DNA from: an uncultured Nitrospirales bacterium
GTDB taxonomy: Bacteria; Hydrogenedentota; Hydrogenedentia; Hydrogenedentales; GCA-2746185
Assembly (NCBI GenBank): GCA_964411925.1
Contig: CAYPNI010000002.1
Coordinates: forward strand, 1,653-65,652
Length of the DNA stretch: 64,000 nucleotides
Direction of reading: 5' to 3'
Every line of letters starts with the position of its first letter. Positions within the stretch are counted from its first letter, which is position 1. The notes beneath the pieces were generated by a model. The model had not been told where the DNA came from, did no database searches, and saw only the letters and a program-made list of their open reading frames with translations. Position numbers and translations under genes: made by a program. This document shows, one piece after another, positions 1 through 64,000 of this stretch.

Positions 1-1895
<1,895 letters not shown>

Positions 1896-1928
1896 GCAGC
1901 ATTCACCTCAACAGTTGTGGTCGATAGA

Positions 1929-1953
1929 GCGACAGGGACGGTCCTCCCCTAAG
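1929..1953 (-). other. 8-bp stem-loop in the rpoB 5' leader (cggtcctc / 9-nt loop / gaggaccg)
   Basis: Perfect inverted repeat 1929-1936 / 1946-1953, 34-60 nt upstream of the rpoB ATG. On the mRNA strand the loop and 3' arm read AGGGGAGGA. Confidence 0.3.
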
Positions 1954-2065
1954 GAGAGGACCGGAAAGGACAGTTATAGTACAGACAGACGGAGCGCTCC
2001 AGGCCGCGCCGACGCTAGACGGTGTTCGACCCCCGCCGCGGTTGCACTGACTGACATCGGATCAA

Positions 2066-2101
2066 GCGGGTAGACTACAAAAGGGCGGAAGCACGTGTCA
2101 A
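2066..2101 (-). promoter_or_regulatory. Putative sigma70-like promoter for rpoB (minus-strand TTGACA, 18 nt spacer, TAGTCT)
   Basis: The reverse complement of 2096-2101 is TTGACA. 18 nt downstream the reverse complement of 2072-2077 is TAGTCT. This lies in the 270-nt leader between the BFN gene and rpoB. Confidence 0.25.
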
Positions 2102-2166
2102 GCAGGCGATGGGGAGTCGGTTCAGAGTTTCCCGGTCATCGTTATAACTAATTGCAACTGAATGGG

Positions 2167-2628
2167 TTAGGTGTCGTCCTCGGTCGCTTCGTCGTCTTCC
2201 TCAGGTTCTTCAGTCTCGACGATCCCCACATCCTGCGCGGCGGCGTCCATCACCTCGTCGGCGACGAAGATGGGGCACTTGGTCCGCATCGCGACGGCAA
2301 TTCCGTCGCTGGGCCGCGAGTCGATTCGGAGCACTTGTTCAATGTCGCCGGCGGCTGAGATCTGATTGACATTGAGATGGGCGAAGAACGTCTCGTTCTC
2401 AAGTTTATAGATGGTGACGGACTGTAGTTGGCCGCGCAGGCCTGCGAGGATGTTGCACACGAGGTCGTGCGTCATCGGCCGGCCGAGTTTCTCTTCCATC
2501 AGGCCGACCTGGATCGCCTGCGCCTCGGGCAGACCGACCACGATCGGCAGGACCCGATCCTCGTGCCTGAGCAGCACGACCGGGTGCGCGGCCCCATCGC
2601 TGACGCCCAGCACTTCCACTTCTATCAT
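2167..2628 (-). CDS. Bifunctional nuclease (BFN/DUF151) family protein
   Basis: From the internal Met: MIEVEVLGVSDGAAHPVVLLRHEDRVLPIVVGLPEAQAIQ...RPMTHDL...YKLENETFFAHL, with an acidic C-terminal tail. A strong AAGGAGG SD lies immediately upstream of the ATG at 2626-2628. The longer annotated ORF (to 2814) has an implausible N-terminus. Confidence 0.8.
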   Translation of the reverse strand: MIEVEVLGVSDGAAHPVVLLRHEDRVLPIVVGLPEAQAIQVGLMEEKLGRPMTHDLVCNILAGLRGQLQSVTIYKLENETFFAHLNVNQISAAGDIEQVLRIDSRPSDGIAVAMRTKCPIFVADEVMDAAAQDVGIVETEEPEEDDEATEDDT

Positions 2629-2771
2629 CGGCGCCTCCTTTCGGCGTGCCCGTATCATCATACGCAGAACGGCGTGCCGTGCGCGACCCGCCGGGACGCC
2701 GCGCGATCCGCGACGGCTCCCCGACTTATACTGTCGTCGCTTGATTGACTTGAGGCGGCGAGCGCAGAACC

Positions 2772-3404
2772 GTGACTGGACACGAGCGGAGAAACACGCG
2801 GGCGAATTGGTCACCGCTCAAATCGTTCGGCGGTAATTCGGGCCGCGTCCGCCTGGCGGTGTCTCTTGTCGCTTTGGTCCTCTCGTTCGGGACATTGGCG
2901 CTCATTCTCAGCAATCGGCTGGGCTTCTACGTCGTCCCGTCGGCATCGATGGAGCCGACATTGCATCCGAACGATCGCATTGTCGCCGTGGCGTCTACGG
3001 CGCACGAACGCGGCCAGGTCGTGGTCGTACGCGACCCGGTGAATCGGGAGGGATTTCTCGTCAAGCGCATCGTGGGCATGCCGGGTGACCGGGTCGAAGT
3101 GTTCAGCAAACGACTCGTGGTCAATGGGTTGCCGGTGAACGAGCCTTATCTTCGCGAACCGATCGACTATCAACTTCCCCCGACGACGTTGCCCGAGGGC
3201 GAGGTTTTCCTTCTGGGGGACAATCGCAACGAGAGCGAGGACAGCCATGTCTGGAAACACGGCGTCCCCGTGACGGACATCGTCGGCGTCGTACGATACA
3301 TCTATTCTCCCGGGGACCGCCGCGGTGTGCGCGTTTCGTATCCCGAGGTCTTCCGTGGCATCGCGCCCGCCTCGACCGCCGAGGCGAGAACGGCGGATCG
3401 GTGA
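2772..3404 (+). CDS. lepB: Signal peptidase I (S26 family), copy 1
   Basis: N-terminal TM helix, then motifs PSASMEPTL (catalytic Ser box), VKRIVGMPGDRVE and GDNRNESEDSHVW. Confidence 0.85.
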   Translation: MTGHERRNTRANWSPLKSFGGNSGRVRLAVSLVALVLSFGTLALILSNRLGFYVVPSASMEPTLHPNDRIVAVASTAHERGQVVVVRDPVNREGFLVKRIVGMPGDRVEVFSKRLVVNGLPVNEPYLREPIDYQLPPTTLPEGEVFLLGDNRNESEDSHVWKHGVPVTDIVGVVRYIYSPGDRRGVRVSYPEVFRGIAPASTAEARTADR

Positions 3405-4516
3405 ATCGTCTCGATCGTTACTTGCTGCTGGCCGTCCTGAGGCCATCCAGCCTGGCGTTTGCGGTTTCGTCGGTTTTCTTCCTCGCGCAGGAGATCAACG
3501 AACGATCACGATCCATCCTGGCCCAGGTAGTCGAGTTTACGGATCTGGCTCGGCTCACGTTCTACCTGTTCCCGTCGCTGTTGCCGTACGTACTGCCGGT
3601 GACGCTATTTTTCGGGGTATTGGCGGGATACGGGAAACTGGCTGAGCGTGGTGAACTGACGGCGATGTTTGCGGCAGGAATGTCGGCCCGGCGAATGTTT
3701 GCACCGTCGATCGTGTTGGCCGGCACGTCGATCGTCGCCATCGTCGCAATCCAGAATTACCTGCAACCGCTCGGCTTCTCCCGCGCGTACAACCTGATTC
3801 GCGCTGAACTTCCCGCCCGTGCCACGATCGACAGGCTCGAGCCGGGCGTGGTGCACAAGATTGGGAATTCGCGTATTTATTTCCACAGCAGCGACCCTGA
3901 TTTGAATGAGGTTTACGGCGTGGACGTCGTACGATTTGAGCCGGGGCAGGTGGCCACGGTGTTCCACGCCGAATCGGCGCACGTCGTAAAGGAGCCGTTC
4001 GGACAGTCGCTGGTGCTCGGCCGCGGGTTTACCGTCTCGTCCGATCGAATTCGCTCGTCGATGGAGCGCGCAATACTCCGGATTCCTGGCCCGGACCTTA
4101 CTTCCGGGTCGTTGAGAAAAACCCGATCCGGATCGAGCCTCCAAGAATTGTTCGCATTGGATAGGGACTTGACGGCCGCGGAGGAGGAATCGTCCACGCC
4201 GTCGAATCGGCTCGAGTTGCGGAAAACCAGACAGGAGATCTCCGATCGCCTGAGCCTGCCGTTTGCCGCGCTCGGTCTGGCGGCGATCGCGCCGCCGCTG
4301 GTGATCTGGCTCAACCGGAACCGCCGAACCTCCCGGGTGCGCTCGTTTGCGATCGGGCTCGGCATATTGGTCGCGTTCTACGTAGCCCGAACCATGCTTC
4401 AGCCGGAGGATTTGGTAGCGCTTGAGGCGGCGCTGGCGCTCGGTTGGCTGCCGAATGTTGCGGTGCTGGCCGCGGCGCTCCTGATGTATCGGCGGTTAGC
4501 CCGCGCTGCGGGCTAG
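3401..4516 (+). CDS. LPS export ABC permease, LptF/LptG (YjgP/YjgQ) family
   Basis: N-terminal MNRLDRYLL, typical of LptF/LptG. Multi-TM permease with a central periplasmic domain. ATGA overlap with lepB. Confidence 0.8.
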   Translation: MNRLDRYLLLAVLRPSSLAFAVSSVFFLAQEINERSRSILAQVVEFTDLARLTFYLFPSLLPYVLPVTLFFGVLAGYGKLAERGELTAMFAAGMSARRMFAPSIVLAGTSIVAIVAIQNYLQPLGFSRAYNLIRAELPARATIDRLEPGVVHKIGNSRIYFHSSDPDLNEVYGVDVVRFEPGQVATVFHAESAHVVKEPFGQSLVLGRGFTVSSDRIRSSMERAILRIPGPDLTSGSLRKTRSGSSLQELFALDRDLTAAEEESSTPSNRLELRKTRQEISDRLSLPFAALGLAAIAPPLVIWLNRNRRTSRVRSFAIGLGILVAFYVARTMLQPEDLVALEAALALGWLPNVAVLAAALLMYRRLARAAG

Positions 4517-4521
4517 GGACG

Positions 4522-5637
4522 GTGCGGTTGAAAATTCTCTCGCGACACCTCGGGTCCTCGATCATCAGTGCGTTTTCGATCGCGTTACTCGCGCTGTGTT
4601 TTCTGTACGTGTTGATCGATCTCGTCACGCGTTTGATCGACGACGTGGTCGAGTTCGGCATACCCTGGACCGCTGTCCTGCGGTACTACGCGGCGATCGT
4701 TCCCGTCGCGATTGTGGAGTACCATCTGGCCGGCTTCGCATTGCTCATCGCCGTGCTCGCTGTCATGGGAGCGCACGCCCGCCGGCAGGAACTCACGGCG
4801 ATGCTCGCCGCGGGCGTCCCGCTGCACCGGCAGGCGCTGCCCGCACTTACCGTCGCGCTGGTCGTCATGGCCGGATTGCTGGCGACGTCCCAATGGGTCG
4901 CACCGCAGTCCGAGCGCGAGAGGATGTCGTTCGAGGCGGAATACCTCTCGGAATCGGTACTCGAATACTGGGGAATTCGCGAACCCGTGAGCTGGTCGAG
5001 TCTGGAGGGCGGGTGGACTTGCCACATCACCAAGTTCAATCGCGTCGCGCTCTCGGGGGAGGAGGCCTTTCTACTTTCGCTCGCCGAGGGTCGGGAGGAA
5101 CACATCCGCGCGAAGCGAATTTTCTGGGACCCGGGACGCCGGGCGTGGATTCTGGAAGACGGATCCTGGGCCGTCTATCAGGCGCGGGAGGGTTCTGACG
5201 GCAACTCTGCGATGACCGAACAGCGGATCACCCAGATCGAGGCCCCCCTGACCGAGACCCCTGAGGAGCTATTCGAGCCGTCAGACCCGCCGGCCGGGTT
5301 CTCGACTTCGAAGCTCCCGGCCATCATCCGCTCCGGGGAGAGCCGAAACGTCCCTGTGCGCGCATTGCGCGTGGAGTTCCATTCCAGGTTTGCGAGCGCA
5401 GCGCTTCCGGTCGTGATGGTAGTGCTCGCGGTGCCATTGGGTTCCCAGATTCGCAGGGGAGGCCGTTCGGCGGCGATTACCGTGGCCGTGGGTTTGGCAC
5501 TGGCCTACCTCATTCTATTCGCGATTAGCTTGAATCTTGGGCGTATCGGCCGGATTGAGCCTGTATGGTCTGCATGGCTGACGAATCTTGCGTTTGGCGG
5601 GGTGGGATTGGTGCTGTTTCGTCGCGCTCCCACGTGA
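4522..5637 (+). CDS. Second LptF/LptG family permease
   Basis: A GTG at 4522 gives VRLKILSRHLGSSII..., an LptF/G-like N-terminus right after the stop of the upstream permease at 4514-4516. The rest is TM-rich. The ORF-track start at 4444 is probably too far upstream. Confidence 0.7.
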   Translation: MRLKILSRHLGSSIISAFSIALLALCFLYVLIDLVTRLIDDVVEFGIPWTAVLRYYAAIVPVAIVEYHLAGFALLIAVLAVMGAHARRQELTAMLAAGVPLHRQALPALTVALVVMAGLLATSQWVAPQSERERMSFEAEYLSESVLEYWGIREPVSWSSLEGGWTCHITKFNRVALSGEEAFLLSLAEGREEHIRAKRIFWDPGRRAWILEDGSWAVYQAREGSDGNSAMTEQRITQIEAPLTETPEELFEPSDPPAGFSTSKLPAIIRSGESRNVPVRALRVEFHSRFASAALPVVMVVLAVPLGSQIRRGGRSAAITVAVGLALAYLILFAISLNLGRIGRIEPVWSAWLTNLAFGGVGLVLFRRAPT

Positions 5638-5648
5638 TTTTCGGCCAT

Positions 5649-5678
5649 TTCGACTGACTTCGACTCGAATCGACTGAC
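5649..5678. promoter_or_regulatory. Three tandem 10-bp direct repeats (tTCGACTgAc / TTCGACTcgA / aTCGACTGAC) upstream of the DUF2961-like gene
   Basis: Read directly from the sequence. Period of 10 bp (one helical turn), about 100 nt upstream of the ATG at 5777. The pattern fits a response-regulator or iteron-like binding site. Confidence 0.25.
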
Positions 5679-5776
5679 GCAACTCCAAGCTGTTAAAGCA
5701 CTTGCAGCCACCCGGATACTCTGGTACACTTTCAAACGGGGGAAAGTTCAAGTCACGTATTTGGGGGGACCTTCGC

Positions 5777-7306
5777 ATGCGAGTCCTATGCGTTGGGGTG
5801 GTGGTCTGTCTATGTGCCGCCGGTTCCGCGTTCGCGGACAAGCGCGCGCCCGAGGGGTGGACCGTTCCGCTCGATCAGCTCGGCCTTAATGGCTCACTGG
5901 AGCGGCTGCCCGATCCGAAGAACTGGCAGGTCAGGCAGGTATCCAGTTACGACCGTGCGGGCGGCAACGCCGATGATCACGGCGGCCATCAGGTGTATGA
6001 GGGTGGCGTCGTCATGGCGGACCTCGAGGGTCCGGGGGTGATCACGCGGATCTGGACGCGCAATCCCAGCGGCACGATCTACATTTACGTGGATGACATT
6101 GAACATCCGCTGTTGACGGTTCCTTTTCAGGACTTTTTTACGGGCTCCCTCGAATTGTGGAGCCCGGCTTTCAACCTCATGGGTGTGCCGTTTGTTGGAG
6201 AGTCCACCGGCGGCTACTACAGCTACATCCCGATTCCGTATGAGCGGCATTGCCGAATCATCGCTACGCCGACGGAAGACGCGCTGACCTACCAGGTCAC
6301 GTACGCCGAGCTTCCCAAGGAGACGCCGGTGCGGTCTTTCGGCCTTCGCCTGACGGATGACGACCGCGAATTCTTCCGGAGGTGGAAAGATTCCTGGAAG
6401 GGGCTGGCGCTTCGGTGGCCGTCCAAGGACGAGAAAATGCACAAATCCCGGCACAACTTCTGGCCGGGCGCGGACACACTGGTTTACCCGATTGTGGGCC
6501 CCGGCACCATCACGGAAATCGAATTTACCGTGGAATCGGCGGACCAGCAGACGATGGAAGGTACGTACCTCTCCATTCATTTCGATGGCGAGGAAGAACC
6601 GTCGGTCTACGCGCCGATCGGCACCTTTTTCGGCACGGCGACCCAGAATGCCGAGGAGCATAGCAGCGTTGTTGTCGGCCGGGTAGACGGCCGGATGTGG
6701 TGCCGGTTTCCGATGCCGTTCCGCACGGGCGCTGAGATCCGCATCGTCAACACGACCAAGCAGCTAACGGACGTCGGCTACTGGATCACGTGGCGCCCCG
6801 GGGACGTCGGCGACGCGCGGTATTTCCACGCGAAGTCGGCGGAAACCGTTACGGTGGAAGGCAAGCCGGTCGTAGTGGCGGACATCCGCGGCAAGGGGCA
6901 TTACGTCGGCACGACGGTGGCGGCGCGCAACGCCGACTCGCTGACGTTCCTCGAGGGAGACGATGTCTACCTTGTGGACGGCGCGAGCGCGGATAGTTTC
7001 CATGGTACGGGCACGGACGACTACTTCAATTCCGGATGGTACTTTGCGACAGGGCCGGCCTCCGCGCCGACCCACGCGGTGACCGTGAAAGAAACGGGGG
7101 CTCCGTCGGGCTTCGTGGCGTTCCGGAGCCACCTGACCGAACCGGTTCCGTTCACGAAGTCATTTGTCTTCGAACTTGAGCACGGCCCGCATAACGACCG
7201 GCCGGGCGTGACGTATTCGAGTGTGGCGTATTGGTACGAGGCGCCGGCGGATGCCCAGGCAGGAGGCGACACGCAGCTCGCTGCGTACGATCCGGGCCAG
7301 CCTTAA
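5777..7306 (+). CDS. Secreted DUF2961-like (GH172-like) protein
   Basis: Signal peptide MRVLCVGVVVCLCAAGSAFA. The Gly/aromatic-rich beta fold with YSYIPIPYERH and FHGTGTDDYFNSGWYF is reminiscent of DUF2961. The family call is from memory, not searched. Confidence 0.6.
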   Translation: MRVLCVGVVVCLCAAGSAFADKRAPEGWTVPLDQLGLNGSLERLPDPKNWQVRQVSSYDRAGGNADDHGGHQVYEGGVVMADLEGPGVITRIWTRNPSGTIYIYVDDIEHPLLTVPFQDFFTGSLELWSPAFNLMGVPFVGESTGGYYSYIPIPYERHCRIIATPTEDALTYQVTYAELPKETPVRSFGLRLTDDDREFFRRWKDSWKGLALRWPSKDEKMHKSRHNFWPGADTLVYPIVGPGTITEIEFTVESADQQTMEGTYLSIHFDGEEEPSVYAPIGTFFGTATQNAEEHSSVVVGRVDGRMWCRFPMPFRTGAEIRIVNTTKQLTDVGYWITWRPGDVGDARYFHAKSAETVTVEGKPVVVADIRGKGHYVGTTVAARNADSLTFLEGDDVYLVDGASADSFHGTGTDDYFNSGWYFATGPASAPTHAVTVKETGAPSGFVAFRSHLTEPVPFTKSFVFELEHGPHNDRPGVTYSSVAYWYEAPADAQAGGDTQLAAYDPGQP

Positions 7307-7399
7307 GCCCGTTTCCCCGATAGCACCAACCCCCCACGAGAATTGGATTTGGGAGCGCCCTGCATCGCCGGGGCGCGGCCAGGTGAGGAGGAGGTAGAC

Positions 7400-9424
7400 G
7401 TGGATCGGATGATGCGTTTGATAATGCCGTGCGCCGCGCTTGCGCTGGTGGCGGGGTGCGCGACGACGCCCGAGGGAGCGGATTCGACTCCGCGCCTGAA
7501 TTCGGGCAGCAGCTCGGCGTCGCACATGGCGGAGCACATGCAGTTTGAGCCGCTGCCGCTGGCGACGGTCGATGCCGTGGAAGATCTCTCCGCACCTGAA
7601 CCGCGGCCCACGGCCGAGCTCATCGCCGAGGCCCGAGAGGCGTTTGCAGCGGCCAATACGGCGATTGAAGCGGGCGACGAGGAAGCGGCCTACCAGAATT
7701 ACACGATCATGATGGAGCGGTTGCTGGAGGCCGACCTGGATCCGGCGACGTTCTACGGATTGCGCGAGGAATTCTCGGGCATCCTTTCGCAGTCGTTCGA
7801 AATCGCGCGGAACTACGACCGGCCGGACCACGAATCGGGGACGGGCGACTATCTCGCGGACTTCGGCGTGGACCACGCGCAGCCGCTCAACGCGCGCGTC
7901 CAGGCGGAAATCGACGCCATCCAGCGCGTCTATCCCAAGAGCTTCCAGGCGGGACTCGATCGCAGCTACCGGTATCTGCCGCATATCCGCGCGGAATTCG
8001 CGAAGGCGGGCCTACCCGAGGACCTGGTCTGGCTCGCGATGGTGGAGAGCCAATTCACGCCGAAAATCAATTCGCATGCGGGCGCGGGCGGCATGTGGCA
8101 ATTCATGCGCAGCACAGGGCGCCGGTACGGCCTTTCGAACGACTGGTATCTGGACGAACGCTACGACTGGAAGCAGTCCACGCAGGCGGCGGTGCAATAC
8201 CTCTCGGACCTTTACACGATGTTCGACGGCAATTGGCCGCTCGCCATCACCGCGTACAACATGGGTGAGGCGGGTCTCGAAGGCGCGATCGCGTCCACCG
8301 GCGGCGAGCGCGACCTCTGGCGCCTGATCGAAACGCCGCCGGCATCGCGGCGCATTCGCCTGGAATCCAAGCGCTTCTACGCGAAGTTTCTGGCTTCGGC
8401 CATCGTGGCGAATAACCCGGAGCAGTACGGGTTCGAACGCCGGCCGCAGGACGAAGAGCGCACGGAGTACGTGACCGTGGACGGTTCGTATTCTCTCTCG
8501 GACGTCGAAGACCAGATCGGTGCGGCGCGGGGCAGCCTCGCCCGGCTGAATCCTCAGTATCTACGCGGATATACGCCGCCGGCCCGCGTGACGCAGCTGG
8601 CGGTCCCGACGGAACTTCGCGAGAAGACGGCGAGCGCGATTGAACACATGCCGGAGATGCGCCTGGGCAGCCACACGGTGCAGCGTGGCGAGACCCTCTC
8701 GGGAATCGCTTCAACGTACAAAGTGACCCTTGCCGAACTGCAGCGCACGAACAACATCAAGTCGCCCAAGTCGCTCCAGATCGGGCAGAAACTCATTATC
8801 CCCGGCTTCGAGGAATCGTCGAGCCCGGTGGTCGCGGCCGAACCGGGCGCGACGACGTACACCGTGCGGCGCGGGGACAGCCTCTCGACCATCGCCGCCG
8901 CGCACCGCGTGACGGTGCGTGACCTGCAACGCTGGAACAACATGGGCAACAGCACGACGATCACCGCGGGGAAGCGGGTGGTCGTCGCCGCATCGGCCGC
9001 GCCGGCCAACACGAAGACCGCAGCCGCGCCGTCGAAATCCGGCGACGTCGTATATCACACGGTCAAGAAGGGGGAATATCCGGGCAAGATCGCCAGCAGT
9101 TACGGCGTCGCCCTGGAGGATTTCCTTTCGTGGAACAACCTCAACAGTCGCTCGACGATTCGCGTTGGTCAGCGGCTCAAGATCCTCACGCCGGCCGCCA
9201 AGCCCGAACCGCAGGTTGTCGCCGCGGCGACGGTTGAGGGTCTCAGCATCCCGCGCACGCACGTCGTGGCGCGCGGCGAGTCTGCGTGGACGATCGCGCA
9301 AAAGCACGGCGTCGCGCCGACCGACTTGCTCAAGTGGAACCGGCTGAGCTCGGATTCCGTGTTGCGCGAGGGCGACCAACTCGTGATCGACAATCCGGAT
9401 TCGACGGAACGGCCCGCGTTCTAA
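7400..9424 (+). CDS. mltD: Membrane-bound lytic murein transglycosylase D-like lipoprotein with 4 C-terminal LysM domains
   Basis: Lipobox LALVAGC. SLT domain ESQFTPKINSHAGAGGMWQFMRSTGRRYGL...AYNMGEAG. Four LysM repeats (HTVQRGETLSGIAS..., YTVRRGDSLSTIAA..., YHTVKKGEYPGKIAS..., HVVARGESAWTIAQ...). GGAGGAGG SD ahead of GTG 7400 / ATG 7409. Confidence 0.8.
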   Translation: MDRMMRLIMPCAALALVAGCATTPEGADSTPRLNSGSSSASHMAEHMQFEPLPLATVDAVEDLSAPEPRPTAELIAEAREAFAAANTAIEAGDEEAAYQNYTIMMERLLEADLDPATFYGLREEFSGILSQSFEIARNYDRPDHESGTGDYLADFGVDHAQPLNARVQAEIDAIQRVYPKSFQAGLDRSYRYLPHIRAEFAKAGLPEDLVWLAMVESQFTPKINSHAGAGGMWQFMRSTGRRYGLSNDWYLDERYDWKQSTQAAVQYLSDLYTMFDGNWPLAITAYNMGEAGLEGAIASTGGERDLWRLIETPPASRRIRLESKRFYAKFLASAIVANNPEQYGFERRPQDEERTEYVTVDGSYSLSDVEDQIGAARGSLARLNPQYLRGYTPPARVTQLAVPTELREKTASAIEHMPEMRLGSHTVQRGETLSGIASTYKVTLAELQRTNNIKSPKSLQIGQKLIIPGFEESSSPVVAAEPGATTYTVRRGDSLSTIAAAHRVTVRDLQRWNNMGNSTTITAGKRVVVAASAAPANTKTAAAPSKSGDVVYHTVKKGEYPGKIASSYGVALEDFLSWNNLNSRSTIRVGQRLKILTPAAKPEPQVVAAATVEGLSIPRTHVVARGESAWTIAQKHGVAPTDLLKWNRLSSDSVLREGDQLVIDNPDSTERPAF

Positions 9425-10029
9425 CGCGACATCCGGGCAGGCCGGGAGCGACCGGCCTGCGCACAGATCGCGTCGAACAGGCGCGAGACGGGCTCAATTC
9501 CGAAGTCGTCAAAGTTTCTCGGGTTGGTCCAAAACTCCTCGAGCCGGCCGCGGTGTTCGTGCTCGTACATGATCACCTTGATCATCATTTGGGCCTTGTC
9601 CAGGCCGCGCAGCAGCCGGGCCTCGCGGCTTGACGCCTGCAGAAACTCGCGGTGATACGCGGCATACCGCTTGTCGAATGAATCGAGCATCCGCTCGGTG
9701 ATGGCCTGCTCGGCCTCGGCCTTCGCCTCGCGTAGATGCTGGTCCACGGCCGGCATGGGAACGTCCATTGTCACCGCCTCGGACAAGTCGTGCGTGAGGG
9801 CCATCGCGAGCACTTTGGCCTGGTCGAACTCGCCCGGGCAATGCTCCGTCACCAGCAGCGCCATGAGCGCGACGAAATGGCTGTGCGCGGAGACGCTCTC
9901 GGGCTCGGAGACGCCACGCAGGAGAAACCCCGCGCGCGGGACGCGGTCCAGCGGGTGAATCGCTTCGAAGAGGGAGAGCAGTCGCTGTTCGAACGAGGGC
10001 ATCGGCGCGAGTATGCCAGAGCGGCGCAT
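9421..10029 (-). CDS. HD-domain phosphohydrolase (YfbR-like 5'-deoxynucleotidase family)
   Basis: ESVSAHSHFVALMALL...THDLSEAVTMDVP, an HD motif arrangement. The start is ambiguous (M at 10029 or 10002). Confidence 0.65.
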   Translation of the reverse strand: MRRSGILAPMPSFEQRLLSLFEAIHPLDRVPRAGFLLRGVSEPESVSAHSHFVALMALLVTEHCPGEFDQAKVLAMALTHDLSEAVTMDVPMPAVDQHLREAKAEAEQAITERMLDSFDKRYAAYHREFLQASSREARLLRGLDKAQMMIKVIMYEHEHRGRLEEFWTNPRNFDDFGIEPVSRLFDAICAQAGRSRPARMSR

Positions 10030-10087
10030 TGGCTCGAAACGCCGCCGACAGGTAGAATGGGCGCTCTTCTTTGAGCGGGACGACCCC

Positions 10088-10675
10088 ATGAGCGACGCCG
10101 GTTACATCAACTACTACGACATTCTGGGTCTGCGCGACAACGCCAACCCCGGCGAGGTGCGCAATACGTACCGCACGAAAATGAAGGCGCTGGTGCAGGA
10201 GATCAAGCGAAGCACCATCACGGAGGACCGGCGCGCGCAGTTCATTCTCGAGATGGCCAAGATGAACGGCGCAGTGATCGTCCTGCGCGACACCGCGCGT
10301 CGCGAGGCGTACTGGAAGGAGCGCGAGGAACTGATCGCGCTGGAGAAGCGGTGGTGCGAGGCGGCGGACCGCGACCCCGATCCGGAAAAGACGGACTTGC
10401 TGCGCCGCGAGTTTGACGGGCGAATCCGCTCATTCTTGAGCAAGTACGTCGAGGAAACGATGCTCGAAGCCGCGCTGGACAAGGAAGTCGCGGAGACAAG
10501 CGGCTGGAACGTCTATTACTCGCGCTATGCGTTGAACCTGCTGCGGCACTACCGCCACCTGCTCTACCACGACATCCTCGAACGCCTGCCCTATCACGCC
10601 GTGACGCGGCCCGCGATCGACTGGACCGAGCGCGCGAGGCTGGTCGAGCGCGTGGTATCCGGGAAGGGGGCCTGA
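10088..10675 (+). CDS. Hypothetical protein with an N-terminal J-domain-like region lacking the HPD motif
   Basis: YYDILGLRDNANPGEVRNTYRTKMKALVQEIKRS resembles J-domain helices I-II, but VQE replaces HPD. Confidence 0.55.
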   Translation: MSDAGYINYYDILGLRDNANPGEVRNTYRTKMKALVQEIKRSTITEDRRAQFILEMAKMNGAVIVLRDTARREAYWKEREELIALEKRWCEAADRDPDPEKTDLLRREFDGRIRSFLSKYVEETMLEAALDKEVAETSGWNVYYSRYALNLLRHYRHLLYHDILERLPYHAVTRPAIDWTERARLVERVVSGKGA

Positions 10676-10677
10676 AC

Positions 10678-11790
10678 GTGGCCAGAAAGCAATCGATCGC
10701 GCCAAAGTCCGTCAACCCGGAAGCGGTCGCGGAGGCGATTGCCAAGAGCGTGGCGGACGGCGACATCGTCAATTTCCGGCTGCTGTTCTCGTCGTTTTCG
10801 CCCGCGCGGGCGGATTCGAGCGAAGCATTCAGCGACGAGAAATACGCCTACCTGCTGCCGACGGACGAGGAGCGGCGCGACGCGGCGTTTACGGGAGCGC
10901 TCGGCGCGGCACGCAGCGTGGAGACGCGGGCGCTCGTGGACCGCGAACTCGCGGCGAACCGGCCGGCACAACTTCCATCCGAACTGGTACTCCTGCTTGC
11001 GGACAACGCGGTGCGGCTGGGTAAGTGGACCAGCGCGTCGCAGGCGTACGAGCTGTTGCGTTTGCGCCGCCGCATGCAGGAGGAATTCCTTAAACAAGGG
11101 CTGGCGGCGCTCGATTCGGGCGACATCGGCCGGGCGGTGCGGGGTGTGCGAATCGGCGCGGCATTGGCCTACGACTATGCGGCGTTCCCCGAGCCGATGC
11201 CGATGGTGCCGCAGTATCAGAGCAAGGCGCTGATGTTGCACGCGCTCTACCCCATGCGCGCGGAGGATTGCCTCGCGCTGGCCGAGCCGGAGGCGCACGT
11301 CCAGACTGCGTTGAACTATCTACTCGTCGATACAACGAGCGCGGGACGGCTCGAGTCCGCGCCGCTGGAGAAACGGATCGCGTTCGTGAAAGCGCTCGTC
11401 GCGGAGATCGATCCTGACTGGGCGACATTCGTAGCGCGGTTCGCGGACGCGTGCCGGCTCACGCTCGAATTCGGTGAACGGTCACGGCGGCTCGGCCGGC
11501 ACGAGGACGAGACGCTGGTTGACGAAATTGAGGAACAGCAGTCGGACGATCCGTGGGCCATCACGCGCGCACTGCTGGGACGCGACATTCCGGGGGCCGC
11601 CTGGTGGCAATACTTAAAGGAACTGGCGTATGAGCATCCCGCATCGGTCCTGTTTATCTCGCGTCAGGTGATCGGCGAGCACGAAATCCTGATGCCGCGC
11701 CTGCGGGCCGGGGCGCCGCTGGCCCCCGCCCTGGGCCTCGCGGAGCTTGTATCGGAATCGGCGGCAGGGACTGGCGCTTCGGGGGCGTAG
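10678..11790 (+). CDS. Hypothetical protein, co-oriented 3 nt downstream of the J-like gene
   Basis: 370-aa ORF starting at GTG with no recognisable motifs. High-GC coding bias in this frame. Confidence 0.5.
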   Translation: MARKQSIAPKSVNPEAVAEAIAKSVADGDIVNFRLLFSSFSPARADSSEAFSDEKYAYLLPTDEERRDAAFTGALGAARSVETRALVDRELAANRPAQLPSELVLLLADNAVRLGKWTSASQAYELLRLRRRMQEEFLKQGLAALDSGDIGRAVRGVRIGAALAYDYAAFPEPMPMVPQYQSKALMLHALYPMRAEDCLALAEPEAHVQTALNYLLVDTTSAGRLESAPLEKRIAFVKALVAEIDPDWATFVARFADACRLTLEFGERSRRLGRHEDETLVDEIEEQQSDDPWAITRALLGRDIPGAAWWQYLKELAYEHPASVLFISRQVIGEHEILMPRLRAGAPLAPALGLAELVSESAAGTGASGA

Positions 11791-11943
11791 CGGGAGGCCC
11801 GATTCCGCCGGCCCATGCGGTATTTCCGGATTCGCTGGAGTTTTCGCGTCCTTTTTTGTGTTAAATCTGTCATGCGTTTACTTGTTGACCGATTGCGTGT
11901 TACATTTCAGCTCTAAGTAGAGGCCACAGGAAGCTTTAGCCCG

Positions 11944-12606
11944 ATGGAGACCGCGCCCCAGGCCGCTCCGGATGCGTCCAGCGACCAGACCGCTTCCGAC
12001 AAGCACGAGCTACGCCGCGAGATTCTCGATTTCATCAAGCTTGTGGTTTGGTTCTTGATCATTTTCCTCGGCTTGCGCGCGTATGTGGTGGAGGGATACG
12101 AAGTCCAGGGCGAGTCCATGGAGCCCACGCTGGATAACAACGAGCGCATCCTGGTGCTCAAACTGCCGCACCAGCTCGCGCAGTGGGGGCTGTTCGGGGG
12201 CATCAACGCGATCGAACCGGGCGATGTGGTCGTGTTTGACAGTCCGGATAACGCGGGCAAACGCTACGTGAAGCGCGTCATCGCCGCGGGTCCGCCGTCC
12301 AAGGGGGGCACGTCGCAGGCTGCGCACGCGGCAACCGAGACCTCGCAACGGATCCAGGTCGTTTATGACCGGGGCGACGTCTACGTAAACAATCACAAGC
12401 TGGACGAGCCGTACCTGACGGAGAGCGCGCGGATCACGCCGGACCGTCAGGAGGTCGCGATCGGCGCGGGCGAATACTACGTGCTGGGCGACAACCGCGC
12501 GGTCAGCAAGGATAGCCGAAGCTTCGAGGCGGTGAACGACAACGCCATTATCGGCAAGGCCGTGTTGCGGTTCTGGCCGCCGTCGAAAATCAGCCTGATT
12601 CGATGA
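11944..12606 (+). CDS. lepB: Signal peptidase I (S26 family), copy 2
   Basis: TM helix, then GESMEPTL, VKRVIA and GDNRAVSKDSR motifs. Confidence 0.85.
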   Translation: METAPQAAPDASSDQTASDKHELRREILDFIKLVVWFLIIFLGLRAYVVEGYEVQGESMEPTLDNNERILVLKLPHQLAQWGLFGGINAIEPGDVVVFDSPDNAGKRYVKRVIAAGPPSKGGTSQAAHAATETSQRIQVVYDRGDVYVNNHKLDEPYLTESARITPDRQEVAIGAGEYYVLGDNRAVSKDSRSFEAVNDNAIIGKAVLRFWPPSKISLIR

Positions 12607-13445
12607 AGACGCTCGTCTTCGCCGACGTCCACCTCAAGGTGGACGCCGCGAATCGTGGTACGGTTGACGAGTTCGTGGCGTTTCTGCGCGATATCGCCCC
12701 CTCCGAGTTCGATCGCATCGTCGTGGTGGGCGATCTGTTCGACTTCTGGTTCGAATACCGTCACGTCGTGTTTTCGGGTTACTTCGATGTTCTGCGCGCG
12801 CTCGCGGACTTGCGCGACGGCGGAATCGAATGCCATCTCGTCTGCGGCAATCACGACTTTTGGGCGGGACGCTTTTTCCGCGACGAGCTGGGGTTCAAGG
12901 TGCACCCGGACGCGTACGACACGCGGATCGGCAACCGGCGCGTGCGCTTCGTCCACGGTGACGGCGTGAATCCCGCGGACAAAGCCTACGGGCGGTATAA
13001 ACGCCTGATGCGTTCCTGGCTGGGCGTGAAACTCATGGCGCTGATTCATCCCGACTGGGCGATGGCGATTGCGCAGCGCGTCTCGCGCGCCAGCCGCCGC
13101 CTGCAATCTCCGCACGGGGCCCTGCGGAGCCGGGAGATCGCCGCTGTCCGGGAGTACGCGCGCGGCGTTCTCGCGGCGGGCGAAACCGATGCGGTCGTTT
13201 GCGGCCACACGCACACGTCCGCGTACGAGGAGTTCGACGCGCCCGGCGGCCGGGGCCTCTACATCAACACGGGTGGATGGGTGGACGAGCGGGTGTATTG
13301 GATTTGGGACGGCGAGACGGTCTCGCGCTATTCCGGACCCCTTGCGGAGCGTCGCCGCGCGCCGGTTTCAGGGGCCGATCAGCGGCAGGATGTGGCCCTG
13401 GGAGCGGTAGATATAGCCCGCCAGAAAGCCGACCAGGCCCAGTAG
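12603..13445 (+). CDS. lpxH: UDP-2,3-diacylglucosamine diphosphatase LpxH-like metallophosphoesterase
   Basis: MKTLVFADVHL...VGDLFDFW...CGNHDFW...VHGDG...CGHTH is collinear with E. coli LpxH motifs. ATGA overlap with lepB copy 2. The 3' end overlaps the convergent PP2C gene by about 78 nt. Confidence 0.75.
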   Translation: MKTLVFADVHLKVDAANRGTVDEFVAFLRDIAPSEFDRIVVVGDLFDFWFEYRHVVFSGYFDVLRALADLRDGGIECHLVCGNHDFWAGRFFRDELGFKVHPDAYDTRIGNRRVRFVHGDGVNPADKAYGRYKRLMRSWLGVKLMALIHPDWAMAIAQRVSRASRRLQSPHGALRSREIAAVREYARGVLAAGETDAVVCGHTHTSAYEEFDAPGGRGLYINTGGWVDERVYWIWDGETVSRYSGPLAERRRAPVSGADQRQDVALGAVDIARQKADQAQ

Positions 13446-14306
13446 CGCGCTGACGAAGAACCACATCAGTTTGAAACCGTGCTTGCGTTTGATCGCGCGC
13501 AGCCGGAAGTACAGCAGCAGGAACGGGCTCGGGCTGACGCTCACCGCGACGACCGTGATGTTGTCTTTACCCCCGTTCTCGTTCGCCATGTTGACGAGGC
13601 GATGGACGATCTCAGCCGCGCTGCCTCCGCGAATGAATTCCGTGCAGATCTCGGCGTCCTTGACCATGTTCACGAGTCCGTCCGAACACAGCAGCAACCA
13701 GTCGCCGGGGACGACGTGCCAGACGTAGCTGTCGATTTCGATCTCGGGACGCGTGCCGACGCTGCGCGTGACGACGTTCCGGCGAAAGTCGAGTTCGGCC
13801 TCGGACTTTGACATGAGGCCGGCCTTCACCTGTTCGTCCACCCAGGAGTGGTCCTCGGTGCGGCCGATGATGTCGCCGTCACGGATGTGGTAGACGCGCG
13901 AATCGCCGACATTGCACACGTAAGCTTTTTTTGGCGACACGAGGCACGCGGCCAGCGTCGTGCCCATGGGTTTGCCGTTCGGATTGAGGTCCTGATTGGT
14001 CTTGAACACACTGGCGTTGGCCATGCGCACGTAACGCGTCATCAGATCGAGCGTGGCGCCGTCGGCGTCGCCATCCGGCCCCGGCTGCGGGGGCGGCTCC
14101 TTAAGGGAATCGCGCAGAATGGATACGGCGAGCTTGCTGGCAATCTCGCCGCCCATGTGTCCACCGAGGCCGTCGGCCACGGCCACCAGCGCACCGTCTC
14201 GAAACAGGTTCAGATTGGGGGTGTCGTCGCGGAACACACCGAACGAGTCCTCGTTCTCGCGCTTTCGACGCCCCATATCCGAGAGCGCGGCGATATCGAG
14301 ACGCAT
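13368..14306 (-). CDS. PP2C-family Ser/Thr protein phosphatase with a C-terminal membrane anchor
   Basis: RRKRENEDSF...AVADGLGGHMGGE...GDSRVY...LLCSDGL...ENGGKDNITVV, then a hydrophobic C-terminus. Confidence 0.8.
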   Translation of the reverse strand: MRLDIAALSDMGRRKRENEDSFGVFRDDTPNLNLFRDGALVAVADGLGGHMGGEIASKLAVSILRDSLKEPPPQPGPDGDADGATLDLMTRYVRMANASVFKTNQDLNPNGKPMGTTLAACLVSPKKAYVCNVGDSRVYHIRDGDIIGRTEDHSWVDEQVKAGLMSKSEAELDFRRNVVTRSVGTRPEIEIDSYVWHVVPGDWLLLCSDGLVNMVKDAEICTEFIRGGSAAEIVHRLVNMANENGGKDNITVVAVSVSPSPFLLLYFRLRAIKRKHGFKLMWFFVSALLGLVGFLAGYIYRSQGHILPLIGP

Positions 14307-14549
14307 CAGTTCGATTCTCCACAACGGTTGCAAAACCTACCAAAGAAAGTTCGTCATGGGCAAACCCGGGGATTGCGTTCGCCAGCGTCGTGCGGCACAG
14401 CGGATCATCGGGCGCGACGATCTGTACGGTTGACCGATTCCCGCAGCCGCGTTACAATCGCACTGAATCGGATCGCGTGGCGCGGCGGCCACGGGCACTG
14501 CGCGATCCGGACTTCATTCCGGGGGAACCGCGGGGCGGTGCGTACGTCG

Positions 14550-16196
14550 ATGCGCGAGTCGACCTTCAGTTCGTTCCTGAGCCACGACGGCAACCGGCGC
14601 GCCCACGATCTCTGCCTCGCGGTGAGCCGCGCGGAGCCCGTCAGCCCCTTGCCGCTCGTGCTGGTCGGCGAGCGCGGCAGCGGCAAGACGCACCTGCTGC
14701 GTTCCGTGGCGCACCGGCTGCGCGCAACGCTTGGCCACGCGGCCATCGTGATGCTTTCGCCGCAATCCAAGCCGGAAGAGATGACGCGGCTCGCGAACGA
14801 TCCCAAACCGATCGACATGGCGCGATACGCCGTATTGCTCATCGATGATCTGCATGGATTCACGGGCCATTTCGACACGCTCACGCGACTCATCGGCGTA
14901 TTCCTCGAAAACGACCACCCGATCATCGTCGCATCCGAAGTGCACCCCGACCGGCTGGCCAGTCTGCCGCCTCCCTTGTCTCGAATCGTCCACGGGGGGC
15001 AGGTCGTGCAGGTGGACGGTGGAGAGGCACAGGCGGCCATCAAGGTGGTCGAAGCGGCCATACGGGACGAGCAGCGCGAGGCGATCGCGAAACTCACCGC
15101 GCGTGTTCGCGAGCTGGAAGCCGCGGGCCCGGAAGGCGTCGCGCTCGATTTTGAAGAAAGCGCGGCGGCGAACGAGGAGCTGCAACAACATCTCACGGAA
15201 GCGCGGGAGGAAATCGAACAACTGCGCGGCGAGCACGCACTGCTTGCGGTGGCGGCGCGCGAGGCCGTCGTCCTGCGTAAGAAACTCGACGACCTGGAAC
15301 GTGAGCGTGTTGAGCGTGCGACGCAGCCCGCCGAGGATTCGTCCCCGCAGACGCAAGAACTCAAGCGCAATCTCGACGAGGCGCGCTATGACGCGCAAAA
15401 GGCGCGTGAGGAAGCACGGGGCATGCTCGAACGCGCGCAACGACTGCTCGGCGAGTTGCACATGAGTCGCGAATCCTACGAAGCGGCACAGCGCGACCGT
15501 GAACGCCAGCGCGAAGACATTCGCCGGTTTCAGGGGCTGCGGGACGACAACTCGGCGGCGGACGGTTCCGCCGCGCCCACGCAGGCAGCAGAGGCACCGC
15601 TGGCCGCCCCGGCGGAGGACCCGGCGCTGATCGCCATGCGGGAGGAGCTTCACCGGCTTCAGGAAAGCCTGGTTCGCGCGCGCGCCGAGCGAGACAATGC
15701 CAAAAGCCATCTCGCGCACATTCGCGAGGCGCTGGACACGGCACTCGCGGACCTGGACCAGCTGCGCACGGACGCCGCGCAGGACGCGGCGGCGCACGCG
15801 GCGCGCGTGACGGAACTCGAACAGGCGCTGGTCGCGCGCCAATCTGAAGTCGAGCGGTTACAGGCCATGCAGCGCGCCTTTACGGACGAAGTGCGCGCGT
15901 TGCAGTCGCAGGTGACCGAGGGCGCGGAGGTGCTCGAGCGGCTCATGGAATTGTTTGGCGCCGGCCCGGCGCAGAGCGATGACGCGGACGGACCGAACGA
16001 AACGGAGGAAACTTCGCCGGAGAGATTGGCGCCGCGGGCGGATTTTGGCGATGGGATTCGACTCGTATCGCGCCGCGGCGCAGCACTGCATCACATCGAG
16101 GAGCTGCGCGGTCAGTTGGCGTCGTTCTTTCCCCCAAACCTGCCGCCGCTCGAAACGGGCGACGACGAGGCGAGCGGCCGGGCGCAATCCGCCTGA
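14550..16196 (+). CDS. Hda/DnaA-like P-loop ATPase domain fused to a ~350-aa Glu/Arg/Ala/Leu-rich coiled coil
   Basis: N-terminal PLPLVLVGERGSGKTHLLRSVAH...VLLIDDLHGF...IIVASEVHPDRL...PPLSRIVHGGQVVQV matches the DnaA domain III / Hda layout. The remainder is a heptad-like REEL/AQ-rich sequence. The part of the ORF-track frame upstream of 14550 is antisense to the PP2C gene. Confidence 0.65.
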   Translation: MRESTFSSFLSHDGNRRAHDLCLAVSRAEPVSPLPLVLVGERGSGKTHLLRSVAHRLRATLGHAAIVMLSPQSKPEEMTRLANDPKPIDMARYAVLLIDDLHGFTGHFDTLTRLIGVFLENDHPIIVASEVHPDRLASLPPPLSRIVHGGQVVQVDGGEAQAAIKVVEAAIRDEQREAIAKLTARVRELEAAGPEGVALDFEESAAANEELQQHLTEAREEIEQLRGEHALLAVAAREAVVLRKKLDDLERERVERATQPAEDSSPQTQELKRNLDEARYDAQKAREEARGMLERAQRLLGELHMSRESYEAAQRDRERQREDIRRFQGLRDDNSAADGSAAPTQAAEAPLAAPAEDPALIAMREELHRLQESLVRARAERDNAKSHLAHIREALDTALADLDQLRTDAAQDAAAHAARVTELEQALVARQSEVERLQAMQRAFTDEVRALQSQVTEGAEVLERLMELFGAGPAQSDDADGPNETEETSPERLAPRADFGDGIRLVSRRGAALHHIEELRGQLASFFPPNLPPLETGDDEASGRAQSA

Positions 16197-16244
16197 AGCC
16201 GCCCGGCGCTTTATCGGCTGCACGGGTGTCCGTAGAATCACACG

Positions 16245-17321
16245 ATGTCCCAGTGGATTTGGCTCACGGTTGTGCTGCTGTCGGCCCCTCAGGGCGAGAT
16301 CGGCTATCTCGTGCGACCGAACGCGGGCCCGGCGCAAATTCATGTCGTCTCGCTCTCGACTGGAGTTACCCGGACGATCGGTGTCGACGGGGCGCGGGAC
16401 ACTCCGAGATGGTCACCCGACGGGCTGCGCGTGGCGTACACGGTCGAGACGCCGCGCGGTACCGGCGTGTACGTGGCGGAGCTAAACGGGCCGGGCGGGC
16501 AGTACGTCGGCGGCGCGGAGGCGGACCGGCACGGACCGGTCTGGTCGTCGGACGGCTCGCGGATCGCCTATACGGTCGGACACGGTCTGGAGGCACAAGT
16601 CGCTGTCTTCGATTTCACGACGGCCGTGGAAACCGTGTGGGGCGGTGGTAGAACGAGCCTCACCTCGCCTGTGTGGGCGTCGAGCCGGTTGGTCCGCCTG
16701 CTGATCGATCCCGACCGAGACCTCACGCCGGCACTTCCATCGGCGATTCCGGGCGCGTGGAACGACTCGCGCGAACTCCTGATCGCCCTCGGCTTTGCCG
16801 GTTCGCCCGGCGCGATGACGACGGATCTGCTTGTGGTATCGGAGAACGACGTGACCGAGATCCCGCTGTCCAACATGCCGTCGGATGGGGACTACGCTGA
16901 GTTTGCCCCCGCGGCGGCTGCGGACGCTCTGGCCTTCGAGTCGAACGACGGCGGCGACCGCGAAATCTTCGTGATCACGCGCCGATCGACGTTCGACCTG
17001 AGCAATCATCGCGCGGCAGATTGGCTGCCCGCGTGGGCGCCAGACGGAGGCGCAGTCGCGTTTCAGTCATTCCGGAGCGGCCGCAGTGGAATCTACCAAT
17101 GCGTACCGAGACGGGCCGGGCGTGTACGGTCCATCGTGGCGGAGTCCGCGGGCGATTGTTGGGCGCCGGCGTGGTCGCCGGACAGCCAGTGGATCGCGTA
17201 TGTCGGTGATGCGGAGGGCGAGCCCGCGGTTTACGTCATTCAGCCCGACGGATCCGAGCGGCAACGAATCTCGCCACCGGGGATCTCCGCGGACGTACCC
17301 GCGTGGAGGCCTGTGCGGTAA
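16245..17321 (+). CDS. TolB-like beta-propeller (PD40/WD40-like repeat) protein
   Basis: Repeated W/Y-SPDG-IAY blades (RWSPDGLRVAYTV, PVWSSDGSRIAYTV, PAWAPDGGAVAF, PAWSPDSQWIAYV) with an N-terminal hydrophobic segment. Confidence 0.7.
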   Translation: MSQWIWLTVVLLSAPQGEIGYLVRPNAGPAQIHVVSLSTGVTRTIGVDGARDTPRWSPDGLRVAYTVETPRGTGVYVAELNGPGGQYVGGAEADRHGPVWSSDGSRIAYTVGHGLEAQVAVFDFTTAVETVWGGGRTSLTSPVWASSRLVRLLIDPDRDLTPALPSAIPGAWNDSRELLIALGFAGSPGAMTTDLLVVSENDVTEIPLSNMPSDGDYAEFAPAAAADALAFESNDGGDREIFVITRRSTFDLSNHRAADWLPAWAPDGGAVAFQSFRSGRSGIYQCVPRRAGRVRSIVAESAGDCWAPAWSPDSQWIAYVGDAEGEPAVYVIQPDGSERQRISPPGISADVPAWRPVR

Positions 17322-18283
17322 TGCGCGTCTTCGCCTTTTTGTTGATCCTGGCTGCCGCTGGGGCCGCGTCCGCGCGCGACGAGACGGGCCGGCTCTCGCT
17401 CATCGTCACGCCCAACAACGCGCAGCCGGCCGTGCTCCAGCCGGGTGGCGCGATCGAGGCCCTACTGCGGGAGAATGTACCGCTGCGAATCGAGTCCGCG
17501 GAGGGAAGTGTGCCGCTGGAGTTTCTGTCCGCCCGGCCGTGGCGCGGGCGGTGGGTGATAACCTCGCGTATCCCGGCGTCGGCGCGACCGGGCGCGTACA
17601 CCTTGATCGCGGAACGTGCAGAACGCTCGGACGCCGCATATCGCTCGGTGTATGTGCTGCCGGAGCGGCCCGACACGTATCGCATCGCTCACGTCAGCAA
17701 TCTACGCGTGGGCGATTCGACGCGGGCGGATTCGCAACTGTTCCGGTTGACCGATGCACTCAATGACGGCGCGCCGGATTTGATTCTGATCACGGGTGAT
17801 CTGACTGCCGGCGGCACGGAAGATCAATTCCGAATCGCGCTCGATGTGTTGAACGATTGCCGCGCACCGACCTTGGTTGCGCCCGGCGACGCGGACGATG
17901 CGGAGGGGCTGCTGGAGGCCTACCTCGGCGAGTTCCCGGCCGCGCTGCGGTACGGACCGGACGGCTATCTGCTCTGTCCGCCGCCGTCCCGCGTGTCGCA
18001 GGGCAACGAGGCGCGTTTGCATATTCAACGCCGCGCCATTCGTGCGGCGCGGTGGTCGGTTGGCGCTGTAGCGGCGACCTCGCGCCAGGATTTGCGGGCC
18101 GCGCTGTCGCTGCTCGTGGACGACCCGCTGGACTTTGTCTTCGAGGCCACGACGGTTGAGCGGGCAGTCCCGGCGATCGCCTGGGGCCGGACGAAGTCCT
18201 ACGCGGCGGCCGGCGACCGGCAGATCACGTGGTTCACGGTGAGTCCGCCAGGCATCGTGCGCGCCGAGACCGCTACCGAGTGA
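17321..18283 (+). CDS. Secreted calcineurin-like metallophosphoesterase-like protein, possibly degenerate
   Basis: Signal peptide MRVFAFLLILAAAGAASA. Residues AHVSNLRVGD, ILITGDLTAGG and LVAPGDAD loosely match metallophosphoesterase motifs I-III. TAATG overlap with the TolB-like gene. Confidence 0.5.
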   Translation: MRVFAFLLILAAAGAASARDETGRLSLIVTPNNAQPAVLQPGGAIEALLRENVPLRIESAEGSVPLEFLSARPWRGRWVITSRIPASARPGAYTLIAERAERSDAAYRSVYVLPERPDTYRIAHVSNLRVGDSTRADSQLFRLTDALNDGAPDLILITGDLTAGGTEDQFRIALDVLNDCRAPTLVAPGDADDAEGLLEAYLGEFPAALRYGPDGYLLCPPPSRVSQGNEARLHIQRRAIRAARWSVGAVAATSRQDLRAALSLLVDDPLDFVFEATTVERAVPAIAWGRTKSYAAAGDRQITWFTVSPPGIVRAETATE

Positions 18284-18290
18284 CGCTCGC

Positions 18291-19622
18291 TCAGAGCGCG
18301 CCGGAGGAGATCGATTCGATCATCGTAATGAGCGGCAGGAACATGCCCAACACGATCGATCCGACGATGAATCCCATGATGACAACGAACGCGGGCGTAA
18401 TCGTTTCGGTCAGCCCGTCGACGGCAATCTCGATTTCCTCTTCGTAGCTCGACGCGACCTGGTCCGACACTCGCTCAAGCGAACCGGTTTCTTCGCCGGT
18501 GAGCATCATGTCGACGACGACACCGGAAAGATAGCCCTGCCGCTCCGCGTCGCGGAGCGGCCCCTCCAGACCCTCGCCGCGTTCGACGGAGTCACGCATG
18601 TCCTGGATGACGCCGACATAGGCGCGATTGGCCACGGAGTTCTTGCACAGGTCGAGCGTGGCCATCATGGAAACGCCGCTGCGGATGAGCATGGCGAACG
18701 TGCGGAGGAACTGGGACACGACGCGGCGGCGCAGGATGCTGCCGAGGACGGGAATCCTGAGTTTGACCTTGTCCGCCTGGAGCTGGCGCACGGGGCTGCG
18801 CACCCACCAGAAGTTATAGGCCAGTATGAGCAGGATTACGACGATCACGAAGGGGAACCAGTAAGCCCGGACCGCGTCGGCCGCATTCATGATGAATTGC
18901 GAGTAGGAATTCAGCTTGACGTCCATCGACTCGAAGATGTCCCGGAACGCGGGAATGACGAAGATGGACAGGATAATTACGAGGCCGACGGCCACGACGA
19001 CGAGGAAGCTCGGGTAAATCAGAGCGACCTGCACGCGCTTTTCCTGACGATCGCGCTGCTCGCGAAATTCGACGATTCGGCGAAGGACGACGGGTAACGT
19101 GCCGCTGGCCTCGGCAGCCTTGATCAGGTTGACTTCGACCTGCGGGAAATAGCGCGCCTCGCGCGCGAACGCCTGCCACAGCGGGTTGCCCGCTTCGACG
19201 TATTCGGCAATACCGGCGACGAGCTGGCGGACGCCCTTCTGTTCGCTGCGGTGGGCGAGTGTCTTGAGACCCTTGAGAATGGGCGTGCCTGATTCGAGCA
19301 TCATGATGAGCTGGCGCAACAGCACGGTTACGTCGCGCCGGCGCACGACACCGCGCGACAGCGCCGCCACGGGAGACGGCGAGGCGGACGCCCTGGGTAT
19401 GCTACGGGTCTCACCGCCGGGCGTCCGGTCGAGTTCGAGTTCCTGCACGAGCCCGCCTGCCTCGGGCAGCGCCGCCGAGCGCGGCGTTTCTTTCTCGTGA
19501 ATTGCGCGACGGCGCGACGTGACGCGGGTGGCCGATTCACTCCGCCTGGACGCGCTGGTCCGTTTCTGGCGTGCCGCGACTTTCGCCTTGGTGCTGGGCT
19601 TTTTCGGCGGGTTCGTGGGCAT
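18291..19622 (-). CDS. gspF: Type II secretion / type IV pilus platform protein GspF/PilC family
   Basis: Two T2SSF repeats (LLRQLIMMLESGTPILKGL... and FLRTFAMLIRSGVSMMATL...) with three TM segments. Preceded by a ~95-aa basic Pro/Ser/Arg-rich N-terminal extension that may not all be translated. Confidence 0.8.
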   Translation of the reverse strand: MPTNPPKKPSTKAKVAARQKRTSASRRSESATRVTSRRRAIHEKETPRSAALPEAGGLVQELELDRTPGGETRSIPRASASPSPVAALSRGVVRRRDVTVLLRQLIMMLESGTPILKGLKTLAHRSEQKGVRQLVAGIAEYVEAGNPLWQAFAREARYFPQVEVNLIKAAEASGTLPVVLRRIVEFREQRDRQEKRVQVALIYPSFLVVVAVGLVIILSIFVIPAFRDIFESMDVKLNSYSQFIMNAADAVRAYWFPFVIVVILLILAYNFWWVRSPVRQLQADKVKLRIPVLGSILRRRVVSQFLRTFAMLIRSGVSMMATLDLCKNSVANRAYVGVIQDMRDSVERGEGLEGPLRDAERQGYLSGVVVDMMLTGEETGSLERVSDQVASSYEEEIEIAVDGLTETITPAFVVIMGFIVGSIVLGMFLPLITMIESISSGAL

Positions 19623-19670
19623 TCTCGTCTATCCTCCGTCGCGTTCCGTTCGCGCCCGTGGGCGCCGCGT

Positions 19671-20648
19671 TCAGTTCGTATCGTTGCTGGTATCGACTAC
19701 GGCGGCACTGTCCGGAGAATCGCCCCCGGTGGCTCGCGCGTCGGCGCCGCGCAATTCGCGCCAATACCGGATCGCATATCCGTCATCGTCGCGGAACGCG
19801 ATCACGGCTTCCACAGCCGCGTACACCGGCCGGTGATTGCCGCCGGGCATGTCCAGTTTCGCCGCGCTGCGCACGCGGAAACACTTCGACTCGAACGCAA
19901 CCCCCGCGGGCTTTTCCCGGGGCGCGAAGGGCGCGACGTCGAGATTGAACGTCGAGGGTTCGCGGCCGACTTTCTGCAGCACGTCGGGCCAATCCCTGAA
20001 TGGGCGTTTTGTGGCAAGATCGGCCGCTTCGTTCTGCGAGATACCAAACGCGGCCGCGAGCGCGCGCGGGCTCGCCGTGTTCAGGTTGAGGTCATCGCCT
20101 GACGGCTCACCGGTGTATACCGTGAAGTCGTTTTGCTGGAGCGATTCGAACTCTTGCGCATCAGCGATCTCGTTTACGCGCAGCGCATCAACGCTTGGCA
20201 ACCGCGAGCCCTTGCCGCGCATCGAGATAAGCTTGTCCGTCGAGGCGGCGTCGAGCCCCATCGCCCGCAACAGGGGCGCGGGCGCGGTGTTCAGGTTGAC
20301 GCGCGCGGATTCGTCTTCGACGGACACCGTCACGTGCTGCGGATAGGCGCCGTCTCCCGTTTGTTCGTGCCGATACGTTGATAAAGTTATTTCGTATGAC
20401 GATTGCGGCTGCGCGGATTCGTCGAGCGCAGACCGGATTTCGCCGATGGCGGCGTATACGCCGCCGGCCGCGAGATTGCGCGCGCGCGTCCGGTGAAGCT
20501 GGACACCCGCGTCGGAAAATTCGAGCCACATGTAGCCCAAGTACGCCGTGCCCAGCAGCGCGAAAATAGCGAGCAGCGCGATCGCGGCGAAGAGCGCCAT
20601 GCCGCTGCGGTCATTCGGGCGAAGGATTGTCATGCGCGAGGGTCTCAT
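19671..20648 (-). CDS. gspK: GspK-like minor pseudopilin
   Basis: N-terminal hydrophobic MALFAAIALLAIFALLGTAYLGY, then two VNLNTAP / LNLNTAS helix-hairpin-helix-like motifs characteristic of GspK. Confidence 0.65.
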   Translation of the reverse strand: MRPSRMTILRPNDRSGMALFAAIALLAIFALLGTAYLGYMWLEFSDAGVQLHRTRARNLAAGGVYAAIGEIRSALDESAQPQSSYEITLSTYRHEQTGDGAYPQHVTVSVEDESARVNLNTAPAPLLRAMGLDAASTDKLISMRGKGSRLPSVDALRVNEIADAQEFESLQQNDFTVYTGEPSGDDLNLNTASPRALAAAFGISQNEAADLATKRPFRDWPDVLQKVGREPSTFNLDVAPFAPREKPAGVAFESKCFRVRSAAKLDMPGGNHRPVYAAVEAVIAFRDDDGYAIRYWRELRGADARATGGDSPDSAAVVDTSNDTN

Positions 20649-21289
20649 CGGACGTGCACCGGGACGACGATCTGGCGGGAGACCTGGAACTGCGCCGGCC
20701 GGTCGGGGTCTTCAATCGAAAGGCTTACGCCGACCGCCGCGGGCTGCCCGGGCTGATTCCACTCATCGACCCAGACCGCACCCGGTCCGGGCGCGAGATA
20801 CTGGACTGCGAACCCCATCACACGCGCGTTCGGGATGACTTCGATCCGGTTGGTCTCGGGAAACCCGCCGCTGAGCGTACCCACGGTGCGTACCAGCACT
20901 CCGACCCCGCCGGCGCGCTCCACGTGATAGCCGACTTTAGCGGGCACCGCAAGCGGCCGATTTGGATCCATCGCCCGGATGGGCACGGCGAGTTGGTCGT
21001 CGCGATGCTGCGCCGGCGGATAGGTGCGCGAGTCCTGTACGCTGCGCGTCGCGCCTTCGATGGCGATACCGGAGACGTCGAAGGAGAGTGTATCGGCGAT
21101 GTCGCGCCGGATTGACTCGAGCGCGAGATCGGCTTTTGCGTCGAGTTCGGCTACGGCTTGCCGCTCGTTCCACGCGGCGATGACGCCGTACAAGGTTGAC
21201 GTGCCGACGGCCATCACAAGCCCGATGATCGACGTCACGACGAGTAGTTCGATGAGCGTAAAACCCGCGCGCGATCGGCGTGCCGTCAT
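20645..21289 (-). CDS. Prepilin-type N-terminal cleavage/methylation domain pseudopilin (GspJ-like)
   Basis: MTARRSRAG|FTLIELLVVTSIIGLV prepilin leader with a G-F cleavage site. ATGA overlaps on both sides. Confidence 0.7.
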   Translation of the reverse strand: MTARRSRAGFTLIELLVVTSIIGLVMAVGTSTLYGVIAAWNERQAVAELDAKADLALESIRRDIADTLSFDVSGIAIEGATRSVQDSRTYPPAQHRDDQLAVPIRAMDPNRPLAVPAKVGYHVERAGGVGVLVRTVGTLSGGFPETNRIEVIPNARVMGFAVQYLAPGPGAVWVDEWNQPGQPAAVGVSLSIEDPDRPAQFQVSRQIVVPVHVR

Positions 21290-21816
21290 AGCCCGACTCC
21301 TTCGGCGCCCGCGCGGGGAATGGCAGAGGTCAGCATGAACTGTTTGAGCCGTCCTTCGAGCTGCCATTGGACTTCCACGGTCAGTTCAACGTAGGCCGCG
21401 TCCTGCGACGGAAGCCGCGCGGAAGCCGACCAGGTGTATCCCCCATAGGTCGCGCGCTCTCGGTCGTACGCGCGGCGCGCGAGCGGCAGGGCGAGCGGCG
21501 GTTCGGTGAACTTCTGCGGAACCGGCCCGTTCTCGCGCGCGGTTACGGGCAGCGGTGCGTTCGGCGTCTGGTCCTGGTAGTTGGGCCATACGAAGAGTTC
21601 GGGCCGGCTCTGAATGAGCGTCAGGTACTCCTGCGCAATGCTTGCCGCGATCTCGTGCGTACGGCTGGATTTCGCCAGGGATTGGCTTCCCAGGAAGAGC
21701 TTGAGGAGGACGGTGGTAGCCACGCCCATGACGACGAGCGCCGTGAGCAGCTCAATCAGCGTGAAACCCGTGGCCCGCCGGCGCGGCGTTGACCGATCCT
21801 GGCCTGGAAACGGCAC
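21286..21816 (-). CDS. Prepilin-type pseudopilin (GspI/GspH-like)
   Basis: ...RRRATG|FTLIELLTALVVMGVATTVLL prepilin signal. GTG start at 21816, start uncertain. Confidence 0.65.
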   Translation of the reverse strand: MPFPGQDRSTPRRRATGFTLIELLTALVVMGVATTVLLKLFLGSQSLAKSSRTHEIAASIAQEYLTLIQSRPELFVWPNYQDQTPNAPLPVTARENGPVPQKFTEPPLALPLARRAYDRERATYGGYTWSASARLPSQDAAYVELTVEVQWQLEGRLKQFMLTSAIPRAGAEGVGL

Positions 21817-21998
21817 GGCGCCCCTTTCCTTCCGCGCGGGCCGGCTGGAAACGATCGCGGCCCGCCCCCCGTTAACCCGTCCGGTTCGAATTCACCGACA
21901 AAATCGCGATCGGAAGCGTGAATTTGTCCAGTGATTGTATCGCGGGGTTCTTCGGGGTGTCAACGGGCCGGCGGACCGGTGGCCGGAACCGACGGGGG

Positions 21999-22511
21999 CT
22001 ACGCGTCAGCGGGTGGTGGCGAGAAACTCCGGCTCGCGAGTTCGTTGTCCAGCAAAAACAGCGCGCTCGTGTTGTCGCCGATGAGTTTGAGTTTCTGGAC
22101 AATGTCGTCCGCGGAGGCCTCTTCCTCGACCTGTTCGTTGACGAACCATTGCAGCATTGTGTTCGTCGAGTGGTCGCCTTCCTTGAGCACGAGCGTCACA
22201 CACTCTCCGATTTTTTCGGAGATGAAGCATTCGTGCTTGTATGCGTCCTTCATCGCGTCCAAGGGTGACTTCCATTCCTGCTTGGGCTCGGCCGCGGCGG
22301 CGAAGAATGGACGTGCGCCTCGGTTGATGATGTAGGTGTAGATTCGGTGGACGTGCGTCAACTCCTCCTGAGCCTGTATACGCATCCAGTTCGCAAATCC
22401 CTTGAGGTTCACTGAATCGAAATGAGCGGCCATGGCGTAATACACGTAGGCTGACGCGAGTTCGTGGTTAAACTGTTCGTTTAGTTTTTCGAGCACATTT
22501 TTCTTGAGCAT
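21999..22511 (-). CDS. ftn: Non-heme bacterial ferritin
   Basis: MLKKNVLEKLNEQFNHELASAYVYYAMAAHF...QAQEELTHVHRIYTYIINRG...HECFISEKIGECV...WFVNEQVEEEA, the ferroxidase-centre pattern. GGAGGG SD 9 nt upstream. Noticeably lower GC than its neighbours. Confidence 0.85.
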   Translation of the reverse strand: MLKKNVLEKLNEQFNHELASAYVYYAMAAHFDSVNLKGFANWMRIQAQEELTHVHRIYTYIINRGARPFFAAAAEPKQEWKSPLDAMKDAYKHECFISEKIGECVTLVLKEGDHSTNTMLQWFVNEQVEEEASADDIVQKLKLIGDNTSALFLLDNELASRSFSPPPADA

Positions 22512-22543
22512 AGGGTCGATCCCTCCGCGGTTCGTCGGAGCGT

Positions 22544-23053
22544 TCAGGTGGCCGATTTCGCCGCGGCCAGAACGGCGTCGTAATTCGGATGCTCGGCAAT
22601 CTCGGGGACGTACTCGGCGTACTTGATGCGATCGTCCTTGCCGATCACGAAAACCGCGCGGCTGAGGATCCGCAGGCCGGGCACGAGTGTGCCGTAGTTC
22701 TTGCCGAATTCGGTGTGGCGGTGATCGCTCAATACGACGAGCTTTTCCTTGTCGATGCCTTCGGCGCCGCAAAAGCGCGCCTGGGCCATCGGGAGATCGG
22801 CGCTGATGGTGATGAAGGCTGCGTTTGGCAGTTTGACGGCTTCGTCGTTGAAGCGCTTCGTCTGCGCGGCGCACACCGGCGTGTCCAGCGACGGCACCAC
22901 GCTCACGATACGCGTTTTCCCCTTGAAATCGCTCAGTTTTATCTCGTTCACCAGGTCCTTGCTCACGGTCGCGTCAGGCGCCTTATCACCGGTCTTCAGT
23001 TCTGGTCCTTCAAGGGGAAGCGGTTTGCCGCGTAGCGTGGTCATTCGGGACAT
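22544..23053 (-). CDS. tpx: Thiol peroxidase (atypical 2-Cys peroxiredoxin Tpx)
   Basis: SVVPSLDTPVCAAQTKRFNDEA...ISADLPMAQARFCGAEG...RAVFVIGKDD aligns closely with E. coli Tpx, including the peroxidatic and resolving Cys. Confidence 0.9.
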   Translation of the reverse strand: MSRMTTLRGKPLPLEGPELKTGDKAPDATVSKDLVNEIKLSDFKGKTRIVSVVPSLDTPVCAAQTKRFNDEAVKLPNAAFITISADLPMAQARFCGAEGIDKEKLVVLSDHRHTEFGKNYGTLVPGLRILSRAVFVIGKDDRIKYAEYVPEIAEHPNYDAVLAAAKSAT

Positions 23054-23252
23054 GGGTCGATAACCTCGTTGGGGTAGTCCGTTGCCGTTGGGAACATCGA
23101 TCGGATGAGCGACGCGCCATACTAGAGAACGACGCGGTGCGGGTCAAACGTTCGCCCGAGCGGCGGCGACGCCGTCACGCGTGCTCGATGCCCGTCCTGA
23201 AGGCGAGTACAATGCGGATGGCCGAGTTCGCTGGACACCTCCCACGACACGC

Positions 23253-23687
23253 ATGGAATCCCCCATCGAAGAGTCGCCTCAAGAGAACGCAGCGAGGCGG
23301 TTTCGCGTCCTGCTGCGTCTGAGCGCGCTCGCGACGGTCGTTCTGGCGGCGGCCGCGTATCTGGCGATCGACGAGGCTGCTGCCGCCGGCGTGCTACTCG
23401 GAGGCATCGCGAGCATCGTTGGATTTCGATTGTTGTCGGTCCGCATGCGGCAGCTCGCGACGACCGCGCCGGACAAACTGCGTACGTGGATGGTCGTGGG
23501 CGCCTACATGCGCCTGATCGTCTACGGACTTTTTCTTTTCGCGGGCTATTGGCTGGATCGTGAGACATTGCATGGGTTTTTCGGCGCGTTGGCCGGCCTG
23601 ATGGCGGCGCGGTTTGTATCGATTTACGGTTCGCTCGTCGGCGCATTGCGGCAACGGCGCACGCGCGGACGCGACGCGGGGACATGA
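23253..23687 (+). CDS. Small hypothetical membrane protein (4 predicted TM helices)
   Basis: MESPIEESPQENAARRFRVLLRLSALATVVLAAAAYL...; hydrophobic helices; no motif recognised. Confidence 0.4.
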   Translation: MESPIEESPQENAARRFRVLLRLSALATVVLAAAAYLAIDEAAAAGVLLGGIASIVGFRLLSVRMRQLATTAPDKLRTWMVVGAYMRLIVYGLFLFAGYWLDRETLHGFFGALAGLMAARFVSIYGSLVGALRQRRTRGRDAGT

Positions 23688-23692
23688 CGCGG

Positions 23693-24469
23693 CTAGGATC
23701 TCTGGGACGTTTCCGCGCGCGACGCGACCCGCGACAGGGGAAGGATTCTGCCCGTCCGAATCTCCCACCACACGTGTGCGGCGTCTCGCGCGCCGCGCCA
23801 GTATCGCTCCATGCCAAACTTGGAGACGCCGTGTTTGCGCGGGTGATGAGTGACTTCGATTTCGCCGACGCGAAACCCCTGCGCCGCAGCAACAACGGGA
23901 ATGAGGCGGTGGTAGTCGTGTTTGAGGATCGCCGCGCGGGCCACTTCGCTGCGCATCGCTTTGAATCCGCAGTTGGCATCGTGCAGACGAAGGCCAAACA
24001 GGAGCGATACTGCGCCGTTGAACACGCGCGAGGCGGCGCGCTTGCTCCATGGGTCGTGGCGGCGGCGTTTCCAGCCGCAGACGAGGTCCAGTCCGCCCGC
24101 GAGGGCTTCGAGGAACCGCGGGATCTCGTCCGGCTGGTCCTGGAGATCGCCGTCCATCGTAATGACCACGTTGCCCGTGACCCGCGCGAATCCTGCTGCG
24201 AGCGCCCTCGTTTTGCCTTGGTTGTTGGGAAAATGGACCACGGTGACGTCGCCGCGCCGGGCCGCGATCGCGTCGCAGATTGCGCCTGAGCCGTCGGTAC
24301 TGCCGTCGTCCACGAGGACAATCCCGCCGCTCCGTGGGGGCAATTGAGCCGCAATCGCGTCAACCAACGGCCCGATGGTTTCGTTTTCGTTGTAGACCGG
24401 GACTACGACGGTCAGGTTCCAGTCCGGTGGATGGGGTCGGCCGCTGCCGGCCGGATTCGCTACAGGCAT
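23693..24469 (-). CDS. Family 2 glycosyltransferase (polyprenyl-phosphate sugar synthase / DPM1-like)
   Basis: LTVVVPVYNENETIGPLV...LVDDGSTDGSGAI...ITMDGDLQDQPDEIPRFL, with GT2 DXD and QxxRW-region motifs. Confidence 0.8.
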   Translation of the reverse strand: MPVANPAGSGRPHPPDWNLTVVVPVYNENETIGPLVDAIAAQLPPRSGGIVLVDDGSTDGSGAICDAIAARRGDVTVVHFPNNQGKTRALAAGFARVTGNVVITMDGDLQDQPDEIPRFLEALAGGLDLVCGWKRRRHDPWSKRAASRVFNGAVSLLFGLRLHDANCGFKAMRSEVARAAILKHDYHRLIPVVAAAQGFRVGEIEVTHHPRKHGVSKFGMERYWRGARDAAHVWWEIRTGRILPLSRVASRAETSQRS

Positions 24470-24559
24470 GTTGATCCAGCAGTTGTTCGTAAGAGCGAAT
24501 GTGGATAGCATAGTCGACTGGGTTGATAGACGCGAATTCAATGATGGATAGGAGTTGCG

Positions 24560-25369
24560 ATGCGATTTCGTTTTGAAGTACCGAGCTTGATTCTGACGAT
24601 GGCACTCGTGGTCGTTTCGTGCGGCAGCCGGGAGCCGACGTTGTTACAAATGAAGTTTGAACCGTCGAAATCCTACCGCCTGTCGGTTCGCAAGGAATCG
24701 ACCGTGACCGACGCTTCGAAGGACGGATCCGGCCCATCGATGAAACCGTCGAGCAGTTTCGTCTATATCGTTCGCGCGGAGCGCATCTACGAGAATGGAG
24801 ACACGGGCCTGTCAATCACTACGGAGAAGGCCGAGTCGTCCGTGGTACCGGCCTTCTCGGCGGCGCTGCAAGGACAGACCTTCGGTGCGCGGGTATCCCC
24901 GAGCGGCAGGTTTCTCGAATTCAGCGGGACAGACGCCCTCAGAGAACACGTAAAGAGATCGATCTCGGACAAGGAAATCGATCGGCTGCTGTCGAGCGTG
25001 AGCGATGAGGCGCTCGCCCAAACGTTCAATTCGATATTCGACGTGTGGCCCTCGGTACCCGTGGCGCCTCGCGACACCTGGAGCCGGGATTCCATCTTCA
25101 ATCCGGGGGCGAACGCGTATCAATTCACGGAATTTCGGTTGGCGGCGATCGACGCGACCGGTGCCCGAATCAAATTTACGTCGAAGTTTCACGCGGAAAA
25201 CAGCGCGGACTCGCCGACGGTGGGCGAGGCCCGCGGCGAGCTGCAGTTGTCGACGGCCGACGGCGTCCTTCGCTCGCTCCGTGAAGAGAGCGATTTCACC
25301 ATGAAGCTGACTGACGAATTGACCCTGAGGACCAAGACCACCACTTACGTGACGTTCGTGCCGCTATAG
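24560..25369 (+). CDS. Hypothetical lipoprotein
   Basis: Signal peptide plus lipobox LVVVSCGS. No recognisable domain. Confidence 0.5.
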   Translation: MRFRFEVPSLILTMALVVVSCGSREPTLLQMKFEPSKSYRLSVRKESTVTDASKDGSGPSMKPSSSFVYIVRAERIYENGDTGLSITTEKAESSVVPAFSAALQGQTFGARVSPSGRFLEFSGTDALREHVKRSISDKEIDRLLSSVSDEALAQTFNSIFDVWPSVPVAPRDTWSRDSIFNPGANAYQFTEFRLAAIDATGARIKFTSKFHAENSADSPTVGEARGELQLSTADGVLRSLREESDFTMKLTDELTLRTKTTTYVTFVPL

Positions 25370-26355
25370 GCGCGAAGCGCGGAGAGCGCGGCCTGCATGT
25401 CGGGGGGAAGCGCGGCGGTAAAGCGAACGAGCCGGCCGGTCGCGGGATGCTCGAATCCCAGTAGCCGCGCGTGAAGCGCCTGCCCTTGAAGCTGTTGGGC
25501 AGCCGCGCGTACCGCTGGCGGTACGTCCCACGCGCGGAAGTCCGTCACGCCGTAGAGGGGATCGCCCAGCACGGGCCGGCCGACGAAGCGCAGGTGGACG
25601 CGGATCTGGTGGGTGCGGCCGGTTTCCAGCTTCAGCGCGACAAGACTGGCCGCGCCGAAGCGTTCGAGAACCGAGTAGCGGGTAACGGCGTCGCGCGCCT
25701 CGGGGGCGTTGATTCCCATTCGTTTGCGGTCGCCCGTGCTTCGGCCGATCGCCGCGCGTATGACCCCGGCGTCCTCCGCGAATTCTCCCTGCACGAGCGC
25801 GACGTATTCCCGCTCGAAGCGGTGCTCGCGCGCCTGGCGCGAGAGTGAGTCGAACGCACGGCGGGATTTCGCGACGACCATGACGCCGGAGGTGTCGCGG
25901 TCGAGCCGATGGACGATGCCGGGGCGAATCCACGCGCCTTCCTCGCCGGCGTTCGTTGGGCGCTCGAAATCCTTGCAATGAAACAGGACCGCGTTGACGA
26001 GCGTGCCGGAGGGATGTCCCGGGGCGGGATGGACGACGAGTCCGGCGGGTTTGTTGACGACGAGAACGTCTGCATCTTCGAAGACGATTTCGAGTGGAAT
26101 GTCTTCGGGTTCGAGCGAAATTGTGGGCAACGCGGGGAGCTCGAACTGTACGGTTTCCGCGGCGCGCAGGCGCTGGCCTGGGCGCTTGGCGGCACGGCCG
26201 TTGACTTGCGCGGCGCCGGACTTGATCGCGATCTGGATCGCGTTCCGCGAAAAATCGCCGAGGCGTCCGGCGAGGAATATGTCGAGGCGGAGATCCGCCT
26301 CTTCGGGCTCGACGACGAGTTCGACGGATTCGGGTGTGTGGGGATCGGCGGCCAT
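25345..26355 (-). CDS. rluD: RluA/RluD-family 23S rRNA pseudouridine synthase
   Basis: S4-like N-terminus (RLDIFLAGRL...), HRLDRDTSGVMVVAK catalytic Asp motif, and GRTHQIRVHL. Confidence 0.85.
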   Translation of the reverse strand: MAADPHTPESVELVVEPEEADLRLDIFLAGRLGDFSRNAIQIAIKSGAAQVNGRAAKRPGQRLRAAETVQFELPALPTISLEPEDIPLEIVFEDADVLVVNKPAGLVVHPAPGHPSGTLVNAVLFHCKDFERPTNAGEEGAWIRPGIVHRLDRDTSGVMVVAKSRRAFDSLSRQAREHRFEREYVALVQGEFAEDAGVIRAAIGRSTGDRKRMGINAPEARDAVTRYSVLERFGAASLVALKLETGRTHQIRVHLRFVGRPVLGDPLYGVTDFRAWDVPPAVRAAAQQLQGQALHARLLGFEHPATGRLVRFTAALPPDMQAALSALRAYSGTNVT

Positions 26356-26430
26356 TGAAAGTAAATCGGGCAGGACCTGTTCAAGATCCTGCCCGAGAAT
26401 CGGATTCTCAGTAAATACCGACGCGGTGAA

Positions 26431-26619
26431 TCAGGGTTCGAGCGCGGAGACCTGGCGGGCGACGGCCTTGGCGAGTTTGCGCCGGCGGCGTTCGCTCGGT
26501 TTCTCGTAGTACTTGATTTCCTTGAGGCGCTGCATCAGGCCTTCCTTGTTGCACTTTTTCTTGAAACGGCGCAGCGCCTTCTCGAACGGTTCGTCCGGTC
26601 TAACTCGGACTTTCGTCAC
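26431..26619 (-). CDS. rpsU: 30S ribosomal protein S21
   Basis: MTKVRVRPDEPFEKALRRFKKKCNKEGLMQRLKEIKYYEKPSERRRRK is the S21 signature. Confidence 0.85.
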   Translation of the reverse strand: MTKVRVRPDEPFEKALRRFKKKCNKEGLMQRLKEIKYYEKPSERRRRKLAKAVARQVSALEP

Positions 26620-26802
26620 GCGGAACCAACCTCCCTTCGGATCTGAGATTTCGAGCCGGTTGGGCCGAAGCCGATGGCTCGTGGTCCGCCCGGCGCACAG
26701 CCGAGGGACAGTGCATAAGTATAACAGCGGAAAGGCGCGGGAACAAGACTGAAGGGGTTGGGACTGGGGGGAAGCAAGGGAAGTATGCGGGGGATCGGGA
26801 GG

Positions 26803-27855
26803 TCATGGGGCGGTTGGCTCCGCCAGGCGGGATTCGGCGAGGCGGTCTGCCGCGGCGGCGGTGGAAATGCGCTGTTCGCGGGCGATGCGGAAGACGTGGG
26901 TGAGCGTGGGGCCGATGCCTTCGGTGCGGGTACGGGCGGCGTCGGGGGAATAGCCTTCGGGGGTGAATTCGCAGGCGATGTTGATGATGCCGCCGGCGTT
27001 GATGACGTAGTCGGGGGCGTACAGGATGCCGCGGTGTTGCAGCCGGTCGGCGTCGGCGGGTTCGGCGAGTTGGTTGTTGGCGGCGCCGGCGACGATGCGG
27101 CATTGGAGGCGCGGGATCGTGTCGGCATTGAGAATGCCTCCGCGCGCGCAAGGAGAGACGATGTCGCTGGGATGCGCGAGCGTTGCATCGGGACCCTCAA
27201 GGAACTCGGCGGCGTGTGCGTGGGCGAACTTGCGCGCGCGTCCGGCGTCCAGGTCGCACACGGCGACGCGCATACCGGCTTCGACGCATAGCTCGGCGAG
27301 GCGTCCGCCGACGGCGCCGACGCCCTGGATTGCGACGCTCCGCTCAGCGAGATCGGGCGAGCCGAAGACTTTCTGGCAACAGGCGCGGATGCCGACGAGG
27401 CAGCCGTAGGCCGTCATAGGCGAGGGGTTGCCGCTCGAGCCGCGCTCGACGGACAGGCCGGAAACCCAGCGCGTCTCGCGCGCGACGGTCTCGAGATTCG
27501 CGACGGTGATGTTCATGTCTTCGGCGGCGATGTACGCCCCGCCGAGGGCTTCGATGGCGCGGCCGAGCGCCAGGAACATCGCCTCGGATTTATGCTTCGG
27601 GTCGCCGATGATGACGGCCTTGCCGCCGCCCTGGCCCGTCCGCGCGACGGCGGCTTTGTACGTCATCGCGCGGGCGAGGGCGTTCGCATCGGCCAGCGCG
27701 TCGGCCTCGGAGGCGTAGGGCCACATGCGCATGCCGCCGAGCGAGGGGCCGAGGCGCGTGCTGTGAATCGAGATGAATGCGTTGAGGCCGGAGGCGTCGT
27801 CGGTGATGTGGACGACGCGTTCGTAGCCGGGGGTGGGGATGTCGGTGATGCGCAT
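26803..27855 (-). CDS. Glu/Leu/Phe/Val dehydrogenase family enzyme (leucine/phenylalanine dehydrogenase-like)
   Basis: GGGK catalytic Lys box (GQGGGKAVIIGDP), Rossmann GVGAVGGRLAELCVEAG, ~350 aa. Confidence 0.75.
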   Translation of the reverse strand: MRITDIPTPGYERVVHITDDASGLNAFISIHSTRLGPSLGGMRMWPYASEADALADANALARAMTYKAAVARTGQGGGKAVIIGDPKHKSEAMFLALGRAIEALGGAYIAAEDMNITVANLETVARETRWVSGLSVERGSSGNPSPMTAYGCLVGIRACCQKVFGSPDLAERSVAIQGVGAVGGRLAELCVEAGMRVAVCDLDAGRARKFAHAHAAEFLEGPDATLAHPSDIVSPCARGGILNADTIPRLQCRIVAGAANNQLAEPADADRLQHRGILYAPDYVINAGGIINIACEFTPEGYSPDAARTRTEGIGPTLTHVFRIAREQRISTAAAADRLAESRLAEPTAP

Positions 27856-28457
27856 TTCGGATACCGTAGCGAATTTGGATCACGCGGAGGAAATGAGACG
27901 CGGAGAACGACACGGTCAAGGTCAAGAGCGGTTTTAACCACAGATGGATTTTGATAAATACAGATGAAGACGGCGCGGACCCGAGCTCTCGCCGAGGGTG
28001 CGATGATCGGCATGAGTTGGGGTCGGCGAATCGAGGCAAGGCGCGCGCTGGGGGGAATCAAAGTGACGCGATGAGGTCGAGGATCAGGAATAGAAGGCCG
28101 ATCGCGGTCGGTATCGCCAGGCAGCCGTAGGCAATGAACGGCCCACCGAGACGGTCAACGTAATCGGCCCACTGGTCTCTCCAACGAGGTCTTAGAAGAG
28201 GGTCGGGAACTTACCACTCATCGTTTTCTGGTTCTTCGAGACTCATTGTGATCCATTCTACCCATGGTCCAGCAGGAACATTTTCGATAGTCCAAAAGAC
28301 AGGCAAACGCGCGGATGTGCACCCAGCAAGCATCCGACCAGGATGTGTGGCACTCGCGGATTGACGAACGGCGGGTCGCTTGGGCAGGCTGGCGAGTTTA
28401 GAAGGCGGCCCGACGGGGGTTGGCGTCGGGACCGGATTGAACGCGGAGCGAGAGAGT

Positions 28458-29321
28458 ATGAATCCAGCCGCTGGACGGTTCCGCTCACCTTGTGGTTCGG
28501 GCGCCGAGCTTGCCTACTACGACTGGCGCGGGCCGGAGGGCGCAGCGGCGATCTTTTGCGTACACGGTTTGTCGCGCAACAAGAAGGACTTTCGCTCGCT
28601 GGCGGCGGCAGTGGCGGGAGAGTTTCGCGTGGTGTGTCCGGATGTCGTTGGCCGGGGCGAGAGCGAGTGGCTCGGGGATAAGCGCGGTTACACGTACCCG
28701 AATTATGCCGCGGACTTGATCGGACTGATCGAACACCTCGGGATCGGGCCGGTGGCGTGGGTCGGGACCTCGATGGGCGGGATCCTGGGGATGATGGTGG
28801 CGTCGGCGCGACCGGATCTCGTGCAGCGGCTGGTGCTGAACGACGTCGGCGCAGACGTCGATTCCGCGGGCGTCAAACGGATTCTGGGATACGTCGGCAA
28901 ACGGCACCGGTTTGACTCGAAGCAGGACGCGATGGCGTACATCCGCGAGATCCTTGCGCCATTCGGCGTGACGAGCGAGGACGAGTGGGAGGCGCTCTAC
29001 GACGCGACGTTCGTCGAGAAGAACGGCGGGGTCGAGTTCGCCTACGATCCGGCGATCGTTTCCCCCGCGCCGGGCGCCGTACCCGCGCCGCTCAACTACT
29101 GGGACGAATGGAGCCGCATCGCGTGCCCGGTGTTAATCTTGCGCGGCGCGGACTCGGATCTACTTTCGCGTGCGACGGTGCTGCGCATGTGCGAGCGAAA
29201 GGGGACGCGCTCAGTCGAAATCGCGGGTTGCGGGCATGCGCCGGCGCTGTTGAAGGCGGCACAGATTGGTTTGGTAGTGCAGTATTTGCGCGAAGCGTGT
29301 ACGGACGGATGGGACGTATGA
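28458..29321 (+). CDS. Alpha/beta-hydrolase fold protein
   Basis: HGLSRN..., nucleophile elbow GTSMGG, C-terminal GCGHAP catalytic His region. GAGAG SD ahead of the ATG at 28458. Confidence 0.75.
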   Translation: MNPAAGRFRSPCGSGAELAYYDWRGPEGAAAIFCVHGLSRNKKDFRSLAAAVAGEFRVVCPDVVGRGESEWLGDKRGYTYPNYAADLIGLIEHLGIGPVAWVGTSMGGILGMMVASARPDLVQRLVLNDVGADVDSAGVKRILGYVGKRHRFDSKQDAMAYIREILAPFGVTSEDEWEALYDATFVEKNGGVEFAYDPAIVSPAPGAVPAPLNYWDEWSRIACPVLILRGADSDLLSRATVLRMCERKGTRSVEIAGCGHAPALLKAAQIGLVVQYLREACTDGWDV

Positions 29322-29352
29322 GTTGCATGGGAATCATGCGAAGGAGACTCCG

Positions 29353-31296
29353 GTGAGATTTTGTGCGCGGCTTGCAATGGTGGGGATATCGGTGGGTGTT
29401 TGGACGACGGGCGCGTACGCGCAGCAGGGCGCGGAGGACGGGCAGTGGCGGCATTATGCCGGCGACCGCGGGAGCACGAAGTATTCGGGGCTGGGCCAGA
29501 TCAATCGGGCTAACGTGGGGACGCTGACGGAGGCGTGGCGGTGGGCGTCGGTCGAGACGGACACGGGGCAGCGGGGAATCGGGGGGTTCAAGGCGACGCC
29601 GCTGTATGTGAACGGTGTGCTGTATACGAGCACGTCGGTGGCGCAGGTGGCGGCGATCGACCCGGCGACGGGGAAGACGCTTTGGGTGTATGACCCGGAG
29701 GCGTACAAGATCGGGCGTCCGGCGAACTCAGGGTTTCAACACCGTGGCGTGGACTACTGGACGGACGGAACGATCGAGAGGCTGCTGATCGCGACGGGCG
29801 GGCGCCAATTGATCTCGATCGACGCGAAGACGGGCAAGCCGGATCCGAAATTCGGAACGAACGGGATCGTCGATCTGTCGCAAGGGCTGGGCAAGGAATT
29901 CAATGCGCGGTTTCTGGGGTACAACGCGCCGCCGGTGGTTTGCCGGGACATGATCGTGATGGGGTCAATCATCACGGACGGAGGATCGACGAAGTCGATG
30001 CCGCCGGGGCACATCCGGGGATTCGACGTGCGCACGGGCGAGCAGAAATGGATGTTTCACACGATTCCGCAGGCGGGCGAATTCGGCAATGACACGTGGC
30101 TGAACGATTCGTGGACGTATTCGGGGAACACGAACGCGTGGTCGATGATGAGCGTGGACGAAGACCTGGGGTACGTATACGCGCCGATCGGGACGCCGAC
30201 GAGCGACTGGTATGGCGCGCTGCGGCCGGGCGCGAACCTGTTCGCGGAAAGCCTCGTGTGCCTCAACGCGGCGACGGGCGAGCGCGTGTGGCATTTCCAG
30301 GTGGTGCATCACGGGATGTGGGACTACGACCTGCCGGCGGCGCCGATTCTGTGTGACCTCAACGTGGGCGGCAGGCCGATCAAGGCGGTCGCGCAGGTGA
30401 CGAAGCACGGGTTTACGTTTGTCTTCAATCGCGAAACGGGTGAGCCGGTGTGGCCGATAGAGGAGAGGCCGGTGCCGCAGAACGGCGCGCCGGGTGAGTG
30501 GGTCTCGCCGACGCAGCCGTTCCCGACGAAACCGCCGGCGTTTGAACGGCAGGGCGTGACGGAGGACGACCTGATCGACTTCACGCCGGAGCTGCGCGCG
30601 GAGGCGATCAACATTTTGAAGCAGTACACGGCGGGTCCGCTGTTCTCGCCGCCGAGCGTGATCACGGAGACCAACAAGGGGACCGCGACGCTGCCGAGCC
30701 CCGCGGGCGGGGCGAACTGGGGCGGCGCGTGCCTGGATCCGGAGACGAACTGGCTGTATGTGCCGTCGATGACGTGGCTGGTGAGCATCGGGCTATTGAA
30801 GAACGACGCGAACCGGTCGGAATTCGAGTACGGAATCAATGCGGCGGATTTCATGATCCTAAGTCCGCAGGGGCTCCCGATTGTGAAGCCGCCGTATGGG
30901 CGGATCACGGCGATCGACCTCAACAAGGGGGAGATCGCGTGGCAGGTGGCGCACGGGGACGGGCCGAGGGATCATCCCGCGCTGCAACACCTCGACCTGC
31001 CGCCGCTGGGCTCGGCGACGAATGGTTTCTTGTCGAACGGGGGCGGCGTGCTGACGAAGGAATTGCTGTTCATGATTCAGCCGGACCCGAGTCCAAGTTC
31101 GGTGATGCAGACGGGGACGGACGGCGTGATTCGCGCGTTCGACAAGACGACGGGCGAGGAATTGTGGGAGCAGAAGCTGGGCGCGGTTCCGCATGGGACG
31201 CCGATGACGTACATGCACGAGGGAAAGCAGTATCTCGTGTTGGCGGTGGGCGGACAGACGGAGCCAGCGAGCCTGGTGGCGTTTCGGTTGCCGTGA
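29353..31296 (+). CDS. Soluble PQQ-dependent (quinoprotein) sugar/alcohol dehydrogenase with signal peptide
   Basis: Signal peptide MVGISVGVWTTGAYAQQ. HHGMWDYDL motif and repeated beta-propeller W-motifs typical of the PQQ glucose-dehydrogenase family. AAGGAG SD 6 nt before the GTG at 29353. Confidence 0.8.
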   Translation: MRFCARLAMVGISVGVWTTGAYAQQGAEDGQWRHYAGDRGSTKYSGLGQINRANVGTLTEAWRWASVETDTGQRGIGGFKATPLYVNGVLYTSTSVAQVAAIDPATGKTLWVYDPEAYKIGRPANSGFQHRGVDYWTDGTIERLLIATGGRQLISIDAKTGKPDPKFGTNGIVDLSQGLGKEFNARFLGYNAPPVVCRDMIVMGSIITDGGSTKSMPPGHIRGFDVRTGEQKWMFHTIPQAGEFGNDTWLNDSWTYSGNTNAWSMMSVDEDLGYVYAPIGTPTSDWYGALRPGANLFAESLVCLNAATGERVWHFQVVHHGMWDYDLPAAPILCDLNVGGRPIKAVAQVTKHGFTFVFNRETGEPVWPIEERPVPQNGAPGEWVSPTQPFPTKPPAFERQGVTEDDLIDFTPELRAEAINILKQYTAGPLFSPPSVITETNKGTATLPSPAGGANWGGACLDPETNWLYVPSMTWLVSIGLLKNDANRSEFEYGINAADFMILSPQGLPIVKPPYGRITAIDLNKGEIAWQVAHGDGPRDHPALQHLDLPPLGSATNGFLSNGGGVLTKELLFMIQPDPSPSSVMQTGTDGVIRAFDKTTGEELWEQKLGAVPHGTPMTYMHEGKQYLVLAVGGQTEPASLVAFRLP

Positions 31297-31317
31297 GAAT
31301 TATTCGCGAAGTCGAAC

Positions 31318-31345
31318 AGGCCTAAGCTGAACTGCGCTTAGGCCT
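31318..31345 (+). terminator. 10-bp perfect stem-loop (aggcctaagc / gcttaggcct) downstream of the PQQ-dehydrogenase gene; no U-tract
   Basis: Inverted repeat read from the sequence. Followed by an A-run rather than a T-run, so it is a non-canonical terminator candidate. Confidence 0.3.
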
Positions 31346-31492
31346 GCCACACGAACGAGAAAAAAATACCGCAGCACGGGAGGGGGTCTCGTGCTGCGGC
31401 GGACGAGCGGGGGGCCGCTCGTGTGCAATATACCGGGGGCCAAGGGGGTTGACCGCCGGCAACGTAAGAACGGGTTCAACTGCGCCGGGGCG

Positions 31493-31909
31493 CTACTCTG
31501 CCGGCAACACGCGATCGACGATTCGGCGAATCCGGCCGGTGTCGGGTTCTTTGCGAACGACGACGACGAACGGGTACCGCGCGATCACATCGGGTGGATG
31601 GAGCGGGGCCTCGCCCAACTTATCGTTGAGCGCTTTGAGCAGCCCGCCCAGGCTCGAGACGATCTTGAAAGTGCCTTCGTCTTCCACCCGCAGTAGCTCG
31701 ACGTGGACGCCGTCTCCGGTGAGTCTCACGCCTTCATCCACTTGAGCAAAGCCCATGCCTGAAAGATCGACTCGGGTGGCGGAATCGAACGTAATCCCGT
31801 TGTTTTCAAGGGCTTTCGTGAGATCTTCGACGGTTTCGATGGGGGGTGGGGCGGCGCAGGCGATGGTCAATCCGAGCCCGAGAAGGGCAACGTGTCGCAG
31901 TAGTGACAT
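31493..31909 (-). CDS. Small hypothetical lipoprotein (138 aa)
   Basis: MSLLRHVALLGLGLTIACAAPPP... signal peptide with lipobox. It sits 23 nt downstream of the MFS gene in the same orientation. It is not listed separately in the ORF track because it lies in the tail of the spurious 637-aa frame. Confidence 0.55.
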   Translation of the reverse strand: MSLLRHVALLGLGLTIACAAPPPIETVEDLTKALENNGITFDSATRVDLSGMGFAQVDEGVRLTGDGVHVELLRVEDEGTFKIVSSLGGLLKALNDKLGEAPLHPPDVIARYPFVVVVRKEPDTGRIRRIVDRVLPAE

Positions 31910-31932
31910 AGCTTGTCCATGGTAGCACACGT

Positions 31933-33267
31933 TCACTTCTGACAAACATTCGGTGCCGGGGCGTCGGGGAGCGGCACGGCGGCCCGAATGAGCGCCTGCT
32001 GGCGCTGAAACACGGGGCCGGCGACCGGATTGCGGACGAAGACGAGGCAGAGGCCGGCAACGGCGTATGCAATGACGAAGACGATGAACGCGGCGTGGTA
32101 ATCGCCGGTGGCGTCGTGGATGAGGCCGGCGATGGGGACGCCGCTGGCCTGGATGGGGAGCATGCAGGGGCTCATGAGCCCCATGACGCGGCCGAACACG
32201 GGGCGGGGGAAGTAATCGCCGACGAGCGAGCCCCAGAGCGGCACGACGCCGCCCATGCCGAAGCCGAAGATGGCGCCGGCGATCAGGAGTTCGTGGTAGG
32301 TGGTGGCGGGGAGGAAGAGGAGCGTGGCGACGGCCTGGAATGCGAGGCAGAGGACGAGGGCGAGGCGCGCGTCCACGTAGTCGGCGACGAACCCGAAGAG
32401 GATTTTGCCGACGACGCCGACGCCGGCCGAGACGGTGAGGATGTAGGACGCTTGAATGCGCGTGATGCCGAGATCGTGTGCGTGGGGGATCATGTGGATG
32501 AGCGTGGCGGCCATGGCGAAGAAGTTGAAGCCGATGCAGAGCGTGATCGCCCAGAACGTCGCGTTGCGCAGCGTGGCGAGGGTGGAGAAGTTCGACGTGA
32601 AGCGGGGCATGGGGCCGTGCGCGCCGAGATCGTCGTTCAGCGATACGCGGGCGCCGTCGGGGTTGAGGCCGATGTCTTCGGGCCGGCTGATCACGAAGAC
32701 CCAGACGATGGGGAGGAGCGCGCCGACGGAGAGCGCGCCGAAGATGAGGAAGGTGTCGCGCCAGCCGTAGTTGACGACGAAGTAGGACGTGACGGGGGCC
32801 ATGACCATGCCGGACATGGAGACGCCGGTCGTGGCGATGCCGAGCGCGGCGCCGCGGCGCCGGACGAACCAGTTCGAGACGAGGGCGGTGCTGGAGAGCT
32901 GGCCGATGCTGACGACGCCGAGGGCGAGAAAGGTGCCGATGAGGACGTAGAACTGCCAGAGGGCGGTGATGTGCGCGGCGAGGAAGAAGCCAACGCCGAG
33001 GCTGACGCAGCCGATCATCATGAGGCGGCGGACGGACCAGGTGTCGATGAAGCGGCCGAGGAACGGTGCGGCGAGGGCCATGGCGGTGTTCATGAGCGTG
33101 AGTCCCATGGCGACGGCGAAACGGGAGGCGCCGAATTCCTTCTGGATGGGCTCGAGGAAGACGCCGTAGGAGTAGAAAATGAAGCCGGTGGCGACGAAGA
33201 GTGTGATGAAGGTGGCGATGACGATCCACCAGCCGTAGAAAAAGAGTTTGAAGTTTCGCAGGAGCAT
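31933..33267 (-). CDS. Major facilitator superfamily transporter
   Basis: 12 predicted TM helices, 444 aa. The longer 637-aa frame listed on the same strand is a GC-driven open frame in a different frame and is discarded. Confidence 0.85.
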   Translation of the reverse strand: MLLRNFKLFFYGWWIVIATFITLFVATGFIFYSYGVFLEPIQKEFGASRFAVAMGLTLMNTAMALAAPFLGRFIDTWSVRRLMMIGCVSLGVGFFLAAHITALWQFYVLIGTFLALGVVSIGQLSSTALVSNWFVRRRGAALGIATTGVSMSGMVMAPVTSYFVVNYGWRDTFLIFGALSVGALLPIVWVFVISRPEDIGLNPDGARVSLNDDLGAHGPMPRFTSNFSTLATLRNATFWAITLCIGFNFFAMAATLIHMIPHAHDLGITRIQASYILTVSAGVGVVGKILFGFVADYVDARLALVLCLAFQAVATLLFLPATTYHELLIAGAIFGFGMGGVVPLWGSLVGDYFPRPVFGRVMGLMSPCMLPIQASGVPIAGLIHDATGDYHAAFIVFVIAYAVAGLCLVFVRNPVAGPVFQRQQALIRAAVPLPDAPAPNVCQK

Positions 33268-33316
33268 TGGTTAACAGGTGAACAATCTGCCGGGAGGTGC
33301 GAATTCCGCATGGTTC

Positions 33317-33425
33317 CTGGGAGCTTGGGGCGTTCGGGGCGGCGGCTGACCCGGCGCGCGTCGTCCCGATGCTTGCGATTATACGCGAGGATGCGTACCC
33401 GTGCACTCGGGCGGGCTAGCAGCCG
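33317..33425. repeat. 109-bp direct repeat, copy 1 (108/109 identical to copy 2); carries a consensus TATAAT on the minus strand at 33378-33383, upstream of the MFS gene
   Basis: ctgggagcttggggcgttcggggcggcggctgacccggcgcgcgtcgtcccgatgcttgcgattatacgcgaggatgcgtacccgtgcactcgggcgggc[t/g]agcagccg is present at both loci. The ORF track independently shows identical MHGYASSRIIASIGTTRAGSAAAPNAPSSQ peptides at both places. Confidence 0.9.
33378..33406 (-). promoter_or_regulatory. Putative promoter inside repeat copy 1 (perfect -10 TATAAT; weak -35), oriented toward the MFS transporter gene
   Basis: The minus strand reads ...gcatcctcgcgTATAATcgcaagcatc.... A TSS would lie about 100 nt upstream of the MFS ATG. 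Confidence 0.3.
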
Positions 33426-33516
33426 CCAGGCCAGCAGCGGCGACGGGGAACCTGGGCGATGATGCCACGGATCAGCAAAATCACGCCGAGGTCGCGCGGC
33501 CCGATGCTTTGCGAAA

Positions 33517-34974
33517 TTACCAGTCTGTGACGCCGATGTCGCGCAGTGCGTCTTGCGCCTCCTTGACTCCCATTCGGGCGGCGGTCACCCAATTCTCGGT
33601 CGCCTTCTTGATGTCCTCTGGGCCCAAGAGCCCTTTGTAGTACAGATTTCCAAGTTGATACCAGGCGATTGGTTCGCCATCGCGAGCGGCGGCGGCGAGG
33701 AGCGTTGCTGCTTCGCTGTAATTTCGCGGGGCGTCGCCTTCGATGTACATCATGGCGAGACTGTACATTCCGGCTGCGTATTCGAGTGCTGCCGACTTGC
33801 CGTACCACATGAGCGCCTTCGCGCTATCTTTATTTACGATGTCGCCCCCATCACGGTAGTGATCTCCGAGACGTTTCATGGCGCGTGGCAATCCACGATC
33901 GATGGCTCGCTCGTAGAGTTCGAGCGCTGCGGGTGCGTTTCGCTCGATACCGAGTCCGTCGGCGTACATGTCGGCAAGATTAGTCATGGCGAGTTCCATG
34001 CCGTCAGCGCCTTCGCCGGCCGACGCGTAGTACCTTGCGGCGCGTTTCGGGTCGGGTTCGACGCCGATGCCATGTTGGTAGGCTGCGCCAACCAGGAACT
34101 GTGCCTCTGTAGATCCCGATTCGGCGACCGTTTTTACGAAACCGAAGACTTCGCTGGCCAGTTTCGCGGCGCCGACGGGATCTTTCGAATAAACACTGAG
34201 TCCGTGAAACATGTTTCGTGCGATCCACATCTTCGCGATTCGATCGCCACGGTCGGCACATCGCTGAAAGAGGTCTCTGGACTGCAATCGATCATTCAAG
34301 TTGCCGGTGTGAGTCTGGAGCCTCACCGCTTCCTTCCGATCGTTCGCCGTCCTCAGGTCGACGAAGGGATCCACTTTGGATTGCAGAGGTAGAGGTGGGG
34401 GCGGCTCCGGTTCCGGAAAGGCGTACCACGTCCACGCCGCTGCGATGGCTGTCGCAATCGCGAGCGTCGCGACGAGCATACTGAGTCGCCGGGGCGGACG
34501 GTGCCCCGTAGGATTGGCTTTGGGCTGCGGGGCGGCGATTGGGCCCGAAATCAAGCGCGCAAGTCTGGCAGCGACCTCCGCGGGCGATTTTTCGCGAAGG
34601 TGTTCGAACTGCGCAGCACCGACACAGTACGCCAGCGCGGGCGGGAGTTCGGCGTCATCCGCGCGCACGGGATAGATTTTCTTGTCTTCTTCGAAGGCGA
34701 GTTGGACTTCGATCTGCACGTTTCTGGACTGGTTGGCATGTTCCGAAACAATGAGAATGAGGCCGCCGGAGGCCGTGATCGCCGGAGGAATGACGGCGGT
34801 ATAGACTTCGCCGGGGTTGATGTCGCGCACGGCACTCCAGCATTTCACGCCAAGCGACTCGAGCGCGTCGCGGATCCGATTCGCAGCGACCGTGTCTTCT
34901 GTCGCGTGACTTATGAACAGATAGCCCGGCCACCTCGACTTCAAAGCTGGTCCGGGTTCGAACGTGCCGCTCAT
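33517..34974 (-). CDS. TIR domain - single TM helix - Sel1-repeat protein (paralog 1)
   Basis: N-terminal YLFISHATED...RDINPGEVY...LILIVSEHANQSRNVQIEVQLA (TIR boxes 1/2 plus a conserved Glu). TM LSMLVATLAIATAIAAAWTWYAF. About 6 C-terminal Sel1-like repeats (AQFLVGAAYQHGIGVEPDPKRAARYY..., MTNLADMYADGLGIERNAPAALELY..., etc.). Lower GC than its flanks. Confidence 0.85.
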   Translation of the reverse strand: MSGTFEPGPALKSRWPGYLFISHATEDTVAANRIRDALESLGVKCWSAVRDINPGEVYTAVIPPAITASGGLILIVSEHANQSRNVQIEVQLAFEEDKKIYPVRADDAELPPALAYCVGAAQFEHLREKSPAEVAARLARLISGPIAAPQPKANPTGHRPPRRLSMLVATLAIATAIAAAWTWYAFPEPEPPPPLPLQSKVDPFVDLRTANDRKEAVRLQTHTGNLNDRLQSRDLFQRCADRGDRIAKMWIARNMFHGLSVYSKDPVGAAKLASEVFGFVKTVAESGSTEAQFLVGAAYQHGIGVEPDPKRAARYYASAGEGADGMELAMTNLADMYADGLGIERNAPAALELYERAIDRGLPRAMKRLGDHYRDGGDIVNKDSAKALMWYGKSAALEYAAGMYSLAMMYIEGDAPRNYSEAATLLAAAARDGEPIAWYQLGNLYYKGLLGPEDIKKATENWVTAARMGVKEAQDALRDIGVTDW

Positions 34975-36254
34975 TTTTCCGGCTCCCCCTCACGAGTCTG
35001 TAGCGCAGCTTTCGCTCGCGTGCTCCCGTTTTGCGCCGCCATCGCCCACAATTCGAGCGCGGCCTGCACATCGAGCGATACACCGGTGCCTGTAATGAGC
35101 ATCTCGCCGAGTTTGAACTGCGCGTCGGCATACTGGTGATCAGCTGCCTTCTTGTACTGTTGTACGGCGCGCACGCTGTCTACGCTCACTCCGCCCCGTC
35201 CCTCGCGGTAGACATCTCCAAGGCGGGTCATGGCTCGCACGTCTCCCCGTTCCTCAGCTTTTTGATACCACCGGATTGCCTCCGCCATGTTTTGTTGTTC
35301 TCCCAGCCCTACCTCGCACATGGTGCCGAGTTTGAACATTGCGATCGCATAGTCGGCATCGGCGGCCCGGCGATACCTATCCGCGGACTCCGTGGTATTC
35401 CGTTCGATTCCGATTCCCAATTCCAAGGCGTGCGCATAAAGGAACTGCGCCTCGACAGAACCAGAGTCCGCCAGAGACTGGACGCACCGCACGACCTTAC
35501 GGGCCTTTCGTATTGCGGCGGGACGATCCAAGGGAAACATGCCGTGCTCGTTATAAAGACTTCGAGCCACCCAAAGCGCCGCAAGCGGATCACCGCCGTT
35601 GTCGGCTTCTTCAAGCAATCGTCTGGAAAGCTCAAGATTGTCCTTGCCTGGATTCTTCTCATAGAGGTCGATGGCTTGCGATCGCGTCTCATCGAATTTT
35701 CTCGCGAGATCGGCATGGCATCGGGGGAGAGACACGTATCCCCCAAGCAAGAGCAGAACGAGAATGACGAATCCTGTAATGACATGTAGCTTGGATAATC
35801 TTCTCGGAGGACGGTCCTTCTTGGCGTCCGCATTCCCGTTGGGCGACCCGCGCGCTTCGCCAGATTTGATGGCGGTTTCCAACTTCGCGACGATTTGACG
35901 AAGCGGACCGTGTCTCGCGTCGATGTACTGATTGATGCTCAGGTAGTATTGAACAGTGTCGGGGGGAAGCGTGTCATCGAGTTGTACCGTCAACACGTTT
36001 TTGCCGTTCTGCACGGCGATTTCAAGTTCACGACGGACGTGCGGCGATTGAAGCGACCACTTCGACATGATTAGGACAAGGCATGTCGATTTTCTGATTC
36101 CCGCGACGATTTCGGAAGGGTACTCGTCTCCGGCTTTGATGTCGCGAGGGGCGATCCAGCAGGGAATATCTCTGACTTCGAGTTGATTGACGATTTGTCC
36201 CGCGAGTTTCTGATCCTCGGTCGCATGGCTGATGAATGCGCGGTGCGCCGGCAT
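34971..36254 (-). CDS. TIR domain - single TM helix - Sel1-repeat protein (paralog 2)
   Basis: AFISHATEDQKLAGQI...RDIKAGDEYPSEI...CLVLIMSKWSLQSPHVRRELEIAVQ is classical TIR box 1, box 2 and the S-W...E motif. TM LHVITGFVILVLLLLGGYV. C-terminal Sel1 repeats. GAGGGAGG SD 6 nt before the ATG. ATGA overlap with paralog 1. Confidence 0.85.
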   Translation of the reverse strand: MPAHRAFISHATEDQKLAGQIVNQLEVRDIPCWIAPRDIKAGDEYPSEIVAGIRKSTCLVLIMSKWSLQSPHVRRELEIAVQNGKNVLTVQLDDTLPPDTVQYYLSINQYIDARHGPLRQIVAKLETAIKSGEARGSPNGNADAKKDRPPRRLSKLHVITGFVILVLLLLGGYVSLPRCHADLARKFDETRSQAIDLYEKNPGKDNLELSRRLLEEADNGGDPLAALWVARSLYNEHGMFPLDRPAAIRKARKVVRCVQSLADSGSVEAQFLYAHALELGIGIERNTTESADRYRRAADADYAIAMFKLGTMCEVGLGEQQNMAEAIRWYQKAEERGDVRAMTRLGDVYREGRGGVSVDSVRAVQQYKKAADHQYADAQFKLGEMLITGTGVSLDVQAALELWAMAAQNGSTRAKAALQTREGEPEK

Positions 36255-36375
36255 CGTCGGCCTCCCTCAGAATAGACAGGCCAGCTATATTGGGATGCAG
36301 CGCTAGTAAAGTCAATTTAAATTCGCTTTGCGCCTGACGTTGCGCCGAGCGACGCGGGGCGATCCGCGAGGGGTG

Positions 36376-36484
36376 CTGGGAGCTTGGGGCGTTCGGGGCG
36401 GCGGCTGACCCGGCGCGCGTCGTCCCGATGCTTGCGATTATACGCGAGGATGCGTACCCGTGCACTCGGGCGGGCGAGCAGCCG
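36376..36484. repeat. 109-bp direct repeat, copy 2; TATAAT on the minus strand at 36437-36442, upstream of the TIR-Sel1 operon
   Basis: See copy 1. It lies between the kefB-like stop (36494) and the TIR paralog 2 start (36254). Confidence 0.9.
36437..36465 (-). promoter_or_regulatory. Putative promoter inside repeat copy 2 driving the TIR-Sel1 pair
   Basis: Same TATAAT-containing sequence as copy 1. It would give a ~170-nt 5' UTR ending in a strong SD. Confidence 0.3.
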
Positions 36485-36493
36485 GATCAGCGG

Positions 36494-38245
36494 TCAATCG
36501 TGATCGGCGTCCGCGGAGAGTCCCTCGAGCAGCGCCACTTGCAGCTTGGCGTGGATGAGGATGAGTTTTTTGCGCAGAAACACGGCGAGCAGGGTGACGA
36601 TGCCGGTAACGAGCAGCAGCAGTTCGATGGGCGGCAGGATGCTGGAGCTCAGCGCGGAGATGAGAAGCGCGAACAGCAATATGGCGGCGAGCGGGATAAT
36701 TTCGGCGAGGGCCATTCGAACGCGGAGATTGGGCGCGGTGGCGCCGGATCCGCGCGACTGCGCGAGGATGATGCTGAGGCCTTTGAGTTTGCGGTAGACG
36801 GCGTAGACGAAGGGGAGCGAGGCCGTGAGCGCGGCGGCCCAGAGGAGCGCGCGCTGGTAGCGTTCGTCGAGCGCGCCGGCGCCGATCAACTCCAAGAGCG
36901 GCGCGGCGAAGAGCGCCATGCCGAGGAAGGCGGCGGCGACAAGGAGGCAATTGACGGCAATCTGGGCAAGTGTGCGTCGCACGACTTTTACCGTGAGCGA
37001 TTCGCGCCCGGAGGGCTGGGTGGACTGGAGCCAGTCGGTGTAGAGCTGGGACTCGCGCCGGATGGACGCGGGGATCACGCGGCCGATGCGGGTGGCGAAC
37101 GGATCGGAGAGGCGAATCAGATAGGGCGTGAAGAGGGTGGTGATGGCGGAGACGGCCACGGCGATGGGATAGAGGAAGTCGCTGGTGACGCCGAAGCTCA
37201 GGCCGAGCGCGGCGATGATGAAGGAGAATTCGCCGATCTGCGCGAGGCCCATGCCGACGCGGAGGGAGGTGCGCGGGCCGTTGCCCGTGACGAATGCGCC
37301 GGCTCCGCAGGCGAGGACCTTGCCGATGACGACGGCGGCGGTGATGACGGCGATGGGCCATGCGTGGCTGACGAGAATGGCGGGGTCGAGCAGCATGCCG
37401 ACGGTGACGAAGAAAATCGCGCTGAACATGTCCCGAATCGGCGCGACGAGGCGCTCGATGCGCGGAAGGTCGCGGGCTTCGGCGATGACGGCGCCGATCA
37501 TGAACGCGCCGAGGGCGACGCTGTAACCGAGTTTGAGCACAACGAGACAGAAGCCGAAGCAGAGGCCGAGGACGGTGACGAGGAGCATTTCATCGCGCTC
37601 GAACCGGGCGACGTAGGCCAGGAGCCGCGGAACGAGGAGCAGGCCGGCGAGCATGGCGACGACCATGAAAACGCCGAGTTTGCCGACGGTGCCGGCGATT
37701 TGAACGGCGTCCATATCGCCGGTGACGGCGAGGCTGGACAGTAGCGCGATGATGGCGATGGCGAGGATGTCTTCGACGATGAGTATGCCGAAGATGAGCT
37801 GGGCGAACCGCTCCTGTTTGAGCCCGAGTTCGTCGAGCGCCTTGATGATGATGGTGGTGGACGAGATGGCGAGCATGGCGCCGAGGAAGATGGAATCCAT
37901 GGACGCCCAACCGAAGAACCGGCCGATTTCGTAGCCGACCCAGATCATCAGAATGATTTCAGCAGTCGCCGCGACGAGCGCGGAGACGCCGACGCGCCGC
38001 AGCTTTCGCAGGCTGAATTCCATGCCGAGCGAGAGCATGAGCAGGATGACGCCCAGTTCAGCGAGCGACTGGATGGTCACTTCGTCGACGACGAGCGGGA
38101 AGGGCGGTGTGTAGGGGCCGATGACAAATCCGGCGAGGATATAACCCAGGACGACGGGCTGGCGGAGGTGATGGAAGATGAGGGTGATGACGCCGGCGAT
38201 CAGCATGATCACGGCGAGATCCTGAATGAAATGAGTGGCGTGCAT
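36494..38245 (-). CDS. Monovalent cation:proton antiporter (CPA2 / Kef-type) without an RCK domain
   Basis: MHATHFIQDLAVIMLIAGVITLIFHHLRQPVVLGYILAGFVIGP is the typical CPA2 N-terminus. About 13 TM helices, with a C-terminal extra membrane domain instead of TrkA-N. GGGAG SD ahead of the ATG at 38245. The ORF-track start at 38308 would add an implausible 21-aa lead overlapping the promoter-like motif. Confidence 0.8.
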   Translation of the reverse strand: MHATHFIQDLAVIMLIAGVITLIFHHLRQPVVLGYILAGFVIGPYTPPFPLVVDEVTIQSLAELGVILLMLSLGMEFSLRKLRRVGVSALVAATAEIILMIWVGYEIGRFFGWASMDSIFLGAMLAISSTTIIIKALDELGLKQERFAQLIFGILIVEDILAIAIIALLSSLAVTGDMDAVQIAGTVGKLGVFMVVAMLAGLLLVPRLLAYVARFERDEMLLVTVLGLCFGFCLVVLKLGYSVALGAFMIGAVIAEARDLPRIERLVAPIRDMFSAIFFVTVGMLLDPAILVSHAWPIAVITAAVVIGKVLACGAGAFVTGNGPRTSLRVGMGLAQIGEFSFIIAALGLSFGVTSDFLYPIAVAVSAITTLFTPYLIRLSDPFATRIGRVIPASIRRESQLYTDWLQSTQPSGRESLTVKVVRRTLAQIAVNCLLVAAAFLGMALFAAPLLELIGAGALDERYQRALLWAAALTASLPFVYAVYRKLKGLSIILAQSRGSGATAPNLRVRMALAEIIPLAAILLFALLISALSSSILPPIELLLLVTGIVTLLAVFLRKKLILIHAKLQVALLEGLSADADHD

Positions 38246-38307
38246 CGATCTCCCGGGGTTGGACGATGGGGGTTCCGGATACTCGCCAGTATACGCAAGG
38301 ATGCGCA

Positions 38308-38339
38308 CCTACTTTCTTTTTGGAAAAAAAGAAAGTAGG
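38308..38339. promoter_or_regulatory. Perfect AT-rich palindrome: 14-bp arms (cctactttcttttt / aaaaagaaagtagg) with a 4-nt spacer, just upstream of a TATACT -10-like box for the kefB-like gene
   Basis: Read directly from the sequence. It lies in the divergent kefB-like / SDR intergenic region. It is adjacent to gcgcatccttgcgTATACT (reverse complement of 38288-38306), which resembles the repeat's gcatcctcgcgTATAAT. Confidence 0.4.
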
Positions 38340-38566
38340 CAAAGAAAAATCAATGTTGGGTGGAGGGTGGATCGTGGGGCAAGTAAGAACTCCCGGGAGG
38401 GATGAGTCGGCCGGGGGTTGAAAAACGAAGCTAACTTTTGGCTTGGATTGGGTTTCGAGAATGGCACGTCGCCCCCGAAGGCGATAGTCGGGAGCTGTGA
38501 AGCCGGCGGGGTCAGCCGGTATGCTGGGCGAACTTTTACTTAACGGGTGGCGGAAGGAGCGTCGGG

Positions 38567-39349
38567 ATGAGTGCGTCGATCAGTTTAAAGGGGAAGGTAG
38601 CGATTGTGACGGGCGGGGGGCGGGGGATCGGGAAGGCGATAGTGCAGAAATTCGCGGAAGCGGGGGCCGGGGTGGCGATCGCGAGCCGGAAGATGGAGAA
38701 CCTCGAGGCGACGGCGGAGGAGTTCAAGAAGCTGCCGGGGAAAATCCTGCCGGTGGCGTGTCACGTGGGGCGGCCGGAGCAGTTGGAGGACCTGGTCAAG
38801 CGGACGGAGAAGGAACTGGGGCCGGTGGACATTGTGGTGAACAATTCGGCGACGAATATCGGGCAGGGGCCCGCGCTGGATGTGACGGACGACATGCTGG
38901 ACAAGATGGTGGATGTGAACGTGAAGTCGGCGCTGCGGCTGATCCGGCTGACGGTGCCGAGGATGAAGGAGCGCAAGTCGGGCGGGTCGATCATCAACAT
39001 CGTGTCGATCGCGGGGCTGCGGCCGCAGTACCAGGGGCTCTTGTACAGCTTCACCAAGGCGGGGCTGATCATGATGACGAAGAGCTGGGCGCAGGAGTTC
39101 GGGCAGTTCGGCGTGCGGGTGAACGCGATTGCGCCGGGCCTGATCAAGACGGATTTCAGCGCGTTCTTCCACGAGAACCCGGACCGCGTCAAGGCGATCG
39201 AGCGGACGCAGCCAATCCCGCGAATCGCGGAGACGAGCGAGCTGGGATTCGCCGCGTTGTACCTCGCTTCGGACGAGGCGTCTTTTGTCACGGGCGAGAT
39301 CCTGGTGATCGACGGCGGGGCGATGATCGGGCGCGGCGGGACGATTTGA
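38567..39349 (+). CDS. Short-chain dehydrogenase/reductase (SDR) family oxidoreductase
   Basis: [11 protein letters not shown] (Rossmann), NNSA, S...YSFTKAG catalytic Tyr/Lys. GGAAGGAG SD. Confidence 0.85.
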
Positions 39350-39575
39350 CCGCGGATCGATGAGCCGCTTCACCGCGGATCAACATCGCGGATTGCCGCC
39401 GGGACGGCGGCCCTACGATACGAGGCCGATCCGTCGCTGTTTTCGGCATGGCTGGATCGTTGGACCTGCGTCGGATGAGCCAGAAAGTCTCGTTCAACGG
39501 ATCGACGAAATGGATCTTTCTGGACGGCGCGGTCTGTGGTTCGGACGCAGTGGCGCGAAGCGATCCGATCCGCGA

Positions 39576-40679
39576 TCAGTTCCGCGAGATGGCCGCGGCG
39601 ATGGGTCGTCCGGATTTGGGTTCCGCCTTGTTGTAGTCGTGGCCGAGGAGGGCGGCGATGGTGGCGGCGATTTGGGACTGGGTGACCGGGTCGCCTCCGG
39701 AGACTTCGCCGGCGGCGGGGGTGTCCGGGCCGAGGAATGCGAACCAGACGTTTTCGGAGCCGGGGACGCGCGCGCTATGGCTTTTCCATCCGTCGGGCGG
39801 GTCGCCGCGGCCGTGATCCGTGGCGAGGATGAGCGTGGTTTTGTCGCGGTAGTGCGGGATGGATTGGACGGTTTCCCAGAGCAGGCGGACGCACTTGTCG
39901 AAGTTGTGCGCGGATTGCAGGTAGTGGTCGTAACGGCCGGCGTGGGCCCATTCGTCAGTCTCGCCGAAGGAAAGATAGAAGAGGCGGGGGTGATGCGTTG
40001 TGAGATATTCGAGTGCGGTTTCGAAGGTGAGTGAGTCGAAGGGTTCGCCCTCGAAGTAGCGGAGGGTCTCGTCTTTGAGGCGGTTGAGCAATGTCATCGT
40101 GGCGGTGGGTTTGCGTTCGAGCATGGGTTCGTAACCCCCGTTGACGTAGAAGCCGCAGCGGTCGCGGTTAAAGATCCAGGGGAAGACGTCCCATGCGCCG
40201 AAGGCCGCGACGCGTCCCTTGAATCCTGGCTGGTTGTGCATCCATTCGAAGACGGTGACGTTAGGGTTGGGGAACTTGTCGTTGCTGTCGATGCGGTCGT
40301 CCGCGAATCCACAGAGGATTTCACTGTAGCCGGGGTAGGAGAAGTTCTTTCCGTTGGTCACGGTGGCGATGCTGCCTTTGTCCTGGTTGCCGAGGACCTG
40401 GCCTTGTTTTGCGATGACGGTCCACAGGAAGGGGAGCAGGGCTTCGCGGCGGGCTTCGGGTGTGTCGCGCCAGTAGCGTTCACGAACGAGGTTGGGATCG
40501 CTGACGAAACCATCCTTCTTCGTGATGAGGGATTCTTCGGCGCCGCGGAAGGTTTCCTGCCAGCGAAGACCGTCGGTCATGACGAGGATGACGTTTTCGG
40601 TTTTATGGGTGGACTGGGCGTGGACGTCGGTCGAGAACACGGACGCGGCTAGAGTGAGGGCGGCTAGAATTCGACGCAT
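39576..40679 (-). CDS. Secreted alkaline-phosphatase-superfamily protein (phosphodiesterase/ENPP-like)
   Basis: Signal peptide MRRILAALTLAASVFSTDVHA. ILVMTDGLRW core, ATDHGRGD. The family assignment is approximate. Confidence 0.6.
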   Translation of the reverse strand: MRRILAALTLAASVFSTDVHAQSTHKTENVILVMTDGLRWQETFRGAEESLITKKDGFVSDPNLVRERYWRDTPEARREALLPFLWTVIAKQGQVLGNQDKGSIATVTNGKNFSYPGYSEILCGFADDRIDSNDKFPNPNVTVFEWMHNQPGFKGRVAAFGAWDVFPWIFNRDRCGFYVNGGYEPMLERKPTATMTLLNRLKDETLRYFEGEPFDSLTFETALEYLTTHHPRLFYLSFGETDEWAHAGRYDHYLQSAHNFDKCVRLLWETVQSIPHYRDKTTLILATDHGRGDPPDGWKSHSARVPGSENVWFAFLGPDTPAAGEVSGGDPVTQSQIAATIAALLGHDYNKAEPKSGRPIAAAISRN

Positions 40680-40799
40680 GGGGAATTCCTTTGGATTCTT
40701 GAACGAAATTAGTCGGAGTGTAACAGGAATTCGTTCGGGGTGTGTGAAAACAACGTTGGGGGTTGAAACAGCCGCCGACAGTGACGGTACAGCGACGGA

Positions 40800-41189
40800 T
40801 TAGCGCCGCGGGTTGAGGCGCGCAATGGGCACGCAGGCGTCCTCCGTCGCGCCACATTGCCTGAACGCGTTCTTCATGCGTGTGCGCATGGCCTTCAGCC
40901 GCGCAATTTTGCGGTCGATGTCCTGCAGGCGCGCGGCGATGGTGGGGGCTGTGTTGGCGCAGATGGCGGCATTGTCTTCGATGAGATCGAGAAATGTCTG
41001 GGTGTCGGCGAGCGTGAAGCCCATCTCCTGCATGTCTTGAATGAAGGCGAGGCGATCGGGGGAGTTGTCCGCGTATTCCTTGTATTGGTTTTCGCGGCGC
41101 TGGACGACGTCGATCAGCCCGCGGCGCTCGTAGTACCGGATGGTATCGCGGGAAACGTTGGCTTTCTGGGCCAGTTCACCGATAAGCAT
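40800..41189 (-). CDS. MerR-family transcriptional regulator
   Basis: N-terminal HTH MLIGELAQKANVSRDTIRYYERRGLI, a coiled-coil dimerisation region, and C-terminal Cys residues (CANT..., CGATEDAC). Confidence 0.85.
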   Translation of the reverse strand: MLIGELAQKANVSRDTIRYYERRGLIDVVQRRENQYKEYADNSPDRLAFIQDMQEMGFTLADTQTFLDLIEDNAAICANTAPTIAARLQDIDRKIARLKAMRTRMKNAFRQCGATEDACVPIARLNPRR

Positions 41190-41282
41190 GAGCGACCTCC
41201 ATGTCTATTGACCGTGGACTATGGTCCACGGTTTAGCGTGGATCAAGTCGGCGAACGGAACGACGTCGAATCGGAGGTGACG

Positions 41283-41792
41283 ATGCGTACGACAGTAGTG
41301 ATCGTGATCGCGGCCGCATGTGCAATGGCCGGATCTCAGAACGGAAGGACGGTGTGCGCCGTGGAGAGCGATGAACTGGCGACGGAATCGACGAAGGCGA
41401 GCACGGGCGAGGTCTGTTGTCTCCCGGCGACCGGAAACGTAGAGAGCGCCGATACGAAGCTTTTTACGGCCAATGGCACTTCGAACGACGCGGCGGCGGG
41501 GCCGCTTGCCTGTTCATTGACCGATTCGGAATTGCGGTCGCGGCTGGAGGAACTGCGCGTTCTGCTCAAGAAGGCGGCCAGGAACATCGTGCGGGAATCG
41601 AGCTCGGTCTCGGTCACTTTCGCGGAGGGACATTCGGCGGAGGTGATGAAGTTCGTGGAACTGGAGCGGGCATGTTGTCCGTTCTTCTCGTTCACGTTGC
41701 GGTTGCCCGCCGGCAAACCGATGGAGCTTACGGTGTCGGCCCCGCCGGGTGGGGAGACGTTTCTGAAGGAACTGTTCCCGGACGGCGATTGA
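41283..41792 (+). CDS. Small secreted Cys-containing protein, divergent from the MerR gene
   Basis: Signal peptide MRTTVVIVIAAACAMAGS. CC pairs (EVCCLP, ACCPFFSF). GGAGG SD 5 nt upstream of the ATG. The part of the ORF-track frame upstream of 41283 is antisense to MerR. Confidence 0.55.
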   Translation: MRTTVVIVIAAACAMAGSQNGRTVCAVESDELATESTKASTGEVCCLPATGNVESADTKLFTANGTSNDAAAGPLACSLTDSELRSRLEELRVLLKKAARNIVRESSSVSVTFAEGHSAEVMKFVELERACCPFFSFTLRLPAGKPMELTVSAPPGGETFLKELFPDGD

Positions 41793-41867
41793 CCGAAGGC
41801 GCTCAAAGATACCGCGGCCCTCGGACGATGATTTCGTCTTGGGGGCCGCGGTGGGTATCGGACCTGG

Positions 41868-42920
41868 TCAGCTGATCTGCAGCGATTTGACGTATTCGCT
41901 GTTGTAGACCTGCTCGGCGTAGGACGCGAGGATCATGCGGTCGTTGTCGGTGAGGGTGGTGTCACCGGTGAGGGTGGCGATGTTGTCTTCGAGGTCGGAT
42001 AGGTTCGAGATGCCGATGTTGAGCATGGAGATGCGCTGATCGGCGAGCACATAACGCAGGGCGGCGGCAGGCACACTGCGCTGCGTCTGCGGGTCGGCGC
42101 CGGCAACGACGTTGCGGGTCCCCTGGCCGAGGAGGTTTGCGCCGAGGGTCTTCATGGCGACGACGGCCATGCCGAGTTCGTGTGCGCGGGCGAGGCACTT
42201 TTCGCGCCACTCGATCTTCGAGTCCGACAGCATGGTCGTCATGGCGCGGCGCATGTAGCCTTTGGCGAGGAGCACCTGGTCGAAGTTGCCGGTGTCGATC
42301 ATAGTGTAGACGTCTTCGAACTGGACGTGCGTCGTGAGGCCGATGAAACGTACGAGTCCCTCGTCGCGCAGCTTGACGATTTCATCGAAGATTTTCATGC
42401 CGAGTTCCGAACCGCCGCGCTCCATCACGGGGCTGTGAATCTGGAGACAATCGACGTAGTCGGTGTCGAGTTCCTTGAGCGAGGTTTCGAGGCTCTTGCG
42501 GGTCTCGCTGGGGCGCGGGTCGGCGACTTTGGTCGCGAGGTAGACGTTGTCGCGGACGTCCTTGAGCGCGGCACCCATGATGCGTTCGCTCTCGGAGTAG
42601 ACGCGAGCGGTATCGAAATAGCGCACGCCTTTGTCATAGGCGGTGCGAACCATCTTCACGCGCTCGGCCTCGGGATCGAGCTTGACCATGTAGGCCGCCT
42701 CCCACGAATTGACCATGGCGGAGCCGCCGTGACCGAGGACGGGCAGCACGTGGCCGGTCTTGCCGAAGGGCCGGGTGGGGATGGCGCCGGTGGCGGCGAT
42801 CTGCTTGTTGGCCGGGGCGGCATGGGCGACGCCGGCACTCAACGCGGCTGCGCCCGCGGCGACGTGCACGCCGGTCTTGAGGAAGCTGCGGCGATCGATT
42901 TGAGACGAGGGCTCGTGCAT
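41868..42920 (-). CDS. Aldo/keto reductase with twin-arginine (Tat) signal peptide
   Basis: Tat signal RRSFLKTGVHVAAGAAALSAGVAHA. AKR motifs (FDTARVYSE..., IGLTTH, catalytic Tyr region). Confidence 0.8.
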   Translation of the reverse strand: MHEPSSQIDRRSFLKTGVHVAAGAAALSAGVAHAAPANKQIAATGAIPTRPFGKTGHVLPVLGHGGSAMVNSWEAAYMVKLDPEAERVKMVRTAYDKGVRYFDTARVYSESERIMGAALKDVRDNVYLATKVADPRPSETRKSLETSLKELDTDYVDCLQIHSPVMERGGSELGMKIFDEIVKLRDEGLVRFIGLTTHVQFEDVYTMIDTGNFDQVLLAKGYMRRAMTTMLSDSKIEWREKCLARAHELGMAVVAMKTLGANLLGQGTRNVVAGADPQTQRSVPAAALRYVLADQRISMLNIGISNLSDLEDNIATLTGDTTLTDNDRMILASYAEQVYNSEYVKSLQIS

Positions 42921-43033
42921 GGGGGTTCTCCTGGGGATGACTGCGTCCGCGGTCGAATGCGGCCATTGTGGCACCGGCCTACACGTAATACAACGAACTG
43001 GAGCGCGCATGTCTTACGGGCGGGGCCGTGAAC

Positions 43034-44791
43034 TTAGTTCAACAACAGGCCCAATTCGTCGTGTCCCGCCAAGGCGGCGATATCCGCAGGGGTGCGGCCG
43101 CTGGCGTCGGGCAAGGACGGATCCGCCCCTCGTTTGCGCAATTCGCTGGCGGCCGATTGGTTGCCCGCAGCGGCGGCGAAGTGGAGCGGCGTCCAGCCGG
43201 CGGGGTTTTGCGCGTCATTGACGTCCGGGTTGCGATCGAGTACGAGTGTGAGCAATGTGGGGATTCGTGATTCGGCGGCGAGATGAATGGGCAGGTATCC
43301 GCCGGGGTCGCGATGCTTTAGTGCGTCCGGATCCGATTCGAGTACGTGCCGCAACGCGGTCTCGGATTCGAGTGCGATCGCAAGATGGGCGAGCGGGACG
43401 CCACGCTTGGCCTCGGGCAGGAGCATCGCCAACTGGCGATCGAAGGCCGGCCCTGTCTGGTCGGAAGCGGTGTCGCGCGCAAGCTCCTGGAGATTCATCG
43501 GCGGCGCTTCGGGCTCCGGTTCGGACAGCTTGAGTTGGTCGAGCAACCGGACGTGGCCGTTTCGCTGAGCGATGACGAAGGGGGACAGCCCTTCGCTGTC
43601 GAGGGCCTCGATCGAAGCGCCCGCGGCGACCAGCGCGCGGACGGGGACCAGATCGCCGGCGAACGCCGCGTAGTGCAACGGACTGCGGCCTAGGAAGTCG
43701 GTGGCGTTCGGGTCTGCGCCATGCTCGAGCAGCAGCTTAATGTCCGGGCGCATCGCACCCATCGCGGCGAGATGGAGCGGCGTGCGGCCGAGACCGTCGA
43801 CCGCGTCTGAGTCGGCGCCATGTTGCACGAGCATCGCGACGATGTCCGCGTCGCGTCCGAGCACGGCAGCATGGAGCGATGTCCAGCCGGAGGGTTTCAT
43901 GGGCTCGTCGGGGTCGAGCCCATCGTCGAGGGCGCGTTTAGCCATGGGTTCGTTGCCGGCCATCGCCGCCTGGAACAGGCGGGTGAATCCCGCGACGGAG
44001 CGGTCGCTGATGTCGGCCAGCGCGACAGGCGTGTCCGCTCCTGAGCCGATTGCTGCGTCGAAAGCGGTATTCGAAAGTCTTTTCAGCAGATTCGGTTTGT
44101 TTTTTGACTGATCGAGCAGGGCTTGAATGACGACGGTCCAATTCTTCTTCGCCGCGGTGCTCATGCGTGCGTTGGCGCGGGCCGGAGTGTCTACGAGGCG
44201 GGCGCCTGCATCGATCAGCAGCGTGGCGGCATCCGGGCTGGCTTGTTCGAGCGCGAGATCGATCGGGGCGTTGTCGAACCCGGAGACGGCATTGACGTCC
44301 GCACCACGTGCGATGAGGAGTTTGACCAGGTCCACATGGCCGCGGCGGATGGCGAGATGGAGCGGGCGCCGTCCCTCGCTGTTGGCCGCGTTAATGTCGG
44401 CACCGAGGTCCAGTATCCGTTCTGCTAGATCGCGGCGGCCCCAGTGCGCAGCCCAATGCAACGGCGTCGAAAGCGTTCGGTCGGCCAGCTTCACGTCGGC
44501 GTCGTTGTCGAGCAGGTACGACGCAATGTCTGCGCGATCTTTGCTCAGCGCGGAAACGAGGGGCGTCGCACGCGAGTAGGTGTCGGTGCTGTTTACCGAG
44601 GCGCCGTGTTCGAGGAAGTACTTTACGAGTTCGAGTTCGCCGTCGGCAGCGGCGCTGAAGACGTTGCCGCGTGCAATGAGCGCTTCCGGATTCGCGGACG
44701 TACCCGGGTCCTCCGGCGATTGCTGCGCGGACGCCGCCTGGGCGAGGATCGCAAGGATGAGGGCGAAATAGCGGGGAACCACAGGCCTCAT
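43034..44791 (-). CDS. Secreted ankyrin-repeat protein (~15 repeats)
   Basis: Signal peptide MRPVVPRYFALILAILAQAASAQQ. Repeated TPLHLAA..GH...LLL..GAD motifs throughout the 585 aa. Confidence 0.85.
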   Translation of the reverse strand: MRPVVPRYFALILAILAQAASAQQSPEDPGTSANPEALIARGNVFSAAADGELELVKYFLEHGASVNSTDTYSRATPLVSALSKDRADIASYLLDNDADVKLADRTLSTPLHWAAHWGRRDLAERILDLGADINAANSEGRRPLHLAIRRGHVDLVKLLIARGADVNAVSGFDNAPIDLALEQASPDAATLLIDAGARLVDTPARANARMSTAAKKNWTVVIQALLDQSKNKPNLLKRLSNTAFDAAIGSGADTPVALADISDRSVAGFTRLFQAAMAGNEPMAKRALDDGLDPDEPMKPSGWTSLHAAVLGRDADIVAMLVQHGADSDAVDGLGRTPLHLAAMGAMRPDIKLLLEHGADPNATDFLGRSPLHYAAFAGDLVPVRALVAAGASIEALDSEGLSPFVIAQRNGHVRLLDQLKLSEPEPEAPPMNLQELARDTASDQTGPAFDRQLAMLLPEAKRGVPLAHLAIALESETALRHVLESDPDALKHRDPGGYLPIHLAAESRIPTLLTLVLDRNPDVNDAQNPAGWTPLHFAAAAGNQSAASELRKRGADPSLPDASGRTPADIAALAGHDELGLLLN

Positions 44792-45084
44792 AGACGACTC
44801 CGCACGCTCTGGACCTTCTCGCTCAGGGATTGGTCGCGATCGGACCTTGTACCCAGCTTGATGGTGGTGGTGATTCGCGGCGCTCCCATGTCATGAACGA
44901 TCTCGTGGCATTTTTTGATGACAGCGAAGACCGCGTCCCAGTCGCCTTCGATGTTGGTGCCGTACGCGTGCATTTCATGGGTGAGGCCGGCGTCTCGAAT
45001 GGCCTTTTGGCAGGCGACGATGTATTCGGAGAGGGAGACGCCCACACCGATGGGAACGACGCAAAGATCGACGAGAACTTTCAC
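44788..45084 (-). CDS. MTH1187/YkoF-family (DUF77) small protein, immediately upstream of and overlapping the ankyrin gene
   Basis: VKVLVDLCVVPIGVGVSLSEYIVACQKAIRDAGLTHEMHAYGTNIEGDWDAVFAVIKKCHEIVHDMGAPRI matches the MTH1187/YkoF pattern. GTG start at 45084 chosen; the longer ORF-track N-terminus is low-complexity. Confidence 0.55.
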   Translation of the reverse strand: MKVLVDLCVVPIGVGVSLSEYIVACQKAIRDAGLTHEMHAYGTNIEGDWDAVFAVIKKCHEIVHDMGAPRITTTIKLGTRSDRDQSLSEKVQSVRSRL

Positions 45085-45208
45085 CGGAATTCTGCCCGCC
45101 TGACGGGAAATCCGGAGTATACCGCCGCAGTGACTGGCTTTGGTACCGTTCCATCTCGCTTCGTGGACGTGCCAGGCGGTCGATGCGCATTGTGGGAGAG
45201 GTGATCTC

Positions 45209-46504
45209 TTGAGGGACCAGGCGCGCACAGCCGGCGGAAAACACCGTCGGCGGCTCGCGTTGACGCTGGGGGCCGCGATCGCCGGAGGGCTCGCGCTACT
45301 CGCCCAATTCGAGCGGATCCACCAGGTGGATTTCATGGGGGATGAATCGGGGTGGATCGCCTCCGCCGGGTACTACACCGACCTCGTGGCGATGGGGGAT
45401 TTCTCTCACGCGAGCTGGGAGGGGGAACACCTCGGTCCGTGGGGGAGCATCAACCCGAGCCTTGGAAAACTGCTGCTGGGCGCGGGTCTTCGGTTGAATC
45501 CCCGGGTGACCGGCCGCGATTTGGAGTTCCGGCAGGTGTATCGGTTCTCGCAGAGCTTCGAATGGAACGCGAAGTGGGGAAATGTGCCGTACGAGTCGAC
45601 TGTAATTCGCGCGCGCGAGGTCACGGCGGCGTTCTATTCGTTGTCACTCCTCGTGTTGTTCGTGGCGGTGGCGATGCATTCGAACGTCTTCGCGGGCTTA
45701 GTTGTGGTGGCCGCGATGTTGACGAACGGGTGGGTGGTGAAGGAGACGACGCCGGTCCTCACTGATCCGTACTTTTTTCTATTCATGTTCGGACTGGTTT
45801 GCGTTGGCGGCCGAGCGATGGCAGCAGAGGCCGTTCGAGTGAAGACGGCGTGGTTTGCCCTGGCGGGTGTGCTCGCGGGCGCGGCGTGTTCGGTAAAAAT
45901 CAACGGGTTGCCGCTGGCGGGCGTGTTCGTGGTTTCGCTGTTGGCTTATGAAAGCGCGGTGCGGCGCGGGGTTTCGTGGAAGGCGCAAGCGGGGGCCCTC
46001 GGGTCGTTCATCATCAGCGCGCTCGCGGTGATATACGCGCTCAATCCCTATTTCTGGCCGACAGACTCATGGAGAAATGTCCTCGAGTTTCCGCGACTGT
46101 TTGCGAGGTGGCCGGACTTGTTCGCGATCCAGCGCGAACAGCTTCCATGGCCCGAGACGGGCCGAACCCTGGAGATCATCCGGGTGTTGTTCGGGCTGTT
46201 TACGCTGTACGCGATCGAGATTTTGTTCTTCGGTGTGGGCCTGGGGCTACTCGCGACTCGACTGGTGCGATCGGTGGCGCAGAAACAACTGGACGCGAGC
46301 GTTGTGCCGTTTCTGTTCTTCGCGGTAAATCTGGTCTTTCTGCTCGCGCTTCTTCCGGTGAACTATCGGCGGTACTACCTGTTGGCGGTGGCTTCGGTCA
46401 AGGTCATCGAGGCGGTCGGACTCTCGTGGCTGGTCGTAACGCCGCTGATGTGGGCTGTTCGAACGGTGGTCAACCGAACGCCGCGGGCGATGAATCCGTC
46501 TTAA
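45209..46504 (+). CDS. Polytopic membrane protein, probable GT-C fold (PMT/ArnT-like) glycosyltransferase
   Basis: About 11 TM helices. A DE-containing first loop (FMGDESGWIASAGYY) resembles the PMT/ArnT catalytic loop. TTG start with GGGAGAGG SD. Confidence 0.45.
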   Translation: MRDQARTAGGKHRRRLALTLGAAIAGGLALLAQFERIHQVDFMGDESGWIASAGYYTDLVAMGDFSHASWEGEHLGPWGSINPSLGKLLLGAGLRLNPRVTGRDLEFRQVYRFSQSFEWNAKWGNVPYESTVIRAREVTAAFYSLSLLVLFVAVAMHSNVFAGLVVVAAMLTNGWVVKETTPVLTDPYFFLFMFGLVCVGGRAMAAEAVRVKTAWFALAGVLAGAACSVKINGLPLAGVFVVSLLAYESAVRRGVSWKAQAGALGSFIISALAVIYALNPYFWPTDSWRNVLEFPRLFARWPDLFAIQREQLPWPETGRTLEIIRVLFGLFTLYAIEILFFGVGLGLLATRLVRSVAQKQLDASVVPFLFFAVNLVFLLALLPVNYRRYYLLAVASVKVIEAVGLSWLVVTPLMWAVRTVVNRTPRAMNPS

Positions 46505-46515
46505 GGCGGCGGCGG

Positions 46516-47094
46516 TTACTTCTGTGCGCGCGCTCTCACGACTTCGACGAAGGCGTCGGACTTCATGCCTGCGGCGCGTCCCTCGGCCTCGGCCTGATCG
46601 GCGGTGAGGCCGGCGCGGTCGATGCGGTAGAGGGCCCAGACGGCGCCGACACGGTTCGAGCTGGCGCAGTGGAGAAGAACGGGGGCGCCCTGGGCGGCGT
46701 CGAGCGCGTCGAACATTTTCGCGAGGTCTTCATTCGAGGGGAGGTCGCGGCCCATGGGCAGGTTGACGTATTTCATGCCCGCAGACTCGACGGCGGCTTT
46801 CTCGTCGAAGCCGAGTTGGGCCATTTCGGGTTCGGTGCGCAGGTTGACGATGGTCTTGACGCCGCGCTTGGCGAACTCGGCGAGGTCGGACTCGGAGGGC
46901 TGTCCGGCGAAGAAATGTTTTCCGGAAGTGTCGCTGGAGACATTAGGGGTGTCGCCGACTTGGGCGGGTTTGATGGTGACGGGTTCGGATTGATGCGCGG
47001 GGTTGGCGGTGGGGGAATCGTTTTGCTGGGCGGCGATCGCGCTGGCGACGAAAAGGACGAACGCGGCAGTGAGTGAAGCGGTCAGTCGTCTCAT
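46516..47094 (-). CDS. Secreted CX5R-motif (protein-tyrosine / dual-specificity phosphatase-like) protein
   Basis: Signal peptide MRRLTASLTAAFVLFVASAIAAQQ. P-loop LLHCASSNRVG (HCX5R). Confidence 0.6.
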   Translation of the reverse strand: MRRLTASLTAAFVLFVASAIAAQQNDSPTANPAHQSEPVTIKPAQVGDTPNVSSDTSGKHFFAGQPSESDLAEFAKRGVKTIVNLRTEPEMAQLGFDEKAAVESAGMKYVNLPMGRDLPSNEDLAKMFDALDAAQGAPVLLHCASSNRVGAVWALYRIDRAGLTADQAEAEGRAAGMKSDAFVEVVRARAQK

Positions 47095-47349
47095 CGGTTT
47101 GAATCCTCGCAGGTCAGTCTTGGTGAACACGGTATAGAGGGCGCCGGGCAAAAGGCGAATCCCGGGTAATTCCGGACTTGAGATTTCCATTGCGGATTCG
47201 TGCGATGGCGGCGGGCCGCGGGGATGGCTTCGTCGCAATGACCGGGAAGCATGAGAATTATGGGAGGTGTGGGGAAACGGATCGCCGGGCGTTCGGCGAA
47301 TTGTCGATCGGTTGGGGTGAGGGTGGTAGGCCCGGTTGTGACGTAGCGG

Positions 47350-48330
47350 TCAGATTCGGACTGGTTGGCGGGAGCGGGCGGAGCGGTAAGCGGCGAGGGT
47401 GACTTCGACGGCGCGTAGACCGTCTTCGCCGGTGGCGGCGGGGGGACGTCTGTCGCGAACAGCATCGACGAAATCGCGGACGAGCGCGAAATTCGCATCA
47501 TCGCCCCAGCCTGCCCACTCGTGGCGGCCGGTGTCGTCGCGGTAAACGTCCACCTTCTGCGCGAAGGCGTCCACACTAAGCGTGCCGCGGGCGCCGTGGA
47601 GTTCGAGCGTAAGGTCACCCCACGTGGGGAACGACGTGGGCCGGTTCCAGCTGGCGACGTGGGCGACCCGGATGCCGGTCTCCATTTCGAGTTGGAGGCT
47701 GCCGATGTCGTCGGTGCGGATGCCGGGCCGAAGTTTATTGCCGAGGGCGCAGTAGACGCGGGTGAATTCGCGGCCGGTGATCCAGCGGAGCGCGTCGGCG
47801 ACGTGGACGGTGTGATCCATGACGGCGCCGCCGCCGCTCAACTTCGGGTCGGCGAACCATCCTCCAGGGAACTGGCCGTTGTTCGTGCAGGCGGCGGCGA
47901 GCAATGGCCCGATTTCGCCTCGCCGGAACCGCTCGCGCGTCTCGACGAGGGGCGTGGCGAATCGGCAGGGGAAGGCGGTGCCGAGGCCGACCTTGGCCCG
48001 GCGGCAGGCGGCGACCATGGCGCGGGCATCGGCGATCGTGGTGGCGAGCGGCTTCTCGCACAGGACCCAGAGTCCGGCCCTGGCGGCCGCTTCGACCATC
48101 GGGCGGTGCTTGACGTTTTCCGAACAGACGATGACCGAGTCGAGATCGTTGGCGAGGAACTTGTCGCGACTGGCGGTGAAGGTCGTGCCGTATAGCTTTG
48201 CAGCGGCGCGGCCGCGGCGCGCGTCGTCGTCCCAGATTCCCGCGAGTTCGGCGCTGTCGATGCGGGTGAGCGCAGCGGCGTATGCGTGCGCGTGCATATG
48301 CGCGAAACTCATAATGCCGACTCGGATCAT
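47350..48330 (-). CDS. Gfo/Idh/MocA-family NAD(P)-dependent oxidoreductase
   Basis: IRVGIMSFAHMHAHAYAAAL...VLCEKPLA...DHTVHVAD layout. Confidence 0.85.
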   Translation of the reverse strand: MIRVGIMSFAHMHAHAYAAALTRIDSAELAGIWDDDARRGRAAAKLYGTTFTASRDKFLANDLDSVIVCSENVKHRPMVEAAARAGLWVLCEKPLATTIADARAMVAACRRAKVGLGTAFPCRFATPLVETRERFRRGEIGPLLAAACTNNGQFPGGWFADPKLSGGGAVMDHTVHVADALRWITGREFTRVYCALGNKLRPGIRTDDIGSLQLEMETGIRVAHVASWNRPTSFPTWGDLTLELHGARGTLSVDAFAQKVDVYRDDTGRHEWAGWGDDANFALVRDFVDAVRDRRPPAATGEDGLRAVEVTLAAYRSARSRQPVRI

Positions 48331-49376
48331 GTGGGCTCCTTCCGGTGGAGTTCGTCACGCGCCGGATCGATTCCGGCGTCCGCCGCGCGCTTGAACCAGC
48401 GGCGCGCCGTGGCGGCATTGCGCCGGAGTCCCAGGCCTTCACGGTAGCAGTACCCCAGGCGGAACTGTGCCCAGGGATCGTCCTTGTCGGCGGCGTCCCG
48501 AAAGTACTGCACGGCGCGATCGAGGTCGTGTGGAAGTCCGCGGCCGAGCAAATGGCGCTCACCGAGTTCGCGCATGGCACCGGGGTGACCTAGGGCGGCG
48601 GCCTTCTGCAGCCAGACGATGGCGTCGTCGCGGTCGCCGCGTTTTCGGGATTCGGCCAGGGCGAGGCCGAGCGAGTATTGCGCGGACAGATAGCCCTGGG
48701 CGGCTGAACGGCGCAACCACGAGACCGCGCGGGCGCGACTGCGCCGGACACCGCGGCCGGCGAGGTATATCGCGCCGACGACGAACTGGGCGTGTCGGCT
48801 GCCCGTCTCGGCGGCCTTGCGATACCAGTGGAGCGCACGTGAATCGCTCTGCTTGACGCCTCGCCCTTCACTGTAGAGCCGGCCCATTCGCATCTGCGCG
48901 CGGAGATCGCCGTCCATCGCCGCGCGGCGATACCACTGGGCGGCGCGGCGATAATTCCTGGTGACGCCCGCGCCGTTCTCGTATGCGCGGGCGAGATGAA
49001 ACCGGGCGACTTCGTCGCCGTCGTTCGCGGCCATGCGGTACCAGCGGAGCGCGCGCTTCGCGGACTGACGCACGCCATGGCCGACGGCGTAGCGATAGCC
49101 GAGGGCGAGTTGGGCGTAGTTGTCGCCCTGGAGGGCGGCCTGTTCGAGCCAGCGCGTGGCCGAGCGCGACGAGCCGGAGCCGTTGTCGCTGCGGTAATAC
49201 ATGGACGCAAGGGCGTACTGGGCGGGGGCGTATCCCGCGCGGGCGGAACGCCGCAACCAACGCATGGCTTCCTTGCGATCGCGGCGGCCACCGGTGAGAT
49301 AGGCAGCGGCGAGAACGCATTGGGCTTCGGCGTCGCCGGATTCGGCCATCTCGAGGAGTTCGGGGTCCATGTTCAA
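48327..49376 (-). CDS. Sel1-repeat (SLR/TPR-like) protein, no signal peptide
   Basis: About 9 tandem Sel1 units (AQ..LA..Y..G.GV..D...A..W...AA..G). ATGA overlaps with both flanking oxidoreductase genes. Confidence 0.8.
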   Translation of the reverse strand: MNMDPELLEMAESGDAEAQCVLAAAYLTGGRRDRKEAMRWLRRSARAGYAPAQYALASMYYRSDNGSGSSRSATRWLEQAALQGDNYAQLALGYRYAVGHGVRQSAKRALRWYRMAANDGDEVARFHLARAYENGAGVTRNYRRAAQWYRRAAMDGDLRAQMRMGRLYSEGRGVKQSDSRALHWYRKAAETGSRHAQFVVGAIYLAGRGVRRSRARAVSWLRRSAAQGYLSAQYSLGLALAESRKRGDRDDAIVWLQKAAALGHPGAMRELGERHLLGRGLPHDLDRAVQYFRDAADKDDPWAQFRLGYCYREGLGLRRNAATARRWFKRAADAGIDPARDELHRKEPT

Positions 49377-50296
49377 CGGCCGATCTTGACCGCGCGCGCG
49401 GTGCCAGCGGACTCGACCGCGGCCTCGACGACGCGGAGCACGTGTTCTTCATGCCTGCGCTGCCTGGCGGACATGGGGCCGGCGTCGATGGCGTCGAAAA
49501 ACTGACGCAATCGACGGACGATGACTGGCGGGTCGAGCGGGCTGGACGCGACCGCGGCGCGGCTGGACGTTGCGGTATGCGGCGCGACAGAGAGGATCGC
49601 GTCAGACGTGGTGAATTGGACCATGCCGGAGGCGCCGCAGAGTTCGATCGCGGCGCGGTCGCTGGCGTCGGGCGCAACCGAGGCGACGCACTGCACGAGC
49701 GGGCCGCTGCCCAGGGTCAGCGTGAGCAAGGCGGCGTCCACCGACTTCTTGCGGACGATCTGCGCGAACACCGAGGTGACGCGGCCGAAGGTCTCCGCAA
49801 TCCAGTCGAGGTCGCCCGCGAGCGAATCGAGCGCGTCGCCTCGCGCGGCGTGTCGATGAACACGGACGAAGCCGACCTCGCCGATCGCGCCGGCGGTGAC
49901 CTGGGCGGACGCGGCTGCGAATTGCGGGCAGGACCGGGCGGGATCTGCGGGGGCGAGGACGGCGCCGGCCTGCGCGGCGGCGTCGAGCAGGCGGCGGGCA
50001 TGCTTCGGATGATGCGCGAGGGGAGCGGCCCAGTACACGGGCAGACCGGCACCCAGCGCGTGTGTGGCGGGCTCGATGTCGCGCGGGGATGGCGACGTGA
50101 CGAGGATCGCGTCGGCTGCGGCGATGGCGTGGACGGGCCGGGTGGTGAACGGGACGCCGAACTTCGCGGCGGTGCGCTTTGCGGCAGGGGATGACGCGTC
50201 TGCGCAGGCGGCGATGGTGTGGCCGAGTGAGCGTGCGGCGGCGGCGAGTTCATCCCCGCGAGCGCCGCAGCCGATGAGGGCGAGATTCATGCGCAA
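49373..50296 (-). CDS. Gfo/Idh/MocA-like oxidoreductase (second copy in the operon)
   Basis: N-terminal LALIGCGARG Rossmann motif, Ala-rich, 307 aa. Confidence 0.65.
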   Translation of the reverse strand: MRMNLALIGCGARGDELAAAARSLGHTIAACADASSPAAKRTAAKFGVPFTTRPVHAIAAADAILVTSPSPRDIEPATHALGAGLPVYWAAPLAHHPKHARRLLDAAAQAGAVLAPADPARSCPQFAAASAQVTAGAIGEVGFVRVHRHAARGDALDSLAGDLDWIAETFGRVTSVFAQIVRKKSVDAALLTLTLGSGPLVQCVASVAPDASDRAAIELCGASGMVQFTTSDAILSVAPHTATSSRAAVASSPLDPPVIVRRLRQFFDAIDAGPMSARQRRHEEHVLRVVEAAVESAGTARAVKIGR

Positions 50297-50450
50297 TTTT
50301 CCCCCCGTAGGCAGTATAGGGGGCGGCGGAGAGGGTTTTCGAACAGGGGCGGCGCAGAAGACGTGGGAGGAATGCGATTAGTGAAGTGTGGAGAGTGGAA
50401 CGAGCCTGGGCGTGGCGTCCCCGCGCATGGATGGGCGGTATACTGACGGG

Positions 50451-51353
50451 ATGGGCCCGGAAATCGACAAGCACTGTGTGCGTATTGGACCCGCGGGTTG
50501 GTCGTATGACGACTGGAAGGGGATCGTGTACCCCGCGGACATGCCGCGCACGACGCATGCGCTGGAACTGTTGTCAGGGTGGTTCGATACGGTGGAGATC
50601 AACGTCACGTTTTACCGGCCCGTTGCCGCGCGGATGAGCGCGGGCTGGCTGAGCCGGGTATCGGGCAACGCGGACTTCCGGTTCACGGCCAAAGTCTGGC
50701 GGCGATTCACGCACGACGAGGCGGACGAAATCTCGGAACGCGAACTGAATGAATTTCGCCACGGGATCGACCCGCTGGCGGAATCGGGCCGGCTGGGTAC
50801 GTTGCTGTTGCAGTACCCGTGGTCGTTTCGGCGTACGCCGGAAAACCGGCGAAAAGTTGCCGCGATTACCACGGCCCTGAATGCGTATCCGCTGGCGGTG
50901 GAGGTGCGTCATGACTCGTGGCTGTGCGACGACTACCTGGACGGTTTGCGGGCGCAGGGGATAGCGTTTTGCAACATTGACCAGCCCGAGCACGACCACG
51001 GGATTGGCGCGACGGACTACACGACGGGCCCGCTGGGATACGTGCGGTTGCACGGGCGAAACCGCGCGGCGTGGTTCAACGCGAAGGCGCCGTCGTATGA
51101 GCGGTACAACTACCTTTACGGCGAGGCGGAGTTGCAGCCGTGGGTGGATCGCATTGCGTCGATCGGCGAGCGGGCCGAGGAGACGTATGTGGTGACGAAC
51201 AACCACTACCAGGGCAAAGCGGTGGCCAATGCGCTTGAGTTGATGGCCGCGCTGGGCCGCGGGCCGCGAGAACTGCCGGAGGATCTCCTGTCGGCGTATC
51301 CGCGGCTGCGCGGTGTGCTGGACAGTGCGCCGGCGAGCGGGCGGGGCACATGA
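50451..51353 (+). CDS. DUF72 (UPF0759) family protein
   Basis: IGPAGWSYDDWKGIVYP...YVVTNNHYQGKAVANA hallmark DUF72 motifs. Confidence 0.8.
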   Translation: MGPEIDKHCVRIGPAGWSYDDWKGIVYPADMPRTTHALELLSGWFDTVEINVTFYRPVAARMSAGWLSRVSGNADFRFTAKVWRRFTHDEADEISERELNEFRHGIDPLAESGRLGTLLLQYPWSFRRTPENRRKVAAITTALNAYPLAVEVRHDSWLCDDYLDGLRAQGIAFCNIDQPEHDHGIGATDYTTGPLGYVRLHGRNRAAWFNAKAPSYERYNYLYGEAELQPWVDRIASIGERAEETYVVTNNHYQGKAVANALELMAALGRGPRELPEDLLSAYPRLRGVLDSAPASGRGT

Positions 51354-52198
51354 GACAGCAGCGCGCAATCTGGTTCATCGCAGCGGCGTCGGTCGCGCTG
51401 GCGGTCGGTGCGTTTGGCCTGCGGGAGATCGTGAACGGCCGCTCGCTGTCTCCGCAAGCGAGCAGCCGGCAGGAACGCGACCGGCTGATCGATGAGATGT
51501 TGCGCGCGCTGGACCTGGATCCGCGCGTGCGGCAGGCTGACACGCAGCGGCTGGTCGCGCAGACCGCGGCCTACAGCGACGAACCGTCGTTGTCGACGGC
51601 GGAGACGCTGTATGCGCTCGGGCTGCGCAAGTACTACGGCGAGTTCGACACGGCGGGGGCGCGCGACGCCTTCGAACGCGCGACACGCGCGAAACCCTCC
51701 TGGGCGTGGCCGGTGAACGCGCTGGGGATCGTGGAATACGTGTCGGGCGAGCGCGACGCGGCGATGGCGAGGTTCGCGGAGGCCCTGCGGATGGCGCCGG
51801 GGTGGAGCCGGCCGCATGCGGACATGGCCATACTGCTGCGCCGCGCGGGGGACATGGGCGCGGCGTTGAGCCACGCGCAGGCGGCGCTGACCATCGAACC
51901 CGAGCACCCGATCAATCATTACAACTACGGGGTGATACTGGACGAGTTGGGGCGGCATGGGGAGGCGCGGTCGCAGTACCAGGAGGCGATCAAGATTTCG
52001 CCGGATCTTCCGCAGGCCCTGTACAACCTTGCGTGCAGCTTCGCGCGTGAGGGGGATGTGGACGGGGCCGTGGGGCCGCTGGCGCGGGCAATCGAGCTCG
52101 AGCCCGAGTTCCGGCTGGATGCGCAGACGGATCCCGACTTCGACGTCGTGCGCGCGACGGCGGCGTTCGAATCCGTGGTGGCGAAGGCGGCAGAGTAA
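51350..52198 (+). CDS. TPR-repeat protein with N-terminal membrane anchor/signal
   Basis: N-terminal hydrophobic IWFIAAASVALAVGAF. At least 5 TPR units (A...LG.....G....A...F..A). ATGA overlap with the DUF72 gene. Confidence 0.75.
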   Translation: MRQQRAIWFIAAASVALAVGAFGLREIVNGRSLSPQASSRQERDRLIDEMLRALDLDPRVRQADTQRLVAQTAAYSDEPSLSTAETLYALGLRKYYGEFDTAGARDAFERATRAKPSWAWPVNALGIVEYVSGERDAAMARFAEALRMAPGWSRPHADMAILLRRAGDMGAALSHAQAALTIEPEHPINHYNYGVILDELGRHGEARSQYQEAIKISPDLPQALYNLACSFAREGDVDGAVGPLARAIELEPEFRLDAQTDPDFDVVRATAAFESVVAKAAE

Positions 52199-52233
52199 CG
52201 CGGCGGCGGGATAAATTCAGGTCGAGAATCGCG

Positions 52234-54096
52234 ATGTACCTCCAACGAATAGCGCCTGCGCTGGCGATTGCGGCGCTCTGCGCGGGATTGATGTCGTGCA
52301 CCGGCCCGGGCACTGCGCGACGAGAGCCCGCGCGCGTCATTTGGATCGCCGTCGATTCGCTTCGAGCGGACCACGTCGGAGCGTATGGATACGACCGGCC
52401 GACGACACCGTGGCTGGATGAATTCGCGGCGCAGTCAGTACGGTTTGAGTGGGCGCTGACTCCGGCCAACCACACGCTTCGGTCGGTGGCAGGGTACTTC
52501 TCGGGTGTGCCCTACACGATGCTGCAGGAGAGCGCGGCGGAACACGGCCTGCCGGCGGAGACGGTAACGCTGGCCGAGGCGCTGAAGGGCGCGGGCCTGC
52601 GCACGCTGGCGTATACCTCCAACGCGGTGCTGGGAAATGTGCAGGGGTTCAAGCAGGGATTCGACGAGTATCACTTCGTCGCCGAGCCGGGGCAGTTGAA
52701 GGCTTCGCTCGACGAGATGACTTCGGCCATCCGGCGTGACTATCGCCGATCGAGCGGGCGGGAGTTCATCTACGTGCATACGATGGACGTGCACTATCCG
52801 TACCGTCCGCCGGCGCCGTACGGCGCGATGTTCGCGACGGAACCGTACGCCGGGCGCGCTGTAGTCGAGGGTATGCCGGTCTGCGACGAGGACCGGACAC
52901 CGGCCACAAGTTCGCTGCCGTATTGGGACCCGAAAGGCTGGGTGGACGACGCGGCCGTTCGCTATCTGACGGAGCTGTACGACGGGGCGATTCGCTACAC
53001 GGACTCTCGCCTGGAAGCGCTACTGGAGGCGCTCGAGTGGGATCCCGAAACCGATGTGGTGATTATCTCGGCCGATCACGGGGACCAACTGTACGAGAAA
53101 AAGTGGTTCAGCCACTTTGAGACGCTGACGCCGATGGAGATTCGCGTGCCGCTGATCGTGAACTACGCCGGGTTCGACGCACGGACCGTCAAGGCGTGCG
53201 CGAGTTTGCTGGACTTGTATCCGACGCTGCTCGAACTCTTCGGCGCGGAGATGACGGAACGCACGTTGGGCAAGAGCCTGGTGGAGACGTTGCGCGGCGG
53301 TGCGGAACCGGGACCGCGGCTCATCTATTCGGAAAATGCGCCCAAGGCCGGGTTGAGCGTAGCGGCGGTATCGGACGAGTACTGGTACTGGATGCGGCTA
53401 AACCGGACGCAGCATGAGCCGTGGGAGATTTGGCCGTATGAGGAGTATCTGTTCCGGTACCGGGAGGATTCGGGCTTCGGACGAAATCTCATCAACGAGG
53501 AAGCACAGGTGGCGGAGGAGATCAACGCCCGGCTTCGCGAACTGAATCCGCGTTGGGCGGCGTACTCGCGCGAGCGGATCCGTGAGCCGATCGATGGCGT
53601 TCATCTGGGCGAGAACTTGTTTCAGGGCCCGATGAGTTCCCTGTCCGAAGGTGTGCCGGTGTTCACGGCAGACGGGGACGGGTGGACGGCGGAAACCGCC
53701 GTGGCGGGATTGCGGGGACGGGCGACGGGGATCGAGCCGGGCGGGCGATACCTGTTGCGGGTACCGTATACGTTGGAGTCCGGCCGAATCCGGGTTGCGC
53801 TGAGCCCGGCGGAGTTCAAGCGGCCGGGATTGGGGCGCGTGGACTACGTGTGGCGCCACGAACTCGTAACTTCTTCGAGCGAGGCATCGTTATTGTCGGT
53901 GGTGGTGGTGCCCGCGGGCGAGGCGGTAGATCTGCGCGTGGTGTTCGACCCGGGCACGATTGCGACGTTGGGTGAGCCGGAGTTGCGACGGATTGACGAG
54001 AACTGGGTGGAGCCGTGGCCGGCGCCGGCGGACAAATGGCAAGACCGGGACGATGCCGAGGAACTGGAGCGGCTCAGGGCACTGGGATACGTCTGA
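52234..54096 (+). CDS. Sulfatase-like (alkaline-phosphatase superfamily) lipoprotein with Asn at the formylglycine position
   Basis: Lipobox GLMSCTG. VIWIAVDSLRADHVGAYGY...TPANHTLRSVAG aligns to the sulfatase C/S-x-P-x-R box, but reads N-H-T-L-R. Confidence 0.7.
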   Translation: MYLQRIAPALAIAALCAGLMSCTGPGTARREPARVIWIAVDSLRADHVGAYGYDRPTTPWLDEFAAQSVRFEWALTPANHTLRSVAGYFSGVPYTMLQESAAEHGLPAETVTLAEALKGAGLRTLAYTSNAVLGNVQGFKQGFDEYHFVAEPGQLKASLDEMTSAIRRDYRRSSGREFIYVHTMDVHYPYRPPAPYGAMFATEPYAGRAVVEGMPVCDEDRTPATSSLPYWDPKGWVDDAAVRYLTELYDGAIRYTDSRLEALLEALEWDPETDVVIISADHGDQLYEKKWFSHFETLTPMEIRVPLIVNYAGFDARTVKACASLLDLYPTLLELFGAEMTERTLGKSLVETLRGGAEPGPRLIYSENAPKAGLSVAAVSDEYWYWMRLNRTQHEPWEIWPYEEYLFRYREDSGFGRNLINEEAQVAEEINARLRELNPRWAAYSRERIREPIDGVHLGENLFQGPMSSLSEGVPVFTADGDGWTAETAVAGLRGRATGIEPGGRYLLRVPYTLESGRIRVALSPAEFKRPGLGRVDYVWRHELVTSSSEASLLSVVVVPAGEAVDLRVVFDPGTIATLGEPELRRIDENWVEPWPAPADKWQDRDDAEELERLRALGYV

Positions 54097-54100
54097 TGGG

Positions 54101-56056
54101 ATGGGCCGTCAGGAACGTCGAGGCGTCTCGGCGGCACGCGATCGCCAACCTCGCGCCTTCGTTGGGCTGACGGGGACGGACCCAGGCAATCGGAGCACTT
54201 ACTTGTCCCCGGCTGATACGAATACCCCGTCCGAAGCGGTTGCGGACCGTGGCGCGATTGGGCCGCGTCAGTTCCCGCCGCTGGCGATTGCGGTGTTGAT
54301 CTCATTGCTCACCGCGGCGCTCTTTAGCCGGGCGCTGACCTGCGACTTCGTGGACTTCGATGACGATCTCTACGTGACAGGGAACGCGCGGGTTCAGGAG
54401 GGGCTCACGCCGGAGACGTTCGCGTGGGTCTGGTCGGCAACTGTCGGGGTGCAGTGGTACCCACTGACGTTGATGTCGCATCTGTTCGACGTGTCACTGT
54501 TCGGTTTGGATCCCGCCGGCCATCACGCGACGAGCGTTGCCTTGCACGCACTGAACGCGGGGCTGCTTTTCATGGCGTTGCGCGCGCTGACGGGCCACGC
54601 CTGGCCAAGCGCGATTGTCGCCGCGCTGTTCGCGGTACACCCGTTGCGTGTCGAATCCGTCGCATGGATCGCCGAGCGCAAGGATGTGCTGAGCGGCCTG
54701 TTCTGGATGCTGGGGCTCTGGGCCTACGCCGGGTATGGCCGGGCGCCGCGGGTGGGCGGTTATTTGCTGGTGCTGCTGGTGTTTGCCTGCGGGCTGATGT
54801 CCAAGCCGATGGTGGTCACGTTTCCGTGCGTGTTGTTGCTCCTGGACTATTGGCCGCTCCAGCGGATGACGGTCGGGCCAGGGCAGCGGATACGGCGCGT
54901 GGGTTTCCTGGTGGCCGAGAAGTTACCTCTTTTCGCATTGGCGGCCGCGGCAGGCGTGGCTACCGTGCTCACGCAGTCGGCGGGCGGTGCGATGGCCTCC
55001 TGGGATGCGTCGCCGCTGTGGACGCGAATTCTGAATGCGCTTGGTGCGTATGCGGTGTACGTTTGGCAGACGGTTTGGCCGGCGAACTTGGCGGTGACGT
55101 ATCCGATGCCGCCGGCGGGATTGCTCGAGACGCGGGCGCTGGCCGGCCTGCTGTTGATCGCGGGGTGTTCGGGGCTGGCTTGGTACGCGAGGGCGGCTCG
55201 ACCGTACCTGTTGGTCGGCGGCCTTTGGTATCTCGGAACGCTCGTACCCGTCATTGGGCTCGTGCAGGTGGGGGCGCAGTCGCACGCGGACCGGTACACG
55301 TATCTGCCCCAGATCGGTCTGTTCGTCGCGCTCGTGTGGCTCGCGCGCGACATCTCATCGCGCAAGCCGGCCCTGCAACGCCTGGCGGCAGGCACGGCGG
55401 GCGTAGTTATGGTTGCATATGGTGCAATCACCGCGATTCAGATTGGGTCGTGGGAAACGAGCGAGACCTTGTTTGCCCGTGCGCTGGCGGTAACGACGGA
55501 AAACGCGCGGGCGGAAAATGGGTATGGACGTGCCTTGCTCGATTCGGGGCACGCTGCGGAATCCGTCCCGTACATGAGCGAAGCGACGCGCATCGAGCCG
55601 GGTTTTGTGTACGGCTGGCGGGATCTCGCGCGGGCTCAGCTGGAGGCCGGGGACGCCGCAGCAGCGCTGGAGACGGCGGACGCCTCGCTGATCCGGTTCC
55701 CTGAAAATGCGGGTCTACTGTCCGTATCTGGGCGGGCCGCGTTGAGCCTCGGCTTCCCGGACCATGCCGTGGGGCGTTTCGAACAATTCGTGGCGCTCGA
55801 ACCGGAGAGCGTGGCGGGTTGGGTAAACCTCGGCATCGGCTATGGGCAGCTGGGGAAATGGGAAGCCGCCCGTCGCAGCCTCGACCGGGCTGTCTCACTG
55901 GATCGAAGCAACGTCGACGCCCTGTACAATCTGGGAGCTTTGCACTTGGCGGTTGGCGAACGGGAACCGGCGCGCGAACGGTTCAGGGAGGTCTTGCGGC
56001 TGAACCCCGAATACGTTGCCGCCCGAGAACAGTTGGCCGCGCTTGAAGATGGGTAG
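54101..56056 (+). CDS. TMTC-like membrane protein: N-terminal polytopic DUF1736/PMT-like domain plus C-terminal TPR repeats
   Basis: About 10 TM helices with DFDDDLYV and HATSVALHALN motifs. C-terminal TPR units (GWRDLARAQLEAGDAAAA..., WVNLGIGYGQLGKWEAA..., LYNLGALHLAVGEREPA...). The start is uncertain. Confidence 0.65.
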   Translation: MGRQERRGVSAARDRQPRAFVGLTGTDPGNRSTYLSPADTNTPSEAVADRGAIGPRQFPPLAIAVLISLLTAALFSRALTCDFVDFDDDLYVTGNARVQEGLTPETFAWVWSATVGVQWYPLTLMSHLFDVSLFGLDPAGHHATSVALHALNAGLLFMALRALTGHAWPSAIVAALFAVHPLRVESVAWIAERKDVLSGLFWMLGLWAYAGYGRAPRVGGYLLVLLVFACGLMSKPMVVTFPCVLLLLDYWPLQRMTVGPGQRIRRVGFLVAEKLPLFALAAAAGVATVLTQSAGGAMASWDASPLWTRILNALGAYAVYVWQTVWPANLAVTYPMPPAGLLETRALAGLLLIAGCSGLAWYARAARPYLLVGGLWYLGTLVPVIGLVQVGAQSHADRYTYLPQIGLFVALVWLARDISSRKPALQRLAAGTAGVVMVAYGAITAIQIGSWETSETLFARALAVTTENARAENGYGRALLDSGHAAESVPYMSEATRIEPGFVYGWRDLARAQLEAGDAAAALETADASLIRFPENAGLLSVSGRAALSLGFPDHAVGRFEQFVALEPESVAGWVNLGIGYGQLGKWEAARRSLDRAVSLDRSNVDALYNLGALHLAVGEREPARERFREVLRLNPEYVAAREQLAALEDG

Positions 56057-56122
56057 TCCGGGGAAAGTGAGCGCTGCAAATCTTGTCCAAAATCGACCCA
56101 GATGACGATGGAGTGTCTTTCG

Positions 56123-56761
56123 ATGCGCGATAGAGTTTCAATTTGCTACGTGTTGGTCCTCTTCGGGTTCGCCCTGATCGGCTGCGAGGCTCCGCTCGAT
56201 TACGCCGATAGCGGGGAGTCGAAATCGGCGGATGGGCGGACGGCAGATGGGTCCGCATTGCCGGATGAGTCGACATTGAAGGCGTGGGCACAAGAGTTGG
56301 GCGAATCAGAACTGCGAAAACTTGCGGCGGCGGAAATGATTTACCGGAACGCCGTATTCGAACACCTTCTCGAGGGGGATTTGAGCGTCAGCTGCACGTA
56401 CATGAAACTTTACCGGCAGTTCCGCGAATTCGAAGTCGTGGACATTGCTCGATCGGAGTCGATTCTTCGTCCTGTCCGGTATACGATACGCTACGACTAC
56501 GATTTGCTTGGAACGAGCACAGAGCATCAATCGCGGGTTAGGGACTTGAGCCTGGCACGCGAGGCGGCGTCGGATATGTATTTCAGCAAGATTACGGAAG
56601 ATAGTCTGACCCGTACTTACGATTCCGACGGTATCGGCCGCCCGGTCAACAATTACCCACCGCAGCTGGAAAGGCCGAATTATTGGCAGTATCAGACCCG
56701 AGTCGAGTTTTTCGGCCATCGCTGGTCACTGGCAGATGTGAGCCAGTTCGCCGTCCAATAG
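56123..56761 (+). CDS. Hypothetical lipoprotein in a low-GC islet
   Basis: Signal plus lipobox FALIGCEAP. No recognisable domain. GC visibly lower than the surroundings. Confidence 0.5.
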   Translation: MRDRVSICYVLVLFGFALIGCEAPLDYADSGESKSADGRTADGSALPDESTLKAWAQELGESELRKLAAAEMIYRNAVFEHLLEGDLSVSCTYMKLYRQFREFEVVDIARSESILRPVRYTIRYDYDLLGTSTEHQSRVRDLSLAREAASDMYFSKITEDSLTRTYDSDGIGRPVNNYPPQLERPNYWQYQTRVEFFGHRWSLADVSQFAVQ

Positions 56762-56772
56762 CGTCCCCGGAA

Positions 56773-56801
56773 CTTGACAGGTCACGTACCGTATGCTACG
56801 C
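56773..56801 (+). promoter_or_regulatory. Putative sigma70-type promoter (perfect TTGACA -35, 17-nt spacer, TACGCT) ahead of the small secreted protein gene
   Basis: The -35 hexamer is a perfect match to consensus; the -10 matches 3 of 6 positions. Confidence 0.25.
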
Positions 56802-57027
56802 TTCGCTAAATTGATCGGTTGGGCCTTGTCGGGTTGACAGGGATTGCTTGGGGAGGAGTGATCGCCACATTTCACCATCACCACACGCTGGAACGGAATT
56901 ATCCTTTTACGGGGTAGAGAGTCGGGGCGTTCGCGGGGCTTGGTGACGGAAAATCAGGGCGGTTTCTTCTTCATAGGGCGAAATCAGCCGAATCAAGACC
57001 CTATCGAGGGAGGAGGTGAAAGAATCT

Positions 57028-57468
57028 ATGAAGAAGATCGCAATCTTCGCGGCCGTGATGGTAGTTGGCGCGGGCGTCGCTCTCGCGAGCACGCTTAACG
57101 TTCCGTTCTTCCTCGACAACCAGTCCAACAACGCGGGCTCGACCGGCGTTGTGGGTCGTATCGGCGTCAAGGAAGGCAGCGGTTCGGACCAGACGATTAC
57201 CGTCATCTACACCGCGTTGAGCTCGAGCGGCACGCCGACGGACCAGACGGTCACGTTCGTACTGGGCGCGAACCAGCAGGTTCGCTGGAACCCGGTGCAG
57301 AGCAACTCGGCGGAGGCCAGCGGTGCGGGTTCGGCAGTGCCGAACATGAGCATCGCCGGTCGTACGGCGGGTAGCGCGAAAGTCATCGGTACGTCGATCT
57401 CCGGTAACTACTCGGAAATCGACTTGTCGCGTAGCTCGACGTCGATGCACGTGCTCCTTCCGCTCTAA
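57028..57468 (+). CDS. Small (146 aa) secreted Ser/Thr/Gly-rich beta-type protein
   Basis: Signal peptide MKKIAIFAAVMVVGAGVALA. GGAGGAGG SD 8 nt upstream. Followed by a canonical intrinsic terminator. Confidence 0.65.
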   Translation: MKKIAIFAAVMVVGAGVALASTLNVPFFLDNQSNNAGSTGVVGRIGVKEGSGSDQTITVIYTALSSSGTPTDQTVTFVLGANQQVRWNPVQSNSAEASGAGSAVPNMSIAGRTAGSAKVIGTSISGNYSEIDLSRSSTSMHVLLPL

Positions 57469-57519
57469 TCGAGACATCACATTCGCTGGTTAGCGAGCGA
57501 GCCTGGAAAAAGTTTTTAA

Positions 57520-57557
57520 GGCGGGTATGTCGTGAGACATGCCCGCCTAGTTTTTTT
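57520..57557 (+). terminator. Rho-independent terminator (12-bp stem ggcgggtatgtc/gacatgcccgcc with one G-U pair, gtga loop, then tagTTTTTTT)
   Basis: Inverted repeat followed by a 7-T run, 52 nt after the stop of the small secreted protein gene. Confidence 0.7.
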
Positions 57558-57602
57558 GTCGGCGGGGATTCGGCGTCAGGGGGACTGGCCCGGGCTATCG
57601 AA

Positions 57603-59210
57603 TCAGGCGGGTTTGCGGGTGACCACGGACGGGATGATTCGCGTGCGCAACAGCAAGAACTCGATGCTGTCGATGAGGGCTTCATAGGACGCAGCAATGA
57701 TGTTCTCGGAGACGCCGACGGTGTACCAGGCGTCCCTGGCGTCGCCGGACTCGATCAAGACCCGGGTTTTGGCGCGCGTGCCCGATCGGCTGTCCAGGAT
57801 GCGGACCTTGTAATCCTCGAGTTTGAGATCCGAAATCTCCGGATACGTTTCCAATAGGGCCTTGCGCAAGGCCTTGTCCAATGCGTCTACCGGGCCCTCG
57901 CCCTCGGCAGCCGTATGCATCCTCTGACCGCTCGGCAGGATGAGTTTGATGGTCGCCTCCGAGACGTTTTCGCCGTTGTGTATGCGGCCCGAAACGCTGG
58001 TGTGGAACCCGTCCACGGTGAAGAACGGCTGGTGCATTCCCAGCGTCCGGCGAATCAGCAACTCGAGTGAGGCGTCCGCGCCTTCGTATTCGTAGCCTTC
58101 GCTCTCGAGGTTCTTGATGTGGTCGAGGATTCGGCGGGTGACCGGGGCGTGACGGTCGAGCTCGATGCCGAACTCTTTGGCCTTCTCGAGCACGCTGGAG
58201 CGACCCGCGACTTCGCTGACGGGGATGTGCGTCCGGTTGCCCACGAGGACGGGGTCGATGTGTTCGTAGCTCGACTTGACCTTGCGCACGGCGTCCGCGT
58301 GCATGCCGCCCTTGTGCGTGAATGCGTCCCGGCCGACGAACGGATCGGAGTCGCGCGGAACCATGTTGGCCAGTTCGGCGACGAGGTGGCTCAGAGACGT
58401 GAGGCCGGCGAGTTGAGCCGGGGCAATGACCTCGCATCCCATCTTGAGCTGAAGGATGGGCACGATCGAGCACAAGTTGGCGTTGCCCGTTCGCTCGCCG
58501 TAGCCATTGATGGTTCCCTGTACCTGTACGGCGCCTTCGCGGACGGCGCGAACGCTGTTGGCGACGCCGCAGCCGCAGTCGTTGTGGGCGTGGATGCCCA
58601 GGGGAGTATCGGGCACGGCAGCGCGGACGCGGTGCATGGCGCCGGCGATCTCCTCGGGCAAGCGGCCGCCGTTGGTGTCGCAGAGAATGAGGATCTCCGC
58701 ACCGGCGCTGCGCGCCCGCTGAAGGACGGCGAGCGCATAGTCGGCGTCCTCGGCGAACCCGTCGAAGAAATGCTCGGCGTCGAAAAAGACGCGCCGGCCG
58801 TTCGACTTGAGATACTCAACTGAGTCTGCTATCAGGGCCAGATTCTCGTCCAGCGTGACCCGCAAGACTTCTCGCGCCTGGGTGGGGGAAGACTTGGCGA
58901 AAATGGTGACCACGTCGGTGCGCGCGCTGAGAAGCGCCGCGAGATTGCCATCGTCTTCCGGGGCGACGCTGGGGTGGCGCGTGCTTCCGAAGGCCGCCAT
59001 TTTCGAAGTTTTGAGGCCGAGGTCGCGCGCGCGTTCGAAGAGTTCGACGGCCTTGGGGTTCGAGCCAGGCTGGCCTCCTTCGATGTAGGCGGCGCCGAAC
59101 GCGTCGAGCGCCTTGACGACGCGGAGCTGGTCCTCGGGCGAGAACTTGATTCCGGGGCCCTGGGCGCCATCGCGAAGCGTGACGTCGTAGATGTCGACTT
59201 TTTGGGCCAC
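57603..59210 (-). CDS. cimA: (R)-citramalate synthase (LeuA-family, long form)
   Basis: IYDVTLRDGAQGPGIKFS...YIEGGQPGSNPK...HAHNDCGCGVAN... plus a C-terminal LeuA-dimer-like regulatory domain, 535 aa. Confidence 0.8.
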   Translation of the reverse strand: MAQKVDIYDVTLRDGAQGPGIKFSPEDQLRVVKALDAFGAAYIEGGQPGSNPKAVELFERARDLGLKTSKMAAFGSTRHPSVAPEDDGNLAALLSARTDVVTIFAKSSPTQAREVLRVTLDENLALIADSVEYLKSNGRRVFFDAEHFFDGFAEDADYALAVLQRARSAGAEILILCDTNGGRLPEEIAGAMHRVRAAVPDTPLGIHAHNDCGCGVANSVRAVREGAVQVQGTINGYGERTGNANLCSIVPILQLKMGCEVIAPAQLAGLTSLSHLVAELANMVPRDSDPFVGRDAFTHKGGMHADAVRKVKSSYEHIDPVLVGNRTHIPVSEVAGRSSVLEKAKEFGIELDRHAPVTRRILDHIKNLESEGYEYEGADASLELLIRRTLGMHQPFFTVDGFHTSVSGRIHNGENVSEATIKLILPSGQRMHTAAEGEGPVDALDKALRKALLETYPEISDLKLEDYKVRILDSRSGTRAKTRVLIESGDARDAWYTVGVSENIIAASYEALIDSIEFLLLRTRIIPSVVTRKPA

Positions 59211-59251
59211 GGCGGTCTATAAGCCTCGGGAATGGGCGTAAAAACGGGGCA

Positions 59252-60481
59252 TTATGCCACAGGCTGGGCCGCCAACTCGCGTTGCCGGATCATCGCGGGG
59301 ACCAGTTCGAAACCCTTGGGGAAGAGGACGCCGGCGCGCGCGGCTTCGCGCTCGTGATACTCCGTGAGACCGTTGGCGACGATTCCGGGACCATACAGAA
59401 CGAACGGAACGGGGCCGGGCGCGTGCGTGCGCGAGGCGATCGAGGTCACATGGTCGGGTGCGATGACGACGCGCACATCCCCACGATCGCGGGCGAAGTC
59501 GAGGCACGGCGCAACCACCTTCGCGTCGAAATCCTCGATCGCCTGCAGCTTGAGATCGGCACGGCCTTGATGGGCGGTCTCGTCGGGCGCTTCGACGTGG
59601 AGATAGGCGAAATCGTGGCGGTCGAGCGCCCGCAGGGCGGCGTCGACTTTTCCGTCGTAATTCGTGTCCAGATAACCGGTTACGCCTGGCACCCGGAGCA
59701 CCTCGAAACCGGCGCAGTGACCGATTCCGTTGACGAGGTCCACGGCCGAAACGACGGCACCGGAGATGCCGAACCGGTCCCGGTAGGGGGCGAGCCGAGG
59801 CGCGCCGCCCTGTCCCCAGAGCCAGATGCTGGTGGCCGGTAAGTGGCCCGCGTCGATGCGCCGGCCATGGAGCGGATGGGCGGCGAGGACCCCGCGCGAG
59901 GCGTCCATCAGGTCTAGAATTATAGAACTATTGTTTCCGTTTGGTATATAGTTAGAATACTCTTGATCTGTTATATCATGAGGCGGGGTGCACCGGAGCG
60001 CGCGCAGGTCCGCGAGTGCGGCGCGATCGGCGCGGATAAGACATAGGTTCCGGTAGCTGACCCCGGGGACGAAGCGGATGTCGGGCGTGCCGAGGGACTC
60101 ATTGAGCGCGCCGATGAGTTCGCGCGACTCCTCCGAGGTGATATGATCGGCGGTGAAATCCTTCATTCGGCCGTCCGCGAGCGTGACGAGATTGCAGCGG
60201 AAGACCAGTTCGTCGTCGCCGGGGACGATTCCCTGGTTGGCGGCCTCGAGCGGTGCGCGGCCGGTGAACGATTCGGCTGGGTCATAGCCGAAGCACGAGA
60301 GGTTTCCGATGTCGCTGCCGGCGGCGAACCCGTCCGGGATCGGGCAGAAGAGTCCCGAGATTCCCTCGCGGGCGGCCCGGTCCATCGCTGGCGTGTTGGC
60401 CGCTTCGAGTGGTGTGCGGTTGCCTAGTTCTGCGAGGGGGAAATCGGCCATGCCGTCGCCGAGCAGTACGATGAACTTCAC
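59252..60481 (-). CDS. apgM: Cofactor-independent phosphoglycerate mutase, archaeal type (ApgM)
   Basis: MKFIVLLGDGMADFP..., AP-superfamily metal ligands, C-terminal HVEAPDETAHQG. Contains an in-frame AT-rich patch at 59911-59982. Confidence 0.85.
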   Translation of the reverse strand: MKFIVLLGDGMADFPLAELGNRTPLEAANTPAMDRAAREGISGLFCPIPDGFAAGSDIGNLSCFGYDPAESFTGRAPLEAANQGIVPGDDELVFRCNLVTLADGRMKDFTADHITSEESRELIGALNESLGTPDIRFVPGVSYRNLCLIRADRAALADLRALRCTPPHDITDQEYSNYIPNGNNSSIILDLMDASRGVLAAHPLHGRRIDAGHLPATSIWLWGQGGAPRLAPYRDRFGISGAVVSAVDLVNGIGHCAGFEVLRVPGVTGYLDTNYDGKVDAALRALDRHDFAYLHVEAPDETAHQGRADLKLQAIEDFDAKVVAPCLDFARDRGDVRVVIAPDHVTSIASRTHAPGPVPFVLYGPGIVANGLTEYHEREAARAGVLFPKGFELVPAMIRQRELAAQPVA

Positions 60482-60568
60482 GATGGTCGGGTCCTCTTAT
60501 GGGGTGTTGGGAGGTGGCTAATCTACGTATTTCGAGAGGCACGGTGCAAGGTTTTCTGCGGGTGATCG

Positions 60569-61255
60569 ATGTCTGCGAACTGGCCTAAGACGCTGGCCGC
60601 CCTGCGCCTGCTGAGAGATTGCTGCCCGATTCCCGCGGAGGACGAGTATTTGGGGTTTTGCGATCGGTACCAGCAGCTTTGTTCCACGTGGAACCCAGCC
60701 GCAAAGCTCCTGTCCAAGATCGACATTGAGAACCGGTTCGACGCGCATATTTCAGACTCGCTGAGTCTACTTCCGTACGTTCGGGCCGCGATCAGCGCCG
60801 GCGTGCAAGAGTATGTCGATATCGGACCTGGAGCCGGGTTCCCCGCGGTGCCCATTCTGGCGGCTGGCATCGAAGTCCAGACTCGCCTGATCGAAAGGAG
60901 TGCCAAGAAGTGCGAGTTCTTGGGACTGGCCGTCGCACGCCTCGGACTTGCAGCGGTCTCGCTTGTTCAGGCGGAGTATCCGCACTACGCCGCAACCAGC
61001 AGCCCGAAGGTCTATACAGCTCGAGCGACAGACAATCCTGATACGCTCGATGAGCGACTAATGGAGCGTCTGCTCGACACTGACCTATACCTTGCCCAGC
61101 GGGCGGTGAACGTGACACGTTCCGGGCTGAGCTCATTCAAAATTCAAGATGCGTTCGATCGGCATTCACTCCGCCGATCGGAATTGTATGTCGTGAGTCA
61201 GACGACGATGATTGAGAGGTTCCACGTGGAACCTGTCCTTCTACCCTTCCGCTGA
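60569..61255 (+). CDS. rsmG: 16S rRNA (guanine527-N7)-methyltransferase RsmG/GidB-like
   Basis: DIGPGAGFPAVPILAAG SAM-binding motif (compare E. coli DVGTGPGLPGIPLSIV). GC lower than the window average. Confidence 0.7.
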   Translation: MSANWPKTLAALRLLRDCCPIPAEDEYLGFCDRYQQLCSTWNPAAKLLSKIDIENRFDAHISDSLSLLPYVRAAISAGVQEYVDIGPGAGFPAVPILAAGIEVQTRLIERSAKKCEFLGLAVARLGLAAVSLVQAEYPHYAATSSPKVYTARATDNPDTLDERLMERLLDTDLYLAQRAVNVTRSGLSSFKIQDAFDRHSLRRSELYVVSQTTMIERFHVEPVLLPFR

Positions 61256-61564
61256 GTCATGCACTCGCGAAAACTATCCACAGCGCGATCCCGTCCACCG
61301 CGGCTATACAGAGGGGTCGGTTTTTCACCATGCCACAACGAACGGAATCCAACACCGGTGTCAGAAGGAAAGCCCGACGCGGCCCGACTTATCCACAAAC
61401 CGTCCACGAGAACGCTGATTCCGAGAGAACATGACTCGATCGGAGCGAAATCGATGCATTCGTAACCTATATAACTATCTCTATATAGTTCGCGATTGCC
61501 TTCCCGACCGCCTCCTTGTGATTCAATGCCCGTTCGCGACCTGCGAACGAAGGAGGATGCATCC

Positions 61565-62353
61565 GTGAAACCGATTCCAAGCAACTCTTGGTTCCCGCTA
61601 CTGGGGCTTGCGTGCGCGCTGCTGTCCGCCTGGGACGCCCGCGGCGCGGAGTGGGACCACGTCCACGTCCTCGCGCCGGACACGGCAGAAGCGGCCGAGT
61701 GGTATGCCAAGCACTTCAATGGCGAGGTGACCAAGGCGGGGCCATTCGACGCCGTAGTATTCGGCGGTTGCCTCGTAAAGTTTCGAAGGAGCGTTGCCGA
61801 GACGCGCGGCAGCGAGGGATCGGCCATCGACCATCTCGGCTTCTCGGTGCCGGATCTGGCCGCGAAAATGGCCGAATTAAAGGCCGCCGGCGTAGCGGTG
61901 GTCGCGGAGCCAAAGCGGATCGAATCCGCGGGATTCAGTTACGCCTTCGTGGCCGATCCGTGGGGGACGCGCATCGAGGTGTTGGACGATGCGGACCTGC
62001 AGGGGTTTCACCACCTGCACCTGAAGTCACCGGATCCTTCCGCAACAGTTAAATGGTATTCCGAAATGTTCGGCGGCGAAATCGTGACGTTTAAGGGGAT
62101 GGCCGCGTTGCCCGCGATTCGCTACGAGGGTATGTGGCTGGTGGTGCAACAGGGCGAGGGCGTCGAGCCCTCCACGGGGCATTCCATCGACCATCTGGGC
62201 TGGAAATTTGGGGATTTCGACGCCGCGTTGGGCCGACTTCGGGCGGCGGGCGTCAGGTTCGCGACAGAGCCGCAGCCGGCGGAACGGCCCACGATGGCCT
62301 ACATCCTGGGGCCGGATGACGTGAAGATCGAGGTCGTCCGGGCGGCCGAGTGA
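61565..62353 (+). CDS. Secreted two-domain VOC (glyoxalase/bleomycin-resistance/dioxygenase) family protein
   Basis: Signal peptide VKPIPSNSWFPLLGLACALLSAWDARGA. Two IDHLGF/IDHLGW-type VOC modules. AAGGAGG SD 8 nt before the GTG. Confidence 0.7.
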   Translation: MKPIPSNSWFPLLGLACALLSAWDARGAEWDHVHVLAPDTAEAAEWYAKHFNGEVTKAGPFDAVVFGGCLVKFRRSVAETRGSEGSAIDHLGFSVPDLAAKMAELKAAGVAVVAEPKRIESAGFSYAFVADPWGTRIEVLDDADLQGFHHLHLKSPDPSATVKWYSEMFGGEIVTFKGMAALPAIRYEGMWLVVQQGEGVEPSTGHSIDHLGWKFGDFDAALGRLRAAGVRFATEPQPAERPTMAYILGPDDVKIEVVRAAE

Positions 62354-62362
62354 AGGTGGCTC

Positions 62363-63454
62363 CTAGCGGGTCGACGGGATCTCGTGGGTCAGGCAGTGAA
62401 GAGTGCCGAGGCCCCAGACAAGATCGACGGCGTGGATGCCGACGACGGCGCGTTTGGGAAAGAGTTCGGCGAGGATGCCCAGAGCGACGCGATCGTTCGG
62501 GTCGTTGAAGGTCGGGACGAGGATGCGATTATTGGCGATGTAGAAGTTGGCGTAGCTGGCGGGGAGGCGGACGCCGTCGAAGGACAGCGGGGCGGGCATG
62601 GGCAGATCGACGACGTCGATCTTGCGGCCGTCGGCATCGGTGGCGCCCTGGAGCCGTTCGCGGTTCTCGGCCAGGGGGCGGTAGTTCGCGTCTCGGCGGT
62701 TCGACTCGCGACATAGTACAACAGTATTTCGATTCACGAACCGGGCGAGATCGTCCACGTGTCCATGGGTGTCGTCACCGGCGATGCCGCGCCCCAGCCA
62801 GAGGACTTTTCGGATGCCGAGATATTCGGCGAACACCGCCTCGTAGTCCGCGCGGTTGAAGCCAGGATTTCGGACCTGGGTCCGCGGGTCGAGCAGGCAC
62901 TCCTCGGTCGTCAGCAGCGTGCCGGCGCCGTTTCCGTCGATGGCGCCACCCTCGAGGACGACGTGCCGGCGGGCGTGAATCGCCTTTAGAACCGGGGCTT
63001 TCAGGCGTTGTCCGAGGAGCCGGGGGACCTTCGCGTCGCGCCGCCAATCGGGGTACTTGGCCCAGGCGTTGAACGCGAAGTGGACGGCCTGGAGCGACGT
63101 TCTCCCCGAGGTCTTCTTCCGGACGAACGCCGGGCTGCAATCGCGCATCCAGCCGCGATCGAGGCGCGCGGGGATGAACACGACGCGGGCCAGATCGACC
63201 CCGGCCCGCTGCAGGATCGCGGCGATTTTGGGGCGTTCGCGCCGGGACGGGATGAGCAGGTGCACAGGTTCGGACGGGGATAGGGCACGAATGATTTCTG
63301 CGAACACCCAGGGGATGGGTTCGAACTTTCCGGGCCAATCGGCGCGATTCACGGGCCAGGCAAGGAGCGTGGCCTGGTGGGGCTCCCACTCGGCGGGAAA
63401 GCGGTAGCCGTGGGAGTTGAGGGAGCGGCGCTCGGCGGCTGCGAGACTGGTCAC
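62363..63454 (-). CDS. aguA: Agmatine deiminase
   Basis: FPAEWEPH, GAIDGNGAGTLLTTEECLL, GLGTLHCLT (catalytic Cys) motifs. Confidence 0.85.
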   Translation of the reverse strand: MTSLAAAERRSLNSHGYRFPAEWEPHQATLLAWPVNRADWPGKFEPIPWVFAEIIRALSPSEPVHLLIPSRRERPKIAAILQRAGVDLARVVFIPARLDRGWMRDCSPAFVRKKTSGRTSLQAVHFAFNAWAKYPDWRRDAKVPRLLGQRLKAPVLKAIHARRHVVLEGGAIDGNGAGTLLTTEECLLDPRTQVRNPGFNRADYEAVFAEYLGIRKVLWLGRGIAGDDTHGHVDDLARFVNRNTVVLCRESNRRDANYRPLAENRERLQGATDADGRKIDVVDLPMPAPLSFDGVRLPASYANFYIANNRILVPTFNDPNDRVALGILAELFPKRAVVGIHAVDLVWGLGTLHCLTHEIPSTR

Positions 63455-64000
63455 GTTTCGTCGATGAAGCGGCGAGTGATGTCGCCGTAGGCGTCGATGC
63501 GGCGGTCGCGGAGGAAGGGCCAGTTGCGGCGAATGGTCTCGAGGTGGTCGAGATCGATCTGTGCGATGAGGACCTCCTCCTTGTCCGTTGACGCTTCGGC
63601 GATGACCACGCCCTGCGGGTCGGCGATGAACGACGTGCCCCAGAACTCAAGGCCGGCCTGCTCGGCGACGGGCCGCTCGAAGCCGACCCGGTTGACCGCG
63701 GCGACATAGACGCCGTTGGCGATGGCGTGGCCGCGCTGGACGGTCATCCAGGCGTCGCGCTGGGCCGCGCCGTACTGGGCCTTCTCGTGCGGGTGCCAGC
63801 CGATGGCGGTCGGGTAGAAGATCACCGCGGCGCCGCGGAGCGCCGTGAGCCGGGCGGCCTCCGGGTACCACTGGTCCCAGCAGATGAGCGTGCCGACGCG
63901 GCCGTACCGGGTGTCGAAGGCCTGGAAGCCGCGGTCGCCGGGTGCAAAGTAATATTTTTCATAGTACGCGGGATCGTCGGGGATATGCATCTTGCGGTAC
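63451..64000 (-). CDS. aguB: N-carbamoylputrescine amidase (CN-hydrolase family), C-terminal part; the 5' end runs off the window end
   Basis: LICWDQWYPEAARLTALRGAAVIFYPTAIGW is the nitrilase-superfamily catalytic Cys box. ATGA overlap with aguA. Confidence 0.8.
   Translation of the reverse strand, partial: YRKMHIPDDPAYYEKYYFAPGDRGFQAFDTRYGRVGTLICWDQWYPEAARLTALRGAAVIFYPTAIGWHPHEKAQYGAAQRDAWMTVQRGHAIANGVYVAAVNRVGFERPVAEQAGLEFWGTSFIADPQGVVIAEASTDKEEVLIAQIDLDHLETIRRNWPFLRDRRIDAYGDITRRFIDET

Follow-up and report, generated by a model that had tools for sequence, protein, structure and literature searches.

A DnaA-like AAA+ core on a long coiled coil in an uncharacterised protein family of Hydrogenedentota

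The AAA+ core of DnaA (domain IIIa; B. subtilis 8bv3/8btg, Aquifex 2hcb/3r8f) recurs in Hda, a stand-alone DnaA-like module of about 230 aa from Proteobacteria that has no DNA-binding domain and stimulates DnaA-ATP hydrolysis in RIDA. Gemmatimonadota proteins of about 650 aa (P0027, P0051 and others) likewise re-use the DnaA AAA+ module in a lineage-specific way and have no domain IV. Coiled-coil proteins of the YabA and DivIVA types tether other proteins or restrict them: YabA restricts the oligomerisation of DnaA, and DivIVA/Wag31 serve as substrates for paired Ser/Thr kinases and PP2C phosphatases, their relation to PstP and Stp1 representing the logic of a phosphorylation-controlled scaffold. 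Here we describe a protein that joins a DnaA-like core to a long coiled coil. Its likeness to YabA and DivIVA is one of functional analogy only, as these share no sequence or fold relationship with it and have no AAA+ head. The Gemmatimonadota proteins differ in having two tandem complete AAA+ modules, lid-like regions, an RF.GGL box VII and no coiled coil.

The analysed stretch (the window) comprises 64,000 nucleotides of a Hydrogenedentota contig, and the four open reading frames described in an earlier note on this DNA were all found where it had placed them. The gene of interest (14550..16196, forward strand, stop codon included) encodes 548 aa; the translation contains the strings GERGSGKTHLL, LLIDDLHGF and IIVASEVHPDRL and is identical to NCBI protein P0001. 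We identified 17 full-length orthologues (35-66% identity), all of which share the same start position and so support the start codon. An AAA+ core (residues 1-157) is followed by three long helices, and the protein ends in a disordered tail that bears a conserved motif at its C-terminus. The divergent intergenic region 5' of the gene is 243 bp long and holds a single sigma-70-like promoter match (TTGACC, 17-nt spacer, TACAAT; 14430..14458, forward strand), which is weak evidence, since chance alone would yield 0.8 matches over the region scanned.

The head of the protein belongs to the DnaA/Hda clade, and the assignment made in the earlier note was confirmed at the level of sequence, profile-profile comparison and fold. 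Pfam Bac_DnaA (PF00308) matched residues 3-143 (E = 3.9e-12, 47 bits, cut-off 23), a profile of the orthologues matched the B. subtilis DnaA chain 8bv3 at E = 1.1e-19, and hhalign of the head against a DnaA alignment gave 99.7% (E = 1e-26). The core (14550..15020, forward strand) was predicted by AlphaFold2 with pLDDT values of 84-93 and has five strands, with two additional helices (residues 75-90) inserted where DnaA carries the initiator-specific motif; the best Foldseek match was B. subtilis DnaA domain III, with Hda also among the top matches. The head has the alpha/beta fold of DnaA domain IIIa and is 27-28% identical to the B. subtilis protein. It also shares with DnaA the Walker motifs (A, GxGKTHLL; B, LLIDD), an F..F..G.N signature at the N-terminus, HP.RL after strand 4 and the two-helix insertion.

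However, the protein is neither DnaA nor Hda. The DnaA model TIGR00362 scored 57.6 bits against a cut-off of 343.9, its match stopping at profile position 309 of 437, and the Hda model TIGR03420 scored lower still, with 40.7 bits against 194.8. DnaA domains I, II and IV are all missing: the 548-aa protein has no Pfam match to DnaA_N (PF11638) or to Bac_DnaA_C (PF08299), in agreement with the absence of a DNA-binding domain that had been claimed before. The lid and sensor II are also missing, their place being taken in the AlphaFold2 model by a single 100-residue helix, and, unlike in DnaA, a coiled coil and a tail, together about 390 residues, follow the core. HMMER alignments with the DnaA chains of Aquifex and B. 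subtilis, together with hhalign, placed the box VII region at L143-V147 (LSRIV; 14976..14990, forward strand), with the hydrophobic I146 in the canonical arginine-finger column, where L (66), I (31) and R (14) are the family counts. A conserved Arg lies nearby, at position 145 in the 548-aa protein and 144 family-wide, and in 122 of 164 N-domains R or K stands at the first or second residue ahead of the finger column. This displaced basic residue could still serve as a finger. The ssDNA-contact residues of DnaA are missing as well, the columns being acidic or variable in the family (A/R/Q/D at E. coli V211; E in 66 and D in 39 at R245). The elements that close the ATP site are lost with the lid and sensor II, and those that would fire a neighbouring protomer's hydrolysis with the canonical arginine finger; the means of DnaA-box binding are lost with domain IV and those of holding ssDNA with the V211- and R245-column residues.

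These residues also bear on the proposal that the protein is a regulatory inactivator that stimulates DnaA-ATP hydrolysis as Hda does. Like Hda, it has an AAA+ module of the DnaA type, lacks a DNA-binding domain and could plausibly regulate DnaA by heterotypic AAA+ contact; several family members are named 'DnaA/Hda family protein' at NCBI, and Hda structures appear among the Foldseek matches (e.g. 3bos, E = 4e-8). Against this, the head is nearer to DnaA than to Hda, the finger column is hydrophobic, the lid is absent, and the five residues before the domain hold no clamp-binding motif of the QL[SD]L[PF]L type. The head is not simply of the 'Hda-type' named in the earlier note, as it lacks the canonical finger, lid, sensor II and clamp-binding motif. 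The residue comparisons largely refute an Hda-like inactivator, which we regard as very unlikely; the protein also differs from Hda in its length and in its occurrence in Hydrogenedentota.

The nucleotide site shows a different pattern of conservation. In the P-loop G40-T47 (GERGSGKT; 14667..14690, forward strand), K46 is found in 162 and G45 in 163 of 164 N-domains. The first Asp of the Walker B motif L96-D100 (LLIDD; 14835..14849, forward strand), D99, is likewise present in 163 of 164, and the site is under strong selection. The second Walker B position is D in the 548-aa protein and Q (79), D (36), E (22) or G (11) across the 164 N-domains; the frequent Q fits nucleotide binding without fast hydrolysis. 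Given the missing lid and sensor II, ATP binding by the head is putative.

Behind the core, AlphaFold2 with DSSP places a first long helix at residues 158-257 (15021..15320), beginning at the DnaA lid position with no lid domain after it. A second spans residues 267-334 (15348..15551; 47% charged) and contains the most conserved coil block, LDEARYDAQKAREEARGMLERAQ; a third, at residues 358-469 (15621..15956, pLDDT 87-94), contains the conserved block EELHRLQESLVRARAERDNAKSHL; all three are encoded on the forward strand. The 3.5-residue hydrophobic periodicity of helix 3 was matched by none of 2,000 shuffles and identifies a clear heptad pattern, whereas the weaker periodicity of helices 1 and 2 was matched by about 2% of shuffles. 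The approximately 350 residues of heptad repeats reported earlier are thus about right as a long helical, coiled-coil region, but the helices total about 280 residues, are split by two disordered linkers rich in S/T and P, and contain no sequence repeats. The coil matched no family (SMC and ASRP at 14-19 bits against cut-offs of 300-567), and the fusion of a DnaA core with a long coiled coil, which the earlier note did not recognise, is uncharacterised; no paper on this family was found. The tail of roughly 80 residues is mostly disordered and ends in a conserved region (residues 496-548; RADFGDGIRL ... LHHIEELR ... FPPNLPPLE ... QSA-COOH; 16035..16193, forward strand), in which R496, D498, F499, G500, H515, E517 and A548 are invariant among the 17 orthologues. 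Of 153 family members, 44 carry the pattern [LIVM][HRY]H[VI]E, and its distance to the C-terminus is 19-42 residues in every case.

The family comprises at least 165 clusters at 50% identity, with proteins of 250-989 aa and a coil length that varies about fourfold, and every named member belongs to Hydrogenedentota. In a few members an MshEN domain stands in place of the C-terminal peptide, as in the fusion P0238. The gene is chromosomal, present in one copy per locus, and keeps a stable position near signal peptidase I, LpxH-like, ClpS/ClpA, RelA and UvrB genes throughout the phylum. This stable, single-copy placement amid housekeeping genes argues against a mobile-element or anti-phage defence ATPase, which weak PADLOC matches to generic P-loop/coiled-coil models would otherwise suggest (mad8, E = 2e-6; JetC, about 2e-3). 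As these matches span the P-loop or the coil only, a defence role appears highly improbable.

The 548-aa gene is divergent from a gene for a membrane-anchored, Stp1/PstP-like PP2C Ser/Thr phosphatase (13368..14306, reverse strand; the true start is probably 14306, although the open reading frame extends to 14333). It matches Pfam PP2C_2 (E = 7.6e-16) and reaches 221.5 bits with the NCBIfam Stp1/IreP model (cut-off 230); the C-terminal hydrophobic segment LMWFFVSALLGLVGFLAGYIY is preceded by basic residues. The divergent pairing, pointed out before, is conserved in family members with identities down to 33-35% and in unrelated gene contexts (PP2C upstream in L001-L014, L017, L020, L021, L024, L025, L027, L029, L030, L035 and L041). 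About half of the distant members have no adjacent PP2C gene. In L029, a bactofilin gene adjoins the PP2C gene.

The phosphatase raises the possibility that the protein is a scaffold of the cytoskeleton or cell pole with no part in replication. The head would then only self-associate with ATP, the coil would form a filament or a tether at the membrane or pole, and Ser/Thr phosphorylation would control assembly, with the adjacent PP2C erasing it as in the DivIVA/Wag31 pairing with PstP and Stp1. The long, variable-length helices with their heptad pattern, the S/T- and P-rich linkers, the retained PP2C, the MshEN domains, the bactofilin gene of L029 and the type II secretion or pilus genes near the family gene in the window and in L017 are all consistent with such a role. 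We nevertheless consider it rather unlikely: homology to DivIVA or other known scaffold families is absent, no kinase was found nearby (the window holds no Hanks kinase motif), PP2C is missing beside about half of the distant members, and the arginine finger behind self-assembly of the DnaA type is lost from its canonical position. A scaffold would also leave the following gene link unexplained.

The gene that most consistently accompanies family members encodes an HD_3/YfbR-like (HDDC2-type) phosphohydrolase; it lay outside the region covered by the earlier note. In 18 of 21 distant loci it is directly downstream of the family gene on the same strand (spacing -13 to +78 nt), the two genes overlapping by 1-14 nt in L018, L019, L027, L036 and L041, and these products are 57-66% identical to the window's HD_3 protein. 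The trio of PP2C, family gene and HD_3 is retained in the unrelated contexts of L029 and L041. In the window's own clade the operon is broken, and the HD_3 gene (9421..10089, reverse strand; true start probably near 10002) is displaced by about 4.5 kb. Its product (PF13023, E = 3.1e-26; PDB relatives 2cqz, 1xx7 and HDDC2 4dmb) is assigned by homology to the 5'-deoxynucleotidase/HDDC2 family and scores far below the cut-off of the YfbR equivalog model (31 against 122 bits).

This linkage could indicate a nucleotide-pool sensor whose head reads ATP/ADP or dNTP and which controls or localises the HD_3 enzyme in a stoichiometric complex, without involvement of DnaA. Translational coupling or immediate adjacency in the 18 loci, the strict P-loop with relaxed hydrolysis residues and the family of the enzyme fit this idea. 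It seems unlikely, slightly more so than the scaffold, since the window's clade has broken the operon yet kept the family gene and its C-terminal motif at 45-66% identity, and the regulation of a small soluble enzyme does not obviously call for a stalk of 300-800 residues. To our knowledge, such an arrangement has no precedent.

The two genes downstream of the 548-aa gene are local neighbours. One encodes a PD40 beta-propeller protein (16245..17321, forward strand; E = 1.3e-23); TolB proper was rejected for it (101 bits, cut-off 343). The other encodes a secreted metallophosphoesterase-like protein (17303..18283, forward strand) with a signal peptide, degenerate DxH and GNH motifs and a Metallophos match below the cut-off (E = 0.0026, 18.7 against 21.5 bits). 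Of the four-gene module suggested earlier, only the PP2C pairing is conserved: the propeller and metallophosphatase genes follow the family gene solely in L008/L009, the closest relative found (62% identity), and SDR, RelA/SpoT and UvrB, or other genes replace them elsewhere. The window contains no dnaA, no dnaN and no DnaA-box cluster, and its GC skew is monotonic.

Our preferred reading, which we advance tentatively, is a lineage-specific DnaA paralogue of Hydrogenedentota that has been cut down to the nucleotide-binding alpha/beta core, sits on a coiled-coil stalk and acts as a nucleotide-gated adaptor, possibly a cap or tether of DnaA. Rather than being a motor for DNA melting, the head would be a switch dependent on nucleotide or a docking module. 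The coiled coil would dimerise and space the heads, and the opposite end of the protein may be docked to a partner or a cell site through the C-terminal peptide (...LHH[VI]EEL...acidic...[ST][AI]-COOH). In mechanistic terms our most specific proposal is a cap or tether by which DnaA is held or limited, because an intact ATP face combined with a dead finger face would suit the acceptance of a DnaA arginine finger without propagation of the oligomer. Weighing against this reading are the window's lack of dnaA, dnaN and a DnaA-box cluster, the displaced basic residue near the finger column, the distant members with no adjacent PP2C, the lack of a Hanks kinase motif in the window and the broken operon with HD_3 in the window's clade. 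A role at DnaA, oriC or in replication is putative, and the adaptor function itself is a possible one. The protein would act jointly with the normally co-transcribed HD_3/YfbR-type phosphohydrolase of the 5'-deoxynucleotidase family, and the adjacent membrane-anchored PP2C may control it through reversible Ser/Thr phosphorylation.

Within 13368-18283, a check of the window's ORFs located the four open reading frames that an earlier note had described, together with the sequence motifs it quoted. The gene under study here (14550-16196, + strand) encodes 548 residues carrying GERGSGKTHLL, LLIDDLHGF and IIVASEVHPDRL. A DnaA-type AAA+ domain IIIa is present in this protein, with GERGSGKT as Walker A and LLIDD as Walker B. 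In a Pfam search, Bac_DnaA (PF00308) matched residues 3-143 (E = 3.9e-12; 47 bits, cut-off 23), while DnaA_N (PF11638) and Bac_DnaA_C (PF08299) were absent from the protein. The NCBIfam models for DnaA (TIGR00362; 57.6 bits, cut-off 343.9) and Hda (TIGR03420; 40.7 bits, cut-off 194.8) covered the head stretch only. Foldseek against the PDB ranked domain III of Bacillus subtilis DnaA first (8bv3, E = 2.4e-10, 28% identity), followed by Aquifex and Thermotoga DnaA and by Hda (3bos), with p97, FtsH and other classic AAA proteins below. A profile built from orthologues matched DnaA chains at E = 1e-19, and a profile-profile comparison by hhalign, in which 30 diverse heads of the family were set against 20 genuine DnaAs, gave a probability of 99.7% (E = 1e-26). 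The proposal of an N-terminal DnaA/Hda domain therefore holds, on the PF00308, Foldseek, profile and profile-profile matches alike, and Foldseek, profile and hhalign all lead to DnaA and not to an unrelated AAA clade. The protein clearly descends from the DnaA/Hda clade and is nearer to DnaA than to Hda; by the tests that define DnaA and Hda, it is neither.

We aligned 164 family N-domains (residues 1-157, the head) and tallied residues per column. The Walker A lysine is kept in 162 sequences, the glycine before it in 163 and the first Walker B aspartate in 163. The second Walker B residue, Asp in the target, varies across the family (Gln in 79, Asp in 36, Glu in 22 and Gly in 11 of 164). The head is thus DnaA-derived with a conserved nucleotide pocket. 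The column of the arginine finger (R285 in E. coli, R230 in Aquifex) is occupied by I146 in the target, which lacks the canonical box VII finger, and is mostly hydrophobic family-wide (Leu in 66, Ile in 31 and Arg in 14 of 164). The finger register was the same in HMMER alignments with the Aquifex and B. subtilis chains and in hhalign. R145 was considered as the finger itself and rejected, as it lies one residue before the finger column in three independent alignments, and the arginine found family-wide lies two before. Judging from these columns, the conserved arginine near box VII is possibly a displaced finger, since a basic residue is kept one or two positions earlier (at column 144, 122 of the 164 heads have Arg or Lys; in the target clade the residue is R145). 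At columns that contact ssDNA in E. coli, V211 corresponds to Ala, Arg, Gln or Asp, and R245 to Glu (66 sequences) or Asp (39).

The 18 full-length orthologues (35-66% identity) can be aligned from residue 1, and an AlphaFold2 model based on their alignment reached a mean pLDDT of 76.9. Residues 1-157 were modelled as a confident five-stranded alpha/beta core. Two helices (75-83 and 86-90) are predicted between strands 2 and 3 (65-69 and 94-98), the position of the initiator-specific motif, and the two-helix insertion of initiators is therefore present. The lid (domain IIIb) is absent from the model, in which strand 5 is followed by a single unbroken helix of 100 residues (158-257), and sensor II is accordingly missing. 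Matches to DnaA stop at about residue 190, which equals profile position 309 of 437. Domain I and the helix-turn-helix of domain IV are absent, and the target starts directly at domain III.

The N-terminus also bears on the reading of the family as a true Hda-like RIDA factor. The beta-clamp-binding motif of Hda, which we take to be of the consensus type QL[SD]L[PF]L, was not found N-terminally in the target or in any of the 18 orthologues. Just MREST precedes the conserved F6, and five residues ahead of the domain leave no space for such a motif. QLASFF (residues 522-527) was considered as an alternative clamp-binding motif and rejected, as neither its Gln nor its spacing is conserved among orthologues. 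The arginine finger by which Hda triggers hydrolysis of DnaA-ATP falls in the same hydrophobic column as that of DnaA and is missing there too. A RIDA factor of this kind is largely excluded by the residue tests, and we regard it as very improbable. Taken together, the head has lost the parts with which DnaA binds DNA, performs filament catalysis and closes the pocket.

Beyond the head, three very long helices are predicted (158-257, 267-334 and 358-469), separated by low-confidence linkers, and the tail is predicted to be disordered apart from a short helix (512-524). A hydrophobic periodicity of 3.5 residues was unambiguous in helix 3 (reached by none of 2,000 shuffles) and modest in helices 1 and 2 (reached by about 2% of shuffles). 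No NCBIfam family could be assigned to the helical part of the target protein, for which the SMC and ASRP matches were of the coil type, at 14-19 bits against cut-offs of 300-567 (SMC_prok_B, 14 against 567; ASRP, 18.7 against 300). The earlier note had not recognised the fusion, and these matches do not place its C-terminal half in a known SMC-like or flagellar family. A split ABC head with a hinge, as in SMC, MukB or Rad50, was rejected, given the sub-cut-off scores and the position of both Walker motifs within the N-terminal 100 residues.

The size of the family was determined by exhaustive hmmsearch of 1.84 billion representative proteins, which yielded 165 clusters at E <= 1e-30. A word-indexed search with the N-domain profile (A2) returned only seven short proteins and was used for names, not for family size. 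Among the 150 matches listed, nearly all start no more than a few residues from the N-terminus, the exceptions being a few short N-terminal extensions and two C-terminal fragments. Family proteins range from about 250 to 989 aa, so that the length of the coil is highly variable. Of 153 members, 44 carry the motif [LIVM][HRY]H[VI]E, invariably at a distance of 19-42 residues from the C-terminus, and about one third of members have [ST][AIV] as their last two residues. Searching 5.8 billion proteins with a profile of this C-terminal region (A4) gave no match at E <= 1, the motif being too short for a database of that size. In a few members (P0238, encoded at 8001-10970 of locus L016, as well as P0233 and P0235; 470-990 aa) the tail is swapped for an MshEN domain and LHHVE is missing. 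MshEN is the N-terminal, c-di-GMP-binding type domain of T2SSE. The stalk is hence long, helical and variable in length, and the C-terminal peptide is conserved in position.

All members with a named organism, including the weakest match listed, belong to Hydrogenedentes, Hydrogenedentota or Hydrogenedentales, and NCBI names them "DnaA/Hda family protein" or "hypothetical". Our literature search on DnaA-like coiled-coil proteins, on DnaA or cell division in Hydrogenedentota and on YfbR together with DnaA found no study of the family. The family is real, uncharacterised and restricted to this phylum, and represents a variation on the DnaA/Hda type. The initiator ATPase has been re-used in a lineage-specific way in Gemmatimonadota as well, where metagenome proteins of about 650 aa (P0026-P0085, e.g., P0027 and P0051) contain a tandem pair of DnaA domain III modules, each with GLGKTH, LLLDD and a box VII-like motif, and no domain IV.

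Divergently upstream of the target gene lies a PP2C phosphatase of the Stp1/IreP type (13368-14306, - strand; PP2C_2, 58.7 bits, cut-off 24), which fell just below the cut-off of NF033484 (221.5 against 230 bits). Its sequence shows basic residues followed by a hydrophobic anchor at the C-terminus. The first gene downstream (16245-17321, + strand) encodes a propeller. Its identity as TolB was rejected, as it scored 101 bits with the TolB model TIGR02800 against a cut-off of 343.15 and matched in its PD40 repeats only. The second (17303-18283, + strand) encodes a metallophosphoesterase-like protein with a signal peptide. Its Metallophos match is below threshold (18.7 against 21.5 bits) and its metal motifs are degenerate (SNLR for DxH, PGDADD for GNHD, GD alone retained); with DxH and GNH[DE] missing, membership in the calcineurin-like metallophosphoesterases was rejected. 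Right after this gene follows a cluster resembling type II secretion or type IV pilus genes (18291-21816, - strand), with a T2SS F homologue, a T2SSK-like gene and two pseudopilin-like genes, which is conserved in L008, a locus of the closest relative.

We compared this neighbourhood across twelve loci of the target's clade (two pairs, L003 with L013 and L008 with L009, each sit on one contig). A left-hand block was present in all twelve and in L007, which encodes an 883-aa orthologue, as far as each contig extends. Its order is a DnaJ-like gene, a gene of about 365 aa lacking an assignment, signal peptidase I, an LpxH-like phosphoesterase and the divergent PP2C. The window counterparts of the first two (10013-11790, + strand) encode a DnaJ-domain protein of about 195 aa with a weak J-domain match (E = 2e-4) and an adjoining 370-aa protein that matched no Pfam, NCBIfam or PADLOC family; the pair is conserved in every locus with the left-hand block (44-75% identity). 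In the closest relative alone (62% identity), the counterpart of the target gene is followed by the PD40 and phosphoesterase-like genes; elsewhere an SDR gene, RelA/SpoT with UvrB, or other genes occupy that position. The earlier note had tentatively grouped all four genes of 13368-18283 into one module; the pairing with PP2C is borne out, as the divergent neighbour throughout the clade block and in ten distant loci, and the TolB-like and metallophosphatase genes drop out of it.

In a wider sample drawn from contig look-ups and a metagenome scan, with neighbours scored by tblastn, 21 distant loci contained the complete gene plus DNA 3' of it. In 18 of these, the gene immediately following, on the same strand, is HD_3/YfbR-like, at a spacing of -13 to +78 nt (L039 excepted), and in several of them the two genes overlap by 1-14 nt. 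In L029 and L041, PP2C, the family gene and HD_3 stay together as a trio among entirely different genes (bactofilin and a Zn peptidase in L029, GH32 and URO-D in L041), and the trio is thus more than inherited block synteny. In the window, the HD_3 gene (9421-10089, - strand) has been relocated to the other side of the conserved block, about 4.5 kb upstream of the target gene and divergent from the DnaJ-like gene, so this key partner sits outside 13368-18283. Its product is 57-66% identical to the operon copies and matched PF13023 with 92.7 bits (cut-off 22.5, E = 3e-26). The closest solved relatives are PH0347 (2cqz), 1xx7 and human HDDC2, and the YfbR equivalog NF003009 scored 31 bits against a cut-off of 122; by sequence it is classed in the HD_3/YfbR-HDDC2 family of 5'-deoxynucleotidases. 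PP2C and the HD_3 phosphohydrolase are hence conserved gene partners of the family. With the phosphatase as partner, the protein could be a phosphorylation-controlled scaffold lacking any replication role, for which we see a modest chance; with the HD_3 gene as partner and the nucleotide pocket kept, it could be a nucleotide-sensing regulator of the HD enzyme, which we consider rather unlikely.

Several of the distant loci showed further features. In the metagenomic locus L029 the bactofilin gene (4143-4811, - strand) directly follows PP2C in the same orientation. Two unrelated loci have a URO-D-like gene a short way 3' of HD_3 (L019, 9368-10567; L041, 8426-9709). In L017 (11919-16448) MshEN-HDOD and PilB-like genes come after the trio, and dnaN lies 6.6 kb downstream, past an intergenic gap of 690 bp.

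Apart from the target gene and an isolated DnaA box at 61389, neither dnaA, dnaN nor a cluster of DnaA boxes was found in the window, and its GC skew is monotonic. The skew is unusually high (0.13-0.26) over about 30 kb (26000-56000), against 0.01-0.09 for the initial 26 kb, and shows no turning point there. The Hanks kinase motif HRDxKxxN was not found in any of the six frames of the window. PADLOC returned only weak matches of a generic P-loop or coil type for the target, and a role in defence was rejected on this basis. As the family also sits in a stable housekeeping gene context, we consider a defence or mobile element hardly credible. Elsewhere in the window, two adjacent TIR-domain proteins with Sel1 repeats (33517-36254, - strand) occupy the sole low-GC stretch (0.59), with a GC skew near zero; this stretch may be a defence or foreign island.

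We tentatively favour a nucleotide-gated adaptor or tether, a reading that includes a cap accepting the arginine finger of DnaA. An intact ATP face combined with a dead finger face could take up that finger and not extend the oligomer, and such a cap is the most specific mechanism compatible with the two faces. In its full form, which we put forward as a long shot, the DnaA-derived cap would terminate or sequester DnaA oligomers, the coiled-coil stalk would fix it at a defined cellular place, Ser/Thr phosphorylation would switch it via the membrane PP2C, and the HD_3 operon partner would tie it to deoxynucleotide turnover. The unusual architecture may offer a testable way into replication or chromosome control in this uncultured phylum.

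DnaA is regulated by Hda/RIDA and SeqA in Proteobacteria and by YabA, Soj and SirA in Firmicutes; to our knowledge, its negative control is understood in few model phyla only. Most of what is known of Hydrogenedentota comes from metagenome-assembled genomes. A DnaA paralogue that is strongly conserved across the phylum, retains the ATP pocket, no longer has the finger, lid and DNA-binding parts and carries a long stalk would be an obvious candidate for a regulator of initiation or of the chromosome that is new in type, and also a clear case of re-use of the initiator AAA+ module. The trio of PP2C, DnaA-core coiled coil and HD phosphohydrolase provides a concrete hypothesis that is testable in a heterologous host. 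Even as a scaffold unrelated to replication, the protein would represent a new family whose domain architecture is defined. If the cap reading is true, Hydrogenedentota would control replication initiation by a device not seen elsewhere.

Follow-up and report, generated by a model that had tools for sequence, protein, structure and literature searches.

A TIR–Sel1 gene pair between copies of a putative host promoter: a candidate horizontally acquired, envelope-facing module in an uncultured bacterium

How did two overlapping genes for TIR-domain proteins come to lie between two copies of the same 109-nt sequence, and what might their products do there? The question arises at positions 33317-36484 of the 64-kb stretch of DNA analysed here (the window), where a first-pass annotation had reported two tandem TIR–transmembrane–Sel1 paralogues bracketed by 109-bp near-perfect direct repeats. 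The description held in both respects: the repeats are 109 nt long with one mismatch (T/G at 33417/36476), their first 100 nt being identical, and each of the two genes has an N-terminal TIR domain, one transmembrane (TM) helix and C-terminal Sel1 repeats, with Pfam TIR_2 and Sel1 matches in both. The locus comprises:

31933-33267, minus strand: MFS transporter gene (MFS_1, Pfam match), the apparently native gene with the duplicated promoter/leader
33317-33425, minus strand: downstream repeat copy, with the putative native MFS operator/-10 (33378-33395) and the first ~60 nt of the MFS leader
33426-33516, minus strand: cargo-specific 3' segment, containing a terminator-like hairpin
33517-34974, minus strand: TIRA, ORF of 485 aa between the repeats
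34971-36254, minus strand: TIRB, ORF of 427 aa between the repeats
36255-36375, minus strand: cargo-specific 5' untranslated segment between repeat and TIRB start
36376-36484, minus strand: upstream repeat copy, carrying CGCATCCTCGCGTATAAT at 36437-36454
36494-38245, minus strand: gene for a CPA2-type cation/proton antiporter (Na_H_Exchanger; Pfam/NCBIfam profiles)
38288-38305, minus strand: third, diverged operator/-10 copy CGCATCCTTGCGTATACT, ~45 nt upstream of the antiporter ATG
38310-38337, minus strand: palindrome TACTTTCTTTTT-N4-AAAAAGAAAGTA of the divergent SDR/MFS control region
38567-39349, plus strand: SDR gene, which in relatives directly adjoins the MFS gene, divergently

The segment between the repeats holds two minus-strand ORFs, and these probably form one operon, as the TIRA start overlaps the TIRB stop by ATGA and Shine–Dalgarno-like sequences are present (GGGAGG 5' of the TIRB start). 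Past the TIRA stop, at a distance of 19 nt, comes a terminator-like hairpin whose tail is T-rich (33482-33498); the segment ahead of TIRB (36255-36375), richer in AT, is unmatched in relatives. On the other side, translation of the antiporter probably begins with the ATG at 38245 (38308 in the longest ORF). This flanking gene had been called Kef-type, too loose a name for a protein that is CPA2-like (with 167 bits below the cutoff of 238 for the CPA2 model TIGR00932): it scores 128 bits against NCBIfam cutoffs of 804 for KefB and 752 for KefC, is also below the cutoff for YbaL, and gave no match to a KTN/TrkA_N domain in a profile search.

TIRA and TIRB share 32% identity from end to end, and both score above the cutoffs of the two domain profiles (TIR_2, PF13676, cutoff 28: 79.2 bits, E 4.6e-22 for TIRB and 63.7 bits, E 2.9e-17 for TIRA; Sel1, cutoff 30.7: 90.6 bits, E 5e-26 and 98.8 bits, E 1e-28, respectively). 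They are arranged as follows:

TIRB: TIR domain, residues 1-134; TM helix, about 155-176; Sel1 solenoid, about 245-422
TIRA: TIR domain, about 19-145; TM helix, about 164-182; then a Pro-rich stretch and Sel1 repeats

The AF2 model has a TIR domain with pLDDT above 92, a single helix at 155-173 and a Sel1 solenoid mostly at 84-97 (71-97 over all blocks). Searched with this model, Foldseek placed the TIR fold closest to solved TIR domains, including the NADase AbTir (target-normalised TM-score 0.82; matches to AbTir and MAL scored 0.7-0.8). The top Foldseek matches of the Sel1 region were likewise Sel1 proteins, with sequence matches in the PDB reaching E values down to 1e-47, and this part resembles the periplasmic proteins MotX, AlgK, MerG and ExoR. 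ExoR, MotX and AlgK are periplasmic Sel1 proteins that work in envelope signalling or assembly. Each protein has one hydrophobic segment (residues 158-176 in TIRB and 164-182 in TIRA, the latter only moderately hydrophobic, Kyte–Doolittle 1.86), with more K+R on its N-terminal than on its C-terminal side (6 vs 4 in TIRB, 4 vs 0 in TIRA), and no signal peptide was evident on inspection of the N-termini. We therefore predict that both proteins cross the inner membrane once, the TIR domain lying on the cytoplasmic side and the Sel1 solenoid on the periplasmic side.

The putative catalytic glutamates, Glu76 of TIRB (codon 36027-36029) and Glu89 of TIRA (codon 34708-34710), align with each other, and E89 also aligns with a Glu of an oyster TIR-STING protein. 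Both stand where NADase TIR domains carry theirs, in the alpha-C helix that follows the beta-C strand, in the pattern S-x(5)-S-x(5)-E. At the position of TIRB Glu76 a family alignment of 51 sequences shows no variation, and conservation is at least 90% in a second set of 50 sequences. This conservation suggests that the TIR domains have NADase activity, although the divergence of TIRA from the family motif CWIAPRD speaks against it.

What, then, is the repeat? It occurs only twice in the window, was matched in none of 100 dinucleotide-preserving shuffles, and one of its 28-mers had no occurrence in JGI metagenome contigs, so it is not the dispersed repeat that the first-pass annotation had thought might undermine its interpretation. 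Indeed, neither repeat nor cargo was found anywhere else among the metagenomes, plasmids, phages and viral contigs searched. The upstream copy lies between antiporter and TIRB, 10 nt past the stop codon of the former and 121 nt short of the start of the latter, and the downstream copy runs unbroken into the conserved ancestral leader and the MFS ATG. The repeat has its homologue in the sequence ahead of the native MFS gene in related genomes, where each locus has exactly one copy of the motif CGCAT-N4-GCGTATAMT, invariably on the upstream side of MFS. The window has three copies of this motif, all of them in this region, and the third copy (38288-38305) remains joined to the ancestral upstream palindrome, itself conserved in three relatives (L081, L084 and L087). 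Since this sequence is kept in relatives without the insertion, and since the downstream copy continues into the MFS leader and ATG, the repeat appears to be a duplicated host MFS operator/-10/leader and not the end of a mobile element; this favours the duplicated target that the first-pass annotation had offered as one of two mechanisms.

The relatives (about five genomes of different species, their MFS proteins 69-84% identical in amino acid sequence to that encoded here) also bear on the history of the site. In all five, SDR and MFS genes are neighbours, with neither TIR genes nor antiporter. In L082/L083, L084/L085 and L094 (MFS 74%, 73% and 69% identical) they are adjacent and divergent, with spacers of 240-420 bp; in L087 (83%) a spacer of 312 nt runs without interruption to the SDR-proximal sequence, and in L081 (80%) only a glyoxalase gene intervenes. 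TIR cargo was thus absent from the syntenic locus in every related genome recovered, but the empty site predicted on the first-pass reading (antiporter, one repeat, MFS) is found in no relative. As the antiporter is missing from them too, the locus seems to comprise two nested insertions, of which the antiporter is probably the older; loss of the TIR pair in several lineages is unlikely.

The composition of the islet points the same way as its absence from relatives. Windowed GC is not uniform: the islet has 58.8% where the window averages 63.7% (sd 2.0), and is the minimum among all 2.95-kb windows, 0.16% of which are equally low. The GC drop is therefore real, but amounts to some 5-7 points and not the roughly 10 first estimated by eye. 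GC3 is 0.675 in TIRA and 0.631 in TIRB, compared with 0.92 in the MFS gene, 0.86 in the antiporter gene (native-looking in composition) and 0.90 in the SDR gene, a deficit of 20-29 points against flanking genes, and in both GC and GC3 the two TIR genes rank with the lowest in the window. Tetranucleotide deviation is about +2 sd, a value equalled by a region at 47-49.5 kb.

We consider it about an even chance (0.5) that the islet is a self-contained, envelope-facing pair of TIR NADase sensors, acquired horizontally and inserted at the MFS promoter. The duplication that gave rise to the two TIR genes long predates the insertion, as the paralogues are 32% and the repeats 99% identical, and it would have been a pre-formed TIRB–TIRA operon that entered the control region of the native MFS gene, directly downstream of the earlier-inserted antiporter. 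The insertion would have duplicated a 109-bp stretch of the host (~24 nt from beyond the antiporter stop, then the MFS operator/-10 and ~60 nt of leader), so that one promoter/operator, in two copies, now precedes both the newcomer operon and the MFS gene. Such a duplication might have arisen when a staggered break captured foreign DNA and was filled in, or from a single crossover with a circular intermediate carrying the 109 bp.

To what kind of protein does the pair belong? Both are singletons among about 15 billion sequences, and no homologue closer than generic TIR-domain level was found anywhere searched. Their parent family is a large, uncharacterised group of TIR_2 proteins of environmental bacteria, recognisable by the motif CWIAPRD and made up of a TIR domain, a TM helix and a variable outer domain (TPR, FGE-sulfatase and Kelch among others). 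The pair shares with this family the N-terminal TIR, a linker of 25-90 aa (about 25 aa in TIRB) and single TM helix (within 90 aa after the TIR in 51 of 79 sampled members), the invariant residues F7, S9, D14, C32, W33, R37, D38 and E76, and the occurrence of adjacent paralogues (family TIR ORFs are adjacent at 9 of 80 loci). It differs in the degenerate motif of TIRA (CWSAVRD) and in the Sel1 outer domain, which is rare: none was seen at the 80 metagenome loci sampled, and P0016, encoded in a Rhodocyclaceae genome, is the one protein of all those retrieved with the same order of TIR, TM helix and Sel1.

The first-pass annotation could name no described defence architecture of this kind, and PADLOC, NCBIfam and the literature gave us no match either, PADLOC returning only partial TIR-domain matches. 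The fusion is nevertheless less exotic than was thought: soil and sediment metagenomes commonly encode proteins laid out as TIR, TM helix and an outer domain with repeats, and experiments in E. coli have shown TIR+TPR single-protein systems to act against phage (PMC11350192). There, single-protein TIR+TPR and TIR+TM systems protect against phage by means of the TIR active site, and all E. coli TIR systems tested so far act in defence (PMC11350192). The TIR-II (TIR+TPR) and TIR+TM systems (Nat Commun 2024, PMC11350192) likewise combine a TIR domain bearing the conserved active-site Glu with TPR-class repeats as presumed sensor, and stand alone like our pair, with no cyclase or ThsA partner (some need two proteins). 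The likeness is one of architecture, with differences: in the pair a TM helix separates TIR from repeats, the repeats are Sel1 and not canonical TPR and are predicted to be periplasmic, and the two genes are mutual paralogues.

Better-known TIR systems fit less well. TIRB exceeds the Pfam ThsB_TIR cutoff (27.9 bits vs 21.2) and TIRA falls under it, but PADLOC matches to ThsB are weak (E 5e-4) and partial, and the neighbours are MFS, CPA2 antiporter and SDR genes, with no adjoining ThsA (SIR2/Macro-SLOG) or other effector gene; Sel1 repeats are not known from either ThsB or ThsA. Nor is the pair a CBASS or Pycsar TIR effector (no cyclase gene at the locus, the SAVED-TIR model matching only the TIR portion, residues 17-94) or part of a SPARTA/short pAgo TIR-APAZ system (the PADLOC Aga_TIR match covers only TIR residues 6-86, and no Argonaute gene is nearby).

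If the favoured reading, of an acquired sensor pair, is right, the outer Sel1 domains would bind a ligand derived from the envelope or from an invader, which would cluster the two paralogues, possibly as a hetero-oligomer, and so bring the TIR domains together. The assembled domains might then cleave NAD+, causing its depletion or producing an ADPR-derived signal, with growth arrest or abortive infection as the outcome. The pair would thus be a self-contained conflict or defence module, and it is by this chain of inference only that we assign it an anti-phage function.

Might it instead have nothing to do with immunity? The proteins could form an envelope signalling device or scaffold in which TIR is an interaction domain or a regulated metabolic NADase, co-regulated with MFS transporter and antiporter through the triplicated operator in a stress response (to electrophiles or ions, for example). 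The same operator/-10 does precede three consecutive transcription units, genes of detoxification type occur at the locus and at the corresponding site of L081 (SDR, glyoxalase, aldo-keto reductase, MerR regulator, CPA2 antiporter), and the roles of ExoR, MotX and AlgK would suit such an interpretation. So would the neighbourhoods of family members, which are heterogeneous and mostly housekeeping: among 119 ORFs (counted with no background control) the conflict-type genes were scattered, namely two SLATT, three extra TIR and one AbiEii, and there was no conserved gene partner tying the family to phage defence. This alternative is possible but doubtful, given the family-wide conservation of Glu at the catalytic position, the defensive record of the E. 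coli systems, and a combination of foreign composition, patchy distribution, highly variable outer domains and tandem paralogues that is typical of conflict systems.

A second alternative concerns mobility. The repeats could be attL and attR of an actively mobile cassette, a 3.06-kb circle (one repeat plus two genes) integrating and excising at the MFS promoter by means of RecA or a recombinase supplied in trans. Near-perfect direct repeats around compositionally foreign cargo invite this view; the single mismatch lies near one end, where a crossover inside the repeat between unlike donor and recipient copies could have left it; the same intergenic site has received different insertions (glyoxalase in L081, antiporter here); and each of the duplicated segments contains a dyad, CGCA-N4-TGCG / TACGC-N6-GCGTA. 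However, no integrase, recombinase, transposase or tRNA gene was found within ±15 kb (ORFs at positions 18-50 kb were Pfam-scanned), and there is no att-like structure at the locus, so that of the 'horizontally acquired cassette' of the first-pass annotation the deviant composition and the absence from relatives stand, but a cassette in the sense of a mobile element is unproven. Inverted matches are weak (70-80% complementary) and widely spaced, with none at the cargo ends, and an integron attC is not indicated (no Rfam match, no significant fold, z -0.9, no integrase). The locus does resemble tRNA-targeting islands and integron cassettes in having short foreign cargo between direct repeats of host sequence, but a site-specific integrative island would have an adjoining integrase or recombinase gene as well as target-derived repeats, and here the repeat looks like the promoter/leader of a protein-coding gene, with TATAAT/TATACT, in relatives free of the insertion. 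The isolation of repeat, cargo and singleton proteins in all searches also argues against active mobility, which we regard as unlikely.

That the TIR genes are ancestral and were lost from the sampled relatives, the repeat being a local duplication unrelated to transfer, draws some credit from the small sample (only about five relatives, MFS 69-83% identical) and the variable SDR–MFS spacer, but is very improbable: several independent precise losses would have had to restore an intact single-operator spacer, and the GC3 deficit and lack of specific homologues also speak against it. Misassembly, with a foreign fragment joined in through a shared repeat, is scarcely credible, even though the 68-kb NCBI contig is probably from a metagenome-assembled genome, its proteins are singletons and repeats of about k-mer length can misjoin contigs. 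The two copies show a one-base difference and partial similarity on their flanks, neither of which fits an exact k-mer overlap; both ends of the fragment would have to carry the host-specific 109 nt; and gene orientation, terminator and promoter logic are coherent.

What might the acquired sensor pair mean more widely? Its flanking repeats make the islet deletable by homologous recombination. A further, tentative and rather unlikely proposal is that the pair is a bacterial counterpart of Toll-like receptor heterodimers, that the whole family of TIR, TM helix and outer domain comprises unrecognised immune receptors for envelope surveillance, and that the insertion hotspot hands newcomers a duplicated stress-responsive promoter. 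Animal Toll-like receptors have the topology predicted here, with solenoid repeats outside, a single TM helix and a cytoplasmic TIR, and the paired paralogues recall their heterodimers, but the solenoid here is alpha-helical Sel1 and not LRR, the TIR is N-terminal (N-in), and bacterial TIR domains are usually NADases and not adaptor scaffolds; the analogy is of architecture and not of demonstrated orthology. Were it to hold, the periplasmic Sel1 domains would sense a cue from outside the cytoplasm (phage adsorption or peptidoglycan damage, for example) or an incoming toxin that acts in the periplasm, and the signal would cross the membrane by clustering of the cytoplasmic TIR NADase domains.

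TIRB and TIRA, two overlapping genes whose products each combine a TIR domain, a transmembrane (TM) helix and Sel1 repeats, occupy a low-GC islet (33426-36375) between 109-nt direct repeats, in a run of four genes that are all on the minus strand and follow each other in the transcriptional order antiporter, TIRB, TIRA, MFS transporter:

36494-38308, minus strand: open reading frame of a CPA2-type antiporter (probable ATG at 38245)
34971-36254, minus strand: TIRB, 427 aa
33517-34974, minus strand: TIRA, 485 aa
31933-33267, minus strand: MFS transporter

The coordinates and description of the islet in the first-pass annotation proved accurate on recomputation. The repeat (36376-36484 and 33317-33425) has one mismatch and an identical run of 100 nt, is present in two copies in the window, and was matched in none of 100 dinucleotide-preserving shuffles. 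The TIRB and TIRA coding regions overlap by ATGA, and a terminator-like hairpin lies 3' of TIRA. GC content in the islet is 58.8% against a window mean of 63.7% (sd 2.0), the minimum among 2.95-kb stretches of the window, and GC3 is 0.63-0.68 in the TIR genes against 0.86-0.92 in the flanking genes; the drop in GC, put by eye at about 10 points, is nearer 6. The antiporter had been called Kef-type, but identity with KefB/C could not be demonstrated with NCBIfam. Elsewhere in the window, GC3 is also unusually low (0.61) in the gene at 21999-22874, whose ferritin-like product is extended at its N-terminus by about 125 residues, and the most tetranucleotide-deviant region is 47350-50296.

What preceded this arrangement can be judged from related genomes, represented here by contigs with orthologues of the MFS protein, found by a search with the window protein. 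In three sets of these (L082/L083, L084/L085 and L094, with MFS proteins 74%, 73% and 69% identical), genes are arranged as in the window on both sides, with a divergent SDR gene, the MFS gene, an ORF of about 145 aa and a PQQ dehydrogenase gene, and the SDR-MFS gap consists of the spacer alone (240-420 bp). L087 (MFS 83% identical) has an unbroken 312-nt spacer up to SDR-proximal sequence. No antiporter or TIR gene was found at the SDR-MFS locus in any of these contigs, nor in L081 (80%) or L092 (72%; just 272 nt visible upstream of the MFS gene). L081 does have a small glyoxalase-family gene inside the spacer (L081:1906-2232), which speaks for this site as a gene-gain hotspot. In L086, whose MFS protein is the closest (84%), the contig stops within repeat-homologous sequence (L086:1-92), perhaps because coverage was low or because a repeat lies at that point.

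Alignment of the spacers of the window and its relatives defines the layout of the control region. First in the spacer comes a long palindrome, TACTTTCTTTTT..AAAAAGAAAGTA, followed by a dyad-containing element that ends in a -10-like hexamer (CGCAT-N4-GCGTATAMT), and then by a leader of about 110 nt that closes with a near-invariant ATT(R)GTTYACCTRTTAACCA directly before the MFS ATG. The palindrome (12+12 nt, TACTTTCTTTTT-N4-AAAAAGAAAGTA, at 38310-38337 in the window) is kept in the SDR/MFS divergent control regions of L081, L084 and L087, and is a candidate binding site for a regulator. The closing element (33268-33290, minus strand in the window) is near-invariant in the related loci L081-L094 despite MFS identities of 69-84%; there is no obvious Shine-Dalgarno sequence there, 5' of the MFS ATG, and the element may have a role in translational control. 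The dyad element occurs exactly once at each related locus, and three times in the window, all in this region:

38288-38305: still joined to the palindrome, about 45 nt 5' of the antiporter ATG
36437-36454: within the upstream repeat
33378-33395: within the downstream repeat, contiguous with the ancestral leader and MFS start codon

Given that each related locus has one element, and that the downstream copy leads straight into the ancestral leader and the MFS gene, this comparison identifies the 109-nt repeat as host sequence, and neither as a member of a dispersed repeat family nor as the terminus of an element. It is made up of about 24 nt that follow the antiporter stop (and have no match in the relatives), the MFS operator and -10 region, and about 60 nt of leader. 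The horizontal acquisition proposed in the first-pass annotation is supported, with the qualification that the repeats represent a duplicated host promoter and leader rather than element ends. No metagenome contig matched a 28-mer taken from the repeat, and Rfam searches of the repeat and its surroundings gave none at either threshold used. The predicted RNA fold of the repeat was not significant (z -0.9), and, the operator dyad apart, covariation in the leader alignment pointed to no structure. A scan with the sigma-70 consensus found no promoter, though TATAAT/TATACT is conserved inside the motif; the possibility that CGCAT-N4-GCGTATAMT is an organism-wide promoter consensus was rejected, as it is confined to this locus in the window and the relatives. 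No tRNA gene was found at the locus, and the main ORFs scanned from 18 to 50 kb, which are syntenic housekeeping genes, included no integrase or transposase. A weak tfoR-like match to Rfam (31360-31467, minus strand; E 0.008, with 25 bits where the gathering score is 70), between the PQQ dehydrogenase gene and the small ORF 3' of the MFS gene, is probably due to chance.

From all this, we infer that the SDR-MFS control region has undergone two nested gains. The antiporter lies between imperfectly matching operator copies of about 19 nt (GTGCGCATCCTTGCGTATA vs GTACGCATCCTCGCGTATA), its GC3 (0.86) is native-like, and its best homologues (in Pseudomonas) are about 60% identical, which points to the older of the two events. 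The TIR pair, by contrast, has kept foreign codon usage and is flanked by the 109-nt duplication, which is 99% identical and includes sequence from next to the antiporter stop, pointing to a later and recent gain. TIRA and TIRB are just 32% identical over their whole length, so the pair would have arrived as a ready-made operon. The duplication might have come about by fill-in of a staggered break that captured foreign DNA, or by a single crossover with a circle that carried the 109 bp. Since TIRA is followed by the hairpin, it is probably the downstream repeat copy that keeps the MFS gene expressed, and this would explain why the only insertions to survive at this site are those that duplicate the promoter. 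At 109 nt, the repeats have a length sufficient for RecA-dependent deletion of the islet. The empty site that had been predicted (antiporter, one repeat, MFS gene) was not found, and what emerged was a locus with two nested insertions; a search of genome contigs with the antiporter gave only homologues 38-61% identical (best in Pseudomonas), none of them with synteny. That the islet was produced by faulty assembly is unlikely, because the two repeat copies differ and the arrangement makes functional sense.

Pfam matches to TIR_2 and Sel1 in both proteins are well over the gathering scores, and in each protein the only hydrophobic helix comes about 25-30 residues past the TIR domain. In an AF2 model of TIRB made from a 51-sequence alignment, the TIR domain (residues 1-134, pLDDT >92) and a Sel1 solenoid (about 245-422, also confident) are linked by a single helix (155-173). 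Foldseek related the TIR part to AbTir, MAL, SPARTA and RPS4, and the Sel1 part to bacterial Sel1 proteins (Oxalobacter, LceB, LpnE, HcpC and the PA5086/5087 immunity proteins). Glu76 of TIRB and Glu89 of TIRA lie in the S-x5-S-x5-E context of TIR NADases, and the Glu76 position is invariant or nearly so in two independent family alignments. We predict that the TIR domain is cytoplasmic and the Sel1 domain periplasmic (N-in, C-out), since no signal peptide is evident by eye at either N-terminus, an RPPRRLS motif precedes the helix on its N-terminal side, the charge bias is positive-inside, and the Sel1 part is weakly like the periplasmic Sel1 proteins MotX, AlgK, MerG and ExoR.

In a cluster look-up, TIRB, TIRA and the MFS protein were all singletons. 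In an exhaustive search with profiles of the N-terminal halves, 55,700 cluster representatives matched at E<=1e-3. No match exceeds the generic TIR-domain level, in keeping with the singleton status of TIRA and TIRB; many of the matches begin with a TIR domain and have a TM helix around residues 150-175. A sample of this family was provided by 80 JGI metagenome loci with the motif xCW[IVL]APRD, taken from a tight TIR alignment. Among its TIR ORFs, 51 of 79 have a TM helix at most 90 residues past the TIR domain, and the outer domain was, among others, TPR in 11 of 50 cases, FGE-sulfatase in five and a Kelch propeller in three; Sel1 was the outer domain at none of the 80 loci. Two or three family TIR ORFs are adjacent at 9 of the 80 loci, and L131:5277-10185 and L134:156-4433 each have three in succession on the same strand (the third in L134 cut by the contig end). 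Apart from TIRA and TIRB, a single protein with the order TIR, TM helix, Sel1 came to light: P0016 of a Rhodocyclaceae metagenome-assembled genome, whose gene is solitary with housekeeping genes on both sides; P0020, P0196 and P0205 have TIR and Sel1 without a TM helix. Being singletons that share a common TIR-TM layout and have a scarce Sel1 outer domain, TIRA and TIRB are a rare variant of a widespread, uncharacterised, receptor-like TIR family. At another locus, a Sel1-like coding region (L146:1823-2164) lies directly 5' of a family TIR gene (2326-3708), a sign that separate neighbouring genes may also encode TIR and Sel1. Similar Sel1 modules are fused elsewhere to caspase, Ser/Thr kinase and PARP domains, and the one kinase sequence inspected (P0006) has a hydrophobic TM-like segment. 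Searches of plasmids, GenBank phages and IMG/VR gave just partial Sel1 or TIR matches. In its tetranucleotide-deviant region, the window also encodes a native Sel1 protein (48327-49376; 349 aa, seven Sel1 repeats), between two GFO/IDH/MocA oxidoreductase genes with overlapping stops and starts; it was rejected as the Sel1 donor, the identity of its repeats with those of TIRB (about 33-35%) being at the generic Sel1 level.

How does the pair compare with known TIR systems? PADLOC gave partial TIR-domain matches only (SAVED-TIR, Aga-TIR, ThsB, PDC-S66), NCBIfam gave nothing near cutoff, and no ThsA, cyclase, Argonaute or other partner is present at the locus, which places the pair outside Thoeris, CBASS/Pycsar and SPARTA. 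The closest functional precedent is provided by the single- and two-protein TIR systems, among them TIR+TPR (TIR-II) and a TIR+TM system, that defend E. coli by means of the TIR active site (PMC11350192). According to that survey of E. coli TIR systems, bacterial TIR systems seem to lack the hallmarks of TLRs, namely membrane anchoring, an extracellular repeat domain and heterodimers (PMC11350192), and TM-preceded Sel1 repeats are among the peptidoglycan-associating domains of conflict systems (Kaur et al., PMC7159879). No description of a protein with TIR, TM helix and Sel1 was found in the literature searched. To our knowledge, all bacterial TIR immune proteins characterised to date sense their trigger in the cytoplasm. 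The 119 neighbours of family members include no consistent gene partner, being heterogeneous with scattered conflict genes, so a defence role is one that we infer. The most likely function would be that of a self-contained, envelope-facing pair of TIR NADase sensors. We put the full statement (acquisition, duplication and sensor-pair function) at about even odds, with more confidence in the insertion history and less in the function.

The locus illustrates clearly how genes can be gained in nested fashion at a single promoter: with each gain the promoter/operator was duplicated, so that the resident transporter kept its control region and the newcomers came to lie behind copies, and recombination between the 109-bp repeats should be able to remove the islet again. 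Together with the large family to which its TIR genes belong, it offers concrete candidates for TLR-like TIR signalling across a bacterial membrane. The pair is self-contained, only 2.7 kb in length and easy to clone, so that direct tests are feasible of its topology, of its NADase activity and of phenotypes under phage attack or envelope stress.

Follow-up and report, generated by a model that had tools for sequence, protein, structure and literature searches.

Duplication of a transporter upstream region around an acquired TIR–Sel1 gene pair

The locus studied here raises the question of whether a short intergenic sequence found in front of three unrelated minus-strand genes is a portable element or belongs to the native regulatory region of one of them. 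In the analyzed stretch of DNA (64 kb, hereafter the window), a 114-nt direct repeat with 97% identity was found at 33312–33425 and 36371–36484, both on the minus strand; blastn aligned 109 nt with one mismatch (33317–33425 vs. 36376–36484), and the identical core was 100 nt (33317–33416). The minus-strand reading of both copies was ...GGGTACGCATCCTCGCGTATAATCGCAAGCATCGGG..., in agreement with the preliminary description. The search for the 20-mer CGCATCCTCGCGTATAATCG suggested there, run on the window with up to three mismatches, gave three sites against 0.06 expected, namely, two exact matches and 38286–38305 on the minus strand. The latter lies in a third, diverged copy (GGTGCGCATCCTTGCGTATACTGGCGAGTATCCGGA, 38274–38309, minus strand), where 29 of 36 nt were identical (81%) and the local alignment score was 37, compared with a mean of 15 and a maximum of 25 for shuffled sequences, a stronger relatedness than had been claimed. 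All three copies were located upstream of a gene of the same strand, as previously stated, and the three units concerned were unrelated. Each copy contained a TATAAT or TATACT hexamer: TATAAT at 33378–33383 in the conserved block GTACGCATCCTCGCGTATAAT of copy 1 (33378–33398, minus strand; delimited by invariant alignment columns and a regular expression), TATAAT at 36437–36442 in the block of copy 2 (36437–36457, minus strand; 20-mer and regular expression searches), and TATACT at 38288–38293 in the third copy. TATAAT occurred only three times on both strands of the window, twice within the repeat, and TATACT six times, chiefly between genes; boxes of these two kinds are seldom met in the source genome, and then mainly in intergenic DNA. 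The measured G+C content of the window was 63.7%, instead of the approximately 66% given earlier.

Repeat copy 1 comprises the upstream region of the MFS gene together with the first ~67 nt of its 5′ leader, and it is colinear with what lies upstream of MFS in the relatives L087, L081, and L091. The MFS transporter gene (monocarboxylate/oxalate-formate-like; 31933–33267, minus strand; Pfam MFS_1, 1.6e-48; NCBIfam matches sub-threshold) has orthologues of 69–84% identity in conserved synteny and is the ancestral owner of the putative promoter. The unduplicated 3′ part of its leader, delimited by alignments (33265–33311, minus strand), lies outside the repeat and holds a lineage-conserved block, ATTGTTCACCTGTTAACCAATG, adjoining the start codon. 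Copy 2 lies 9 nt downstream of the stop codon of a CPA2 (YbaL/KefB-like) cation:proton exchanger gene (36494–38245, minus strand; Pfam Na_H_Exchanger, 2.3e-55; NCBIfam). Beyond the exchanger lie an AT-rich hairpin element (TTTTTCTTTGCCTACTTTCTTTTTTTCCAAAAAGAAAGTAGG, 38306–38352, minus strand; fold z = −6.4) and an SDR oxidoreductase gene (38567–39349, plus strand; Pfam; synteny in relatives), which is the ancestral divergent neighbor of the MFS gene. Homologues of the hairpin were present in L081 (two), L084, L087, L090, and L091; in most relatives the element stands before the MFS-side motif, and in the window before the exchanger-side one. The −10-like box was 110 nt away from the ATG of the MFS gene, 182 nt from that of TIR–Sel1 gene 2, and 42 nt from that of the exchanger gene.

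The repeat sequence was orthologous at the same place upstream of the MFS gene in eight relatives. In seven of them, including L081, L082/83, L084/85, L087, L088/89, and L090, divergent SDR and MFS genes directly adjoined each other, and the block T-[G/A]-CGCAT-N4-GCGTATA-[A/C]-T was situated 100–112 nt upstream of the MFS ATG. Alignment of the MFS upstream regions revealed 18 invariant columns, 14 of which made up T.CGCAT....GCGTATA.T, whereas the 4-nt spacer and both flanks varied freely, a pattern that constitutes a phylogenetic footprint. A strict regular expression for the block, run over 2.28 Mb of retrieved DNA, matched at 14 places, each of them in front of an MFS or exchanger orthologue from this lineage. 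The coding status of the motif in relatives, named earlier as a point on which the promoter reading could fail, was checked, and the block was intergenic in every one of them. The shorter pattern G[CT]GTATAnT was found 13 times in ~190 kb of lineage DNA, with CGCA no more than 12 nt upstream in 12 cases, two of which preceded orthologous TPR genes adjoining the locus in L082 and L090; this hints that CGCA and GTATA may form one functional unit.

The relative L091 is an intermediate state of the locus: its layout is SDR | motif–exchanger–hairpin–motif–MFS, with no TIR genes (identity to the window 95%, 80%, and 80% for SDR, exchanger, and MFS, respectively). Its exchanger has an orthologous copy of the block upstream (L091 9931–9950), and the spacer in its MFS copy is 3 nt, not 4 nt. 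At this locus, the exchanger was found only in the window and L091 and was missing in seven other relatives; it is an older insertion separating the SDR and MFS genes.

The inserted cassette (33426–36370, minus strand; Pfam TIR_2 and Sel1) consists of its own 116-nt leader (36255–36370), TIR–TM–Sel1 gene 2 (34971–36254), TIR–TM–Sel1 gene 1 (33517–34974), and a 91-nt 3′ flank (33426–33516), all read on the minus strand. The two proteins are paralogues with 32% identity. The gene pair was acquired, as had been proposed, and looks foreign: it is absent in the otherwise colinear L091, its GC3 is deviant (0.63–0.68 vs. 0.77–0.92 in the neighbors), and it has no homologue of more than 40% identity among 5.8 billion proteins; the cassette leader and 3′ flank had no match elsewhere in the window or the fetched related DNA. 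The cassette interrupts the MFS leader and has one copy of the 114-nt duplication on either side; removal of the cassette with one repeat leaves a sequence colinear with L091 and L087. The 3′ end of the cassette, CCGCTGCTGGCC, is an imperfect copy of the sequence with which the repeat starts (CGGCTGCTAGCC).

The repeat is probably the promoter/operator region native to the MFS gene and conserved in the lineage, which was copied during the insertion of adjacent genes. The ancestral order would have been SDR <- | [AT-rich hairpin] - T[G/A]CGCAT-N4-GCGTATA[A/C]T - ~105-nt leader -> MFS. In an older event, the exchanger would have been placed between SDR and MFS with its own copy of the block, now 81% identical, and this exchanger-only state persists in L091. 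Alternatively, the exchanger-side copy could be no duplicate but an operator that evolved on its own or was imported. In a recent event, the TIR–TM–Sel1 pair would have entered the MFS leader ~44 nt upstream of the ATG with duplication of 114 nt, that is, the putative promoter and the first ~67 nt of the leader, so that a promoter copy would stand before both the new operon and the MFS gene displaced by it; the pair may also receive read-through from the exchanger. We know of no simple mechanism that would leave 114 nt duplicated on the two sides of an insert, and the ~50 window genes screened included no recombinase. The most likely routes would be integration, by one crossover, of a circular intermediate bearing the homologous segment or a microhomology-mediated duplication.

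The preliminary description regarded the repeat as carrying a consensus TATAAT promoter. What stands is a conserved block with the look of a −10 box and a putative regulator site overlapping it; an accompanying −35 element was not part of it, as no −35-like hexamer was found 16–18 nt upstream of the −10 box and a promoter scanner called no promoter at 31.5–39 kb. Judging from position and conservation, TATAAT/TATACT would be the −10 box of a promoter that lacks a −35 element, and the invariant CGCAT-N4-GCG (about −26 to −13) may be a regulator-binding site overlapping it. This site can be read as an imperfect dyad, RTRCGC-N6-GCGTAT, in which only 3–5 of 6 positions are complementary, or as a direct repeat of TGCGYAT with a 10-bp period. 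Operators overlapping the −10 box are typical of classical repressor-controlled promoters, and regulators of the OmpR/PhoB type use direct-repeat boxes. The block resembles such operators in its length of 19–20 nt, invariant half-sites, free spacer, and position directly upstream of TATAMT and overlapping it, and its want of a −35 element recalls activator-dependent promoters. The Pho box, however, sits at −35, whereas the present block lies over the −10 box, and the half-site TGCG[C/T]AT matches no operator that we can name. A shared regulator is plausible, and the exchanger, the TIR pair, and the MFS gene would then all answer to one common factor. Its cognate gene was not found in the window; the sole regulator nearby, a MerR protein, was considered and rejected, having a different operator and being absent from relatives.

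A possible but distinctly less probable explanation is that the exchanger, the MFS gene, and the relatives' TPR gene keep independent sites for one factor, only the TIR copy being a duplicate and the exchanger having brought or evolved its own site. The exchanger copy is indeed only 81% identical over 36 nt, with similarity ending ~20 nt past the −10 box, and the L091 exchanger copy lacks the hairpin and diverges further (GGGTATACT). The exchanger-side copies of the window and L091 resemble each other (TATACTGG[C/T]G), as do the MFS-side copies (CAAGCATCGGGACG), which indicates that both have been maintained since before the two lineages split, and a look-alike, CGCAC-N4/5-GTGTATAKT, is conserved upstream of the TPR orthologues of L082 and L090. 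However, the window held no further site beyond chance even at 2–3 mismatches, the motif was missing upstream of 160 more distant exchanger homologues, no regulator was found, and all sites belong to one chromosomal neighborhood, which local duplication fits equally well. It is unlikely that the block is an att- or dif-like tyrosine recombinase core (arms RTRCGC and GCGTAT, 6-nt center) at which a recombinase encoded elsewhere integrates cassettes, each inserted module becoming bounded by a copy. The array motif–exchanger–motif–TIR pair–motif–MFS has this form, and, as in integron attI/Pc and dif/pdif systems, successive unrelated modules are bounded by a short sequence with inverted arms; as in the attI/Pc platform, a promoter-like box lies in the neighborhood of the repeated unit. 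The exchanger copy of the window looks chimeric, its hairpin and GTGCGCATC half being close to the relatives' MFS copies and its TATACTGGCG half to the L091 exchanger copy, but this argument is based on very few nucleotides. GGTGCGCAT appears identical to the first 9 nt of the XerC arm of E. coli dif. Moreover, the relatives rank differently by SDR identity to the window (L091 95%, L090 88%, L084 87%, L081 84%) and by MFS identity (L086/L087 84%, L081/L091 80%, L084 74%, L090 70%), which suggests recombination across the locus. Yet the ~50 window genes include no integrase, Xer-type, or other recombinase, the arms are merely 6 nt and imperfect, nothing like the conserved XerD arm is present, and there is neither an attC-like fold (z = −1.1) nor conserved R′/R″ sites. 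The cumulative GC skew is monotonic in the window, so it is not a replication terminus; the spacing between the block and the MFS ATG is conserved, as would be the case for a promoter, and a 114-nt duplication far exceeds what core-site exchange would leave.

An assembly artefact, in which a TIR cassette from another molecule or strain sharing ~100 nt was threaded in as a loop, is very improbable. The 100-nt identical core is close to assembler k-mer sizes, the cassette is deviant in composition and has no relatives elsewhere, and the source NCBI contig (68 kb) looks like, and probably is, a metagenome-assembled one. Nevertheless, mismatched homology continues past the core (8 nt after a T/G mismatch, and 4 of 6 nt at the other end) and is not expected of a collapsed graph node, GCTGATCCG recurs 5′ of both copies, and a 3-kb circle without replication genes is implausible as a separate replicon. 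The earlier view of a portable module did not hold, and that of a miniature mobile element (MITE, REP, or Correia-like) with an outward-facing promoter is largely refuted and has hardly any probability left. A repeat of ~110 nt between genes would suit such an element, and promoter-bearing MITEs exist (Correia, ERIC, and REPIN, as cited in PMC3575422). However, the 114-mer occurred twice in 64 kb and otherwise only at orthologous positions in 2.28 Mb of related DNA, it is colinear with the single-copy MFS upstream and leader region of relatives, it shows no transposon features such as terminal inverted repeats or target-site duplication, and its fold is ordinary. Scarcely any weight falls, likewise, on a structured RNA leader or riboswitch conserved as RNA and not as DNA. 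Transporter genes are often riboswitch-controlled, and the MFS leader is long (100–112 nt) and conserved in length; but Rfam gave no match for the region even with E ≤ 10, nor any for the whole window at the gathering threshold, the RNAalifold consensus was merely −1.9 kcal/mol with 6 pairs, the leader folded worse than shuffled sequence (z = +1.8), and the invariant block is placed outside the leader, no further downstream than the presumed transcription start.

Promoter reuse and capture by duplication, often via microhomology, are documented (PMC3575422; PMC6614815). The case described here resembles the putative mobile promoters (PMPs) of Matus-Garcia, Nijveen and van Passel (2012; commentary PMC3575422), some pairs of which are described there as 100% identical over 100 bp: non-coding sequence of 97% identity over 114 nt lies upstream of the non-homologous MFS and TIR–Sel1 genes, is not tied to an insertion sequence, and has no Rfam family. 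By the strict PMP definition, which considers positions −150 to −50 relative to the start codon, only ~34 nt of the TIR-side copy would be scored. In contrast to PMPs, the origin is traceable, the native copy being conserved in eight relatives, and the second copy arose with a gene insertion at the same spot, which indicates local duplication and not dispersal. Similarly to the E. coli Cit+ rnk-citT capture (cited in PMC3575422) and the microhomology-mediated rearrangements of Li and Bock (2019; PMC6614815), a gene without a suitable host promoter stands behind a copy of a resident promoter, with imperfect microhomology at the junction. Those cases, as presented in these sources, are tandem amplifications or deletions that occurred under laboratory conditions, whereas here the arrangement is repeat–insert–repeat, only 114 nt is duplicated, and the genome is a natural one. 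The locus is a clear example, from nature, of promoter duplication and capture and not a new kind of element; in it, an acquired TIR–TM–Sel1 pair is wired to a copy of a putative transporter promoter.

The genes on the minus strand of this locus are, in transcription order, a CPA2 (YbaL/KefB-like) cation:proton exchanger (36494–38245), TIR-TM-Sel1 gene 2 (34971–36254), TIR-TM-Sel1 gene 1 (33517–34974) and an MFS transporter of the monocarboxylate/oxalate-formate type (31933–33267); an SDR oxidoreductase gene (38567–39349) is divergent from the exchanger. The TIR-TM-Sel1 genes are tandem paralogues with a mutual identity of 32%, and their products have an N-terminal TIR domain, one hydrophobic segment (approximately residues 165–187 and 150–175) and C-terminal Sel1 repeats. 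The cassette formed by this pair with its own leader and 3′ flank (33426–36370) is foreign. The GC3 of the TIR genes was 0.675 and 0.631 versus 0.77–0.92 in nine neighbouring genes, no protein more than 40% identical was found among 5.8 billion proteins (the best match spanned about one-third of the length), and the leader and 3′ flank of the cassette had no match elsewhere. PADLOC assigned the pair to no known defence system and returned only weak TIR-domain matches; the two proteins are a possible membrane-anchored TIR pair, so far undescribed, for signalling or defence. The exchanger is considered an older arrival, since its GC3 is native-like (0.86) and it has relatives within the lineage at 72–80% identity.

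The preliminary description had proposed a portable TATAAT promoter module in front of three minus-strand genes, and its account of the sequence holds: both copies of the repeat read GGGTACGCATCCTCGCGTATAATCGCAAGCATCGGG on the minus strand. The direct repeat comprises copy 1 on the MFS side (33312–33425) and copy 2 on the TIR side (36371–36484), which were 97% identical over 114 nt according to the repeat finder; blastn aligned 109 nt with one mismatch (99%), the core at 33317–33416 being identical. The 20-mer named in that description occurred three times in 64 kb at up to three mismatches (0.06 expected). The third site, upstream of the exchanger (38274–38309), matched at 29 of 36 nt, with a local score of 37 versus a shuffle maximum of 25. 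The distance from the -10-like box to the start codon was 42 nt for the exchanger, 182 nt for TIR-Sel1 gene 2 and 110 nt for the MFS gene. On both strands of the window TATAAT was found three times, twice within the repeat, and TATACT six times, mostly in intergenic positions. The invariant core of the conserved block, T[G/A]CGCAT-N4-GCGTATA[A/C]T, was confined at up to two mismatches to the three sites and one chance-level match in a coding sequence, so the block is not a general promoter consensus of this genome. A scan of metagenome DNA with the 24-mer CGCATCCTYGCGTATAMTSGCRAG gave no match. It should be noted that the statistics were only marginal for a repeat reaching into the 3′ end of the exchanger. 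The sequence TAATTTCGCAAAGCATCGGGCCGCGCG at 33493–33519 (minus strand), which overlaps the stop codon of TIR-Sel1 gene 1, resembles TATAATCGCAAGCATCGGGACGACGCGCG, the part of the repeat that runs from the -10 box into the leader; its score of 27 versus a shuffle maximum of 26 was likewise marginal, and, if real, it would be the decayed remnant of a fourth copy at an earlier junction. For this reason, neither the extension of the duplication nor the fourth partial copy is claimed.

Comparison with contigs fetched for MFS orthologues (69–84% identity) revealed the state of the locus in relatives. In L081, L082/83, L084/85, L087, L088/89 and L090, the SDR and MFS genes diverge directly from each other, with no exchanger or TIR genes at the SDR–MFS locus, and they are followed, as in the window, by an ORF for a lipoprotein-like product of ~145 aa and a PQQ dehydrogenase gene in convergent orientation. 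The block was present in all of these relatives 100–112 nt upstream of the MFS ATG, and in the window and L091 also 42–50 nt upstream of the exchanger; it is intergenic, co-oriented with the downstream gene and kept at the orthologous position. The closest exchanger homologue (P0152, 80%) is encoded on L091, where the order is SDR in one direction and, in the other, motif, exchanger, hairpin–motif–leader and MFS, without TIR genes; L091 therefore represents an intermediate state. Scans of genome and metagenome contigs with the exchanger protein yielded relatives of at most 64% identity, none with the motif. The exchanger-side copies (TATACTGG[C/T]G...) of the window and L091 are orthologous, as are their MFS-side copies (...CAAGCATCGGGACG), and the window minus one repeat and the cassette is colinear with the exchanger–MFS spacer of L091 and the MFS upstream region of L087. 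Thus, the 114-mer consists of the promoter region native to the MFS gene and the first ~67 nt of its leader.

The alignment of nine sequences contained 18 invariant columns, 14 of which form the block, while its 4-nt spacer (CCTC, CCTT, CTTC, CCGG, TGAT, TGCT, GGTT) and both flanks varied freely. The box TATA[A/C]T, invariant in eight relatives and present in the window as TATAAT (two copies) and TATACT, is the predicted -10 element of a promoter. A promoter scanner found 0 sites at 31500–39000, and the best -35 hexamers 16–18 nt upstream matched by eye at 2–3 of 6 positions, no such hexamer being kept at a fixed place among the relatives. The CGCAT-N4-GCG part (approximately -26 to -13) would be a binding site overlapping the -10 box, either as an imperfect dyad, RTRCGC-N6-GCGTAT, with 3–5 of 6 positions complementary, or as a direct repeat, TGCGCAT-N3-TGCGTAT, with a 10-bp period and 6 of 7 positions identical in four lineages. 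CGCAT and GCGTATA are invariant, the spacer between them is variable, and their position relative to the promoter is fixed, as in operator half-sites. We infer promoter activity of the block and a dedicated regulator, to which its architecture points: probably a repressor, which is favoured because the site overlaps the -10 box, or else an activator replacing the absent -35 element. In ~190 kb of lineage DNA, G[CT]GTATAnT occurred 13 times, in 12 cases with CGCA within 12 nt upstream, a co-occurrence that hints at the architecture being a functional unit. Two of these 12 lie upstream of orthologous TPR genes adjoining the locus in L082 and L090. The corresponding sequence before the TPR-repeat genes, CGCAC-N4/5-GTGTATA[G/T]T (L082, 7188–7205; L090, 64–82), is conserved and block-like in architecture, which hints at either a promoter class specific to the lineage or a small regulon confined to this neighbourhood; the TPR gene has no orthologue in the window. 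With a copy of the block in front of each, the exchanger, the TIR pair and the MFS gene would be co-regulated, and the TIR pair probably also receives read-through, since no convincing terminator was found after the exchanger. The cassette additionally contains a TTGACT...CAATAT stretch of its own at ~36290–36320.

Two further conserved sequences were observed beside genes of the locus. The MFS start codon is abutted by A-T-T-[A/G]-G-T-T-[C/T]-A-C-C-T-[A/G]-T-T-A-A-C-C-A-ATG (33265–33288, minus strand), near-invariant at the same position in L081, L082, L084 and L086–L091 and absent from the 114-mer duplication; this start has no Shine–Dalgarno sequence, whereas neighbouring genes carry GGAGG-like sites, and the sequence is a possible second cis-element, acting in translational control or as another operator. 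The SDR start is preceded at a distance of ~45 nt by C-G-G-T-A-T-G-C-T-G-N-G-C-G-[G/A]-A-C (38515–38535, plus strand), a block kept in L081, L082, L084, L087, L090 and L091 that probably represents the promoter of the SDR gene; TATGCT would be its -10 box, and here too no -35 is obvious.

Several other identities of the conserved sequence were considered. A riboswitch or leader RNA was rejected, as no Rfam match was obtained even at E ≤ 10; a structured leader was also rejected, as seven MFS leaders share no structure (RNAalifold, -1.9 kcal/mol), and that of the window folds worse than shuffled sequence (z = +1.8). A MITE or REP-like repeat does not agree with two copies only in the window and a single orthologous copy in relatives, and the 114-mer showed neither terminal inverted repeats nor a target-site duplication; its self-complementarity was not significant (z = -1.1). 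Two other promoter types were also rejected: the spacing is by eye one nucleotide too long for a sigma-54 promoter (GG-N10-GC), and the apparent -35 of an ECF-type promoter (-35 GAAAC-like, -10 CGTATA) falls within the AT-rich hairpin, which shifts by 9–10 nt or is absent in other lineages. The block lacks the defining features of a MITE, a riboswitch and a canonical -35/-10 promoter. The MerR gene (40800–41189) was excluded as the source of the regulator of the block, as an operator of its own adjoins it and the motif-bearing relatives lack it. This operator (~41205–41240; TTGACC-GTGGACTATGGTCCAC-GG-TTTAGCGT) is of textbook form and lies within the promoter that diverges towards a small ORF with its start at ~41284. 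The MerR product (40800–41335 region) is of the metal-sensor type, with MerR_1 and MerR-DNA-bind domains, and, as the syntenic regions of relatives lack it, the region is another locally acquired module.

The hairpin belongs to a ~45-nt AT-rich element (window 38306–38352), TTTTTCTTTGC-N-TACTTTCTTTTT-loop-AAAAAGAAAGTA-N-G, which forms a perfect 14–15-bp stem (z = -6.4) in a genome of 64% GC and shows a compensatory C-G/T-A difference between lineages. Further copies were located in L081 (1006–1044 and 2313–2350; one of the two stands directly after the SDR stop codon), L084 (9827–9865), L087 (203–242), L090 (9677–9714) and L091 (11774–11817). The hairpin is no canonical terminator, because no T-run follows it; possible identities are a small repetitive or mobile element and a palindrome bound by a protein. 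Its distance to the block is 0 or 9–10 nt, or the hairpin is missing, and the exchanger copy of the window carries the hairpin found in L081, L087 and L091 in front of the MFS copy, a placement that suggests recombination between motif copies. The ranking of relatives by identity to the window also changes from one side of the locus to the other (SDR: L091 95%, L090 88%, L084 87%, L081 84%; MFS: L086/L087 84%, L081/L091 80%, L084 74%, L090 70%). The gene content around the SDR–MFS spacer varies as well: L081 has a glyoxalase gene (1906–2232), a Cus/Czc-type RND efflux operon adjoins the SDR gene in L084 (3674–8280) and L090 (1722–7908), and the window has the exchanger (36494–38245) and the TIR cassette (33426–36370). 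Judged by these sequences, the SDR–MFS locus behaves as an insertion hot spot.

Because of the hairpin placement and the discordant SDR and MFS rankings, a very improbable alternative was retained, namely that the block is a cassette-acquisition site, a promoter-embedded recombination target for unrelated modules served by a recombinase encoded elsewhere. The arms RTRCGC/GCGTAT are complementary at 3–5 of 6 positions around a 6-nt centre, and the inserts are flanked by copies, with a duplicated length of 114 nt; no integrase, transposase or other recombinase domain was found in ~50 ORFs across the 64 kb. A dif/Xer site was rejected, there being no XerD arm and the GC skew being monotonic across the window; the resemblance of the block to dif is presumably confined to GGTGCGCAT. 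If the block were such a target, each integration would regenerate the promoter, so that newcomers (exchanger, TIR pair, perhaps further modules in relatives) would be expressed immediately, and the locus would amount to a minimal integron-like platform with no integrase linked to it.

Under the preferred reading, duplication of a resident promoter, the TIR cassette entered the MFS leader ~44 nt from the ATG and has a copy of the duplicated 114 nt on each side. As to the mechanism, which we also infer, exactly this structure would result if a circular intermediate with the homologous segment recombined with the chromosome by a single crossover, and a microhomology-mediated replicative event would equally give repeat–cassette–repeat. 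The last 12 nt of the cassette (CCGCTGCTGGCC) imperfectly match the first 12 nt of the repeat (CGGCTGCTAGCC). Promoter capture via microhomology is experimentally documented (PMC6614815). The identity of the repeat falls off at both edges, and GCTGATCCG lies 5′ of each copy, with an indel of 46 nt between the two. Judged from its identical core, the duplication may thus look younger and shorter than it is; the core would then have been homogenised by gene conversion. The exchanger may have arrived by a similar duplication or by import of the gene with its own operator. An assembly artefact is an unlikely source of the structure.

More than 4000 families of putative mobile promoters (PMPs), highly similar upstream regions before unrelated genes, have been described, some 100% identical over 100 bp and most without linkage to IS elements (PMC3575422). 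They are delimited by at least 80% identity over at least 50 nt in one genome and by non-paralogous downstream genes; the repeat is 97% identical over 114 nt, and the genes downstream encode MFS_1 and TIR_2 with Sel1. The operational window places the similarity within -150 to -50 of both start codons (PMC3575422). The MFS copy extends from -158 to -45, and the TIR copy spans -230 to -117, so only ~34 nt of the latter fall inside it. Thus, the repeat corresponds to the PMP concept and misses the strict operational window on the TIR side. The phenomenon also fits promoter capture by duplication (PMC6614815), and the locus is a case of already known promoter reuse or capture.

The locus provides an unusually complete natural series, from the empty site through the exchanger to the exchanger with the TIR pair, showing inserted genes, including a horizontally acquired TIR pair, gaining expression signals by copying a resident promoter, with the displaced host MFS gene retaining its own promoter copy. 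A sharply conserved cis-element of 20 nt, T[G/A]CGCAT-N4-GCGTATAMT, is also defined here for an uncultured soil lineage, probably of PVC type, and offers a concrete handle in the search for the regulator and the genes under its control. Should the TIR-Sel1 pair act in defence or signalling, the promoter of a monocarboxylate-type transporter predicts the condition under which it would be expressed.
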